Part shown: piece after piece, positions 1 to 64,000 of the stretch
How positions within the stretch are numbered: the first letter of the stretch is position 1
Layout: each line of letters begins with the position of its first letter
Source of the DNA: Lingula anatina
Lineage: Eukaryota; Animalia; Brachiopoda
Direction: 5' to 3'
NCBI GenBank assembly: GCA_051362555.1
Contig: CM120640.1
Span: 7,502,001 to 7,566,000, forward strand
Length of the DNA stretch: 64,000 bases
The notes under the pieces: model-generated
Database searches by the model: none
Told to the model about the DNA's origin: nothing
Seen by the model: the letters and a program-made list of their open reading frames with translations, nothing else
Translations under genes and position numbers: made by a program

Positions 1-327
1 TAAGGAAGGTTTTTCATAAATACAGTAAATACCCTACATCAAGGTTTAAAAGTGCCACATTTTATCTTCTGTTCTGCATTTTGCAGGCCATTTTCTAAAA
101 ATACTGTGTGGGACTGTTATAATATGACTCTTTACAAAAAATCATCTTCCTATAAAATGAAATCAGATTCATACAATTATGAATAACTTGTAAAATAGTG
201 TGTAAGGGTCATTACTTATTTAGTCCCGAAGCAGTAAACCTGTATCATAGGCACGAAACCTATCTATTCCATACAAACCACTTTAGATGCTGTGCTGTCA
301 TTCATGTTACAGTAGTGAAAGACTTAC

Positions 328-386
328 CCACAATTGTGGCAAACACAAACACACCAATAAGGTAGCTGAGAATGGTGAACACATAC
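328..386 (-). CDS. Cyclic nucleotide-gated channel (Cngl-type), internal exon encoding S6; gene continues beyond left edge
   Basis: Acceptor tccAG at 388-387 and donor GTaagt at 327. Encodes (E)YVFTILSYLIGVFVFATIV(G), the CNG S6 helix. Phase 2 matches the donor of the large exon at 15589 (GA|G = Glu). Confidence 0.9.
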
Positions 387-1300
387 CTGGAATCAAACAC
401 AAATTTCATAAGTTTTTCAAAGAAAAAAGACAATAGATAATTTACAGTGTAACTATAAATTGAATATTTGTACAATGAAAAAAAACCTGTGCATATATCT
501 GGGACTGAAGTGATCAATTTGGGATTAGTACAGAGACATTTGGTGTGTGTCAACAAGTATACATTCAAACATTCTGTGACAAATAAAATGATCATGTAAT
601 CTTATATGGTCCACCTTTGTGCAGGCTTATACAGCAAATACATGTCTGGCAGTCTCACTCAAGTGATCACTTACTGCTAATGTGTCCAGCCTATCTTGCT
701 TTAGATTGACACAATGACAAGCTGTTGACAAACTACAATTTCCTGACATGTGCATGTGGATTTCAATACCTAGGTTCCCTCTGTAGTTTAAAGTCCTGGG
801 TACCATTATTTCTATTACAATAGATTTGACTACCACAGCCTGTTATTTTGTAACGTTTTACTGTTTATACAATCTTTTTGGTTCTTGCCACAAATTCCAT
901 GAGTCTAGTTCAATTTACCATCAATATTTCATCCACCAGATATAATGGACTCACTTGGGTTTTTATTTCCTCTCCATTTGCCAAGCAAAATATAATTCAA
1001 TTGATACATTGTTACAGTACCATTAGAGATACAGACAAGAAAGTCTAAATTGCTTGGTTGCATGGAATACTTTGGTTCTCATTTTGAATTTATAGGATCC
1101 AGAAAAGTTTCTAAGGAAAATCTATTAGAAAAGAAAAAAGAAAGAAAGAGAGGAAGAAAAATTTGGGGAAAAATGTGACCAAAAATTAAAGTTGTTTCAT
1201 TGCTGACAACCCATGGATAAAAATAAATTGCAAAAAATCTGCCTGTCTGTCAGCAGCAAAAGTGCACACAGTTCGATTTCAGAGAGAGAAATAAGTCTTA

Positions 1301-1819
1301 GGCTTCGTTCACATGGAAGGTCTATTTTCTAAAAATCTATTTTCTATTCGTGGTATATCTTGTAATCACGGTCTGTGTCCTGAATATCCTGCGGCGTAAT
1401 TACTGGCAGCGCGAGCCAGTTACTTCCAAAGCTGTAATTAATTCTCGGCTGTGCTCGGAGGAGATTCTGATACCTTGACGCATGCGCAGTAGGAAGTTAG
1501 AAAGTTAATGGCGGTCGTGGTTGCTTTGAAAAATGTGTTTGTCGATTTTGTGCAACAACAAGACGAAGAAGATGAAGAAGCTATACACACGACAGATATG
1601 ATGTGACCGTCATGATCCGATGGCAAGCGATGCGGCAACGGAGGATGAGATTTTATAGAATGCGAGCACAGCCAAGAATTAATTACAGCTTTGTATAAGT
1701 AACTGGCTCGTGCTGCCAGTAATTATGCTGCAGGATATTTAGGGCACAGACCGTGATCATAAGATACCGCGAATAGAAAATAGATTTTTAGAAAATAGAC
1801 TTTCCATGTGAACGAAGCC
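1301..1819. mobile_element. Palindromic MITE family 1 (PIF/Harbinger-like), copy 1
   Basis: Termini GGCTTCGTTCACATGGAA...TTCCATGTGAACGAAGCC, long inverted arms (~150 bp), TTA on both sides. Further copies at 21220, 26984 and 32514. Confidence 0.88.
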
Positions 1820-2987
1820 TTAAGCTTTACCATTTACTAACCATCACTCTAATAACAGCTGCAAACACCAACACTTGTTGGCCATAATATATTGCATATG
1901 ATCAATTTTTCTTTAATTTTTAATCATTATGAACATTAACAATATGTGACATGCTTTGGGATGATTGCACAAATGGATGCTAAGAGGATATAAAAACAAT
2001 AAACATCGCTTTGCTGTCATCTGCATGCTCTTTTGGCTGCATTCTGTGCTTCTCCATTTAGGATCCTGTGCACAATGGTTCTGACATTTTGTCTCTAGGT
2101 ATACAACACGCCAATTTTTAAAGGCTTAATGTATATGACTGAATAGTTGCAGGCTTATTAGAAGAGTGGTCACATTTAAAACAAATTTACATTAAACCAG
2201 ATAGAGTTAGGCAAATGCTACCAAACAGCTTGTTGTACTTTTTAAAGATCAAGCTCTAAAATTAGCAAAATCCGTGCTCCTAGCCATGGACATACTGTAT
2301 TTTCTTATCTAAATGACAACATGGCTAAATTATACATAAAAGCAAAGGCTCAATATTATAATAAACATTTATAGATAGTAATATCAGGGTAGAACTTGAA
2401 CCATCACTGTGAGGGTGCAATTACAGTAGTCCCTTCATGATTTGACCATCTGCTGACAACATTTAGGCTACGTATTTTTGCTTTAACTTGGACGTGCAGT
2501 GAATGCATCCTTAGAAAAATGGACAATCAATGGCTTCAGAGTTAATTTACAGCCATAAAGACATTCTTCTGGAATTCAATTTGCCATGTCATCTGGGGAA
2601 ACAGTATGAAAACATGGTAACCTTTCAAAATTGCCACATTTTCCAGCTTTGTGCACAGAGTGAATAGGGAAAGGTAATTTGTGTAAGCAAAATATCTTCA
2701 GCATCATGAAGAGACATCTACCACATGACCTTAGGAAAAGTTTGGGTTTATGATAAAATAAAACATGAAACAACATCAGAATTTTCAAAATATGTATAAC
2801 CTGTATAATTTTGCACTTCTATTAGTAAACATTTTATTTCAAAGTGTGAATTAAAAATTTAATGAAAAAGAAAGATCTGATCACTATAAATTCAAATATA
2901 CAAACATTGCTAATATAATTTGGCTTACAATTCAGTATTATTTGGCAGCAACCAGTGTACAAAACAAGTTCATTAAATGTACCAAAA

Positions 2988-2989
<2 letters not shown>

Positions 2990-3047
<58 letters not shown>
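2990..3047. repeat. (TA)n microsatellite
   Basis: Uninterrupted TA dinucleotide run. Confidence 0.97.
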
Positions 3048-3052
<5 letters not shown>

Positions 3053-4025
3053 TCATGTTCACATGTGAAAAAAGTATATATAAATAGGCCAGTAAACATT
3101 TATAGCTAAAACACAAATTTGACTAACAAAATTTATCAGACAGAACAACAATCCCACATCAAAGATGCACCTTTTTAAATACTTAGCCAAGTGTCCAAAA
3201 TGAAAATGAAATAGCTCTTTTTTTTCATATAGGCTTTTGATACTGAATGTCAGCATAATGTCACTAAAGAGTGATTTTAAAACATATCTGAAGCAAAAGG
3301 CAATGGTTACACTATGCTTATAAAATGCAAATATCTGAATAAAAAATGACTATAAAAACAACCTCCACTTCATTTACTTTAAGGCCTATTTCCAATGTGC
3401 AATCAAAAGATAAGGTGCAACTAAGAATGCAGAATAAAAAACTACTATCCATGCAACACTGGGGATTCCAATTCTCAGAATAATCTGAACAAAAGAACAA
3501 AAATATCATGCAAATAAATAAAGCATGGTGTTCATTTAGAACTGTAGCCATTGAGCTTGGGACACATAAAGGACACATAAAGCCTGCAAAGGGAAGTTAA
3601 TATCGAAATTGATCCAAACCAATTTCCAAGGCATTATGACGACTACAGCCAATGTATAAGTTTTGCTTCTTCCTTTGTTCTATACTGTAACTCAAACAAA
3701 ACATAAGAATAGGGCCAAACTAACAGAGGCATTGGGAGTGGAGGAAAAGGAAGATTGTGGAATCAAGAAATATTTTGATTTCTGATTATATCAGATAACA
3801 GTTTTATGAAATCAATAGAATTCCCTTAATTAACTGCTGTGCAACAGTGCGACATAGAGTTGTAAGAACCTGCGTGGGAGTTGCCACAGAAAGCATCCCC
3901 CTTTACCAAAGCCTCTGTAAATATTAAATATACAACATTTAAAATTACCAGTACAGGGGCATTCGATGAAATGAACTGAAAAATAAAAAAAAGAAAATCC
4001 ATTTGGTTAGAACACTGAGCTGCTA

Positions 4026-4061
<36 letters not shown>

Positions 4062-4549
4062 CTTATATACCTTAACTAGAAATTTTAGAGAGGTGGGGCA
4101 GGGCCACCTGATGAGTAAGTACCACCAGCCACTTGACACCATGTGTATCTTGTTTTTAACTTGACTCAAAAAACTACGAAGTAAATCCATAAGGTGAAAG
4201 GTAAAAATGCTGGTTGATCAGTTATCACAACAATGTAACTAAAATGCATTCATTTTAAACTTTTTTTCAAGTTATATTGCCAAAAATATATTTAGTCTAA
4301 GTTGCTCTACTTCAGTAAATGACTAAAGCTTAGTCCTCCTCGTTGTAGGCTATGATTTTCTTAAATCTTATTTTGAGCTCACTTTTAAGACCACAAAATA
4401 GGTTTCGGGGCTTTGAGATTCTTTGTGCAACACAACTTATTTTTGAAACTGAAAATTCCTGGTAGTCTTTGCTGTATGCAATTATTGACTTTTAAAAGTT
4501 CTTTTTTGCTGATAAAAGACTTATTTTACAAATTTTGCACGATTTTCTG

Positions 4550-4745
4550 GCCCCAGTTTCACAAAAAAAAAAAAAAAAAAAAAAAAACACTTAGGTCTGT
4601 TCCCTGGCTTAGCTGACTAGGATTTCCAAGAGACTGCTGTTACACTGCTCCTGATAGGGTAAGATGTGCCCTTATGACCATGTAACCTTGATAATTAAGT
4701 TCTTAGCCAGGGAACCTGACTTAAGTTTTTTTGTGAAACCAGGGC
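4550..4745. mobile_element. Small MITE with CTG target duplication (PHIS/Harbinger group)
   Basis: GCCCCAGTTTCACAAAA...CTTAGGTCTGTTCCCTGGCTTAG pairs with CTTAGCCAGGGAACCTGACTTAAGTTTTTTTGTGAAACCAGGGC. CTG flanks both ends. Confidence 0.7.
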
Positions 4746-5674
4746 CTGTATGGCCAAAGAGAAAAAGAAAATGTTTCTGTTTTGTCTCACTGAAATGGCT
4801 GGTGGAACATTCCTTGAAGGCAGCTTTTGGCTCTTGCTACCGTGAGTAAATAAAATTGTTTAAAAAAATTTACATCTCTTATTGGTGAAAACAATTTATA
4901 AAATAATCTTAAAATGAAAAAAAAAGCAAAAATAATTATTAATTAAAAATCTAATATAATTTGTACATAAAACCATGCACATTCTTGCAGAAGAAAAAAG
5001 CATTTAAAATGAAACTGAAGCCTCCTTGGATGTACCACAATTAGAGTGCTGATAGAACACATCATCAAAAAATTTCAATAACAATAAAAGTGACAGGAAA
5101 TTGAATCTAAATCTAGTAAAGAACGATGTTCAGGTATGATGGTCCTGGAAAGTGGAACTTAATGTCGACACCTTACGAGGACTTCAATCAGAATGATTGA
5201 ATATTATAGGTTTTGCATGACAGCGTAGGACAAGTTCATTAAGAATGGAATCTAAGTAAATATTGTTTAATGGACCAATAGATCCCTCAGTGATAGATCA
5301 ATCTATCTGACACATCAAAAGATCCCCCACAGATGAAAGCTTTTTTCTTTTAAGTATTTCCCGAATTGGTGTCATATGATAAAACCTACACATTTATTAC
5401 TTTACATCATGTTTTTACTGTAGTTGGAGAATAATACTTTCTAAATGCATAAAATTTTGCTCTTCTAAACTATGAGTTATCTGGATGGGATGTATTTGTC
5501 TATTGTTTTACACGATGCTGTAGAAAAAGTTTAATTTGCATACTTTAAATACATGCAAAAAAAAAAAAAAGACTGACTGACTGCTTAACTAAGAAAAATG
5601 TAATTGCTTTTCAAATCAATTAAGGCATGCATGTGCTGCAACATTCCAAAAGATGTAAAAATGCCAATTTGGCA

Positions 5675-5677
5675 AAA

Positions 5678-5712
<35 letters not shown>

Positions 5713-5715
5713 ATA
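5675..5715. repeat. (AAAT)n microsatellite
   Basis: About 10 AAAT units. Confidence 0.95.
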
Positions 5716-7196
5716 GCCATCCGATTCCCTTGTCTGCAGGCTTAATACATCATTGGTGAGAAAGAGCATCGCAAGTTTTAATCCTGATACATTACAGTCC
5801 TGATCATGGGAGCATCGATCATAGATAACTAATGATTCATCATTTACAACATCCACTAGACTTGACTTGATATAAAAGCATTCAGCATTGTGTGACAGCA
5901 TTCTATTTGAAGTGAAAACAAAAACATTTCTATTCTTTTCAAAATGTGCACCAGTAAGAGTAGGTGGGGAAAATTCTACTCTTTTTGTTAACATAGTATT
6001 ACACATTTCCCCTAGTCTGAGTTATTGAGTCGAGCTAAAGAATGGTAGTGGATATGAAGATAAAACAAAGAGTAATTGGAAACAATTATATAGTTTTCTA
6101 AAAATTGTTGCATTGTAAATGCTTATTTTCTTTTTGTTTAGTAGACCAAAAGAAAAGGAATTAACCATCTAATGACCCCATCTAAAAACATGATATGATA
6201 TATCATAGTACAGTGTAATTAGATAGGAATACAGACAGTAAATGTTGTTCTCACACACATGAAGTATCATCTAAAGGTATCTTATGACAGAAAGCAAACT
6301 TGACAGTTATCATTCAACCATACATTATGCTTTAGATGTAAAATGAGCATTTTCAGTCAAATCATGCTTGGTACAATAAACAGAGGTATAATATATAGGT
6401 TTAAAAAACATTAATCCAACACTTGTTTAACAATCCAACATGCCAGCATTGGCCCATCTTTCATACATGAATAACAAGCCTTTACCAAACCTCTCTAGAT
6501 GTAAAATTCTTTATCAGTATACATTATTTCATAAACACATATGTACCAGCAGACTAGTTGTCACAGATGCTAGGATATAGGGACTGATCAAAGCCTTCAA
6601 ACAAAAAAGGCATACAGGTATACGTGTAAAAGGCACTAGCTTAAACAGTTACAATAGTATTTTTGCTGAAGATCAGTTTAAATTGATCCTATCTGGCTAG
6701 AGACGGTGAAAGCAGAACATGGCAAGGTCTCATAAATGATATTTACCATTTGTGATATGGAGCTATAAATTAGCCATTTTAATCACTAAATTAACGAATT
6801 GAACTTCAATTTATGGTCTGATTGATATTAGTTTTTTTTTTCTTCTGATTGATATAAGTTGCTTTGGCACTCAATGCTTGGACTCCGCAAGTGACAAGTA
6901 ACTGAAAATTCCTTGAACAAATGTTTCCATCTACATAGATGGATATATTTTCTATTAATTAACATTATAATTTAAAAATAAATCAAAAGAAAAAAAACTT
7001 ATGTATTCATAAAATCTTATATCCTTCCTGCATATTGCAATCATGATACTGGAGAAAATCACTCTCCATAGTCTCCAGCACATGCAAAATCAGTTTATGT
7101 GCAGAATGACAGGTGACGGGACTTGCAGTTCAAAGTTTAGAACACGATACAGTCAGTTACACAAACAGACCATGAAGTTGCAGTTCAAATCATTAA

Positions 7197-7533
7197 AGGG
7201 ATAATAACTCTTCGTTTTGGCCAAAAAATGAATTTTCCTGGAGTAAACAACAATTTTCTCATACTTACCAATGGTTAATGAATCCATTTTTACATTCAAA
7301 GTTAGTCCCTGGTTTTTTTCTAAAAAGTTTGGCTTTTTGTTAAAATCTCTTAAGAGATTATAACAGAGTACAGCCATCAATAGAAGTCACGTGATCTGAA
7401 GACAAGCTCAGATATCAGAATAATAGCTATAACTGCTGGTTTTGTGGTAAAACAGAATATATTATACTTCTATGAGTTGTTCACAATGTTTTTATTGTGA
7501 AATAAAGATATAATACGAAGAGTTATTATCCCT
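7197..7533. mobile_element. Non-autonomous DNA transposon with TTAA target site (Kolobok-like termini)
   Basis: TTAA|AGGGATAATAACTCTTCGT ... ACGAAGAGTTATTATCCCT|TTAA: perfect 19-bp terminal inverted repeats flanked by TTAA. Confidence 0.75.
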
Positions 7534-7678
7534 TTAATTTAGTGACAGAAATCACTAATCCATGGCTCCAAGTCACAAAGTGCAATTTTTAAGGCCTGCA
7601 TGATTGCAGGGGATTATAAACACTACACGTACCTATGCACCAACTCTTCTATGCACCAACTCTTCTAAGGGCACAGAG

Positions 7679-7824
7679 TAAACTTTAGTTTTCAAATTTT
7701 AGGGAATCAGCACTCAATCTATACACTACAGATATGTTAAAATCAATAACAACCCTATCAACACTATAGGAACAATTGATTATAAGGAAAAAAGCGGGTT
7801 ATAAAATACTCCACCTCAATATGC
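7679..7824 (+). repeat. Dispersed direct repeat, copy 1 (copy 2 at ~10161-10304)
   Basis: TAAACTTTAGTTTTCAAATTTTAGGGAATCAGCACTCAATC...AAATCAATAACAACCCTATCAACACTATAGGAACAAT is colinear with 10161 onward, with moderate divergence. Confidence 0.8.
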
Positions 7825-8941
7825 GACTAGACAGCAAAGCTGGTAAATATACGGACATCATACAGGAAACAAGGCAGCAAAGCTGTCAAATGTTCAGACA
7901 TAAGCCAGAAAAAAGTGCACAAAATAATGTTTTGGCCTATTTTGTTGCACTGTTACATAATGCTTTAAAACAGCATAATCACTCTTACCCTCTTACATTA
8001 TGTACTACAGGTAACATGGACATTAGAAAATAAGCAACTGATTCAGTTCTATGGAATATAAAAAAGAAAATGCTTATGTGTGAAATATAAAAAATTCACA
8101 TGACAAAACCAGAATAATTACAGTAAATGTACACTGATCATACTGATTTTTGAAAGCAACCTGCTTCTTTACCAAACAAAGCCACTCAGTAAATTTAAAG
8201 TAAAACAGGCTAGGGTTATCCGGACATAAGTGGGTCAAAATCTAAGGTGAGGCTTGCCTATGCAAAATTAGTGGGAACCTGACTCTCTATCATGGGTCAC
8301 TCTCTGTCATGTCATACCGGACACATTACTTGCTTTTCCACTGAAAAATTTCCACATGATACAATATCCAGTCAAACAAGTACATCAATTTAGTACATGT
8401 TACAGCTGGAACATGCACTTCATCATGGAGATTCTCATTCCGTCATTTAAATAATGTATTCTGATGCAAGAATGTTTTACACCGATAAAAAGCATGCTGG
8501 GACAAATAATTTATTCACTACATCCCAAACACTAAAATTTGTTTCAATCTATTTGATTTTAAAACTTGCAATTGTCAGTTTGAAGACTGCTGGCTTGGTT
8601 CATGACTTCCTTTCCATGTACAAAATGCTATTTTCTCTTACTCAATGTCCATCATTTGACTCATCTCTCCATTTGGATTGATTGTTTAAATACCACTTAA
8701 ATTGGATATATTAGTGTTCAGGTACCATTTTGATTGCTACCTTTCTTCCTAACATTTTGCTAAACACGTACAATGCAGAATTGGGAACAAAAAAGAAATG
8801 GCCAATTGGTTTTTGATTTAGCTTGTTTATTGAATGCCATTACACTCTTGCTAAATATGTTGGAAAATAAAAAAAAAAAAAAAGATTTTACAACTAGGTG
8901 CCCACTTCATACATACATATACCAGCATGTGTAAAAGCATT

Positions 8942-9023
8942 CTATTTAATTGCCAGCCAGACCAGACATTGCAGGCATTTATCTTTAGCAGAGCTAAGGG
9001 TTAAATACAAGGGATTGCAACTG
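8942..9023 (+). promoter_or_regulatory. Putative TATA-like element and non-coding first exon of the nested peptide gene
   Basis: CTATTTAAT at ~8942, then a consensus donor CTG|GTAAGT at 9023/9024 that can pair with acceptor ccttgcAG at 9382. Confidence 0.4.
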
Positions 9024-9418
9024 GTAAGTAACAGATGTAATCTATACGGGCTTTTAAGTTACTTTCAGAGATAGATTTTAGCACAATTTGCTTTTGGTAT
9101 ATTACATTGTTGTAAAAATAATCAAACACTTATAATAGCAAATGTCAACTTCTTTTTCATGAGTAACCAAACTACAAATAACACCTTGTCTCAATTTAAG
9201 GTCTTACCCTTGGCTTACTGCATTCAGTGGTACATGATAGGGAAAAAGGAAAAATATAAAAAAATCCAAAAAGTTGTAAGTCGTGGATTTACTTACACAT
9301 TTAGACATGCAAGTACTAATAAAATTAATTTTTTTTCTGTGCTCATATTTTTGAAGTGGCCATGCAATGAATGTCCTTGCAGGTCATATTTCAACAGAAG
9401 CAAGACGTGCAGCACAAA

Positions 9419-9748
9419 ATGAAGACATCTGCGTTACTTCTGGTGGTCTTTGTGGCCTTTCTTACCGTAACTGTAGAAAGTGCAGTGACTGAAAGGTATT
9501 TTAATTACAGAAGCAAGATGATTTTTTGATGTAAATGTTTAAAAATGTCAAAAAAAGTCAAAATATCTCTCAGGTTGCTTACAGAAAATATGGGAAGATG
9601 GTGTAATTTAGCTTTTCATGTCACACCTTTAATTAGGTTCTTACCAAACGTAGAAGATGGTGCCATGTTTCGGAGGCCACTGAAGCGTGTACGTAGAGAC
9701 TGCTGCTATAGACCCCCATACTGGCCAATTTGTTGCCCTTATTTTTGA
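9419..9748 (+). CDS. Nested gene: secreted cysteine-rich peptide precursor (prepro-CC-CC peptide), join(9419..9495,9637..9748), 62 aa
   Basis: Exon A encodes MKTSALLLVVFVAFLTVTVESAVTE (signal peptide-like) and ends AG|GTATTT in phase 2. Exon B follows cacacctttaattAG (9636) in phase 2 and gives RFLPNVEDGAMFRRPLKRVRR-DCCYRPPYWPICCPYF*. An alternative in-frame acceptor lies at 9573. AATAAA at 10057. Confidence 0.75.
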
Positions 9749-10160
9749 GAAATCTTTCATCCAGTTTGCTTGCACATCCACGAGTTATTTGGATGCAGCT
9801 GCTAGCACATTTTGAAGAGGAACAATATGCGGTACTTTGCAAAGACTCATTTTTCACTATTACACAGGGATATTCCTGGGAACAAGCTTAACTTAAATTT
9901 ATTTGTATTCAGTCATAGTTTTCATCTTTCACTTTACTGCATTTCACTTTATTGCAATACCATATGCTATATAGCTATTTCAGAATAAGGCCAACATCTT
10001 TGGGATAGTTAGAAAACAAGAAACTAGTTATACTGTTTTACTTGCTTAAAAAGTAAAATAAAATCTAACTGCTTAAAAATACTGAAATCTGAGTTTTTAT
10101 TAGCATATCTTATTTATTACTTTTCAATAATGTCAGCATTTTACAGGGTTTCAGACATAG

Positions 10161-10304
10161 TAAACTTCAGTTTTCAAATTTAAGGGAATCACCACTCAAT
10201 CAGTACACTAGAGATTTGATTAAATCAATAACAACCTTATAAACACTATATGAACAATCCAATAAAAGAAAAAGTGTTTTAAAACATCCCACCCCAATAA
10301 TGCA
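10161..10304 (+). repeat. Dispersed direct repeat, copy 2
   Basis: Homologous to 7679-7824. Confidence 0.8.
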
Positions 10305-10555
10305 AAAATGAAGCAACACATCTAGGTCACGTGGTCAGGTGTCATCACACAAGCCACAGGGGACAGAGCCAGCATTTTAAGCTATCAAACTGAGCTTACA
10401 AACTGCTGATAACAGCCCACACCCATATACTTTTCTTACTTGAGGGGTTTAAATCTTTGTTAAGCCATTTTCCACTACATTTAATTCTTTAACCAGTATT
10501 TAATTACCACCTCTTCTAGTATAAACAGAGATTTGCAATACATAGGTCCATTTGA

Positions 10556-10580
10556 AGAAAACAAAACAAAACAAAACAAA

Positions 10581-10632
<52 letters not shown>

Positions 10633-10645
10633 TAAAAAATAATAA
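10556..10645. repeat. Compound microsatellite (AAAAC)n(AAAT)n(AAT)n
   Basis: Directly visible. Confidence 0.92.
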
Positions 10646-12890
10646 ACTAGAAGATATATTCACAAATTCTATTTTTTTTTTAAACTCTGGTGACAGAAGG
10701 TGATAAATCTGGCTTTTTGTGTACTGAAACAGACATTTTCCGATTCATGCCTCGCAGATATGCATAGTTTTCATATTCAGTTATGAAGGTTTAAGTAACC
10801 AAATATTATTTAATAATAACAATACTTTTGTATGATATTAGCACGTTTCTAATGCCAACAAAAATTACACTGCGTTAAAGGGGTATTACAGAATGCACCT
10901 TAATTTTACTAATGCATCTGTGTGCTCAACGTCAAGTATATTTTTCAGTGCTTAGTAACAAAGATTTACCTTCCAAGAGAATGAAGTGTTGCCATGTTTT
11001 GTGTATAACATTTAAATGTTCCCTGTCACCATATCGTCTTGCTAATCATGGACATAACTGAATTAAAGATATTTTATTGCTAAAATATTACAAAAATACC
11101 TAAGAACTAAAAATAATGGTCCTTATCAAAAGATGTCACGAAGGTTTTTTCAATTTTTAAATGCCAGGCAACCCTGCGAAAGTAGCCACAAGCTATTTAT
11201 TGCATTTTTTAAAATAAACATCCAGGACATTTTCTGAGATGTTAGACAACATACTTGCTTCTTAACAAGTTACACTTCTTAACAAGTTACAAACTTTCTA
11301 CATTAGTAAGAAAAAAACTAGATCATTGAGAATGTGAGATGGTGCTGTGAGCGCCAATAACGGAGATTTTAAATGCAGCCCATTTATTTTTTACTGTGTC
11401 AGAACTGATAAATCCAGTAAGTAAATTTTAATTGATTTAAGTTGCTTGACTGACATAAATTCTAGTTATACTGCTCACATACTTTTGATAAAATAAAAAA
11501 GTTAGATGGACCTACTCAATATTTATTTAGAATCTGTGAAAATCACGCAGTCCGATGACTTCATTTTAATCATTTGGTATTCAGGAAATCAAATGGAATA
11601 CATACCAGTTTGAACCATTTCACAGTTCAAAGAGTCTGAAAGTGACCCTAGCAGTCAGTATCATGACAAATCTGAGGTTGACCGAAGGGATTTCTCCAAA
11701 GTCCTACTTTGATAAAGAAATAATTATTTGGGCATGTTTCCTGAAGGATATGCTCCATTCAAGCCATTCTGATGGTCTGACTGAAACCCTTTAACAACCA
11801 CTTTTCTAGCAAGACAGCAATGACATCACCTCAAGTAGCCCAGACACCCAAAGACAGATCAATTATTTCTTTCAGTGATTTTGATATTCCTGGATAACTT
11901 AAAAATTCATAAGGAATTTTCCATCCTTCATTTCAGTAGGTTTAGTCTTAACACTGTAGTTAGCAATTAAAAAGGTACAAAGAAGGTAGGATCTTTTTCT
12001 GAAAAAGTGAACGCTTTAACTCCCTTATTTGACCCAACTTAAAAAAATGGCATAAAATCAAAGTTTGATTCAGAGGACTTTCCTATCTGAAAGAGTGGTA
12101 CTTTCAAACTGCCATAACCCCCCTGCCTGTTAGCCTGAGGATACAACTTGATCAATATTCCTTAGGGTGTCCAATGATGAAGAATGTGGCTTGAAACCTG
12201 TCAACTATTACCAACAAGACTGAAAACTTATCAATGTTCTGTCAATTCTGTCCAATAATTGCTTGGCCTCATTCAATATTCCACAAAACCTTCTCACTCC
12301 TACTAATTTGTTATGATTATAGTTATCGTTTGGTTGTCAGAAATGTCAACTTCAGCTATTTGATTGACAAACAGTTTTGAATGGCTGTGGCATTTGTGGC
12401 AGGTTACCAGGAAAAGTCCCATGAAAATAAAAGCATTACAGTTAAGTTTACACCACAGGTATCATTTTCGATATATAGCACTGTGGCCATTACCATTTCT
12501 GCAGCAATAACGGGGAAACTAACTGCCATAGACAAAAAGGAAAATGAAAGCAAATTGAATATACATGTGGAATGGTCATGTAAAATGGGGTGACTATCCC
12601 CATAATTTGATAGGGGAATACTAGTGCCATGGTAATAAAAAATCAAAAGTGTTGTGTATTATACCAGAACTGCATTTTGAGTGTAGCTTATGATTATGTA
12701 ACGGTTTGTCCTCCAAGAGTTTTTGAGTATCATGCCACATTTACTAGCTGTCTCAAATCATTTTTGCAATATGAGTGTTGCGGTTTTTTAATGCTGAACA
12801 GGTACTGTTCCTATTATGAATAGTATTGCATCTAAGATTTGAATCAATCATGGCAGTTCCCTTGAAAAATTCCATTTTGTGAATGTTTTA

Positions 12891-13474
12891 GGCCGCATTC
12901 ACATCAATAAGAGCTGAGGCTCAATAAAGCCGAGACTTAAACATGGCGGACGTACATGAAAGGAAAATTGCCTAATCTTTTAATAGTCTCTCCGCCTCTC
13001 ACACGCCTCCCCACGCGTCGTCCTTGCGGGGGTACAGTCATTAAATCTCGGCCACATTCGCCCGAAGCTACCTGAGAAAAATTAAGTGCGCATGCTCATT
13101 GGTCTTGGGTCAGCTGACATTATCTCCATAGATAGCCGATTCATTGCTGCTCTATGGGCCAATTCATAAATTCCTTTTTCATCTCTGTTTTGAAAGATAA
13201 TAGAACAGAAGAACTTTTTTCCTTCGACCGCCTCCAGGCACCATGCTTTCTTCACCTCGAGTTTAATTGATGAGCATGCGCACTTAATATTTCTCAGGTA
13301 GCTTCCGGGCGAATGGAGATTTAATGACTGTACCCCCGCAGGGACGACGCATGGGGAGGCGTGTGAGAGGCGGAGAGACTATTAAAAGATTAGGCGGTTC
13401 TCCTTTCATGTACGTCCTCCATATTTAGGTCTCGGTTTTGTTGAGCTTCGGCTCTTCTCGATGTGAATGCCGCC
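12891..13474. mobile_element. Palindromic MITE family 2, long copy
   Basis: TTA|GGCCGCATTCACATC...GATGTGAATGCCGCC|TTA, with ~210-bp inverted arms containing ATGGCGGACGTACATGAAAGG...CTCTCCGCCTCTCACACGCCTCCCCA. Confidence 0.87.
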
Positions 13475-15588
13475 TTAGATCAGAATATGCAGGAAACACA
13501 TGTGATGACACCCTAGCGGGACAGCCAACAAATCTGCACTCTGCAAATCAATAAGTTGCCAATTCTCACGAAGAAGAAATTCATTTGAAAGCAATACATA
13601 AAAGACAAACAAAACAGGTGTGTAACAAGAGAAGCTGTTTTTATAGACCACAAAATATTCAGTAACCACAGAGAGAAGCTGATCGGAATGACTTTTCTAG
13701 TTGCCACTTTGTAATTGCATGTAACCTTTTTTCAGTTTTTTTTTCTGTACAAAAATTCCTTTGCTTTGTTGTATGCCTGAGTCATCGATGAACTATCAGC
13801 AAATTCTGTGGCTTTTTTTTTGTATTCATGAACCTCCAATTTTCAAAAACATCAAATCAAAGTTTTTTTAAAATATTCTCTTCATATTTTCTATGATAAT
13901 TTTTTCCACAAACATTTCAAAATGAATTTCTCTGCAGCATTCAACCAGTTCATTTCACAGTCAACATTAACCTGTGGCAAGGAACTTAAAAAAACATCAG
14001 AAGATTATTAAAAGTTCTGCCTAAAACCCAACTAAATTGCGGGAAATCAATGATCAATACAAACTGAAAGTTGTCTACATGGCTATATATGGAATTGAAT
14101 GGAAGCTTGCCTAAAACTGCACTATTGGCATTTGGCCACAGAAGCTTCTTTGAAAAGATGTTTTTTAAAGGAATTCTATTCTTATAATATGTATAAGTTG
14201 GCTTTTGCTGTTACAACAGCATCAAAACAAGCCTTAGTGGAAGAAATTGCTTGAGATGAATTTTTTTATTAAAAATAAAAGCAGAGAATAATTGACACTA
14301 AAAAAGTGTTTTCAAATCTTTTTTTTCATATACTGTATAAATGTTTGTTTTGGATCAATCTTTCAGAAATTTGTTGCCATAGATCTTTAAAATTCATAAT
14401 TGTTACAACTTATGCACCTTGAAACATGGCAATCTAAAAACTCTTTATAAAATGCTATTCAACCTAAAAACTTGATCCAAATAATTTCTCATTTCCCCCA
14501 TTTTTTCCGCAATCTTACATCACATTTTCTGAAAAGATAAATCAGAACAGCATTCACTGTATTATTGATACATAGGGCTGAGTTGACAAAATTTAGGTAA
14601 TCAATATATGTGTACTAACAATAGGCACATTTCCATTTGCTGAACCATAGAATTACAGATGCTTGGATTACATAGCTATGCAGAAGACATAAATACCAGC
14701 TGACAAAACCTCAAGAAATGTACAGAAATTACAAAAAGTGTTTTAGTTCACTATTCAATCTCCCCACTATGAGTTCTGATATGGGATCATGTCAAAATAC
14801 CCCCTCCCCCTGAATCCAACACTACCAGGTCCCTGCATTGTTAGATTTCCAACCAATATGTAGTTTCTCCAATACTACAATTTTAGCCAAAGGAAATTAA
14901 ATTTGTAAAAAAAAATCAGTTTTTTTCCAAAAATTAAATCATTTTATGACTGGGCAGTCAATGGCCCATTTTTGTCTGTGATTGAAAAAGCTTAGGGGTC
15001 TACCAGTACATGGTTCTATCTGTAAAGGAAGCTATCATTGTGGTGAGGTAGCTTTGTTGAGGGTGGGATCTGTCCACTTAGTGAAAGTTGCATAAAATAC
15101 ACACTGCTAGTCTTGTATGTTTCATCTGCGCTGTCATTGATAAATTGTACAATAATTAAATAAGCTTTTGCAGTTAATTGTCACATTATATGTGCTATTA
15201 AGCAATGATAATATTTATAGCATTCATGACACAGTTCAATTTAGGTAGGTAGTAGGAAAGAGAAAGGCAGCAGGTGCAACTGAAAAGAAGACACAATTTA
15301 AAATGACAGTGATACAAAACAACCATGCATACAATATGTGAAGTATATGAAGAAACAGTACTGGAAACTAAAAATAATGACAGACAATAATGAAAGACAG
15401 ATAGGCAAATAGTGGAGCGAAGAGAGTACATGATTAATTGAACTTAATATAATGCATTTTTCATGCTGTTACGCCCAACAATATGTCACATGCAAAATAC
15501 ACTGTCTTCACTCAAAAATGCCTTAAATACATAATGTATCAATTAAAATTTTAAGTAAATCTAATTCTATTTAGAAATTTCCACTTAC

Positions 15589-17180
15589 TCCCAGTTATTC
15601 TTGGGTGGCGGCAGGTCCCCGATAGTGGTCAGTGTGAGTGTTGACCAGTACAAGGACTTGAGGTACATTCGAGTGACCGATGCATACTCTCCCTGGAGGG
15701 GTGGGTAGGACCAGTCATTAGCGGGGAAATTTTCTGATTTACTGATGAGGAAATAGAAAGCGGCAAACCAGTGAGACCCCAGCAGCAGGATATGGATTAG
15801 GTTCATCACCCTCCAGAAGTTAGGATAAATTGTCCGGGATTCTGCCATGTAATAGAATTGATACACTCTGTATACCTTGAAAAATCTAGGAAATCTCCAC
15901 ATTGGATGTATACCTGTAGTCAGCTGTAGAAGATCCAGAGGTGTCAGGGCAAGTATATCTATTTTAAAGTAATGTGATTTGACATAGTGTAACGCAAGTT
16001 GCTTGGAGTCATACACTATCAGTCCTTGCTCCAGGTAACCAGTCCTAAACTGGAAGGCAATATCTGTTAGGTACATGAAATCCATGAAACCATCTAAAAT
16101 AAACCATGCCAAAGGACTGCCTGTTTGTATGTCTGGGAAAGCCTCTCTGGCTATCAATGTCCATAAGTTATACAGAGCACATAGGGCCTGAACCCCAAGC
16201 CAGTAAAACATTGTATCACCATCAGGATTCACCACAAAAGTCCACTTTCTTTTGTTCTTTTTATTTTGTGTTTTACTCTGTCCTTCTTCCTCATCCTCAT
16301 TTTCATCCGTTTCTCGCTGGCGAGTAGAAAAACGCTGAAGAAATGAGTCCTGTCGATTCATACCTGAAGATTTTCTCTTAAATTCTCTGCCCGCAGGACG
16401 TTGCACCTCATTGGTTGCCTTCAAAGTATTCTGGAGTTTCTTCCACCTTGCTGTGGGTCTTCCTCCACTTATTTCTTTCACCCTTTGATCTGTTTTTTCA
16501 ATCAGATTTTCCTTTTCCATACCTGCTTTTGCCAACTCCTGCCTTCCCACCTGCAGAACATTATCCTGATTGCTGATGACTTGCGAATCTTCACTTTTTA
16601 TCATTCCCTCTTCTTCGTCAGACTTAATTAGGTTCCCATTGTTGCTATTAGGAAGAGTACATGTCGTTTCATCACTCTCTGGGCTATTCAAAGCAGCTTT
16701 TAGCTCCTGATCTAACATCTGAACGTTCAAATCCTGGTAGTCATCCTGATCTAATTTAGAACTCATTATTGATGGTTGTGTCTCCCTTGTTCTCAAAGGA
16801 AGTTTTGTGTTATATTCATCTTGCACATTTCTACTTATGTGGGCATTTTCTACAGCTGCCACATTGACAGTATCACTCTCCTGCGGCTGTTGTGGTAACC
16901 ACACTGGTGAAATAGACTGTTCCTCATCATTCATGCCACCCTCGGCCGCCACACTGACTTGAGTGCCTGTGACATTTACTTCCAGCTCAGGGGAGACCTC
17001 TTTTGTGTGGTACATATGTGAGTTGCTATCATGATTACCCAGCATCTCTAAGGACTCACTTGGCTTGCCCTTGTTACTATTAATTGGCTGCACAGTTCCA
17101 GGGGGACGATGCCTCTTTTTCTTTTTCCTTTTTCTTACTTCAGATTCACCGTTCTCAGCCATAATTGCCACAGCTTCCAT
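15589..17180 (-). CDS. Cyclic nucleotide-gated cation channel, Cngl-like: large exon covering disordered N-terminus, S1-S5 and pore
   Basis: 531-aa ORF with the CNG motifs FRTGYLEQG, LALTPLDLL, RFPRFFKVYR, HWFAAFYFLIS and the pore YLKSLYWSTLTLTTIGDLP. Acceptor tttccAG at 17210-17209 upstream of the ATG; donor GTAAGT at 15588. TTIGDLP plus YVFTILSYLIGVFVFATIVG resembles the Drosophila Cngl subfamily (from recall). Confidence 0.92.
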
Positions 17181-20100
17181 CCCTCAATAAACACAAGCTC
17201 TAATGAACCTGGAAACAGTATATGTATTAAGTAAGTGTCTCAATCAGTACATTTTCAAATTCAGTTAATCTCAAGATCGACTGATCAGTGTAGTAAGTGG
17301 GGTGTACATAACAATGTGGTTGTGTGGGGAGAGGTGCTGTCAAGCCACTTGAAAAACCTATTCAAAAGGCAGCTGTTAAGTAACCAAACAAAAACTGTGT
17401 GCTAAATAAATATCAATGGGAGGCGAAAGAGGGAGCACTTCACGTCTTACCTGCCAAATGACCTGTGTCTTATTACATACCTGTTTGACCAATCATTTAG
17501 TGATAAGCCAGTGTTTACTTGTCAATTATATGGCCAAAACAAGGTATTAGCAAGCTTTTGTTATTTCAAGAAAATTTCTTCATACAAACTATACATGAAT
17601 TGTTTTTTTTTTTAGCCAGCTTCAATGAATTTTTGTTGAGACTAGAAGAGTTATGTATCAGTTAATATGGAGAGCATCTTTATTAAAAGGCAAGGGAGAA
17701 TAACTGATCGTGTCAATAGGAGTAAGCTAAATGTCATCTGACAGATTATGCCTCATTGACTGAGAATTAATCATTATATACATAAGAGTATTGTCAGAGA
17801 ACTGAGCTCTGTTCTTTTTTTTTGCTTCTCAATACTTGGTTATTAGATGCTTCAGATTCACAAACTGATGCAGCAGATAGAGAAATTTAATCTAAGAACA
17901 AAGGACAGTGGCGGAAATGTATATTAGGTGGCAAAGAGCTTACTTCACAAAGGCTCCAATTTCAAATTAAAGATGAGCAAATGTCGATTACCTGTTGACC
18001 TGGAAAACTCCATCCTGTTGACTTTGCGCTGCCTTGATCCACCTGATGTTATCAGATATCCTTAGAAAATCACCATCACCACTTCTTTTTTTTACTTGAC
18101 AACCAATATTTTAGCAGGATTGGATTTTGTAGAAGCCCTGAAAGTTGTGCAAATACACAGAAGTCTGATAACTCTCAATATTGATCTTTCTAAATCTTCT
18201 CTTGTCACACAACAGCTGACATTAATAAAAAATTAAAATTTAGGATAAGAAGTGTTACCATGGTTACAGCTGATGTCACCAGCTGAAAAGTTCCGAGTTT
18301 AAGAAAAAAAATATGAGCATAATGAGTTTTCCTGAAAATTACCAAATCATATACTACAGTAGTAATATCTCATCTGAAAAAACACCGAGTAAATCCATGG
18401 ACACGAAACTATTTTAGATGACAAGTTTGACTTCTAAAATCAACTCCTACAATTTCATGTTATAACTAACATTATCCCACTTTTTGCTTCAAAATTAGTG
18501 CCCTTAGATAAGCTGAAAAGCAGAACAATCTTCTGAAATAAATACGCAGTCCCAGGTAAAATTGCTGAAATTAAAAAAAAAATGTTTTGCTTTTTCAACC
18601 ATACAATCATACCTTTAATCAGTTTTCAACCAAAGCAGGATTAATTAAAAGTTGATGCATTTCTTTTAAGTATGAAGAATAAAAAACTTGCAATTACCAC
18701 TAAACGCAAAATAACTTCTGAATAAACAACCAAATAGTTCTGATTTGAAAACTGTGAAGCAAAACAAACATTCTGGGTCTTGTGCACCCTCCCCCCAAGG
18801 AAAAAAAATGCATCCTAGATTTTTCAGTAGATCAATGCTGTAAGAACCTACATGCATTTTATGTAGAATAATCAATTAAATGAAGAGAAAACCCCACTGT
18901 GTCTTTTCATTATTAAATACAAGTAAGAAAAGGTAATCTAAACTAGATAATTAACAGTGGGGGATGAGAAAACAGCTTCATCACAAAACAAGTCACACGT
19001 TCATAAATCAATTGACTGAGTATTGTTATCATTTAATAAATCAGCACCTATAGTGATAAAACAATGGGAACTTGTCATTTCTTTATTATTGGTCTTGGAC
19101 TTGTCCCTGACACAGGTGCAGGCAGGAATAGGGAAAACAAAACAAAATTTCTCTCAAAAATCTTTATTTTTTCATTATTTTTTTTTTTATCTTTTTTTTT
19201 GCCTGCAGAACAGTTCCAACTCTCAGTTCCCCTTCATACTCCTTCAATCCAATGTACAATAAGCAGGCCTATAGTCCTGTAACTAAGACAGATGAAAAAC
19301 AAAACTTCTTTAATTCCCAGTGTGAAACAAATCAAGCCGTAGGAATCCTCGATTTCTTGAAGATAAAATGGAAAATAGCAACATGAAAGGAACATTTGAT
19401 TAGACATTGATCAGCACAGTCCTGCAATCTCAGGAGGCCATTTCTCTGGTGGTTTACCAGGTTATCTGAACAATAAACATTCAGGGGATGGCAGAACAAT
19501 TTCAAGCCAAACAAACAGCCCAGTACTTTGGTTGAGGAAAATAAAGTTTGGGACGTTGCACACTATTTCAACCGACCATGTGATTATCGTTTCTAACTAT
19601 AATAGGAAATCAAATTGAATCTAATTCCCGTGATGTGCATCCTAATTCCGTGATGTGCATCGCCCACCTCCGTAATTGAAGAAAGTCGCATTCTGTTCCT
19701 GAGGTTCCTAATGGCTGGATACCATAATGACAGGGTCTAGAGAGATCTGAAGCTAAGCCATCATAGCTGATTGGAAACACAGTCCATCTCACAAGGTAGT
19801 TATCATGGTATGTATACTGAGGCCATCTATCCATATTCCGACAATTTCAATTTAGATAATGAGACTAAGATGTGAAATGCAGTGTATTACTAAGGAAAAA
19901 AGAACAATCAGAAAGCTAGTCTCAGTGATGTGTAAACTGTTCAGTACCCTTCTTTCTGCACAAAGTCATTATTTTTAAAAGTCCAAGTGCAGTTTTCACA
20001 TTTCAAATAGTGAGAGTTGAGCAGACTTAGGTACTGTCAAGATAATACCCCCATGTCTCTATTTCAGAATATATCAAATAAAATCTAATGGAAGACCGCT

Positions 20101-20487
20101 TTTTCAGGATACAAGTTATTATCAAGAGAGAATTAGAAAAAGCTGAAAGATCACTGAGGAAGATGAGCAACAGTGTTGGTTTTTAAGGAAAGTGTCTTGT
20201 CATTTCAGATTAAAGCAATTTCCTTTCTTCATCTTGTATGTTATCTCAGGCACCCATGGCATCAAAACTCAACACAGTATTTGATCTGGAGTTGCACTCA
20301 CGTCAACTTGAAAGCTTACCACATAAATCCTGCTGGGAATTTTTCAATGCTATTAGGTGGTTATGCAGCAAGCTTTCAAGTGGGCCAATCATATTTGATC
20401 TGCAGAACTACGTAAGTTCTTGGATCAAGCTGTTCTGCATGCGCCTGTAAGTTCTATTTTATACATCTCTCATACTGATACTGCAGA

Positions 20488-20701
20488 TCAGGTGTTTACT
20501 AGCACTACCCACAGATCTTTTAGCACTAACACCCATATTAACCACCTAACCCACAAATTATAACCAGCAACACCAGAGTGGATGATTGCTGCTGCTAGTT
20601 ATTGCTTTGTTGGTGCTAAATAATTATATGATGTGCTGGTAATTTTGTGGGTTTGGTGGCTAATATGGGCATTTGTTGCAGGTAATCATAGTAAAGGCCT
20701 G
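20488..20701. mobile_element. Degenerate palindromic MITE
   Basis: TCAGGTGTTTACTA...TAGTAAAGGCCTGA ends, with inner inverted segments (CCCATATTAACCACCTAACCCACAAATTA / TAATTTTGTGGGTTTGGTGGCTAATATGGG). Confidence 0.55.
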
Positions 20702-21219
20702 ATCCATGTATAAGGCCTGATACTGGTACTGATTACAAAACGTCTAAATTAATGGTATAGTGAATTAAAAACTCATTACAAAAGCATAAAGGTGCTTCCC
20801 ATCGACATGCTTACACTTTTATTCTACTTGATACATGACCTGTCAATGATATATATTAAAATATTAAAGGCCCATGCATTGATGCAAGCCACCACAAAAC
20901 AGAATATTCATACTTAAAGTAAACACTACTGGTACATTATGACTTAAATAGAACGGTCATAAGGGGAGACATGCACACATGAGCACACACATAGAAACAT
21001 AGATATACAAACACATAGAGAGAGAAATGATAGATCCAAAAGTAAATCTAAATAAACAAGATTACTGTACTACACTAATATTTACAACATAATACTGTGA
21101 CAGACATGTATACACTATACCAGCATAAATAAATTGCAATGGAACAAAGCCAATTTAATAAACACAGAAAATATAAAAGTAACAGGAAAATAAAAAAGAA
21201 ATATGAGAAGGGATACTAA

Positions 21220-21479
21220 GGCTTCATTCACATGCAATGTCTACTTTCTACTTTCTATTTTCTATTCGCGGTATATGTCTTATGATCACGGTCTGTGCCC
21301 TGAATATCCCGCGGCGTAATTACTGGCAGCGCGAGCCAGTTACTATAAGTTACTATAAGTAACTGGCTCGCGCTGCCAGTAATTACGCGGCGGGATATTC
21401 AGGGCACAGACCGTGATCATAAGATACCGCGAATAGAAAATAGATTTTTAGAAAATAGACATTCCATGTGAACGAAGCC
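21220..21479. mobile_element. MITE family 1, copy 2 (internally deleted, near-pure hairpin)
   Basis: Same termini as 1301-1819; TAA on both sides. Confidence 0.88.
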
Positions 21480-23676
21480 TAAGGTAATGACACATGTGTC
21501 TCATTCTTTTTTTATCTTGACAGCCAGGCACAAATTATCTGAAAAAACATACTGTGGTGATAAGATTAAAAAATGGGATCAATTACAAGGTGATAATTTA
21601 AAAGTATTCAAAACACATAGTTCTCTATACTAAACTTACAAGGACTGTGTACAGAAGATGACCACTCATCTCTTCAGGGTGTTTTTACGGAAAACTGTTG
21701 TAACAAACACTATAGGTAATATATGTAACTGTTATAACCTATCTGCCTATACCTCTTGTACCAGTTTTATCAAAAAAGTGACCACTGTCAAGTGTAATAG
21801 AATGATTGATACTACATGTATATAGTTTAAGACATTGAAAATAGAATAAAGTTTATTTTTCAAAAGTAAACACCAATTTGGTGAACTGAATCTTTTCAGA
21901 TGTCTGTTGCTACTGAGAAGTCTCATACTAAACTGCAACTGAATAAAACCTAATATGAGACAAATGTGACCTACAAAAATCTGATTGAAGCTTAAATAGC
22001 ATAATTCTCTGCCTATCATTAATTACAAATATCAAATTGTGCAACATATTGGATTTTTGATATAATTTGTGAACAATTTAATTCATTATACTAAATATCA
22101 AATTTATAAGAATCTTTCATTCTAAATTTCCCCTGAATTGATCATGTGCTATTGCCATCCACACCTACCTACCAACAGCAACAAATAAAATCAAACTGTA
22201 ATCCTACCCTTTTGAAGGTACAGATACTGTTGTATACTTTATTGAGGGGTGTGTGACTGTTTGGCATGTAGCTAAGGTATTCAAAAACATTTTCATTCAT
22301 CCTGTCTTTTTGCATTCATAAATGAACTCATGCAGCAAAAGACTCACATCACTACCTCTGAAACAGAATTGCTTTCTTTTCAAAGTTGAAAGAAAAACAT
22401 CCAAAATACATGTAACAATGAATGTCATCATAGGAATATCAAATTTTAAAAAGAAAAAAAAAAAGCCAAATGTTATAGAACAAATGAAAATAAATTGACA
22501 TGAGGGTACCTTGAAAAAATAACAAAAACATAGGTATCACAATATCTTGTGTACTGAAAGACCAAAAAATCTTTTCTGCTGAATATGCTGCTGTTATTAC
22601 ACACTAAATGTGAAGGCAAGGGATTTTCTGACAGCATACATGCAGAGAAGTGGTTGAAATAAATGAAGGTGCTGGTAAAATAATTAAATAGAATAAGGTT
22701 GTTAAAGAGACAGTCTCTAATTTTCTAGTCTCCTATGCCGCCATGAAATTAAATCTCATTTTTATCAGTCTCTTATTAATTAGACACATGAAATATGTGA
22801 TAATAGGACGCCACATTCAATAGTTAATCACATAATGGTGGTCAATACCTAATCCACTACTTACTGTCTACAGGTGCCACCCAAGGGAGATTTTTATTTG
22901 ATGACTTATTAATCAGGCTTTTAATCTAAACTTCTGACCTTCCCTTTAGATTATACATTCATTTCTGATTTCTGTGGTGAACACACTGTGAACAAGAGGA
23001 GGAAGTTAGCATTACACAAGAGTGGAATGAAGAACAAAAAGAAGAACTTATTCTGAGTAAGTGGAAGAATGCAGATCATCCGAGATGAGGCTGTCGGCAC
23101 TTCACGGCATCATTTGAGACTAGTTAACATGGGAGAATGCCCTTGAGGTGTGGATAACTTTTTAGTGATAACAGTGATATTCTCTGCATCAGGAATGTGA
23201 CTGCCCAAAAAATTTCTTTTATAAACTGTTAACTTTAACAGTTATGTGATAGACTCACAAAATAACAACCAGAAAAATTCTGTTATTAACTTTATTTGTC
23301 AATGCATCATTCTGGCTTGTCTGCCATTATTCATGGAGTTTTCTTCCAAATCCTGCAAAATCTCCTTTAATTTTCAGCTAAGGCCATCAAAGATGATTTT
23401 CATTGGCTGCAGTTGTATTGACCATAGATATAAAACATAACATTATGGCCCTTTTTTGCCAAAAAAAAAAATCTTGCATCACATTAATAAATATTTTACT
23501 TGATCATTCTGTCTTGTGACTGATTAAATGGCTTTGTGATTAATAATAAGGGGTTTGCACTAAATAAAAGCAGCCTCGATTGGCCAAGCTACAAATTTTG
23601 TTTGCCTTGTCATGTGTGCAACTTGATATTTGTTATGCGGAAAATGGAAAAATATGTAAGACCTTTATTTAAATAT

Positions 23677-23922
23677 GGCCCCATTTCCATAGGTCTATGT
23701 GGATCGACCCCACTCTGCGGGATTCTTGGCGAGTGCAATCAGCTGAACAGATTGATACGCCTCCTCTTGGTGTAAAGTAGAATACAGAAAAGCTGGTGAT
23801 TATACATACAAGTTGCAAACAAGAGGGGGCGTGTCTTTTAGTTCAGCTGATTGCTGTTAAGGAAAATCCTTGCAGAGTTGGATCGATCTACATAGATCCA
23901 TGGTGTCTGTGGGAATGGGATC
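23677..23922. mobile_element. MITE family 3A
   Basis: GGCCCCATTTCCATAG...CTGTGGGAATGGGATC. The core GAGTGCAATCAG...AGTAGAATACAGAAAGCTGGTGATTATA is shared with 47197-47444 and 54461-54914. Confidence 0.75.
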
Positions 23923-23925
23923 ATA

Positions 23926-24140
23926 GAATGCATTACCATAGATTTAGATCGATCCATCTAGATAGACCTAACTCCCTGGGGGTTCACGCTAAATTGCTGT
24001 CAGCCGAGCACGCACGGTAAGTTATTACCCCCTTATAGCTTTTAGTAGGTGGGACAGACACTTAAGCCAGCTAAGCTGACCGTAATCTAGTGAGACTCCC
24101 CACAGGGATAGATCGATCTAAAATGTGTGGGAATGGGGTC
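23926..24140. mobile_element. MITE family 3B, abutting the 3A copy
   Basis: Reverse complement of 54506-54720 (TAGATCGATCTATCCCTGTGGGGAGTCTCACTAGATTAC...); ATA on both sides. Confidence 0.8.
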
Positions 24141-26268
24141 ATAGACTATAGACTGAAAGTTGGTCTAAACTTTAAGACCAACATTGTAGTCTACTAGACC
24201 CAAGATAAATTAGTGGCAGTCCAATTAAATTAAATACTGCATGTGTTTTAAAGCCTATAGCTTTCAATCAATAGCCCTTTTTTAGTAGAGCTTTTCGTGT
24301 ACAGTGTCAATATAGCTGAATTAATAATGCACCCAGGCAGAACTGATTCAAATTGCTATCAAAGTATTTGAACTGTACCATCATTGTCTCATTCAAAATT
24401 ATAAAAACATGTTCATACATGTTTAACTGCTGAAATACAAATATTTCAAGGGCAATATTTGACTCAACAAAGAAAAATGATTACAATATTAATTTTTTAA
24501 AACAATATATTTGTCTTACTGGCACTGATAACTCACTACATTTACATCTAAAGGGAATAAAGCTATATATCTTCATATAATTTCATATAATCTGACAGCT
24601 GGTGAATCCTAAAGGAACTAACCCCTTTCTTCGAACAACTCATTTAACTCTCTGGAGTTTCTATTTGACATTGATTTGTTCTACGAGTATTGGCCTTTCT
24701 AACTTTCAATAACTGAAGTTCATATTGAACTTAAAGGCAGATGAGGCAAATAATAGGCCAGAAACACTCTTAGCATTAGACTGTGGTTACCACAAGTATT
24801 CTCTTCCCTTTTTCACCTTCATGGCACTCTGTGTGCAACCCCCAGCATCTGTAATTGCACATTTTTATGACATATAAAAAATGCTTGAAGCATAGTTATC
24901 AATAAAAAAAAACTTTTTCCTTTTAACAGGGTTCATACAGGAACATTCAAAACAAATTCAAGGATTTTCGATAACTTTTAAGGTTTTCATTCAAGTACTG
25001 TTCTCATTCAAGTACTTTTCAAAGACTACATTACTGCAAATGAATTTGATATGTTCTGTCATTTATAGTTGTATATACCAAAGAAAAAAAGGCAACTAAT
25101 ATTTCATTCAAACTTCATGTATTTTAACACATTTATGACGAAATATGAAAAATAAAAAAATCAAGTAATGTCCAAAAAGGGTATTCTCTCCTTTAGCAAA
25201 TTTCAGGTTCAGGTTAAAAATAACAAGATTTAAAATTTTGACAAATTGTTAAGTGATCAAATTCAAGTTATTTCCAAGGGAAAAATGATGTAATAAAGCA
25301 TATTTTTGTTCTCTGAAATCTATCCCAATCAAATTTCCACTGTACAATGTCACCTAGAGTTTGCTGTACTCTTTTTCAGTGAAAGAATATTAGGCTACAG
25401 GTTAATAAGTTGACAGGTAGGAAACAGTCTAGAAATTTTGTTCGGAAAAATTGCTGTAATTAACTGTATTTTCCACATTGTATCACCTGCACAGTATCAA
25501 TATGCAGTCACATTTGCAAAGGCTATGTGAATTATTTAATAAGAAAAAAAAGATAATAGACAAGTTATTGAAATCCTGCTCTATCTTCCTGAATAATTTC
25601 CGTATTTGTTGCATTTTTATCTGTGCAGAGTTTCAATTAGGAAAACAACATAATTTCTTCCTGACATTTAAAGTGAACAGTAAGTAGTAGTTCTCATTAC
25701 TTTTTGTACCCACCAGGGTTCCCTGACATCTAGGAAGACATTCTGAGCAATTTTCTCTGAAGGTATTTTTTCACATGGCAGCAAGTGACTGAAAGCACCA
25801 TTGGAAGCCAATATACGTGCACCAAGTCAGAGAATTGTCAGACACAGGTGTTTTTCTTTCACAGAAATACTCTAAATTAACTGTCTTTAGGTTGGTCATG
25901 TCATTTTTCTTCAAGGAATTCAAAGACTCTTTACAAATGTCATCGTGGGTGAGCCTCTTATTCTCAGGTAAACAGTCTTTTCATTCCAACTTGATCTTAG
26001 ATATGAAGTCATATCTATTGTTTAAGGGTAGAGAATCTTAATGGATATATTTTAAATGACATCCTCAGTCCAGATGTTCCACAAATAATATATATGTATA
26101 AAATAAAAGGTCAAGGATATCCAATTTCTACCCACCTACCTACTAGTTCCTACCTTCCTACCATGTACCTCTACACCATCCTTATAAGGAAGGGTATAAT
26201 ATATACATGTACAACACTTTTGCCAAAACTAATTATTCCTTGCATACACTTTGCCTTCAGTTATTTAA

Positions 26269-26531
26269 GGGAGCAATCCCATAAACCCATCATACTAGCT
26301 GGATCCATCTAACTCTATGGGGATTCTTACTAAATTGCATTCAGTGTAAGCAGCTTAAATGTCTGCCATGCCTACTAAAGCTGCTACGGGGTAATTAACG
26401 ATAGTCAATTACCTCCTGATTACTCAAGGGGGCATACCAGACAATTAAGTTGATAATGAAAGCACTCTAGCAAGAAGCCCCACAGAGTTAGATTGATCCA
26501 GGTAGTATAATGGGCTTATGGGAATGTAGTC
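26269..26531. mobile_element. Diverged MITE related to family 3B
   Basis: TCCCATAAACCCATCATACTAGCTGGATC...GATCCAGGTAGTATAATGGGCTTATGGGA inverted ends; core CAGCTTAAATGTCTGCCATGCCTACTAAAGCTG resembles 3B. Confidence 0.6.
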
Positions 26532-26983
26532 AAAGATTCAAAATAAAGAAATGTGGCTGTCTCACTGAAACTGTTGTTTTTTGTATCAAATATTTTTTAA
26601 GTCCACACTTGGACCCTTGTTATGACATGCGTATCAAGGCTCAAAGGTCCATAATTGATTCAGGGTAGAGAACAGTCAGTTGCAAATAGATATATTTATG
26701 TGAAATTGATTTTCCATCATAAGGTTTGTGAATAACACAGAGGAAGCTTGTTTACGCCTAAAACAGCAAATCCTAGAGAATTCACACTGTTATGCAGGCA
26801 AAAGATAAGATCTCATCAGCCAACATGCCTGTCTCTCTTGGATTGTCCCTAGAAGTTTTAGCAACAATTTTCTAATTTGGGATTTGGGAAGGGATTAAAA
26901 TTGGTCTCAGGTATATGTTATGCATTTGCAAAGCAAAGTGAATTTTTTTGTGGTTGTTAAGGGACATCTCAGATTTACAATTA

Positions 26984-27488
26984 GGCTTCATTCACATGGA
27001 AAGTCTATTTTCTAAATTCTATTTTCTATTTGCGGTATGTTTAGTGATCACGGTCTGTGCCCTGAATATCCCGTGGCGTAATTACTGGAAGCGCGAGCCA
27101 GTTACTTATACAAAGCTGTAATTAACTCTCGGCTGTGCTCGGAGGAGATTCTGATACCTATGCGCAGTAGGAATTTAGCAAGTTAATGGGGACCGCGATT
27201 GCTTTGAAAAATGTGTTTGTCGATTTTGTGCATATTTCGCGTCTGTATGTTTGAGCAGTCACACCTAAACCGATGAACTCCACAGCTTAGAGATACTACT
27301 GCGCATGCGTCAAGGTATCAGAATCTCCTCCGAGCACAGCCAAGAATTAATTACAGCTTTGTATAAGTAACTGGCTCGCGCTGCCAGTAATCACGCCGCG
27401 GGATATTCAGGGCACAGACCGTGATCACAAAACATACCGCAAATAGAAAATAGAATTTAGAAAATAGACTTTCCATGTGAATGAAGCT
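26984..27488. mobile_element. MITE family 1, copy 3
   Basis: Same termini and arms as 1301-1819; TTA on both sides. Confidence 0.88.
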
Positions 27489-27714
27489 TTAGACTTTGTG
27501 TTCACAAGTGCCAATTCCCTGTAGGCCTAAAACCAATGAAAAAGCCTAATTCAATATTTTGCTAATATCACGAGGCTGAATTTCACCTTCAAGAAAATTT
27601 TGAGGTACAAGGTTTTACACAATCCTTTTACAATGAATTTTTGCTTAATATTTCCATCAAGTCACTCCGGTAATAAACTTTAAATCAACAGGTTACAATA
27701 CCATATACTGTGCA

Positions 27715-27792
27715 TGTCATTTTGACTTTCCCAAGGCTCTTGACTCAGTGTGGCAAGGTGGTTTATTTCACAAGTTGTATCATTACTGGGAT
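27715..27792 (+). pseudogene. Non-LTR retrotransposon (LINE) reverse-transcriptase fragment
   Basis: 27721 onward reads FDFPKALDSVWQGGLFHKLYHY, matching the LINE RT motif DFxKAFDSVWHxGLxxKL. No open flanking ORF. Confidence 0.7.
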
Positions 27793-30700
27793 ACTCATGT
27801 TATTTCTACCAAATCATTAAATCTAAGTTGTTTGAACCAGAGACATTCTGACTAAAGATAAGCAATACACTGAAAGAAATTGATCAACATTTCCCATAAT
27901 GTCACTGTATATCAAATATCTCTAGGATGGGAGCCAGCAAGGTTAGAAACAAGTGCCCCTTTCAATAACTTAAAGTGAGACAAAGATCCCTTTACAAGCA
28001 TTAAAAAATACCACCAGAAAAAATATCTGCCTCATTTTCTGATGTGTATGTGATTAAAATGGGTTAAACATCCAACTAGTAAATACATAAAAGATCAAGA
28101 TATCACAACTTCTTGAAGCTGGGAAGCATTCCCAATTTTCTTAGGGTCAGTGACCAAAAGAACTGCTCTTCCATTTTGGCAGCTAGCCAAATTGAAAGCA
28201 ATATCACTTGATCTGAGTTACTTTGTTCATAGATGCTTTCAGAGAATTTGGTACGAAGGAGTGAGCATAGCACAGCTCTGTAACATTTATATAATAAGCA
28301 AAAAGTAATACCTCATCATTCATATTTTTATGGTTTTAATCATATATCATAATTCAGTGTTGTATCAGGTCACAATTTAGTACTCTATTCATGAAATTGC
28401 ATAAGGGTCTTAAAACTTTAGTCCCTTTTTCATTTAAAACAAATGTAATATAGTCATATTACAGCTTTTGAACTGTGCCAACTTACTATCATAAACCTGC
28501 TAGAGTATCACAAATTCACGATCCGAAAATGAAAAATTTACTGTAATATATATTGGCTTACACTTCCATAAATAGAAATGTCTTACTGTAAAATATCAAT
28601 GCCTCTATTCTAGGTTAATTTCTTTCTCTTTTCATTCAAGTCAAGTTAAGCCTTTTTCTGCAATAGCAGCCACAATTTTTTTTTTCAGTGAAGGATAATT
28701 TCCCAATCAAATGCAATGCAAGATGACTTCTGGGGGTATCACACTATGCATTACCTGATGTGGTTTAAATTAAATTCTAAGCTTGGTTATTTCTCCAATG
28801 ACAAATAGTCTCCTGCCGTGATTAGAATTAAATCTAATCAGCTGCTTCCTCTTCTCTTTACATAACAGTTCAAATTACAAACCATTCTTAATCATATGAG
28901 ACATGTTTATTATCTCAGGATATTTTGCTCAAAGGTGATGACAATATAGTGCCAACATCAATCATGAAATCAATGTAGTAAGCATAGTGAAATCTTAATC
29001 TACTTCTCTCTATTTCTGATAAATTACATGGTTGCTTTTCTTATGGTTAAGGATAATTGAACTTGAAACGAGCTGTTTTCATGAAATACCTTCCAAACCA
29101 CATTTTACATGTTGTGGCAATTAAGTGACATGAAATACTTTCAGCCATGTACCCCCCCCCCCCCATGGCCCCTACAATAAAATGTTAGGTGATTGCTAAC
29201 ACAATCACTAGAAGCACAAATTTACTTCCAATACAGAAATTCCATTTCAATATAGAGCATTCCTGCTATGTAGGTTAACAGGATTTATTTAGAAAATGAA
29301 AACTATGTCAATTGTTTGTAGTATTTTGTACAGACAAGTTTTGCACAGAAGTTTATTACAGGCTACATTTCAGAATTATGAGAATAATCAATTATTTGCT
29401 ACAGTTACAGAACAAGAGACTAAGTGCAGACTGTTAACAGGGAACTTACCTTTTGCAGAAACAGTGAACTATATTCTTCAATCTGGAGCAGGCACCTGTT
29501 GTGCAAAGTGCCTTCCTTTCAATGCCAACTTGTGGATCTGACAGCTGTAACTGGGGAATATAAAGGAGAATGTTACAAAGACCTACACTTAATGCTGGTA
29601 CATTAAACATTAAGTGGGCCGATAAAAAACTGTACAAGTAGCCTAACATCAATACAAGTGGCTTTCAAACCCTGCTGTCTGGCATTGCACTTATGTTCCT
29701 GTGAAGGTCTCCGGGGGGACAAGTGCTTTTAACACAGACATCCTTTTAAGTAACATTATGATACGTTTGGTTCAGTAATACAGAAATATTGCTGTTGTTT
29801 AAGTCACTTAACTGTTACTCTTCAACTGATTCATTTTTGACAAAAGTCCATTAACTGCAGTGAAACCCAAGTCAATGAAGTAAATTTGGTTACATTTTGC
29901 ACTGCGTAAAAATTCTTTCTTAATTCAAATGAATAAAGTTCAAGGAAATGATATGACAAAAAGTCACATGCCACAAAGAGCTCCCCATGCTGTACAGGAA
30001 ATTAAGGTAAAAATGTCCCTAAAAAGTTATTTTTTTTTAATTGGAATTCCTCAATATAATTACTTGCAAATATCTTTGATATTCAGCTGGATTTTTGATG
30101 ATGAAAAATATGGTTAAGTTTAAAAACAAAGATGTCAAAATTAAACAGATTTCAATCATATTTCCAATACTTTTCCCCTTATGTCCAATATCTATCCTAT
30201 TCCTGTATCTAAAACACCATTCTCAAACAAATCTCATGATATTTTAGTACTTTCTTTGGTAACACTGTCCATCATCATTAATTTAAAAGTATTCCTAGCT
30301 GACATGCATTTGGGATTCTGAGGCCTTTTTTATAACAAAAAAGCAAAGTTAAAATATTCAAACATTATGTGGTGCAAAAAAGTTATACCATGCATATCAA
30401 TTTCAAAACTTATTTCGACACAGCATTTATATAGCTCCTTCAATTTATACCTTAAACTCATAGTGCTATAGACAAGATAATTAATATCCACATTACTGTG
30501 TATTATCCAAGAAAACATTATCCCAGGCTTATATTGATGGTACCCAAGAGAGAGAAAAAAGGGGAACCTCTTCATTTTCAAATAAAATTGACTGTCTACA
30601 GCATTATATATATATGGCAGGAAAAAATACAGTTAACAAAATTCTCTTATGAATATCACCCAAAAATACATTGTACAGTGTTCTTGAAAATTGCCAGTTA

Positions 30701-31712
30701 TTTAAATGGGAAACTCAGAAATAGAGTATAATTAAGAGATCATATTACAATTAATTTTTCATCACGCATTTTCACTTTATGTAAAAAAATACATTTTTCT
30801 GAGCAGGGTAACCAGTTACAAACTTCTGAAAGATGTATCACATTTTGAGATATTATCAAATACATTTGACAAAGAAAATAAGATGTAAAACAATCAGAAC
30901 TCTATGCACAGCCCAATTTAACATGCACTAGGTTTTATACCAATGCCAATATCTGGTACTTGTGCAATATCCCCACCCCACCTATAACATGTAATAAAAA
31001 TCTTCTACTTTAAATGTTTTTTTTAATTTAGTTGTGTATCAATGTCATTGTTATTCAAATAAATTAATTTTATAGTTATTTTAGTAATTCTTAACCTGAA
31101 ATGACCTAGCTCACCTCTAATATTATTTGATTGGCTTTAAAGTTAAATTACTGGAAAAGCAATAAGATAATATTTTTATCTTACAGCTAAACAAATAAAA
31201 TGCAAAGTACAAGGAGCAACTTAAGTGAACCATGGGAATGAAAATGAAAACGCAAAAATGAAAGTACCGTGTAACAATTAAGTAGGCGCATTTGATTAAG
31301 TTCGCAGTTATATATGTGACAAAACCTCATCGTGAATAGTTAAAAAATAACTTTATAATAAAATGTGAATTTTTAACAAATAAATATTACTTATAATAAA
31401 AACAAAAAAGAAGACGACAACCATATCATACATGTATGTTTACCCAAGGACTGTCATCAAACTTCCCGCTGTGCCTTTTGGATAGATCTCCATGTAAGCA
31501 ACATGTTTTGGTTGCTTTCCCATCAGCGTTCAACAAGGGATTAGTTACTTTGCCAGAACTTGAAATTATGCAAACTCAAAATAAGAGTATCAATACTGAC
31601 CTAAATGGAAGTCGTATAAGAAGGATTTGTAACTAACAATGCATTACTCACATCCAACCAAGTTTCCTGAACGATGACATGAAAACCTTACCACATATCC
31701 GGGCACTTCAAA

Positions 31713-33039
31713 ATGGCAGCCTCCAGCGGCAGTGGTATTTCAGGTGGGACTCGCACTTATGGTGATAAACCAAACCCCATTCGCATCGAAGATGGAGGAG
31801 AGCTATACTACATTGGATCAGAGGTATGTCTGAATTAAAAGAACGTTAAATTTGGGTGTAGAACAAAAATGCCGCGAAGAACTGGAGACGGGTATCGTAG
31901 ATCTCTTTGTTCGCCATATCTTAAATAACTTCAAGGTGCTATTATTGTCCGTCTTTTTCTGTATCGATCGTACAGACAAACATTTCCCGTTGGATTTATT
32001 TCTTTTCACAGGCGCACTTATCAGATTTACGTTCATCTAATAAATTTTAACATTTAGATTTAGAGCGACATTTACGTCATATTTCTTCATTTACAATGTA
32101 ACTAACGACAGAATAATATCTAGCCTAGGTCAGTAGAATAAACGATCACTTTTTGATGTGACTTGATCAGACCGAAGCACTTAGAAAAATTATTGGTTCT
32201 CATGCAGTTTGCCCCCAGACTTATAAGCCCAAGTTTGGTTTTCTTTTTTTTTTTTTTTAGTTCAGTTATGTCTCTGCTATTCAAAATGAGATTGTGATTT
32301 ACTTAATTTTTTGTTTTTTTGCTGTCCATCAATGAAATGATCTGAGCTCTCATTGTATTGGAATGAGCCTTCTTGTTAAACATGAAAATAAGAAAATGGT
32401 TAAACTAATTTATTTGATCATTATGACCATTGAGTAAAGTCACCAGGTATGTGAATGAAAAAAAAAAAAAATGGAAAATCAGACTTGTTAGTTTTGGGGA
32501 GCTTACTGTATAAGGCTGCGTGCACATGAAAAATCTGTTTTCTAAAAATCTAAAAATCTATTTGCGGTAGCTTGTGATCATGGTCTGTGCCCTGAATACC
32601 CCGCGGCGCAATTACTGGCAGCGCCGAGAATTAATTACAGCTTTGGAAGTAACTGGCTCTCCGCTGCCCGTAATTATGCCTTGGGGTATTCAGGGCACAG
32701 ACCGTGATCACAAGATACCGCAAATAGATTTTTAGATTTTTAGAAAATAGATTTTTCATGTGAACGCAGCCTAAGTACCATATTTTCTTAGTATTTTAAG
32801 ATAAATTTTTTTTCTTAAGAGAAAAAGGCTGTTTTAAATATCAGAAATATTGCTCCCATTCAGCATGGATGACCTGAGTACTTAAGCCTTTCTGCGTATG
32901 TCCAAACCAGATCATAATATCAGCGTGAGATCCGATATATGCACCGTCAGCAGAGACTGGGCATGTAGATCAGACCTGGTAAATTGATTATGAAACACAT
33001 GTATCTATTTGAATAGCCGTTTATATTAACATTAATCAT

Positions 33040-33087
<48 letters not shown>

Positions 33088-36000
33088 TTGTTAGTGCTTT
33101 GTTATAGTTAGTTGAGCTGTCATTGATTGTACCTTGTATGTAAAGGTGTTTATCAATAAAGAATCTGGTAGTTATGGTGCCAGAGAGAAACAGGTAAAAC
33201 TTGCTGATCCGCCAACTTAATATGGCCGACCACAGTTCAAAGTGATGCTGCTGATTCCTGATGGTCTCCCAACTCCACACGCGCCATTAAATGGATTAAA
33301 TCTCAGCATGTGTGAAGGCGGGGAAACCATCATGGAATTAGCGGCATGGTTTTGAACTGTGGTCGTCCACATTTAGTCGGCAGTTCAGTAAGTACTCAGA
33401 TCATCCATTCTAAATGGGGCCATTGACAAACAAGTTACAAGAAGTATAATTCCATTCATGCTCGCCTGTTCAATCATTTGATGAATCTAAATACAACCTT
33501 ATTAATGGCACACTAGTCTAATGTTCAGAAATGACTGTGGCCTAATAGTAATCAAAATTATTCAACATTCAACTTTGTATTTAAAATCCACTATGCATTA
33601 ATTATATTAATTGTCATCAGAACTTGTGATTAAGATGGAAAAAATCTGGACATCAGTTGTCTGGTCATACCTTCAACTGCAATTGTGTTCATCCAGTCTG
33701 AACATGATGTTCACATACATAATGTAGGCTAAGGCACATTTGTTTTGGTAGCTTTCCACCTATTTTTAAGAACTCAAGCAATTTATTCGAAATAATGCTT
33801 ATCTTCCATAAAAATTATCACCAAGGTCAGTCTGACTCTGAATTATTGATGTTTATGTGAAATATATGAAGAGTCACAGTGAAGCATTCTCTTCATGATG
33901 GAGTGTTATTTCATTAAAGGTAAAGAGGATGAATAACTACCTTCTAAATAAATGCTCTTACGGAAATGGATTTTGATAACATTTTAGCACTTTTCCTCTA
34001 ATTATTACCCTACTAGTACTCAATTTTCTCGGTGTCAGCTCTACCTTATTCATCTTTTGGAAGTTTTGTAACCAGATGCCCTTACAGATGTTTTTCATTG
34101 CCCAGGCTTAAAAGTTCAATAGCCATTATAAACCTTGTTTGAGTTCAAATTATTTTTACAGGATGAAATGAACTAATAGTGTTTTGGAGCGCATTCAGAG
34201 CAGCGGACTAAGAGATCTGCCGATCACATATGGCCTACCCTCTTGAATGCTTGTTGCATAATCCCAACAGGTAATCTGTTCAGTGTCTAATTGGGAATTA
34301 AGCAGCAAGCTTTTCATTGGAGGAAATCATAATATAACCACACAGCTAATTTATGTTTTTCATATTCAGGTTGGTAATTACCTGCGGATGTTCAGAGGTT
34401 CTCTTTACAAGAAATACCCATCATTATGGAGGAGGTTATTGTCACCAGAGGAGAGGAAAAACATAGCACAAATTGGTAGGTTGCAATGCTTTTTCCTCTC
34501 ATCACTCTCTATCTGCTCTTTCATGACACAGAATCTAGATTTGTTAGGTATTCTACTCTTCTATTTCATAAGATTTAGATACAATAGAGTGGCAGTAGAG
34601 AAGTTTCAGTTTCAATAAAGAGTAGGTCTTTACAAATTGCAGTATTTAAGGTAAACAAAAGCTAAATGTTACTCTGTTGATATCTCTTTTGTTATGATTC
34701 AATGAGTCATGAACAGTAACAATCAAGTTACAGGCCAACTGAACAGAATTCTCTTATCTATAGAGTTAAGTATAGTACCAAACCTGTCTATGCACTTCTC
34801 AATGTGTTGTCTTCAATAGAATTATTTCACATCAGTCACGCATATTTTCAGCTTTAAAGTATTATTTATATGAGTATAGCAGCATAATAATGCAAAAATG
34901 AGTCAAAGCAAAGTATACAGTGCATTAAATGAAACAAATATTGATTGGTTTTGCACTCCAAAAAAGACTTATAAATTTATTAAATGTTATCATGTCATTT
35001 TCATTATATATATTCTTCTGTTCCCTCTAACTATACTGCTATTTAATCTAGATGTTAAAACCATGCAAATAGAGGTATAAAAAGATAAGCTTACTAAATT
35101 ATGTACTGTACTTACCCTAGTGCTTGAATTACAAATAAGTCTCCTGCAACAAAAAAAAAAAAAAGGGGGGGGGGAAGAGCAGTGAGGCTTCATGTGAATC
35201 AACTAATGGGGAATACCCGCTTTAAGGGTCTGCCGCTAGATGGCGTGGGGGTGAAAGCAGTCCTTCTTAAATCTCGCAGAATCTCGCTCACGGCTTTACA
35301 CCAGAGTTTAACATGGAGCGTGTGCACGCGTCGCTGACAGTGAATCAACTCAAACGCAATTTACTTGAATGTGGTGCCATAACATCTGGATGAAAATGTG
35401 AATTGACTGAAAGGTATGTGTTTTCTTTTCATTTAGTGCTTGAAAAACAAGAATGCTAACTATTTTCCTTGAAAAAAATCGAACATTAGTCGAGGTGTGT
35501 GTGTCAAATCTGACATGTTATGTACATGTAGACTACTGTAGGTACGAGTAGGCCTACGCTCATATTTTGTTTTAGTAGCACGAAAGACGAAGATTTTTTA
35601 TGCTTAGTAAATGTACTTATTTTTTTTCTTTATAAGGTTACCCAAAGAAGGCCCATATATTGGGGGCAAAGCCTGAAACTGTCGATTTCAGGACCCCAGG
35701 ACAGCCAACTTCAAGAGCAGGATAAAATGATTACTTCAGGAATCTTACCCGTCACTTCACATCAGCGGCAAAGATTGATGTAGCCACCAGTTATGCCTAC
35801 CCTAAAGCTGACTTACAGGCGGCTGTGATGGACAACAACTATTGCCAAGTGCCATGAAAACAATAATGCATGGATAGAGGGAATGATGTAAGTGAAAACA
35901 GAGGTCTAATATTAAGAATCAGGCCCAAATATGAGAAAGAATTATCAAACTAGGTGATGTGTGACATCATAGAAATATAAAAATGTATCTTAACTATTTA

Positions 36001-39000
36001 ATGCTGTAACCATCTACCATGCTTTAATGGGATATGACTATTTCAGGTTGAGGAACAAACAGCGAAGGACACTGAGCATAGCAAGTTACAACAAGGAAAG
36101 AGCGCAATCTGACACAAGGAGAGACAATGGCGGATCACTGCTTCCAGATTTGGAGAGATAATGTCAGCTACAGAGAAGAAGTATATGAACAAACTGTATG
36201 AATAATTGTTGTGTCCAAAAACATTGCAGACACATGACAGTTGGACCCGGACCCGATTTCCCCTTTTTGGAATGTGTATCTCGTGCACGAATCTGGGCCT
36301 AAAGAAAACCCGCGAATACTATACTAAGTTAGAAGGCCAGATGTTCATTACAAATCGCCCATTCTGCTATTTTGCTGTTTACGTTCAAAGATCTGTTTGT
36401 GGGGTTGATTCATTCTGACGCTGGATATTTTTCTACATGTATTTTGCCCAGGATAACTTTTTTTTAATGAAAAACACTATAGGAAGTATGTGTCAACCAG
36501 TTTATAGAAAGTACCCCTGTATGAGATGGTTTTAGCTGCAATCATAATTTTGAAGTGCAATTTTAAAAAATGTTTTCACTAAAATGAAATAATTTGGTGG
36601 TGCTATATTCTTTACAAAAAGTACTTATGTGTTTATGCTGTTTTTAATAATATTTAACTGTAATGAAAAAAAAACCCATGATGCTATTTTGTAAAGTATT
36701 TTAGTGGGATGAAATAAATTGCTAGTTGTATTTACAGCAAATAATTTGGTTTTTCTGCTTTTTAAAGAATTTTCAAAGTGATGACATAATGTGGTGGTTC
36801 TATTCAAGTAAAATAATTCATAAGTACTATTTTGTAAAAAGGAACAAAAAACTGTTAATTTGTAAAATGTTTGCTTTCTTTAATTTTTATTTCTTAAACT
36901 GTTACAAAAAGTTTTCCATACCTACAGTAATCCATTGGCTGAGAAATTGCAGCTATATATTCAGGAAAGTTATAGCACAAATAAATTATCTAAGTATTAC
37001 ATGGTTTCATGGTTTTTACTATGGACTGAATAATTATTTTGTTTAAATAAAATATTTGGTTTTGCTGCTTTTTAATGAATTTTCAGAGCGATGAAATAAT
37101 ATGGTGTTTCTACTCAAGTAAAACAATTCAGAAGTGCTATTTTGTAAAAAAAGAACAAAAACTGTTCATTTATAAAATGTTTTCTTTCTTTAAATTTTAT
37201 TTCTTAAACTGTTACAAAAAGATTTCCAAACATGCATTATTCCATTGGCTGAGAAATTGCATCTATACATGAACAAATAAATTATCTAACTATACCTAGT
37301 TTTATGATTCTTACGAGGTACTGAATAATGATTTTAAATAAAAATAATTATTTAATTAACATTACCGGTCATGCTCAATACATCAATAAAAAAGGATATT
37401 ACTTAATAACACAACCTTATGCGGGTAGTAGGCTACCGGGACTTATATATATTTACTGACAACTCTTCTGAAATTACGGACATAAGAAAACGCACTTTGA
37501 TAAATCATACTTCCTAGGGGCACTTTCTTGCTATGGAGCTCTCTTTCCAAAACTTTATAAGTTTTGCCAAGATCAATTAACCTTTTTACGTGTATTCTTT
37601 TTGAGGCAACTCGTCTATCTTTAGGGGCCTAATTACTGTTCCTGGGTCAAGTTGTAACTGACCCTTTAACATGGAAGGTGTGTTGACATGGGCAACCCTT
37701 CACTTCAAACGAAGCCCTGAATCCTCAAGAAAATTATGCCCACCTTGCCGACTTTGACATTCAGGTACACAACAATACTGAGGCATGTTTATTAAGGCCA
37801 GTACCACAGTCCAACGTATACAATATCCAACATGGCGATCTAGGAAGGACTGAATTCACACTAGCGACACCTGGCGCCAAGCGGGCTGGTATTCCCCATT
37901 GCAAGTCTCAAATACTCTATGATTGTCCTCCTATTTACTTTTAGCATATTTATCAAAAATTGGTTCCTGTTAAATAAACACCAATAGACAGCAGGCAGTG
38001 CATACTGTATCTTTGTCAGACACTTAATTTTTCATAAATAGACCTAAAGTTTTGTCAACAGGATTAAACAAGTATTTTGAATTTTTACCATTTTCATTGT
38101 ATTTTAACTATTTAAAGCAACCCATCTTGCACTCAAAATTCATTCCAACTGTTCACATTAAATTCAAGCTTGACTACCAGTATTGCTTAAAACATTTCAT
38201 TATGTAAACTAGGTGGAAATCTTCTCGGGTTTGGCCAGCATACCTTGGCTACCAACATAACATTACTGAGAGCAGCAGAGGTGGATGAGATCCTGATGGG
38301 GAACGATGATAAATATAAAGCAGTCTCTGTCAGCAGTGAGCCAGTGGTCTCCAGGTAGGCCTGTCCCAAGAGCAGTTTCCAGTGACCCCTGTTTCTGTTT
38401 AATTTGAAGAAGTGGGGCTGGTATACTAACTGAATTTTAAAACAGTTTTTTTACTGTGCATCAGTGTTGCCTTGATGCAGTGATACAAGAACTACCATTA
38501 GTGCTCATACTGCATGTGAAGAGCTCTTTACTGGTGCTAATGCAGACCTTATTTATAAAGGGATTAGGTGTTTTCTAACTTGAGCCTCAGATTTTTCAAC
38601 ACAAATGCCCAAATTAACGACTCCAGCCACAAATTAACGACTCCAACTGGCAACGTAAAATTACTTGCCACTTACAAGCACAGCGTTTCATGACACAAAC
38701 TGTTTATGTACCTGTTCGTTATATTCTGTATGAGCCGGAGATTGTTGACAATGCATTGATGCAAGGGGGCCTATGTATACAGCCAGAGACCCTGATGGAA
38801 GCTGGTCAAAATGTTTGTGTAATAAAACCCTAAGTTTGTGGCAAGTAATTCTATGTTAAGGCAGTTATTTTGTGGCTAGAGTTGTTAATTTGAGGATTTG
38901 TGCTCACAAAAGGGCAATTATTATTTATGAGGCCTGCAATGTAATATATAATCAAAAAAAAAATTATTTGTTGAGATATGATATTATGTGGATTTTTTAT

Positions 39001-42000
39001 GAATTCAAAACTTGCACTTGAGAAATCATGTCACTGTGTTATTCAAAGGTTAATGTAAAGATGCTTCCGTTGTGGCTCAATTAATACTCTCAGTCATCAA
39101 CTATCTCATTATAGCATCACCTTAGCAGGGTAACCTTCACTGAGACCTGTGCTTTATTGACTCCTATGAGTCACAATAGCTTCATATAGAAACTGTTTGG
39201 CCTCAAACATTTTCTTTATCCCTTTTTTTGTGGACCTTTGTTACAGTTATATTAATGTCACAGGTGGTAAAATGAAGCACAACCAGACCAAGATTTTTTT
39301 ATTTCAAAGTGATATAAGATGTTGTTATTTCCAGGGACAACAAGTCCAAGCGTGGCAGTAACTGGGTTCCAGCTTTACCCAGTACATCTCACCATCTGGA
39401 TGCTGTGCCATCTTCCACTCCTATCAACAGAAATAGACTGGGGCGATTAAAAGTCAGAACATTCCCAATGTGGTAAGTTGCATGCAGGCACAATGTTTAG
39501 AGCTATAAGAAAAAAATCCAGGTGCAGTAGCTGCAGATAGTGCGCTGAATATTTAATAGGATGGTGGTATAAAGCTACTTTTAAAATTTAAACGGCATGG
39601 TGGGCTGTCATATTGGACTGTTAAACCCTCAGTACTTTTATGAGAAATACAGCACAATGAACTAAAGCAGTTAAAATTATTTCTTCCCTTTTTTCATGTC
39701 TATATCAGTATGCCCATGTTTATTAATGTAAACCCTGTCACAGTGAAAATAACCTAATAAATATATCAGTCCATAGAGAGATACAAATGGAAGTTAAATA
39801 ACTTCATTTAGTCTGCCTTGGGATGGAATATCATATTTTTATTTTATTGCTTTCAGCTTGGATGAGACAGACCCTGGTCTGGTCCATGAGAATGCCAACC
39901 AACCAGAGGTGCTAGTTCCTATTAGGTTAGACATGGAGTTTGATGGGCAGAAACTGAGAGATTGCTTCACATGGAACAAAAACGGTAAAATTAATTTCTT
40001 TAAAATCAAATTTGGATTTTATGTATCAAAAGTGGACGGAGTGCATTGTATCATGTGTTCCCCCCCCCCCCTTTTTTTTTAAGTCTGAGGTATTATTTTT
40101 TAAAATGTAAATTGTTCTTAAATATTATGAAAAAAAACTATCCCAGCTAACCTAACACTGGTCCTTGCCAAATGTCAGTACAAGTGGAGCTGGACTTGTT
40201 AAATTTTGTAAATAAATTTTCTGTTACTGACCAATTTCCCTGATCCTGGTCAGTACATTCTTAGACCTTTGCTGAAAGAGCCAATAGGCTAAAATGTTTA
40301 ACGGCACACACCTATCCATGCTAAATAATGTAATTTTTTATTATTACTGAACAAAAGAGCAGATGTCATCTTTAAACAGAATTTCTTATAAAGTTAACCA
40401 AACACAATTGTGAAATTGTATTCATTGGGAAGATTTCATTTTAGTTAAATTTAGTGACTATTAACATACTAATGATGCTATTTACATGTTTTAGAGACTC
40501 TCATAACACCAGAGCAGTTTGCAGAGATCTTATGTGATGACCTAGATCTGAATCCAGTCTCCTTTGTTCCTGCAATAGCCCAGTCAATACGACAACAGAT
40601 GGAAGCTTTTCCTACTGACAATCTTTTAGAGGAACAGAAAGACCAAAGAGTTATTCTCAAGGTATGCACAGTTTTTATGACTTTCCTATTAATTGGATAT
40701 TTTCACTAAGTAACTGCTCTGGTTAGGTGCTGGCAGTACACATGGTTTTAGTCCTGACCTGTCTCATTTTTTTATGTGTGTTTATTTACATTCATATTAT
40801 ATCACCATGGCAAATTTTAGCCCTGATGTGCTTTATAAATTATAGCATTCTCTCTGAAAAAGTGGCTATTCAGGCCTGCAAAAGAGTTTTAATTTTTTTT
40901 TGTTTCTTTTTGAAGCTTTGTTATATAACATGTGGTTTAAATCTTTCAGCTCAACATCCATGTGGGTAATATTTCTTTGGTAGACCAGTTTGAATGGGAC
41001 ATGTCTGAAAAAGATAACAGCCCAGAGGAATTTGCCACAAAATTATGTGCCGAACTTGGTGAGTGACCTGTGTCAAATCATTTGATGTTTTTGAAAAAAT
41101 GTTTCAAAAATGAATCAAATATATTATACCTGCTTTCAACTATTGTTAGATAACTACTACACAGAAAGATTTGGTTATCATATTCTGCACAAAATGAGAA
41201 AAAAAAATTATGAAAACGACAAGCCTATCAGTGGTGAAATGACCCAGGCATAGTAATCATTAGTTATGTTGTCCTTCCTAATTATCACTTCATTGAGATC
41301 TAAACTCAAAATTTACTTGTATGTGATGTTATTAGGCCAATTTATTCACTTAACTTAATTGTTGGAGCAGGGAAACCAGTGAATTTAGTTTAACAGGTCA
41401 GACCATTAGACAAATTTTAATGAAAATTTCCATTACTGTTTCAGGTCTGGGAGGAGAGTTTGTGACGGGTATATCATACAGCATCAGAGGACAGCTCAGT
41501 TGGCATCAAAGAACATATGCATTTAGGTAGGATGTTGGCAGTTGTTTTCTACACAGATACTGCATGATTTTAAGGGGCTTGGTTGACCTAACTCATTCTG
41601 AATGTCTCCAGAGTGTATTATTTCAAAGCAATTTTGTGTAAGTAGATCTTAGACTAACAAAAAAGACTGCAGGTGGTCCATGATAGTGATTATCATAACT
41701 TGTCTTAACCATATTTTTGTTTTACTTTACTGAGAGATGTGAATTGATATCCATGCAGATCAAATTGAAAATTTAACGTAATCCCATTATCATGTTTATA
41801 GACTGAAGTTATTACTTCTTTACATTTGGTCCTGTTCTACCTATAACTGTCTAATTTCAGTTTTGCTTTACTTGAAATGTCAATTTTACTACAAGAGATA
41901 AAACAGTGAACTTCTTCAAACTGTTGACCTGTGTAGTATAAGGAAAGCATCAAATTGACTTTATGGTCATTTTTTACTTCACACTTAGATTCAGAATGTC

Positions 42001-42623
42001 ATGTTTGGCAGTTGAACCTACATGTACCTTCCTTATAAAGCTGTGTCACGTATACCAACCTTGCACCTTTATCTTCAGTGAATCTCCTCTACCACTAGTA
42101 GAAGTGGCCATTCGCAATCAGAACGAGGCTGACACCTGGTGTCCCTTCCTGGAGACACTGACAGACGCAGAGATGGAGAAAAAGATAAGGGATCAAGACA
42201 GAAACACAAGGTAATATTTTAATCTTAGAAGTAATTTTTTTCTTGTTAATGTTTTCTGTATAGAAAACCATTTGACCCTTATTTTATAAAGTTTGTAACC
42301 CTGAATCTTGACATGCACAACTCCATACTCTTACTCTCAAGTCAATGAAGATAGTATCTCTTTAACCTTTTACAAAGGGAAGATATTTTTTCATTAAGTT
42401 CAATTTAATGATTTTTATGTAGTGGCATTTCAAATGTTTTTTTTAGAAAATTGACAATTAGCAAGTGAAAATGTTCAGGTGGATCAAGCTGAAGTGGCTC
42501 TTGTCTAACCCCACTTTAAAACCTTTTTTTCTTGATTAAAATCAAACCTGTATATTAATTTAAAATAATCTTTTCTCTTTCAGGCGTATGCGGCGTTTGG
42601 CCAATACAGCACCATCATGGTAA
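31713..42623 (+). CDS. SMARCB1: SWI/SNF core subunit SMARCB1/SNF5/INI1, complete, 384 aa
   Basis: join(31713..31823,34370..34475,38213..38354,39335..39472,39857..39984,40495..40661,40950..41058,41445..41526,42079..42210,42584..42623) = 1155 nt, all GT-AG and in frame. Motifs: [100 protein letters not shown] at 42710. Confidence 0.97.
32514..32771. mobile_element. MITE family 1, copy 4 (diverged subfamily) in SMARCB1 intron 1
   Basis: TAA|GGCTGCGTGCACATG...CATGTGAACGCAGCC|TAA; arms homologous to family 1. Confidence 0.85.
32851..33421. mobile_element. Palindromic MITE interrupted by a ~310-bp insertion that includes an (ATTT)n tract at 33038-33086
   Basis: CCCATTCAGCATGGATGACCTGAGTACTT (32855) pairs with AAGTACTCAGATCATCCATTCTAAATGGG (33390). 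The inner arms CGACCACAGTTCAAA / TTTGAACTGTGGTCG resume at ~33200. Confidence 0.55.
36047..36418 (+). pseudogene. YqaJ/lambda-exonuclease-like gene remnant of the ISL2EU element
   Basis: Reads [22 protein letters not shown] and later [28 protein letters not shown], both YqaJ-family motifs, with a stop and frame breaks. Confidence 0.8.
36730..37340. repeat. Two-copy AT-rich tandem duplication (~310-bp period) inside the ISL2EU element
   Basis: ATTTGGTTTT.CTGCTTTTTAA...TTTCTTAAACTGTTACAAAAAG...CCATTGGCTGAGAAATTGCA occurs at ~36744 and ~37054. Confidence 0.85.
37444..37786 (-). pseudogene. THAP-domain/DDE transposase remnant (N-terminus fused to C-terminus by deletion)
   Basis: ATG at 37786 gives [31 protein letters not shown] (THAP start, W to stop), followed directly by [10 protein letters not shown]...[25 protein letters not shown] (Harbinger/ISL2EU DDE C-terminal motif, catalytic E to K). 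Confidence 0.8.
38583..38935. mobile_element. Degenerate palindromic MITE in SMARCB1 intron 3
   Basis: CACAAATGCCCAAATTAACGACTCCAGCCACAAATTAAC...AATTACTTGCCAC pairs with GTGGCAAGTAATT...TTTTGTGGCTAGAGTTGTTAATTTGAGGATTTGTG. Confidence 0.55.
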
Positions 42624-44097
42624 AACTAAAGGTGTATGAGGACTGTTTAATCACATAACGTTGTGATTTTGTAAATATGTATAGAGACTAAAATCCAAAA
42701 TGTATACCAAATAAAAATGGAAACTTCTGCATTTTGGTAATATTTTCATATAAGACAGGAAGAGTACAAAATAAATTGATAAAAAGGCAAGTGTTTTTAT
42801 GATATATTACTTATGTTGAATAAACAATCTTCGCTAAATTATGAACCAAAATAATATCATGAAACTGTACAAACAGTTACCCATTCTTTGCAGACAAACT
42901 TGCTAGTCTTCAGCAAGTTTACTAAATGTTGTAAAATTTGTCGTAATTTACAGTCAGAGATGAAATTTTGGTATGATAGCTGTTTAGCATGGTTGTACCT
43001 ATTATATGTACATGCTCTAAAAGATAATTTGAAAATAAAAATATACAATCCATTCTTTGCTGTTATCACCATGACCATCAGCTTCAGTGTACCCTGTGCT
43101 CAGTACTCTCTAAAAGGGCCACGGATTATGTGCACTTTTGTCCAATGCCTGGAGAAATTGTCATGAATTAATCAGAGACATATCTGCCAATATCTGGTAA
43201 AAAATAAATCTGTGGCACTGGTAGAGGGTATGTGCTCCTAGCATAGGAGCAGCTGGCCAGTGTAGAAAACTGTAACTGCAAAAGTAAAATGTATGGTTCT
43301 CAAAAGCAAGAGAGCCATCTGAGGTAAACTTCCTTAGTGAGATACGTTATATACCAGATCATGAGATAAGTTAAATGCATTTTAGGAGACAAAAATGCTT
43401 TTTATTTTTCATGATGGTTGAAATACAAATTTCTGACATTAAAAATGGATGATAAAATAAATTATTTAAATTTGACAGCAATGACTTTCATAACTGATAA
43501 AAACTGTACAATTGTATACTTTCAAAATTATAAATATTTTACAAAAACAATTATTCAATCGACATGCTTTTATATATATAGCAATGCATATTGCCATGGT
43601 ATATGAACCGTGCTTTAACCTTAACTACAAGAATCTTTGACTTAAAAACTGTTTAAAATTTCCATAGTTTTTCAACTATTCAATTTTTGTTATGATATTG
43701 ATCATTGTAATTATTGAAATGTATTCTACATTGTGGTAGAGGTAGAAGCAAATAACAAGTTGTTGGGATGTTGAGATAAGCCATGTAACTGAAAGACTAC
43801 TGACAAAAAAATATCGCTAACTGCCCCTTCAGCTTTGAACACAGAATAAAAACAAATTATTACCAATTACAATCAAACTGATGCAGTCTTTGTAGCTGAA
43901 ATTGATATTAATATTGCTGTTTAAGTAATAAATGTCTTTAAAATTTTAATAATTGCATACCTTGCATATCAACTAGTTTTAAAGACTTCATGCTTAAAAT
44001 CAAAATTGCCATCATTTTAATAATTGGTCTTGATCACAGACACTACAGCCACCAGGTGGCCGCATGATACACCAGGGTCCTTTCAGACTTTTCTCTG

Positions 44098-44450
44098 AAC
44101 GAGTAACATTGAAAGGAACAATCTATTTTTATGCTAGAAATTAAAACTGACTATGAACTGACTTTTCTATGAATGAGTAACATTGAAAGGAACAATCTAT
44201 TTTTATGCCACAAATTAAAACTGTCTATGAACTGACTTTTCTATGAATGAGTAACATTGAAAGTAATCTATTTTATGCTAGAAGTTAAAATTGTCTATGA
44301 ACTGACTCTTCTATGAATGAGTAACATTGAAAGTAATAATCTATTTTTATGCTAGAAATTAAAACTATGAACTGACTTTTCTATGAATGAGTAACATTGA
44401 AAGTAACAATCTATTTTTATGCTAGAGATTAAAACTGTTTATGAATTAAC
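44098..44450. repeat. Minisatellite, ~5 copies of a ~70-74-bp unit
   Basis: The unit ATGAGTAACATTGAAAG(G/T)AACAATCTATTTTTATGCTAGAAATTAAAACTGTCTATGAACTGACTTTTCTATGA is repeated head-to-tail. Confidence 0.93.
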
Positions 44451-44908
44451 TATCTGACATTAGGTTTTGCCAGACTACAACCCTGTAACATTAGCAACTG
44501 GTCTCATGCAACATTTGGTAACCCACTTATCAAAAGACTTAGAAGCTAGTTGTCGAATAAGACCAGCATAAATTTTAGAAATTGTTGTATTATTTTTTTA
44601 ACTTTCTGTAGATTTTATTTTCTTACTAGTTACTAAGTGACAACTGACATATTTTGTAATAAAAATAAAATATCACATTTAAGCAAAATTGTAATATCAA
44701 AATAATCTCAACAGTGAAATAAAAATTTTAAAGTGAGTATGGTCTTGTTAAATGCAATATGCCCTTCTTTATTTCATGAACACTCAAAATTTGTGACTAT
44801 TAATAAAAAACGCTATTATAATTTCACTTAGCCTGCTGCACCTTCTTGTCAGCGCAACACCTGGCCACTGGACTATTGTGAGGCTAATATCAGTCCACTT
44901 CAAAGCAC

Positions 44909-47900
44909 TTAATCCTTTGAATGCTTGTTACTGGCACTTCCCTTATCTTGCTGCAGGAGGAAGTCTATGTGGGCCATCACATACCACAGCTGAAAGGTGA
45001 AAATATAAAATGAAGTACTGGCTGTTCCACAGAGCGTCTACCATAACACTATACTTAGTACTTTGTGTTACAAATAAATTACAAATGACTTATTTACAAT
45101 GATGTTTGTATCTATAGATGCCTAAGTTATAATACAAATACTTCTAATTCACCTATCCCAAAATATAAGGTATTAAAAAATGCACCTTTCTTTCAACAAA
45201 ATCCAACAAAAAAATAGATATGCTGTTTACAGAAATACCAGGAGAAGTGATATTCTACCTCACAGTACAGTGCCAGGAACCTCCCCAACATCAGAGAGAT
45301 CACAGTTATTTGTTGCACCACAGTAGGCAGGAGAGGTACTAAAGCTTGGTGCTGGATCCCATATAACCACACAGGTAAGATATGGACCCCAAGGATTACC
45401 ACAGTACCCAGGAATGTCTTGAAATCTGAAATGAAAGACAATAGATGGTACGTTCAGTCAACTTCTTTGGCTGACATCTATTTCTTAACTCAAAACAAGT
45501 AAAAGGTGATGTAGATGATTCTTAATAACATCTAGTATAATACTTACTTTTCTCCATAACTTTCTGCACAAGCCAAGGTGCTGTAATAGGGGTAACCTTC
45601 CAAGTTGCTCCAGCTTGTGCATGACTCCCTACAAATACTAGCCATTCAAAGGCTATTACGAAATAACCCCACTGAAGAAAAATCAAAATTGCACACAGTT
45701 AATATATACTATATCAATATACAATACACAATAGCAAATAGTGCTTTGAAGTCACAAATAAGACATCTTTAAGAAATGTCAATATTAATTATTTTTTTCA
45801 AATATTTTTACCTTATATATTAATAAAATGCACTTCATTCATATTAAATAAATTTTATTCATATCAAAAAATTTATTTTAAAAAGTTTATGTGTGTGAAC
45901 CATCAACAATGCATATACATTCAAACAGGACAATGACACAGTTAGTTTTTTTTTTAACAAAATAACAAAGACACAAAGCACTTATAAAGAAAACTGATTA
46001 ACTGTGTAAACGTAACTCGTGAAGAGAATCCAAGATACTTCAGGTTGTTTTCTCATTGCTGATGGTACAATAACCTTTAAATTAACTCTCCTGTCCCAGT
46101 AGTACTTACATTAAATAAAGTACACCATAGCATCCCCCTGCCAATCAAGTCAATGGCCACGTCTAACTGAATTTGAAAAAAAAAAGCATTAGCTGACATG
46201 GAAATCCAAAGTATATATTCATAAAAATGCAATTTATATTGTTCCTGTGACTCAATACGCCTAATGAAAAAGTACTTCAAGTCAAGGGAAAATTTAATCA
46301 AATGAAAGAACCGTATCCTTTTGATGTATTTTCCCGTTGAATGTCATATTTCAAAAGAACAGCTCATGGGTTTTTGTTTTCTTTAATGATCCCCGTTTCC
46401 TTAGAAACAACCTGCGTTAAGGCCTCGAAGGCAGGCTACATCCTTTTTCAGTAATGAAATTACTACTCCTGCCAACTTATTGCACTTGGACAAGGAATGA
46501 AAATGCATGGGAGACATGGAGCTGTTAAGAATGCTAAAACCCAATTATTAAGAAAAATATCTGTAAGATCGCATTCACAACGAGTTGTGCCAGGCTTTAC
46601 AAATCCTGGGGACTAAATATGGCGGACGTATACATGAAAGAAAAACCGCCTAATCTTTTAATAGTCTCTCCGCCTCTCACACGCCTCCCCATGTGTTGTC
46701 CCAATGGAGCCGAGATTTAATGACTGTCCCCCCCCGCAGGGACAATGTGTGGGGAGGCATGTGAGAGGCGGAGAGACTATTAAAAGATAAGGCGATTTTT
46801 CTTTCATGTACGTCCGCCATATTTAGTCCCTAGGATTTGTAAAGCCTGGCTCAACTCGTTGTGAATGCAATCTTAGAGGTACTCCACACAGCATTTTAGG
46901 GTTGTTGGTTCAATAGTGTGGTGGTTTGTATATGAAAAAAAAAACAGCTGCTGACCTCATTATGATTTCATGTAGCGGTCTTTTTGGTCATTAATCTCAT
47001 GAACTGACCCCTTAACAGAACAGATCTGAGATAAAGCAATTTTTAAATGTTTATATAACCTAATGACTATCTATTGCTCAGACACCTTTCCTTTCTGATT
47101 TTTATCACAAAGCTTGGTGCTGGACCTATACTTAGAGTGTCTATTACTGTATAACTTAGAGACACATTTACAGTCAAGTTACAAAAGCATAACTTAGGCC
47201 ACATTCCCATAGACACCATTAGTCTATGTAGCTAGATCCATCTCGCTCTTGCTGAGTGCAATCAGTTTTACTGAAGGACACTCCTCCTTCTGGCATTGAG
47301 TAGAATACAGAAAAGCTGCTGATTATATGAGTACGTTGAAAACAACAGGAGGCAAATCATTCAGTTTAGCTGCTTGCACTCAGCTAGAGTCCCCGCAGAT
47401 TTGGTTCGATTTTCATAGACCAATGGTGTCTATAGGAATGGGCCCTTTTCACATTGTGAAGCATACTGTACTTACCTGTGCATTACAGCAACACTTTATC
47501 TGGTGCTATATGTGACTATATGTGCACTAGTGAAATCAGGATTTTGCCAGAGAGGAGGGTTGTGGCGCAAGCTTTAAATTTTTTGTATGTCAAATGATCG
47601 AATCAAACATGATATAATAGGCAGCCCCCCTCCCCTAGATCTGCCACTGCTTACAATCAGTACATGTAACTACTACTAGTACCTCAGCAAACTGTGTGAT
47701 CATGATACCCTTCCTTCCATAGGAAACTGAGGTAATGGGTCCTGACTTATAATAATAACAATGGTGGTGCCAACAGAACAATATAAGGTACCAGTGGCTC
47801 CCTTCAGTTTGTATAATGGTTAGATATTGTATGTTACCATGCAGGCTGCCTAATGAGTAAAGATACTAATAAGTCAAACCCAATAAAATTTACCATAAAA

Positions 47901-49278
47901 ATTTGCATAAAATGCCTGCATTTCTGAAACTCACCCATGCTCCAAAAACAGAACTCTGATCAAGTTGCCTTGCAAGTATTCCATCAATTCCTGTTAAGAG
48001 ATACCAGAATCAAAATTAAATAATGTTAGTATATAGTTTATATACATACTGATATAAGCGATATCTTAAAATTTGGCAAGGTAACAATTTTTTGTGAGTG
48101 CATGCACATTAATTGTGATGTTTATCTAGTACAATAGACACCATGTGGAAAAATATATATATAGATACCGGTAGATATAGATAGACTTACCATCTAAAAT
48201 AACAGAGCTTCCATAAACAGGTAAGAAGACTTCAGGTCTGTTAAAATATGTCCATGATATTGCCAACAACACTAGTCTCACATAGCCTGGAATGATATAA
48301 ATGCACTGAAGTATACTGTAAAAATAAAATCAATATTTCTGTTTAAGTGACAGTCTTCTTCTTATTAATAAACAAAACTGGATTACATTACTATCTGCAT
48401 GGCAAACCAACCAATTTGCTCTTAGATATAACAAAGATAACTTAGGGCAGTAGAATTGGCTGATACATCCAAGAAATGAAGAGGGAGAAAAACATCTTGC
48501 AAGTGGTCCTTATAACCAAAGTGCTTGCATGGCCATAGCAAAATTGCTTTAAAGACAAATGGGGTTTTCTTTTCCTTTTTGTATCAAAAGTAATCAATTT
48601 TTGCAATTCATATCATTATGATCACAAAAAAATATACAAGTCAACTATAAACTGCATCAGCTAGATGACACCCACAGAAATTGAAGATAATTAAAAATTC
48701 AGGACCAAGACCATCTTCAGGAGGTGTCAATTAATGCATTTCTTGTGAGAATCAATCACCTATAATTTGAATAAATGAACTTATATATATATATTTTAAC
48801 TAAATTGGCAATAGGAAGGAGATCAGTGTCTCATGATCAGTTGAATCTGTTCAAACCAAAACTAGATGTCTTAAAAAATTACAGTTTTAATGTTTTTATA
48901 GAGACAACAAAATTATTCAAGTAAACTACAGTGAGTACAGTATAAATGACTTTGCAGCCCTTAAGTTTGTTCAACATTACATTATTGTGGCTTCAAGAGT
49001 TTGTATTAATCCGTGCAAGGATATGAATTAACCCACGTGTTACTGCATTTGTGTACTTGTAAAATGCCTTGTATTTTAGGAAGCCTGCTTTCAAAAATCA
49101 CTGTTAAATCATCTTATTCTCTGTTAAGAGCATGCCTCTAGCTCTACTTGTTGGACTTGTTTCCACTTTTTTAAAAATTCTATCTTTAATCATCTATCAT
49201 TCCAATGTTGCCCAAATGAAAAAAGCACCCATACGTACCGACAATGTTTGGTATATATAAAAGAATTTCATAACCCAT
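44909..49278 (-). CDS. CDP-alcohol phosphatidyltransferase family protein (PI-synthase-like paralog), complete, 206 aa
   Basis: complement join(49239..49278,48191..48286,47935..47990,46110..46166,45548..45671,45259..45425,44909..44989) = 621 nt, GT-AG, in frame. Starts MGYEILLYIPNIVGYVRL and carries the complete family signature LDGIDGILARQLDQSSVFGAWLDVAID, followed by several hydrophobic segments. Confidence 0.9.
46567..46872. mobile_element. Palindromic MITE family 2, short variant with different termini
   Basis: GATCGCATTCACAACGAG...CTCGTTGTGAATGCAATC; inner arms match 12891-13474. Confidence 0.85.
47197..47444. mobile_element. MITE family 3A
   Basis: GGCCACATTCCCATAGACACCATT...AATGGTGTCTATAGGAATGGGCC; shares the 3A core. 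Confidence 0.75.
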
Positions 49279-49719
49279 AGTAGTTTAATAAGCAGGACAA
49301 AACATAATCACAACACAACATGGGTCTTGTTTACATCACGTGTACACAATATGACGTAGTTTGCATAGTTTAGTGCGTGCGCAGGTGTCACATTGTAGTG
49401 ATCGCTTTGGAGTCGTCGCGAAACGAACAATTGTTTTTGTTGCAAATTGCATTCTTTTGTTTGCATATAAACCCACCCTCTTCAGTCTTTACACAACTGT
49501 ACTTTGTATGTACGAGGAATAGGTCAATAAATCGATTTGGTTAGAGTTCATTTATCTCTCTGATTGCGGCAGATGTGAGAAACGGAAGTGAAGTCCGCCA
49601 TGTTCCGATGACAAATTCTCCTTGATGAACACTGACAGATTTTCGATTTTTTCTTCCGAGAAATTTAAGAACCGACTGAGATTGACAGGATTTTTCATGA
49701 GACTGTTCTTCTTTTATAG
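49279..49719. promoter_or_regulatory. Putative bidirectional promoter plus non-coding first exon of the X11/Mint gene
   Basis: Locally CpG-richer (CACGTG, ATGACGTA, TGCGTGCGCA, TCGCGA, CGGAAGTG). Lies between the minus-strand ATG at 49278 and a plus-strand consensus donor AG|GTGAGT at 49719/49720. The X11 coding exon has an acceptor just 18 nt before its ATG. Confidence 0.55.
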
Positions 49720-51958
49720 GTGAGTTGCATATGTCAATATTTATGTAAGACCTTAATGAAATATTAAGTTGATCTGCTGTAAATATTACTGAGAGTCGAA
49801 CGATTATTGACAAGTGACATCACCAGGGTCATTAGAATAAGCTTGCCTATGAAAGTAAAATAAAGGTCATTTACCTGTTTAACTGCTCATTCCAGCGACT
49901 TAGTGATTATTTGAACGCATTTCTAGAAGCATGATATGGATCAATTTCATACTTTATATTTTTTTGGTATTAATTTCCCAAATTCCGAGATTTTTTTCTG
50001 GTAATTTGATTGTCTTGCTTCATAGTATTTTGAGTCATAGCTAGACTAACACAGTAGAACAATGGTTTCATGATTTGAATTTCGTTATCCAATGGAGTCT
50101 TATTCCCATAGTTCAACTATTAGATTTGAATGACAATTACATATATTTGGAAAGGTTTCTGTACAGTTATCCACATGTAATATGTACTGTATATAGATCT
50201 TCAAAACAAATACTGTACTTGTAATTAGTCACATGTCTCACGTATGAATGATAAATTGCAAATGTACAGTAAGTTGACCTTTTAAATGTGAAATTGTTGT
50301 GCTGCAGGACAATTTATTCCCTGTTTATAAATTTGTATTTCCCAACTTACCCAGAAGACTGACAGGTTAACTATGATATTGATGCTTCGTTGTTAAGAGT
50401 GAATAAAAAAGAAGAGAAAGCTGTAAAAGTCTTGAATTTACACGTGAAGCGAGCATGGATTTCCAGCAGTGCATTATACCACTAGTTTCTTAAAGGACTA
50501 AAAAAAATCCAAATTATTCCCTTGTTCTGCCCAAAAATAGCTTGAAAAATACACCTTCAAATTTGTGGGCCGGTGGAAATGGACTATTTGTCTGTCCCTC
50601 TAGTTTGTTAATGTTTGCTATATAACGTATAGTAGTCAGTTGCATTGCATAATCATAATTCAAATGTATGGATACAGCTGCACATGCAACTGCATACTTA
50701 TTCAGTGAGTTGCTGAAAACGTCCAAGGATTATATACAGTACTGAGAGAAAACAGAAAATATCAATTCAAATATAACTTTTCAGGAAATATGAAATGATG
50801 TCCTTTGGTATTTCTCTAAGTTATACTAACAGTTTGAAGATCTATGTGGTGGCATTTGGTTGGGTTTTATGGCAAAAAAAAATGACTTAAAATGCATCAT
50901 TAAATATAAGACTATCATAGGTCGACGCTAGCATAGCAAGGTTTAATAAATGTAGTGTATTTGTCTCAAGCAAATAACATGTCAATTTATGACTTGAGGA
51001 CAGCGGATCTCTTAAATACCCAGTAGTTCATTTACTGATATGTGTTATCTGTCTTAGTTCATATATAAATAACTTAAAAGGAACATTGAGGTATTTGCAC
51101 AACTTAGGGTTTCAGACCAGCTTATAAAAACGTACATATCTGCCAAATAGTAGACTTTTTATTTTGATGCTTGTTCTTAATTCATTCCTTTTACTGTATG
51201 TTATGAAGAAACCCTGTTGTTTAAATCAGATCTTTTATTCTAAAAAAAAAAAAAAGCCAGGTTTATAAGGCACATGTGATTAGTGTGGTAGTTAAACTTG
51301 GACAGGTTGATAAACTTACTTACAATTTGCATTTTTCAATGAACTGTGGTGAAAGAATTATGAACTGCTCTCTCTAGATATATATGTAAGCTTTAGATTA
51401 TCAAGGAAATATTCTTGATAGCATTATATCAAAATATAATATTACACTTTAACATGTATTTTGATTATTTTGATAACTTCATTTATATTTTTATGCAACA
51501 AATTTGCTGAGGCTCTCACCTTAAGAAATTACATTATTTTTGTTAGGCAATTCTTAGGCTAAAGACTGATAATTGTGGTTATTTGTTATTGATTGAGGTA
51601 GGCTAAAGCAGTTGTGTCTGGCTCTGACATTGAAAATTGACACCTTGAAGGGTGCTTAATATTCAATGAGACTTTAGTGTAGCATCTGCAAGAACTAAAT
51701 CAGACTAAATGACCAGAGTAAGTCAATGTCATGCTTTGACCTTTGCTATCCACAGGTAAACCTAAAGAAAATATTTCATGTAATATGATGTTATTGACCT
51801 ATTATCAATCAATTTAGCAGTGCTTTGTAGACGAAATGCTTTCCGTTTAATTTCTCTTTCAGATAAAGGTCAGTGTAGGAAAAGTTGTTCGCGATCTCTT
51901 GCGAAAAATATCTTAAAGCATTTTTTTATTCTTATTTTAGGTGAAATAAAATATCTAA

Positions 51959-54900
51959 ATGGAACAGGTGGAAAAAACTAGCCTGGAAACAGAGGAAATT
52001 GAGGATGGAGGAACATTGAAGAGAAAGAAACTGAAAGAAAAGCAAGAAGATAATTCAGAAGAAGAAGAAGAGAACGACGACTCAGCCAGTCATATGGAAA
52101 CAGAAAAGCCTGCTCAGGATGGTGAAGAGGACTGTTCAGATCATGCTGTTCCAGAGGAAGATAAAGCCATGACTAATATTGATGGTGTAGAACTTTCTGA
52201 AGGAGCACCAGGAGGGGAAGATAACAGTGACCCTGTTTTAAACATGTCTGTCTCTGTTATTGAGACAGACAACACATCTGAGGACTTAACAGAGACTGAT
52301 AATTTAAGCATGGTAGTGAATATCAGTAGCTCTCGGAGAGCTAGTGACGTCAGTAATGTGTCCTTTCCAAATTTCCAGTTAGAAGATGCAGGGAATGCAG
52401 AGGGCGAGGACCAGGATGTAGACTGCGATGTCGATCCAGAGACTCCCTATCAGCAAGATGGTGACGACTACCAACCCGAGGACTATGACGTGGATTGCGA
52501 TATGCCACTTGAGCTGGGCCCAGATACTGCAGGATGTTTAAGTATGCATGAAAGCAAATTGGATTACACTGATCAGATTAAGGAGAGAATAGATAAGAGG
52601 AAACACAAGGTCAACACCTCTGAGGAAATTCAAGGAGATTCCAATAAGATTAAAAGTGGTGATGTACTGCCAGGAAACAAGAAAATGGAGTCATTTCAGC
52701 AGCCTTTAGAAGGGGTCCATTTTCATGATAGACTGCACGACAATGAAATTAAAATAGATGGAAATAGTTCCAGTGATTTGGCTGACCTTGGTGTCAAGAG
52801 AAGAAACCCAGGCCATTATAATAAGACAACACACAGTGAAGCAGACGGTGGCTCAGATTTTTCTGCTGCTGCTGCAGTAAATGCCAATTATAATGGTATT
52901 CAAAAACGCAACAGTGCAGAAGTGAGGAATAATATCCCAGATGTCAGTGAAGTAAAGAGTTATGACATAGACACTGTCACTGATATGAAATCTGTGAGTT
53001 CCAATGTACTGCCTAGAATGAAGAAGAAGTCTCCAGGTTTAGCTCGCCGCATTGCAGATAAAGAGATATTGGATAGAGACACCTCCAGTTCTGAGAGAGA
53101 AACAGATCTAGATGTTTCTCTGAGAATGCATAGGAATATAAAATCTAATTTACCATCCAAGACTAATGGAGCAGAAAAGCATGTTGAAATTGAAACTTAT
53201 GATAATGTTCACAGTACAAATGGTGCAATACATGGAACTGAGGGGATCAAATACCTTGATATCAAGGATTCAAAAGACCCTACAAATGACATTGCAAATG
53301 AATATGATTATGTAAAATTTATGCGTGTGCAACCTGGCAGCTCTTATGTTGGGATGAGGCTGGCCTATTCTACATCAGATAAGCCAAATGGCAGTAGCAG
53401 GGACAGTTTGACAAACATAGGTGGTGACATTACCCCAGAGAGCCAAATGACACCCAAAAGAACTCCCCATCTATCCCATGGTAATGGCACCAGTTTTAAC
53501 CCCAAATTATTAGAGGAGAATTTGACTGAGATTCCTCTGAATTCTGACAGTTCCCAGACTGAAGGCAAGTACTTGTCTTTGTCTCCAGAAAACACAGAGT
53601 GTGACAGTGCAGAGGTGGAGAGCATCTGTTCAGACAGTGGCCTGGCCACCAACCTCATGCCCTCGGTGGAAGACGGCCTCTCTAGCAGCCAGCCCAGTGA
53701 CAGCGATGATGGCCCGGCAGACAAAGACATAGAAAACCCTATAGATATTTTGCAGTCTAAGCAAAGGGCTGAGGCAGAACAGTTTTTAAAGTCCACAAGT
53801 ACGCATGGTGTGAGCGACTCTCCCCAACACCCTCTTCCCACAGTAACTAGTAGATCAGCGGGACGCAGTGTGGCACAGCTTGACTTATCTTCCTACACAC
53901 TGGATCCTCTGATGATGAAGCAGTATGAGCAAGATAAACCCAATGATGTGAGCCAGGCCCTACATGATATCACCGTGGCCATAAAGAAGAGCAAGAGTAT
54001 GCCACTTAAAGCCCCATATCATAAAACAAATGGTGGAGAAAGCTCTGAAAGCCAAGAAGAACCAGTATGGGTAATGAGGTAATATATTATGAAATTTTCT
54101 GATCAAAGCAATTTTTATGTGCAATATCATGCTTGTCAGAGCAGTATTGAATAGATGATCAATGTCCGTTTGTAATGAAAGAAGTGCCATGTCTATTTTG
54201 TTCTTTATTGATTTTAAAGACCAATCTTTGCACTTCTGTGTATTTACCCACCATCTTTCCTAGATCATCAATATCATTAGTCTTTTTTTATAGACAGACG
54301 TGGTGTTTCCAATGTGAAGTGCATCACTTCCCATCATGTTCCAGATCAGCTGTGTCAAAAAAAAAAAAAAGAAAAAAAAAATTGAAATGACGTGTGCGGG
54401 ACACTGCTGCCATTACTCCCCATCAATCCAGTTTATATTTGAATTTCTTTGTTGAACTATGGGTGCATTCAAAGTTAATTTATCCTACTAGATACTGCGC
54501 ACTAAGACCCCATTTCCATAGATTTTAGATCGATCTATCCCTGTGGGGAGTCTCACTAGATTACTGTCAGCTTAGCCAGCTTAAGCGTCTGTCCCGCCTA
54601 CCGAAAGCTGTAAGGGGGTAATTAACTATGGTGCACGCTCGGCTTAGCGTGAACCCCCAGGGAGTTAGGTCGATCTAAATCTTAATCCCTGGATCGATCT
54701 AAATCTCTGGGAATACATCCTAACTCCATGGACACTCTCACTGATTGCAATCAGATTAACAGGCCTCCCCCTGGTGTTGAGTAGAGTACACAAAACTGGT
54801 GATTATAAGGGATATGTTGAAACAAAAGGTGTGTTAATCAGATTGCACCCAGTGAGAGGCCCCTTGGAATTAGTGGACAGTAGCTAGTATGATAGATTCA

Positions 54901-57900
54901 TTGGGAACGCACCCTATGATGCTTCTTTATATGCAGAAACAGAAATGGATAAGGTAATTGTAAATGAAATTACTGTTTTCTTTTTAGGGATAGTTATACA
55001 AAAAAGGTGCAGCGCCAGGAACAAATGCAGAAAATGCGTCAAGAGATGGAACATCTGCAAGAGCAAGAATTAAGAAGCAGAGAAGAAGAAAAAGGTCTGT
55101 ACAGATGTATATTAGTATTGAGAAATTATAGGCAATTTTTGACAGATGCTGTACTGTCATATACTAGTACATGAATGTTTTAAAGGCCTTGCCTTCTCAT
55201 AGGATTTAGATGAGTTGATAGTAACATGAATTGATTTTTCTATTTTAAGAAAAATAGTGTTACAAAACAGATATTTCAATTCGGAAATATTTTGTGACTG
55301 GCATTTGGCACATTAGTGGGATTATAAATGTGAATATAAAATTGGAACATTGAAGCTGGTATAATTTAATAGCTCTCAGATAAATATTAAGTTGTGTAAA
55401 AAAAGTGAAACAATGAGTATCCTTTAGGAAGGTGTGGGGCATGATTCATAAGTATTACTTTTAAAAATTATGTTACCAGTCATTAAGTTGATTAGGTTTG
55501 TCAAAGACTGGCATGGCAATGTAATTCTATTTGAATTGTTGTTGCAGTGTTTAAATTAGAAGAAGAAGAAGACAAATTGTTACAGGACAAGTACAGCCAC
55601 GGGCAGGAACCAAAAGGTAGAATATTGCAACATTGAGTAGTGCCACCATTGTGGCTAGTAGAACTGAAAAACCAAAATTGAGAGCAGGGTTTATATTGTA
55701 CATTGTCATCAACAAACAGTAGCAATCTGATACGGATGCATGGTTGTGTGTGCATTATGTTTGCATGTCCTTTTGAAATGTTAGAAATGAATGTTATATA
55801 AATAGCTAATCAGATGCCCACTAACTGCATTCTCAGCATTGGTTGAATGAGTATTGAGTGTACATTACAAGGGGAAAAATTCATAGAATCCATATAAGGT
55901 ATTGTCAAGAATCTTGTGTGATGTTTCAGGTAACGATACATAATGATTGTTTAATTCTTTGAATAGCGTGGATTTAATGGTATTTTTGTCTCCTTAACTA
56001 GTTCTAAATATGTGCTGAATCATTTGGTTTTTACTACTGTTATGAGTAATTTGAAAGACTTGGATTTCTGATATTCAATTACCAGATAGCCAAGCCTCCA
56101 ATTGTGAAGGTAATCTTATGGACATCGAAGTTGTAAAGACCTTTGTTTGTTGTTGCCAGTCCTCACATGATGTCTGTGTCTGATGTTTAACAGAATGATA
56201 TGTATTGTGAAGAAAAATGGGCTTGCTGTGATATATTTGTCCCACATGTCCAACTTAAATGTTCGCAGTATCTGTCTTCATTGTTGGTTTGATATTTAGC
56301 TGTATAAATTCAGGTTTAAAAAAGCCTCAAATACCCACTGCAGTAAGGCAAAATGTTTTTATCATAAAATATCAGTTAAAGCTAAAAAAATAAACTTCAT
56401 GATTGACTCAGCTTTAATGTAAGCAGTTCTCAAGCATGTAACAGTATCTGTGGTGAAGACTGTGTGATTATTTGCATTAAGTTGTCCAATTATCAGTCTG
56501 TAGGTTTTGCTGAATTGTTCTATTGTTTAGTGTTTTTTGTGGCAGAGTAAATCATTCCCTAGGCACCCTTCTTATTTACAGTGTGACAGTTTCAATCATT
56601 CATGCAGATTGCATTTTTGTCTGTCATATCACAGTATCTATTTCCATTTTCCACAATGCTTCCACGTTCAGTTATCATAATCAAAGGAGTAATGATGTAA
56701 AATATCTGATTTGAGATAACGCCATTGGTAATCAAACAGTTCCTAGTTTTACTTACCCCCCCCCCCCCCCCTCCCTGCGCACTGAAAACATATTTTGCAG
56801 ATTTACTTTCTTTTTGTAAATTCCCCTGACAGGGTTATTTCATTTTCACTACTAAGATAAAAAGTGTAAAAAAAAACTTGTTAATTACTTGTTTACCAGC
56901 TTGCATGTTGTTTACTAACTTGTTATGAGTTTACATGTTTTATTAATGTGAATTGTTAATGTTTCATGATATTAAATGCAACCGTGCTGTTATTTTCTTT
57001 CTTTTTTTTTATTAAAAATGTTGCAATTTGTAATTACTTAATGCCTGTAAGTGTTTATTGTTTTGCATTTATTATTTTTCTGTTTAAATCTTTAAATCAT
57101 GAGCATGATATTGATCCAGCCATGATAGGAACTATACATACATGTATGTTGAGTCTAGCACCACTTTGCTTCACAAGCAGCAACCTGGTAGCTATGTAGA
57201 CCCAACAAGATGTGTTGACTTGACATATACTGCAGACAACTGAAGTTGTTTTTGGCAAAAACATCTTTGTTTTACTACATGAGCTTTGCATGTTACTTTC
57301 AGAATACATTTACTAATGCTTATTTCCTGCATGCTGTTTGTAGGTTATTGTAGTGATGATGAATATGAAGAGCATGACAGAGATATTGCAAAGTCATTTT
57401 TTCAACGTAAAAAGAAGTATGCATCTGTGCCTGTTGAAGATACTTCTGACACTGCATATGTGCGCCCAGACTCCTATGTTAAAAGTAGTTATAGTGGTGG
57501 AAATGTGGGTAACTCTCATTCACTGTCATCACATGGAAGCCTGAGAAATCAAAAGGCACTAGGACAGAGCAGTTACAGCAGGCCACAAACTTTTCAAGAT
57601 TCGCCACAATCCAGGAAAGTTAGTGGTCGACGAATAGCTAACCACAAACGTAACAGTTATTCGTGTGACGAGGAAAGTGAGGGCAGTCAGGACAGTCTGG
57701 AGTCTGGTGGGCCGCGGGGCGGTGCATACACCAAGCATGAAGAGAGAGGTATCTAACTTCCTCTGTGTAAGCCTACTGTGGCATCTTGTGGTGGCAGCAA
57801 TCTCTTTCATTATTCTCAGCTCTATTTCACCTCACTGCACGGCATTTGTCACACGCCGAGTCTCCATGCACTTCACTTTTCTGCAAGTGGAAAGTTTCCA

Positions 57901-60900
57901 AATGTTCTTTGGGATAATCACAGGTTTTTTTGGTGCAGATTTCTCTGATTGTTTATAAAGAACATGCGTTTTGTAACCTCCGTTCATGCATACTTTCCTC
58001 CCACAATCTTGCTTTTCTAAATAACATGCATGAACAAACTTACTGATAATCATGTCTTTTTATTGAGCATGGAATGATATTTGAAGTGTACTAACAGATT
58101 TTTTGCTTCCCTCTTTATGCATGCATGCTTGTTTGCGTGTCTCTTTTCTGTTTAAACAGGTTATAAGTGTTGTTATATTGCAAATTTAATGTTAAAGTGA
58201 GCATTTTTTTTTCAAATTTTTCCTTTTGTTAGAAATTTATATGCCCCTGGACTAAGTTTAGGGGTATAATGGATTTTGATTATCAGTCTGTGTGATTATA
58301 GCCAAAAATGTAGAACCAGGAATCATTATAACTGATATTATAAAGATAATACTTTTTGTCACATTCATTCTAAATATAACCTGAAGCATTGCTGTTAGGG
58401 TGAAGGACAAATCAGCAAATGCTACCATTTAAAATTAGATTTCTGAGGTTTTTCACATGGACTTCTTTTTAATTTGAACTTCCTTCGTTTAATTTGCACA
58501 TTTTCTACCATTCTGGTGATGGGTTTTACTTCCACAACACATATTTATATCTTTCATTCTTGCTTACAGTATAAGTGGATGTGGGCAAAAGTGGCAAAAT
58601 TCTTGTAGCGTTTCTTAATATGATATGTAACGTTATCATGTCTGACCACTCTGTTTCCTAATTTATCATGTGTATTTTCATATGTAGTAAGTTGTCAATT
58701 TTTTTCAATCATAAAAAATAATAAAGATGTCAGTTAAAATATGGTTCTTTTCTATCATTTACCCAGTAATATCTAAATAATTATTTAAATTTAGCTGTCT
58801 GAAATGTAATTACAAAATTTACACATTTGTCATTCGGTTTCCTAAAGATGTTAAATTAAGTTTGACCTATTATCAGACACAGATACAGATGAGGAGACAG
58901 ACCAGCTTCTTGATAAACAATATACAAAGGATACCCATGTGGACATCCCTGAACTAAATGATGCTCCAGCCACTAGACAGGTACAAGTAGCCTATGGCTG
59001 CAGACACTGGCATATGCTTGTATGCATGATAATATAGAAAAATATGCACGGATAAAGAGGAGAGCAAAAGTTGAATTTAGAGAGAATGGAATTAGCTTCG
59101 GGTGTTTCTGCTGTATTGGTGAATTTAAACCAAGTATAAAAGCAAATTCAAGGCAAGATTTCTGTGCATTTAAATACCACAAGTGCAGACTTGTATAATT
59201 GTGTCACTGATTCAGTACTATACATGAAAACATAATTTAGTTTAGGTCTTGCATGGCGGTAACAACAAACCACAAATTTAATTGATTCTTCAATACAAAG
59301 AGTGAAGTTTTTGAAGCAGTGTGTCATTGTCAGCTATATTCAGATATATATTAGTCACTTTTTCCTCATGCTACTAATACTGTTGATCACCTGTTATTTG
59401 ATATTTTCCAGGCAAACAAGTTACGAGCCAAAGAAGGTGAGCAGGAATCATGTAAGCTATCCATTTTAATACTTAATATCGATGTAACTCATTGTTGTGC
59501 TACTCCAAGCACATTTGGTGCTTTTGATGTTGTGGTCTTCTTTGCAAAATAGGTGAGTTAGATCATTTTAGATTATTTAGAATTATGGAAATGAATTTAT
59601 TTCATTTAATTTGCAAAGCTTTGTCGTTATGGTGTTCAAAATTCATTAAGGAATGTTTTTGTACAGTAGTTCTGATGATGTTTTTTTACTGTTATTTCAT
59701 CTTGAGAATGATTCTCTATTTATAAGTTATTAGCCACTGCCTTTTAAAAGGATACATGCAATTTTCTCTGCAATATACAATTGCTGCCCTTATTGATATT
59801 ATCTTTCGCAATGCACACTATCTAACTGAGCTTTTATCAGCAGATATTTGCATGCTTTTGAACTGGGGTTAAAATAAATCAGTTTTATATTCAGGCTTTG
59901 TGGACATTAATTATGTACAGAGGCTTCAGTGGATGCACAGACATCTTACCTTTGCCTGTGTTTTTAACATTATTAATACTGAGTTCCTTTTCACTTCTTT
60001 CTAGCTTGCTGTCATTCTGTTCACTGAGACATTATTAAGTAAAACATTTTTTGGTCTAAAGCTATTTCAAAATTTGAGCACAGCATTTGTTAAGAAATTA
60101 AAAGATTAAAAAGTTCAAAACATGAAATACGATCAGCCAATCCAACACTGACATCCTTCTTTTTATTTGTATAGCATTTTAAGGCAGAAATGTTTTGCTT
60201 GTGAAATTAAATCCTCAATATGTTTGGAGGAAACCTTTTTTATGAATAAAAATTGAAAAAAACTTGAACATAGTAGGCTGTTTCAAATTTATAGTTTTGA
60301 AAGTGGGCAGATAAATGTTCCTGAAAATTGATGAACAGTTTTCAGCCAGAAGCATAACGGCTCTTTCTTCAAACCCTATATAAAGCTTTGCTATAGTTGG
60401 TCTACTTTATTGTGAATATATCTGTCTTCTGTCAGTACCAAAACTAACTTTAATGTTGATATTTTTCTTAAGAAATCATGACTCTTGACAATTTAAACAA
60501 GTCTAAGAAAAGTAGAACTAATTGGACTAGATTAAATTATATCGGAAATAGAGCAACTTTTGCCAACATGACAGTACTCAGAATTTAATCCTAAATAATG
60601 CTACTCATTAGAAAGAATATTTAAAATTTGAGGTAGTTATCTGCATGCATTTTTTCCTTTTCATTCATTGTTTATGAGTATTATGCTTTTTTATAACATA
60701 ACAAACTTGATTTCTTTGATTTCCCACAACCTAATATTTAACATTGTGGTGAGTACTCCATATTTACCTGATGATGGTGGTTAAGTGTGGTAGAGGTGCT
60801 TTGGGGACGTGGAGTGAGTTGTGATGAAGGTGCTGGTAGTAATGTATTTTGTCTGGTGGAAATATTATGACTCCTCCGTGTTACGGCTTTAGACCTCTCT

Positions 60901-61977
60901 CTCTCTCTTTATCCAGTCTTCTGCTCTGCGAGGGGAAAAGTAGGAAAGAAATATCTATATTCAGACTGTGACACTTTGTATTATACTTTGGAGAGTATAA
61001 TGGTAATGTTGTATATTGCCACCAAAAGCCTTTGTCTAGGTACCCATTGCTAATGCCCAATATTTCTTGAAATTGGTGCATACTTAAAAACTTAAAGATG
61101 AGGAATGCTTCTAACTCTTAAAAGATGAGCATAGTTGATGTTTTTGAATGTTTTCATTTAAACAAATATAAATGTGTTGCTCTTGTATTTCGCTTTTACA
61201 TCATCTTTCCCTGAGAGCAATATTTTTCCTTGTTTGCTTTTATTCTCTCCAATGGGAAGTTTATATTTGTAAATTCATCATACTTTCACTTTTCTTTTTT
61301 GCTAGTCTTTGTTTCAGTTCCTTTGTTATTTAAAAGTTTTACCATTGCTTCTTGTTTTTTTGTATATTTGGTGAAGATTTGTTTATTCCTCTTGGGCAGC
61401 TTTTATATGTTAGTTGTATTGCTGGTATTTACAATAATAGTAGTTGTTGGAGAATGAATTTCAACTAAATTTAAGTCTTTTCATACCAAAGTACTGACAA
61501 TGGTCTTGGGTTCAGTGTTCCTCAGTAAAAAAGCTTGTAGATAGATTTTAATACCCAAGTAATGATTGCTTTCTCTTTATGGAATCTTGCTACTTGCTTT
61601 AACTGGGCATATTAGGGTGTTTACGTTTAATGGAAAATCCAAATATGTAATAAAACTCAAATGGTTCTTGTTTCTTTGTGCTACAGGCTAAATATTATAT
61701 TAAGCATAACCGATACCAAGCACTAGGTTTACACAGGGGTATGACCTAACAACATAAATGATTAAATAAAAAAGATAACATGTCTGATTGTCTTCAATTC
61801 CTCACTGACCACATTATGTTTGCAGTGACTGTCTATGATCCTGAACAACCTACAGTTTTGATAGAGGGGGTTCTGTTTAGAGCCCTGTACCTGGGCTCCA
61901 CCCAGCTCATCTCCGAGGGCACGCCCTCCAAGGCCATGAGGATGATGCAAGCCCAGGAGGCTGTGGGGAGAATAAAG
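51959..61977 (+). CDS. APBA1: X11/Mint/LIN-10 (APBA family) adaptor, 5' part; gene continues beyond right edge
   Basis: join(51959..54078,54988..55094,55548..55616,[56086..56109],57344..57748,58877..58980,59412..59436 or 59451,61826 or 61856..61977), with compatible phases. EEPVWVMR matches the Mint1 CASK-binding motif; [40 protein letters not shown] is the start of the X11 PTB domain. The symbol denotes the family (likely co-ortholog of APBA1-3). Confidence 0.9.
54461..54914. mobile_element. Diverged MITE 3A copy containing a nested 3B element
   Basis: TAT|GGGTGCATTC...GAACGCACCC|TAT; 3A core GAGTAGAGTACACAAAACTGGTGATTATA at ~54780. Confidence 0.65.
54506..54720. mobile_element. MITE family 3B, nested
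   Basis: TAA|GACCCCATTTCCATAGATTTTAGATCGATC...GATCGATCTAAATCTCTGGGAATACATCC|TAA; homologous to 23926-24140. Confidence 0.8.
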
Positions 61978-62899
61978 GTGAGAGCTGTGATCTTTTTGTG
62001 TAAGATTATTTGTGATATTTGATTGTGATGCTTAATAGAATGTAGCAACAGATTGTGTTTTTGTATTTTAATGGACATTTTATATGCATGGTTTGTAAAG
62101 TGATATAGAATATGACATTTATTTTACAATGCTATATGTTTGGTTTGTGGCTAATTATAGTTAAGATATCTTTCATGGCATTGTGCAAGATCACATCCGT
62201 TATTATGTGATTAGAAGTTCAAGATGTTTGTTCATGTTAAAGAAATTTGGATAGATCAGTCACCCTAAGGACCGCATAACAAGTCCACTTACAGAGTCCC
62301 TATTTAAACATCTTTCCAAAATATTTATTGGACTAACATTTTCTCTCTTATTTAGATTTATTATTTCATCTTCACCAGTGTTGTGGTTTTTTCTTTTACA
62401 TAAACAACTAGAATGCATTACGGTAAAGTCTTGAAAATTTCGTCGCTTAAAAATTAATTAATATTTTTAATTGTGTAAATCCGACTAATTTTTCAAAATT
62501 ACCTCTCCCCGACTCCTGGGTATGACGAAATTTTCAAAAATCCGGCCTTTGGGCTTTTATCCTTAGCGACTGTTATCTTTGACCCTCCTATATTGTGGGA
62601 TATTTAAAACTACTTCCTAAGTCGTTTTCTGGTGGTAAATAATAATATATTTATTACTGCATCTCGATTAAGTTAAATTTAACTTACTGTACCCGAAAAT
62701 GTGTTGAGAATTATCTTCTCGGTAAGAAACATACCTCCTGATAGAGGAGAAGGATCAAGATAAGCTTAATTGCCTCCTTGCATTATAACCTGGCCGCGAC
62801 ATATTTGAAAAAAATTATGCACTTGGCAACGTTTGTTGCATGCAGGGCTTTTCCCAGGATTGAATGTCAGGCCTTCTAAAAGTACCATCTGTAACTTCC

Positions 62900-64000
62900 T
62901 AAAAATTTACAGGGAGTTAAAATAATTGCTCCCGCAGACGATCTTCCGCAATTTAAGTCTCTTGAACTTATATGAAAACTGAACGATCTCCCGATGATGA
63001 TATGAAAATTGCCTTTTCGTCTCGCTCGGATCGCGAACGATCTCCCTCTGACGATCTTACGCGAACAAAGTCCTGGCGATATATTACGCAAACGATTCTT
63101 CGCCGAAGATACATGTATGCCGTGAGCGGGGAAGGGGGGGGGGGGTTAAAGATGAAATTAAAAATATATATTATTTATAATATTCAAAGGGGAGGGGGGG
63201 TTAAAATAATGATCTCCCGCTGACGATCGTTTGCAAACTAAGTTCCTTGAACTAATATGAAAACTGCATTTTATTATTGCTTACATCGCTAACAATCTCC
63301 CGACGATGATATGAAAATTGCCTTTACGTCAAGCTAGGATCGCGAACGATCTCCCTCTGATATGATCTTACGCGAACAAAGTCCTGAGGATATTACGCGA
63401 ACGATTCTCCGCCGAATATATACCGTGAGCGGGGGAGGGGGGCTGTTTAAAGATAAAATGAAAAAGGTATTTTTTAAATCCAAAGTGTGTGTGTCTGGGG
63501 TCTGGGGGGGGGGGGGGAGAGTGAAATAATGATCTCTCGCTGACGATCTTCCGTTAACGAAGTTCCCTAAATCCCTTGAACTAATATAAAAATTGCATTT
63601 CATTCTTGCTTACATCGCAAACGATCCCGCGATGATTATCTTACGCGAACGATTCTCCGCCGAAGATATGCCATGAGCGGGGAAGGGGGGGGGGGGGGGT
63701 TAAGATAAAATGAAAATGTATATATTATTTATTAAATTCAAAGGGGGGGGGGGTTAGAATAGTGATCTCCCGCTGACGATCTTTTGCAAACTAAGTTCCT
63801 TGCACTAATTTGAAAATTGCATTTCATTCTTGCTTACATCGCGAACGATCTCCCGATGATGACATGAAAATTGCCTTTTCGTCTCGCTCGGATCGCAAAC
63901 GATCTCCCGCTGATGATCTTACGCGAACGGAGTCTGCTATAAATATGAAAATTTTCTTCTTGTCTCGTTTGGATCGCGAACGATCTGTTGACAATATTAC
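62900..64000. repeat. CpG-rich complex satellite (~250-300-bp higher-order unit built of short subrepeats), truncated by window end
   Basis: Recurrent CGAACGATCTCCCGCTGACGATCTTACG, GATGATATGAAAATTGCCTTT, and TGAGCGGGGAAGGGGGG blocks at ~63122, 63425 and 63673. Confidence 0.88.

Follow-up and report, generated by a model that had tools for sequence, protein, structure and literature searches.

The DNA analysed here is a single stretch of 64,000 nucleotides from the brachiopod Lingula anatina (hereafter the window), whose minus strand carries a cyclic-nucleotide-gated (CNG) channel gene matching CNG channels at up to 62% identity (59% for the best named matches, from an annelid and a ribbon worm). 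In a tblastn search with the Capitella protein P0003, residues 2-289 aligned to 16451-15588 and residues 290-320 to 385-293 as a gapless continuation, and, on the minus strand, linking the channel exon that ends at 15589 to the one that starts at 386 preserves the reading frame. This continuity, together with the splice-like ends of the sequence in between, places a small peptide gene in antisense orientation within one 15.2-kb CNG intron (Table 1), which is the nesting in an ion-channel intron that a first-pass annotation of the sequence had proposed. The same intron holds two MITE-like elements with long terminal inverted arms, at 1293-1827 and 12890-13475 (arms of 64-70 nt at 90-92% in one and of 160 nt at 91% in the other). 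Elsewhere in the window, the plus strand bears SMARCB1/SNF5 exons at 34262-42211 (PF21459 at 34262-34615, PF04855 at 39798-40079), a good neutral neighbour for gauging how distant an RNA sample is from the genome. It also bears a 707-codon open frame at 51959-54079 (acidic and rich in Ser near the beginning; Pfam search negative up to E 10) and a 157-codon open frame at 57283-57753, again without a Pfam match, which is probably an internal exon beginning after a TAG acceptor near 57345.

Transcription of the peptide gene was evaluated in RNA runs chosen by species label (X1, X2, X5, X6, X8 and X9, with X3, X4, X7 and X10 left out), in which reads less than 80% alike to the window escape mapping. 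The joint across intron 2 was recovered at 9493/9635 (GT..AG, with the cut at +2) in the X1 contig, in 14 X5 reads and in one X8 read, and exon-2 sequence was attached to exon 3 in 45 X5 and 20 X9 reads. Spliced reads from X1, X5 and X8 thus bear out the phase-2 GT-AG joint of two plus-strand exons (9495/9637) at the centre of the first-pass annotation; the alternative acceptor that it had offered near 9574 was dropped, as was another near 9585, both having zero depth (in 4/4 runs for 9574). Its candidate upstream non-coding exon stood in part: 17 X8 reads join this proximal first exon to 9383, but the junction in these reads is five letters longer than in the window model, and the donor at 9024 lacks a window-identical read. 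The X1 contig (565 letters) is identical to the window over 9383-9493, and over 9635-10079 it departs from it at 12 letters and six gaps. The kind of this run is unrecorded, and the absence of the intron suggests cDNA; the contig ends at 10079, i.e., 22 nt after the start of the AATAAA at 10057 with which the gene had been predicted to end.

X5 is a stranded run whose first mates map to the minus strand (65.4 vs. 1.24 at 9381-9451), and this strandedness together with the GT..AG borders points to a plus-strand RNA. Expression in X5 was moderate (183 mapped reads of 9.5 million); X5 and X6, both from one study, gave 98 and 2 reads, and none of the 12.4 million X2 reads fell on the exons. The gene is thus expressed on the plus strand in some samples, with expression absent in others. 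X5 and X8 reads further establish two first exons, the distal one lying ~2.8 kb upstream, where a GTATAC donor (CAG, then GT, at 6618) directly follows the matching segment, and where a match of 27/30 was reached by 0 of 100 shuffles. Downstream of the gene, a 35-nt stretch at 10300-10335 drew partial X2, X5 and X8 reads whose unrelated flanks indicate that it is a dispersed repeat transcribed elsewhere.

Table 1. Features of the peptide gene and of its host gene in the window.
Feature	Position	Strand	Evidence
Host intron of the CNG channel gene, 15.2 kb, phase 2	387..15588	-	tblastn of Capitella P0003; GTAAGT and CAG ends
Large exon of the CNG channel (open-frame extent)	15589..17183	-	PF00520, E 4.6e-17
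Distal alternative first exon, minimum extent at 5' end	6585..6617	+	Loose 5' end of 60 X5 reads matches 6585-6614 at 27/30 letters
TATA-like TATTTA, putative role	8943..8948	+	Precedes proximal first exon; X8 depth begins in bin 8955-9025
Proximal non-coding first exon, minimum extent	8986..9023	+	17 X8 reads link exon to 9383; longest short side 38
Intron 1, within 5' UTR, 359 nt, GTAAGT..CAG	9024..9382	+	X8 reads; X8 form with five extra letters at junction
Exon 2: 36 nt of 5' UTR, ATG at 9419, predicted signal peptide (codons 1-22), start of pro-region	9383..9495	+	X1 contig identical over 111 letters
Intron 2, 141 nt, phase 2, donor GTATTT, GT..AG	9496..9636	+	Joint in X1, X5, X8; frame check
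Exon-3 pro-region, ending in furin-type RVRR site at 9686-9697	9637..9697	+	Sequence
Predicted mature peptide and stop, hypervariable segment: 16 residues, CC-x8-CC	9698..9748	+	Translation, variant counts
3' UTR, with AATAAA at 10057-10062	9749..10079	+	X1 contig reaches 10079; X5, X8 depth stops in bin 10020-10090

The locus is therefore occupied by a three-exon, spliced and expressed orphan gene encoding a 62-residue precursor, whose spliced frame spans 189 nt (62 codons and one stop, at 9746-9748). Hydropathy and the RVRR motif agree with the signal, pro-region and mature peptide layout put forward in the first-pass annotation: the first 22 residues resemble a signal peptide (computed peak hydropathy of 3.36 over 11 residues, small residues before the predicted cut), and the predicted mature peptide of the window form has a net charge of 0 and a computed monoisotopic mass of 2020.78 Da with two disulfides. 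Its cysteine motif is the only CC-x(2-12)-CC across the six frames of the window, for which the chance expectation is 1.5 per 64 kb in six frames, dropping to 0.08 once a preceding basic site and a following stop are also required (60 simulations). By itself the CC-CC motif is weak evidence, and it is the reads that settle the reality of the gene. No upstream ATG occurs in the proximal 5' leader; 8952-9023 joined to 9383-9418 is open in the frame of the ATG (read by hand), so that transcript-based gene callers may give a longer protein. Neither exon 2 nor exon 3 has a second copy within the 64-kb window. The proximal form of the gene is bracketed by a 119-nt direct repeat (85%; 7673-7791 and 10155-10273), one copy 1.2 kb upstream and the other just past the 3' end, which may be relevant to past movement of the gene or to its recombination.

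The exact window form was found in none of the runs examined, most raw reads being 90-95% alike, and at least four expressed forms could be read by hand from difference tables of mapped reads (one in X1, two in X5 at ~9:1, one in X6 from 2 reads, one in X8 and one in X9), with differences concentrated in the mature segment. The X1 form, which comes from one contig of depth 2.7 where errors are possible, keeps CC-x8-CC and an RxxR, and its exon 3 has a single silent difference and five that alter a residue, each of the latter lying at the cleavage site or within the peptide. The X5 main form (~9 in 10 reads), with a loop assembled from two loose-end consensus lines (37 and 44 reads) overlapping by 15 letters, has CC-x5-CC, an earlier stop, and three Arg of RVRR lost with no RxxR left, so it would be processed otherwise or not at all. 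The X5 minor form (~5 reads) and the two X6 reads resemble the window in the pro-region and at the first Cys pair, and have differences of their own elsewhere. X8 and X9, which come from one study, share a single form that keeps an RxxR and a 16-codon mature peptide colinear with that of the window (five X9 reads span the whole mature segment), but in which all four Cys codons are replaced (one by Ser, three by Arg), giving four Arg among 16 residues and no acidic residue. Relative to the window, 13 of the 16 mature codons of this form are changed, all 13 of them residue-changing, while length, open frame and RxxR are kept (counted by hand); in the exon-2 coding part of X8, residue-changing differences are 6 out of 7 (also by hand). 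Alternative last exons at the locus were rejected as the origin of these forms, since the window contains no second exon 2 or 3 copy and the variants differ in exon 2 too.

To compare rates of change along the gene, Fisher tests were applied to the hand-read difference counts with the window form as reference. In the X8/X9 form, 18 of 48 mature-segment bases differ in a gapless hand count (14 substitutions and 3 one-base gaps in the tool alignment), vs. 9/61 in the pro-region (p 0.008), 9/113 in exon 2 (p 1.4e-5), 1/64 at the UTR start (p 3.4e-7) and at least 17/221 in the 3' UTR (p 8.5e-7, or 0.001 with the UTR count doubled), such that the mature part changes four to five times faster than the UTR. 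The X1 contig shows 6/66 differences around site, peptide and stop vs. 6/490 elsewhere (p 0.0012, for a segment chosen post hoc). Within the mature region, pN/pS is ~0.42/0.23 (by hand), which on 16 codons is non-significant alone, and the case for selection therefore rests on the contrast between the mature segment and its flanks. A rival reading without selection is that of a young, weakly constrained orphan gene whose mature segment was altered by local hypermutation or gene conversion. The signal and pro-regions also show mostly residue-changing differences, the furin site is gone in one form, and no homologue emerged from searches with the exon-3 peptide (see below). However, the frame is open in every form read, the four Cys were lost jointly without a stop or net frameshift, and the excess change lies in the 48 nt between cleavage site and stop, so we regard relaxed constraint as distinctly improbable.

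A further question is whether the forms are alleles or paralogues. Each expressing run contained one or two forms and never more, the window holds no second copy, and the first exon of the X5 main form matches the locus 2.8 kb upstream, all of which fits a single locus. The peptide could then be a self/non-self or mate recognition ligand (a gamete-attracting peptide, a spawning pheromone or an allorecognition signal) encoded by deeply diverged alleles or species-specific forms of one locus, a reading that we hold to be unlikely but worth weighing. The ligand part of recognition proteins evolves fast, as the mature segment does here, and the host gene belongs to a channel class that serves sperm chemotaxis in sea urchins. 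On the other hand, the distal exon differs at 3 of 30 letters, much like the UTRs, which weakens the allele argument: ~10% divergence in the distal exon and UTRs, together with the 9:1 ratio of the two X5 forms, fits cryptic species or a whole-locus duplicate equally well. In addition, the form counts are limited by the mapping threshold, as reads less than 80% alike go unseen, and the loss of all four Cys would be hard for one receptor to track. A bolder version, in which diverged alleles at one locus switch between disulfide frameworks and a Cys-free cationic form as self/non-self or mate ligands of a broadcast-spawning brachiopod, seems to us quite unlikely. If true, the locus would be comparable, among animals, to the self-incompatibility ligands of plants or the pheromone alleles of ciliates, and the appearance or disappearance of a cysteine framework within a single step of selection could be observed directly.

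Database searches with the exon-3 peptide found no homologue, just as none had been recognised in the first-pass annotation; these queries comprised the exon-3 peptide only, so relatives sharing only the signal could be missed. A phmmer search with the 36 exon-3 codons against 1.84 billion representatives returned two matches, both of them translated tandem repeats, which were discarded. The last 40 codons (36 of exon 3 and 4 upstream) yielded no candidate among proteins of 22-70 or 71-2000 residues, the 36 exon-3 codons had 0 matches among PDB sequences, and the exon-2 and exon-3 peptides, searched separately, had no Pfam match at E up to 10. The ESM Atlas gave no usable match to the exon-3 peptide and was uninformative. 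No description of the gene turned up in literature searches, whose results did not extend to bioRxiv supplements or to a 2018 survey of Lingula immune genes that may list the peptide. Among the options named in the first-pass annotation, an endogenous neuropeptide or hormone would account for the signal peptide, the basic cleavage site and the short C-terminal peptide. Signalling peptides, however, keep their mature part (bioRxiv 2022.08.05.502922), and the mature part is here the least conserved region. Three window motifs are also missing from the one accessible supplementary file of a brachiopod neuropeptide survey (PMC8557429), where a fourth, shorter motif matches FRFamide precursors only, and no such family appears in the available parts of papers on toxin-mimic neuropeptides (bioRxiv 2022.08.05.502922; PMC12621736; PMC9048919). 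The neuropeptide option is accordingly disfavoured, and we consider it very improbable.

A mature segment that outpaces signal, pro-region and UTR is a trait of peptides with a constant prepro region and a hypervariable tip; the Lingula gene works like these families and is a member of none of those compared. A conserved prepro region with a hypervariable tip is described for the MgCRP-I peptides of Mytilus (PMC4558851), myticalins (PMC5577615) and frog skin AMPs (PMC7106915), and conotoxins share this mode (PMC3862624; PMC3914837; PMC7551347). MgCRP-I resembles the Lingula gene in its conserved signal, short pro-region, basic convertase site and hypervariable, positively selected mature peptide, as well as in its non-coding first exon, phase-2 last coding intron and taxon-restricted distribution (PMC4558851). 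It differs in having six invariant Cys (C-C-CC-C-C, a knottin) where Lingula forms have four or none, and four exons in a ~50-gene cluster vs. three exons and one copy in 64 kb; sequence similarity between the two was not found. Myticalins share with the Lingula gene a conserved signal, a hypervariable, Arg-rich linear mature peptide as in the X8/X9 form, a three-exon structure with an intron in the 5' UTR, and inter-individual variation (PMC5577615). Their mature peptides (23-42 residues), however, directly follow the signal and precede an acidic C-terminal pro-piece, whereas the Lingula pro-region precedes a C-terminal mature peptide, and their coding intron is in phase 1. Both CRP-I and myticalins are multigene families, whereas no cluster is seen around the Lingula gene within 64 kb. 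Frog skin AMP precursors likewise combine a conserved signal, a propiece and a hypervariable C-terminal peptide, with pathogen-driven selection on the frog side (PMC7106915), but have acidic propieces (short and mixed in Lingula), multi-locus genes and an origin in an unrelated phylum.

T-superfamily (framework V) conotoxins are similar in their ~60-residue signal, pro and mature organization, CC-CC with a loop of 5-8 residues in the Cys-bearing forms, and fastest change in the mature part (PMC3862624; PMC3914837). Common ancestry or transfer, to which the similar length and CC-CC frame might point, is nonetheless extremely improbable, as membership fails on both signal sequence and intron phase: T-superfamily signals are of the MRCL/MLCL type, from which the Lingula signal differs by eye, and T-superfamily genes have two phase-1 coding introns vs. 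one phase-2 coding intron and a 5' UTR intron in Lingula (PMC3862624). Moreover, the Cys frame is fixed in the T-superfamily and variable in the Lingula gene, neither exon piece has a Pfam match at E up to 10, and the host is no cone snail. The likeness to framework V is convergent, and the warning of the first-pass annotation that convergence was as likely as kinship was well placed. Its conotoxin-like CC-CC label suits the window, X1 and X5 main forms but not the X8/X9 form, whose mature region is cysteine-free, and the Cys pattern, whose conservation it had proposed as a check, is not kept in all expressed forms. The peptide is less conotoxin-like, and more dynamic, than had been held.

Convergence might extend to function, with the peptide being a deterrent toxin whose targets would be ion channels or GPCRs in predators or fouling organisms. 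We know of no venom apparatus in brachiopods, expression is only moderate (the 183 X5 reads), and this role strikes us as improbable. Judged by eye, the spacing of both CC-x5-CC and CC-x8-CC is that of framework V (PMC3862624, Table 1), accelerated change of the mature part is typical of conotoxins (PMC3862624), and a Cys-free member exists in the O3 superfamily (PMC3914837). Yet Cys are conserved in conotoxins and CRP-I (PMC4558851; PMC9048919), and they are lost in one main form here.

The reading that we favour, with roughly even confidence, is that the gene encodes a secreted defence peptide under diversifying selection. The precursor would enter the secretory pathway, where the signal would be cleaved after residue 22, and a furin-type cut after RVRR would free the 16-residue C-terminal peptide, with two disulfides presumably formed in the Cys-bearing forms. 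The peptide would serve in defence against microbes or parasites, and diversifying selection would come from its targets: Cys-bearing forms may be compact aromatic/Pro-rich knots binding a specific target, and the Cys-free, Arg-rich form may work as a linear cationic peptide. Change in the mature part at four to five times the UTR rate, up to the loss of its framework, points to an arms race with an outside target, and the shift to a short, linear, Arg-rich peptide suggests microbes as this target; uneven expression across samples also counts for the defence reading. Against it stand the single contig of depth 2.7 behind the X1 form, the loss of RxxR in the X5 main form, the non-significant pN/pS of the mature region, the lack of a cluster in 64 kb, and the net charge of 0 of the window peptide, most membrane-active AMPs being charged. 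Its closest analogue also weighs against it, as synthetic MgCRP-I peptides had no antimicrobial, cytotoxic or insecticidal activity (PMC4558851; PMC10138031).

Overall, the gene is real, and its size and position make it easy for annotation to overlook; it also illustrates that kinship with conotoxins should not be read from a CC-CC motif alone. Described families of such peptides keep their Cys fixed, whereas Lingula forms only ~8-10% apart in their UTRs vary in the loop or lose all four Cys. These forms are natural variants, few in number and open to synthesis, with which one can ask how disulfide frameworks come into being or are given up, and which secreted effectors brachiopods employ.
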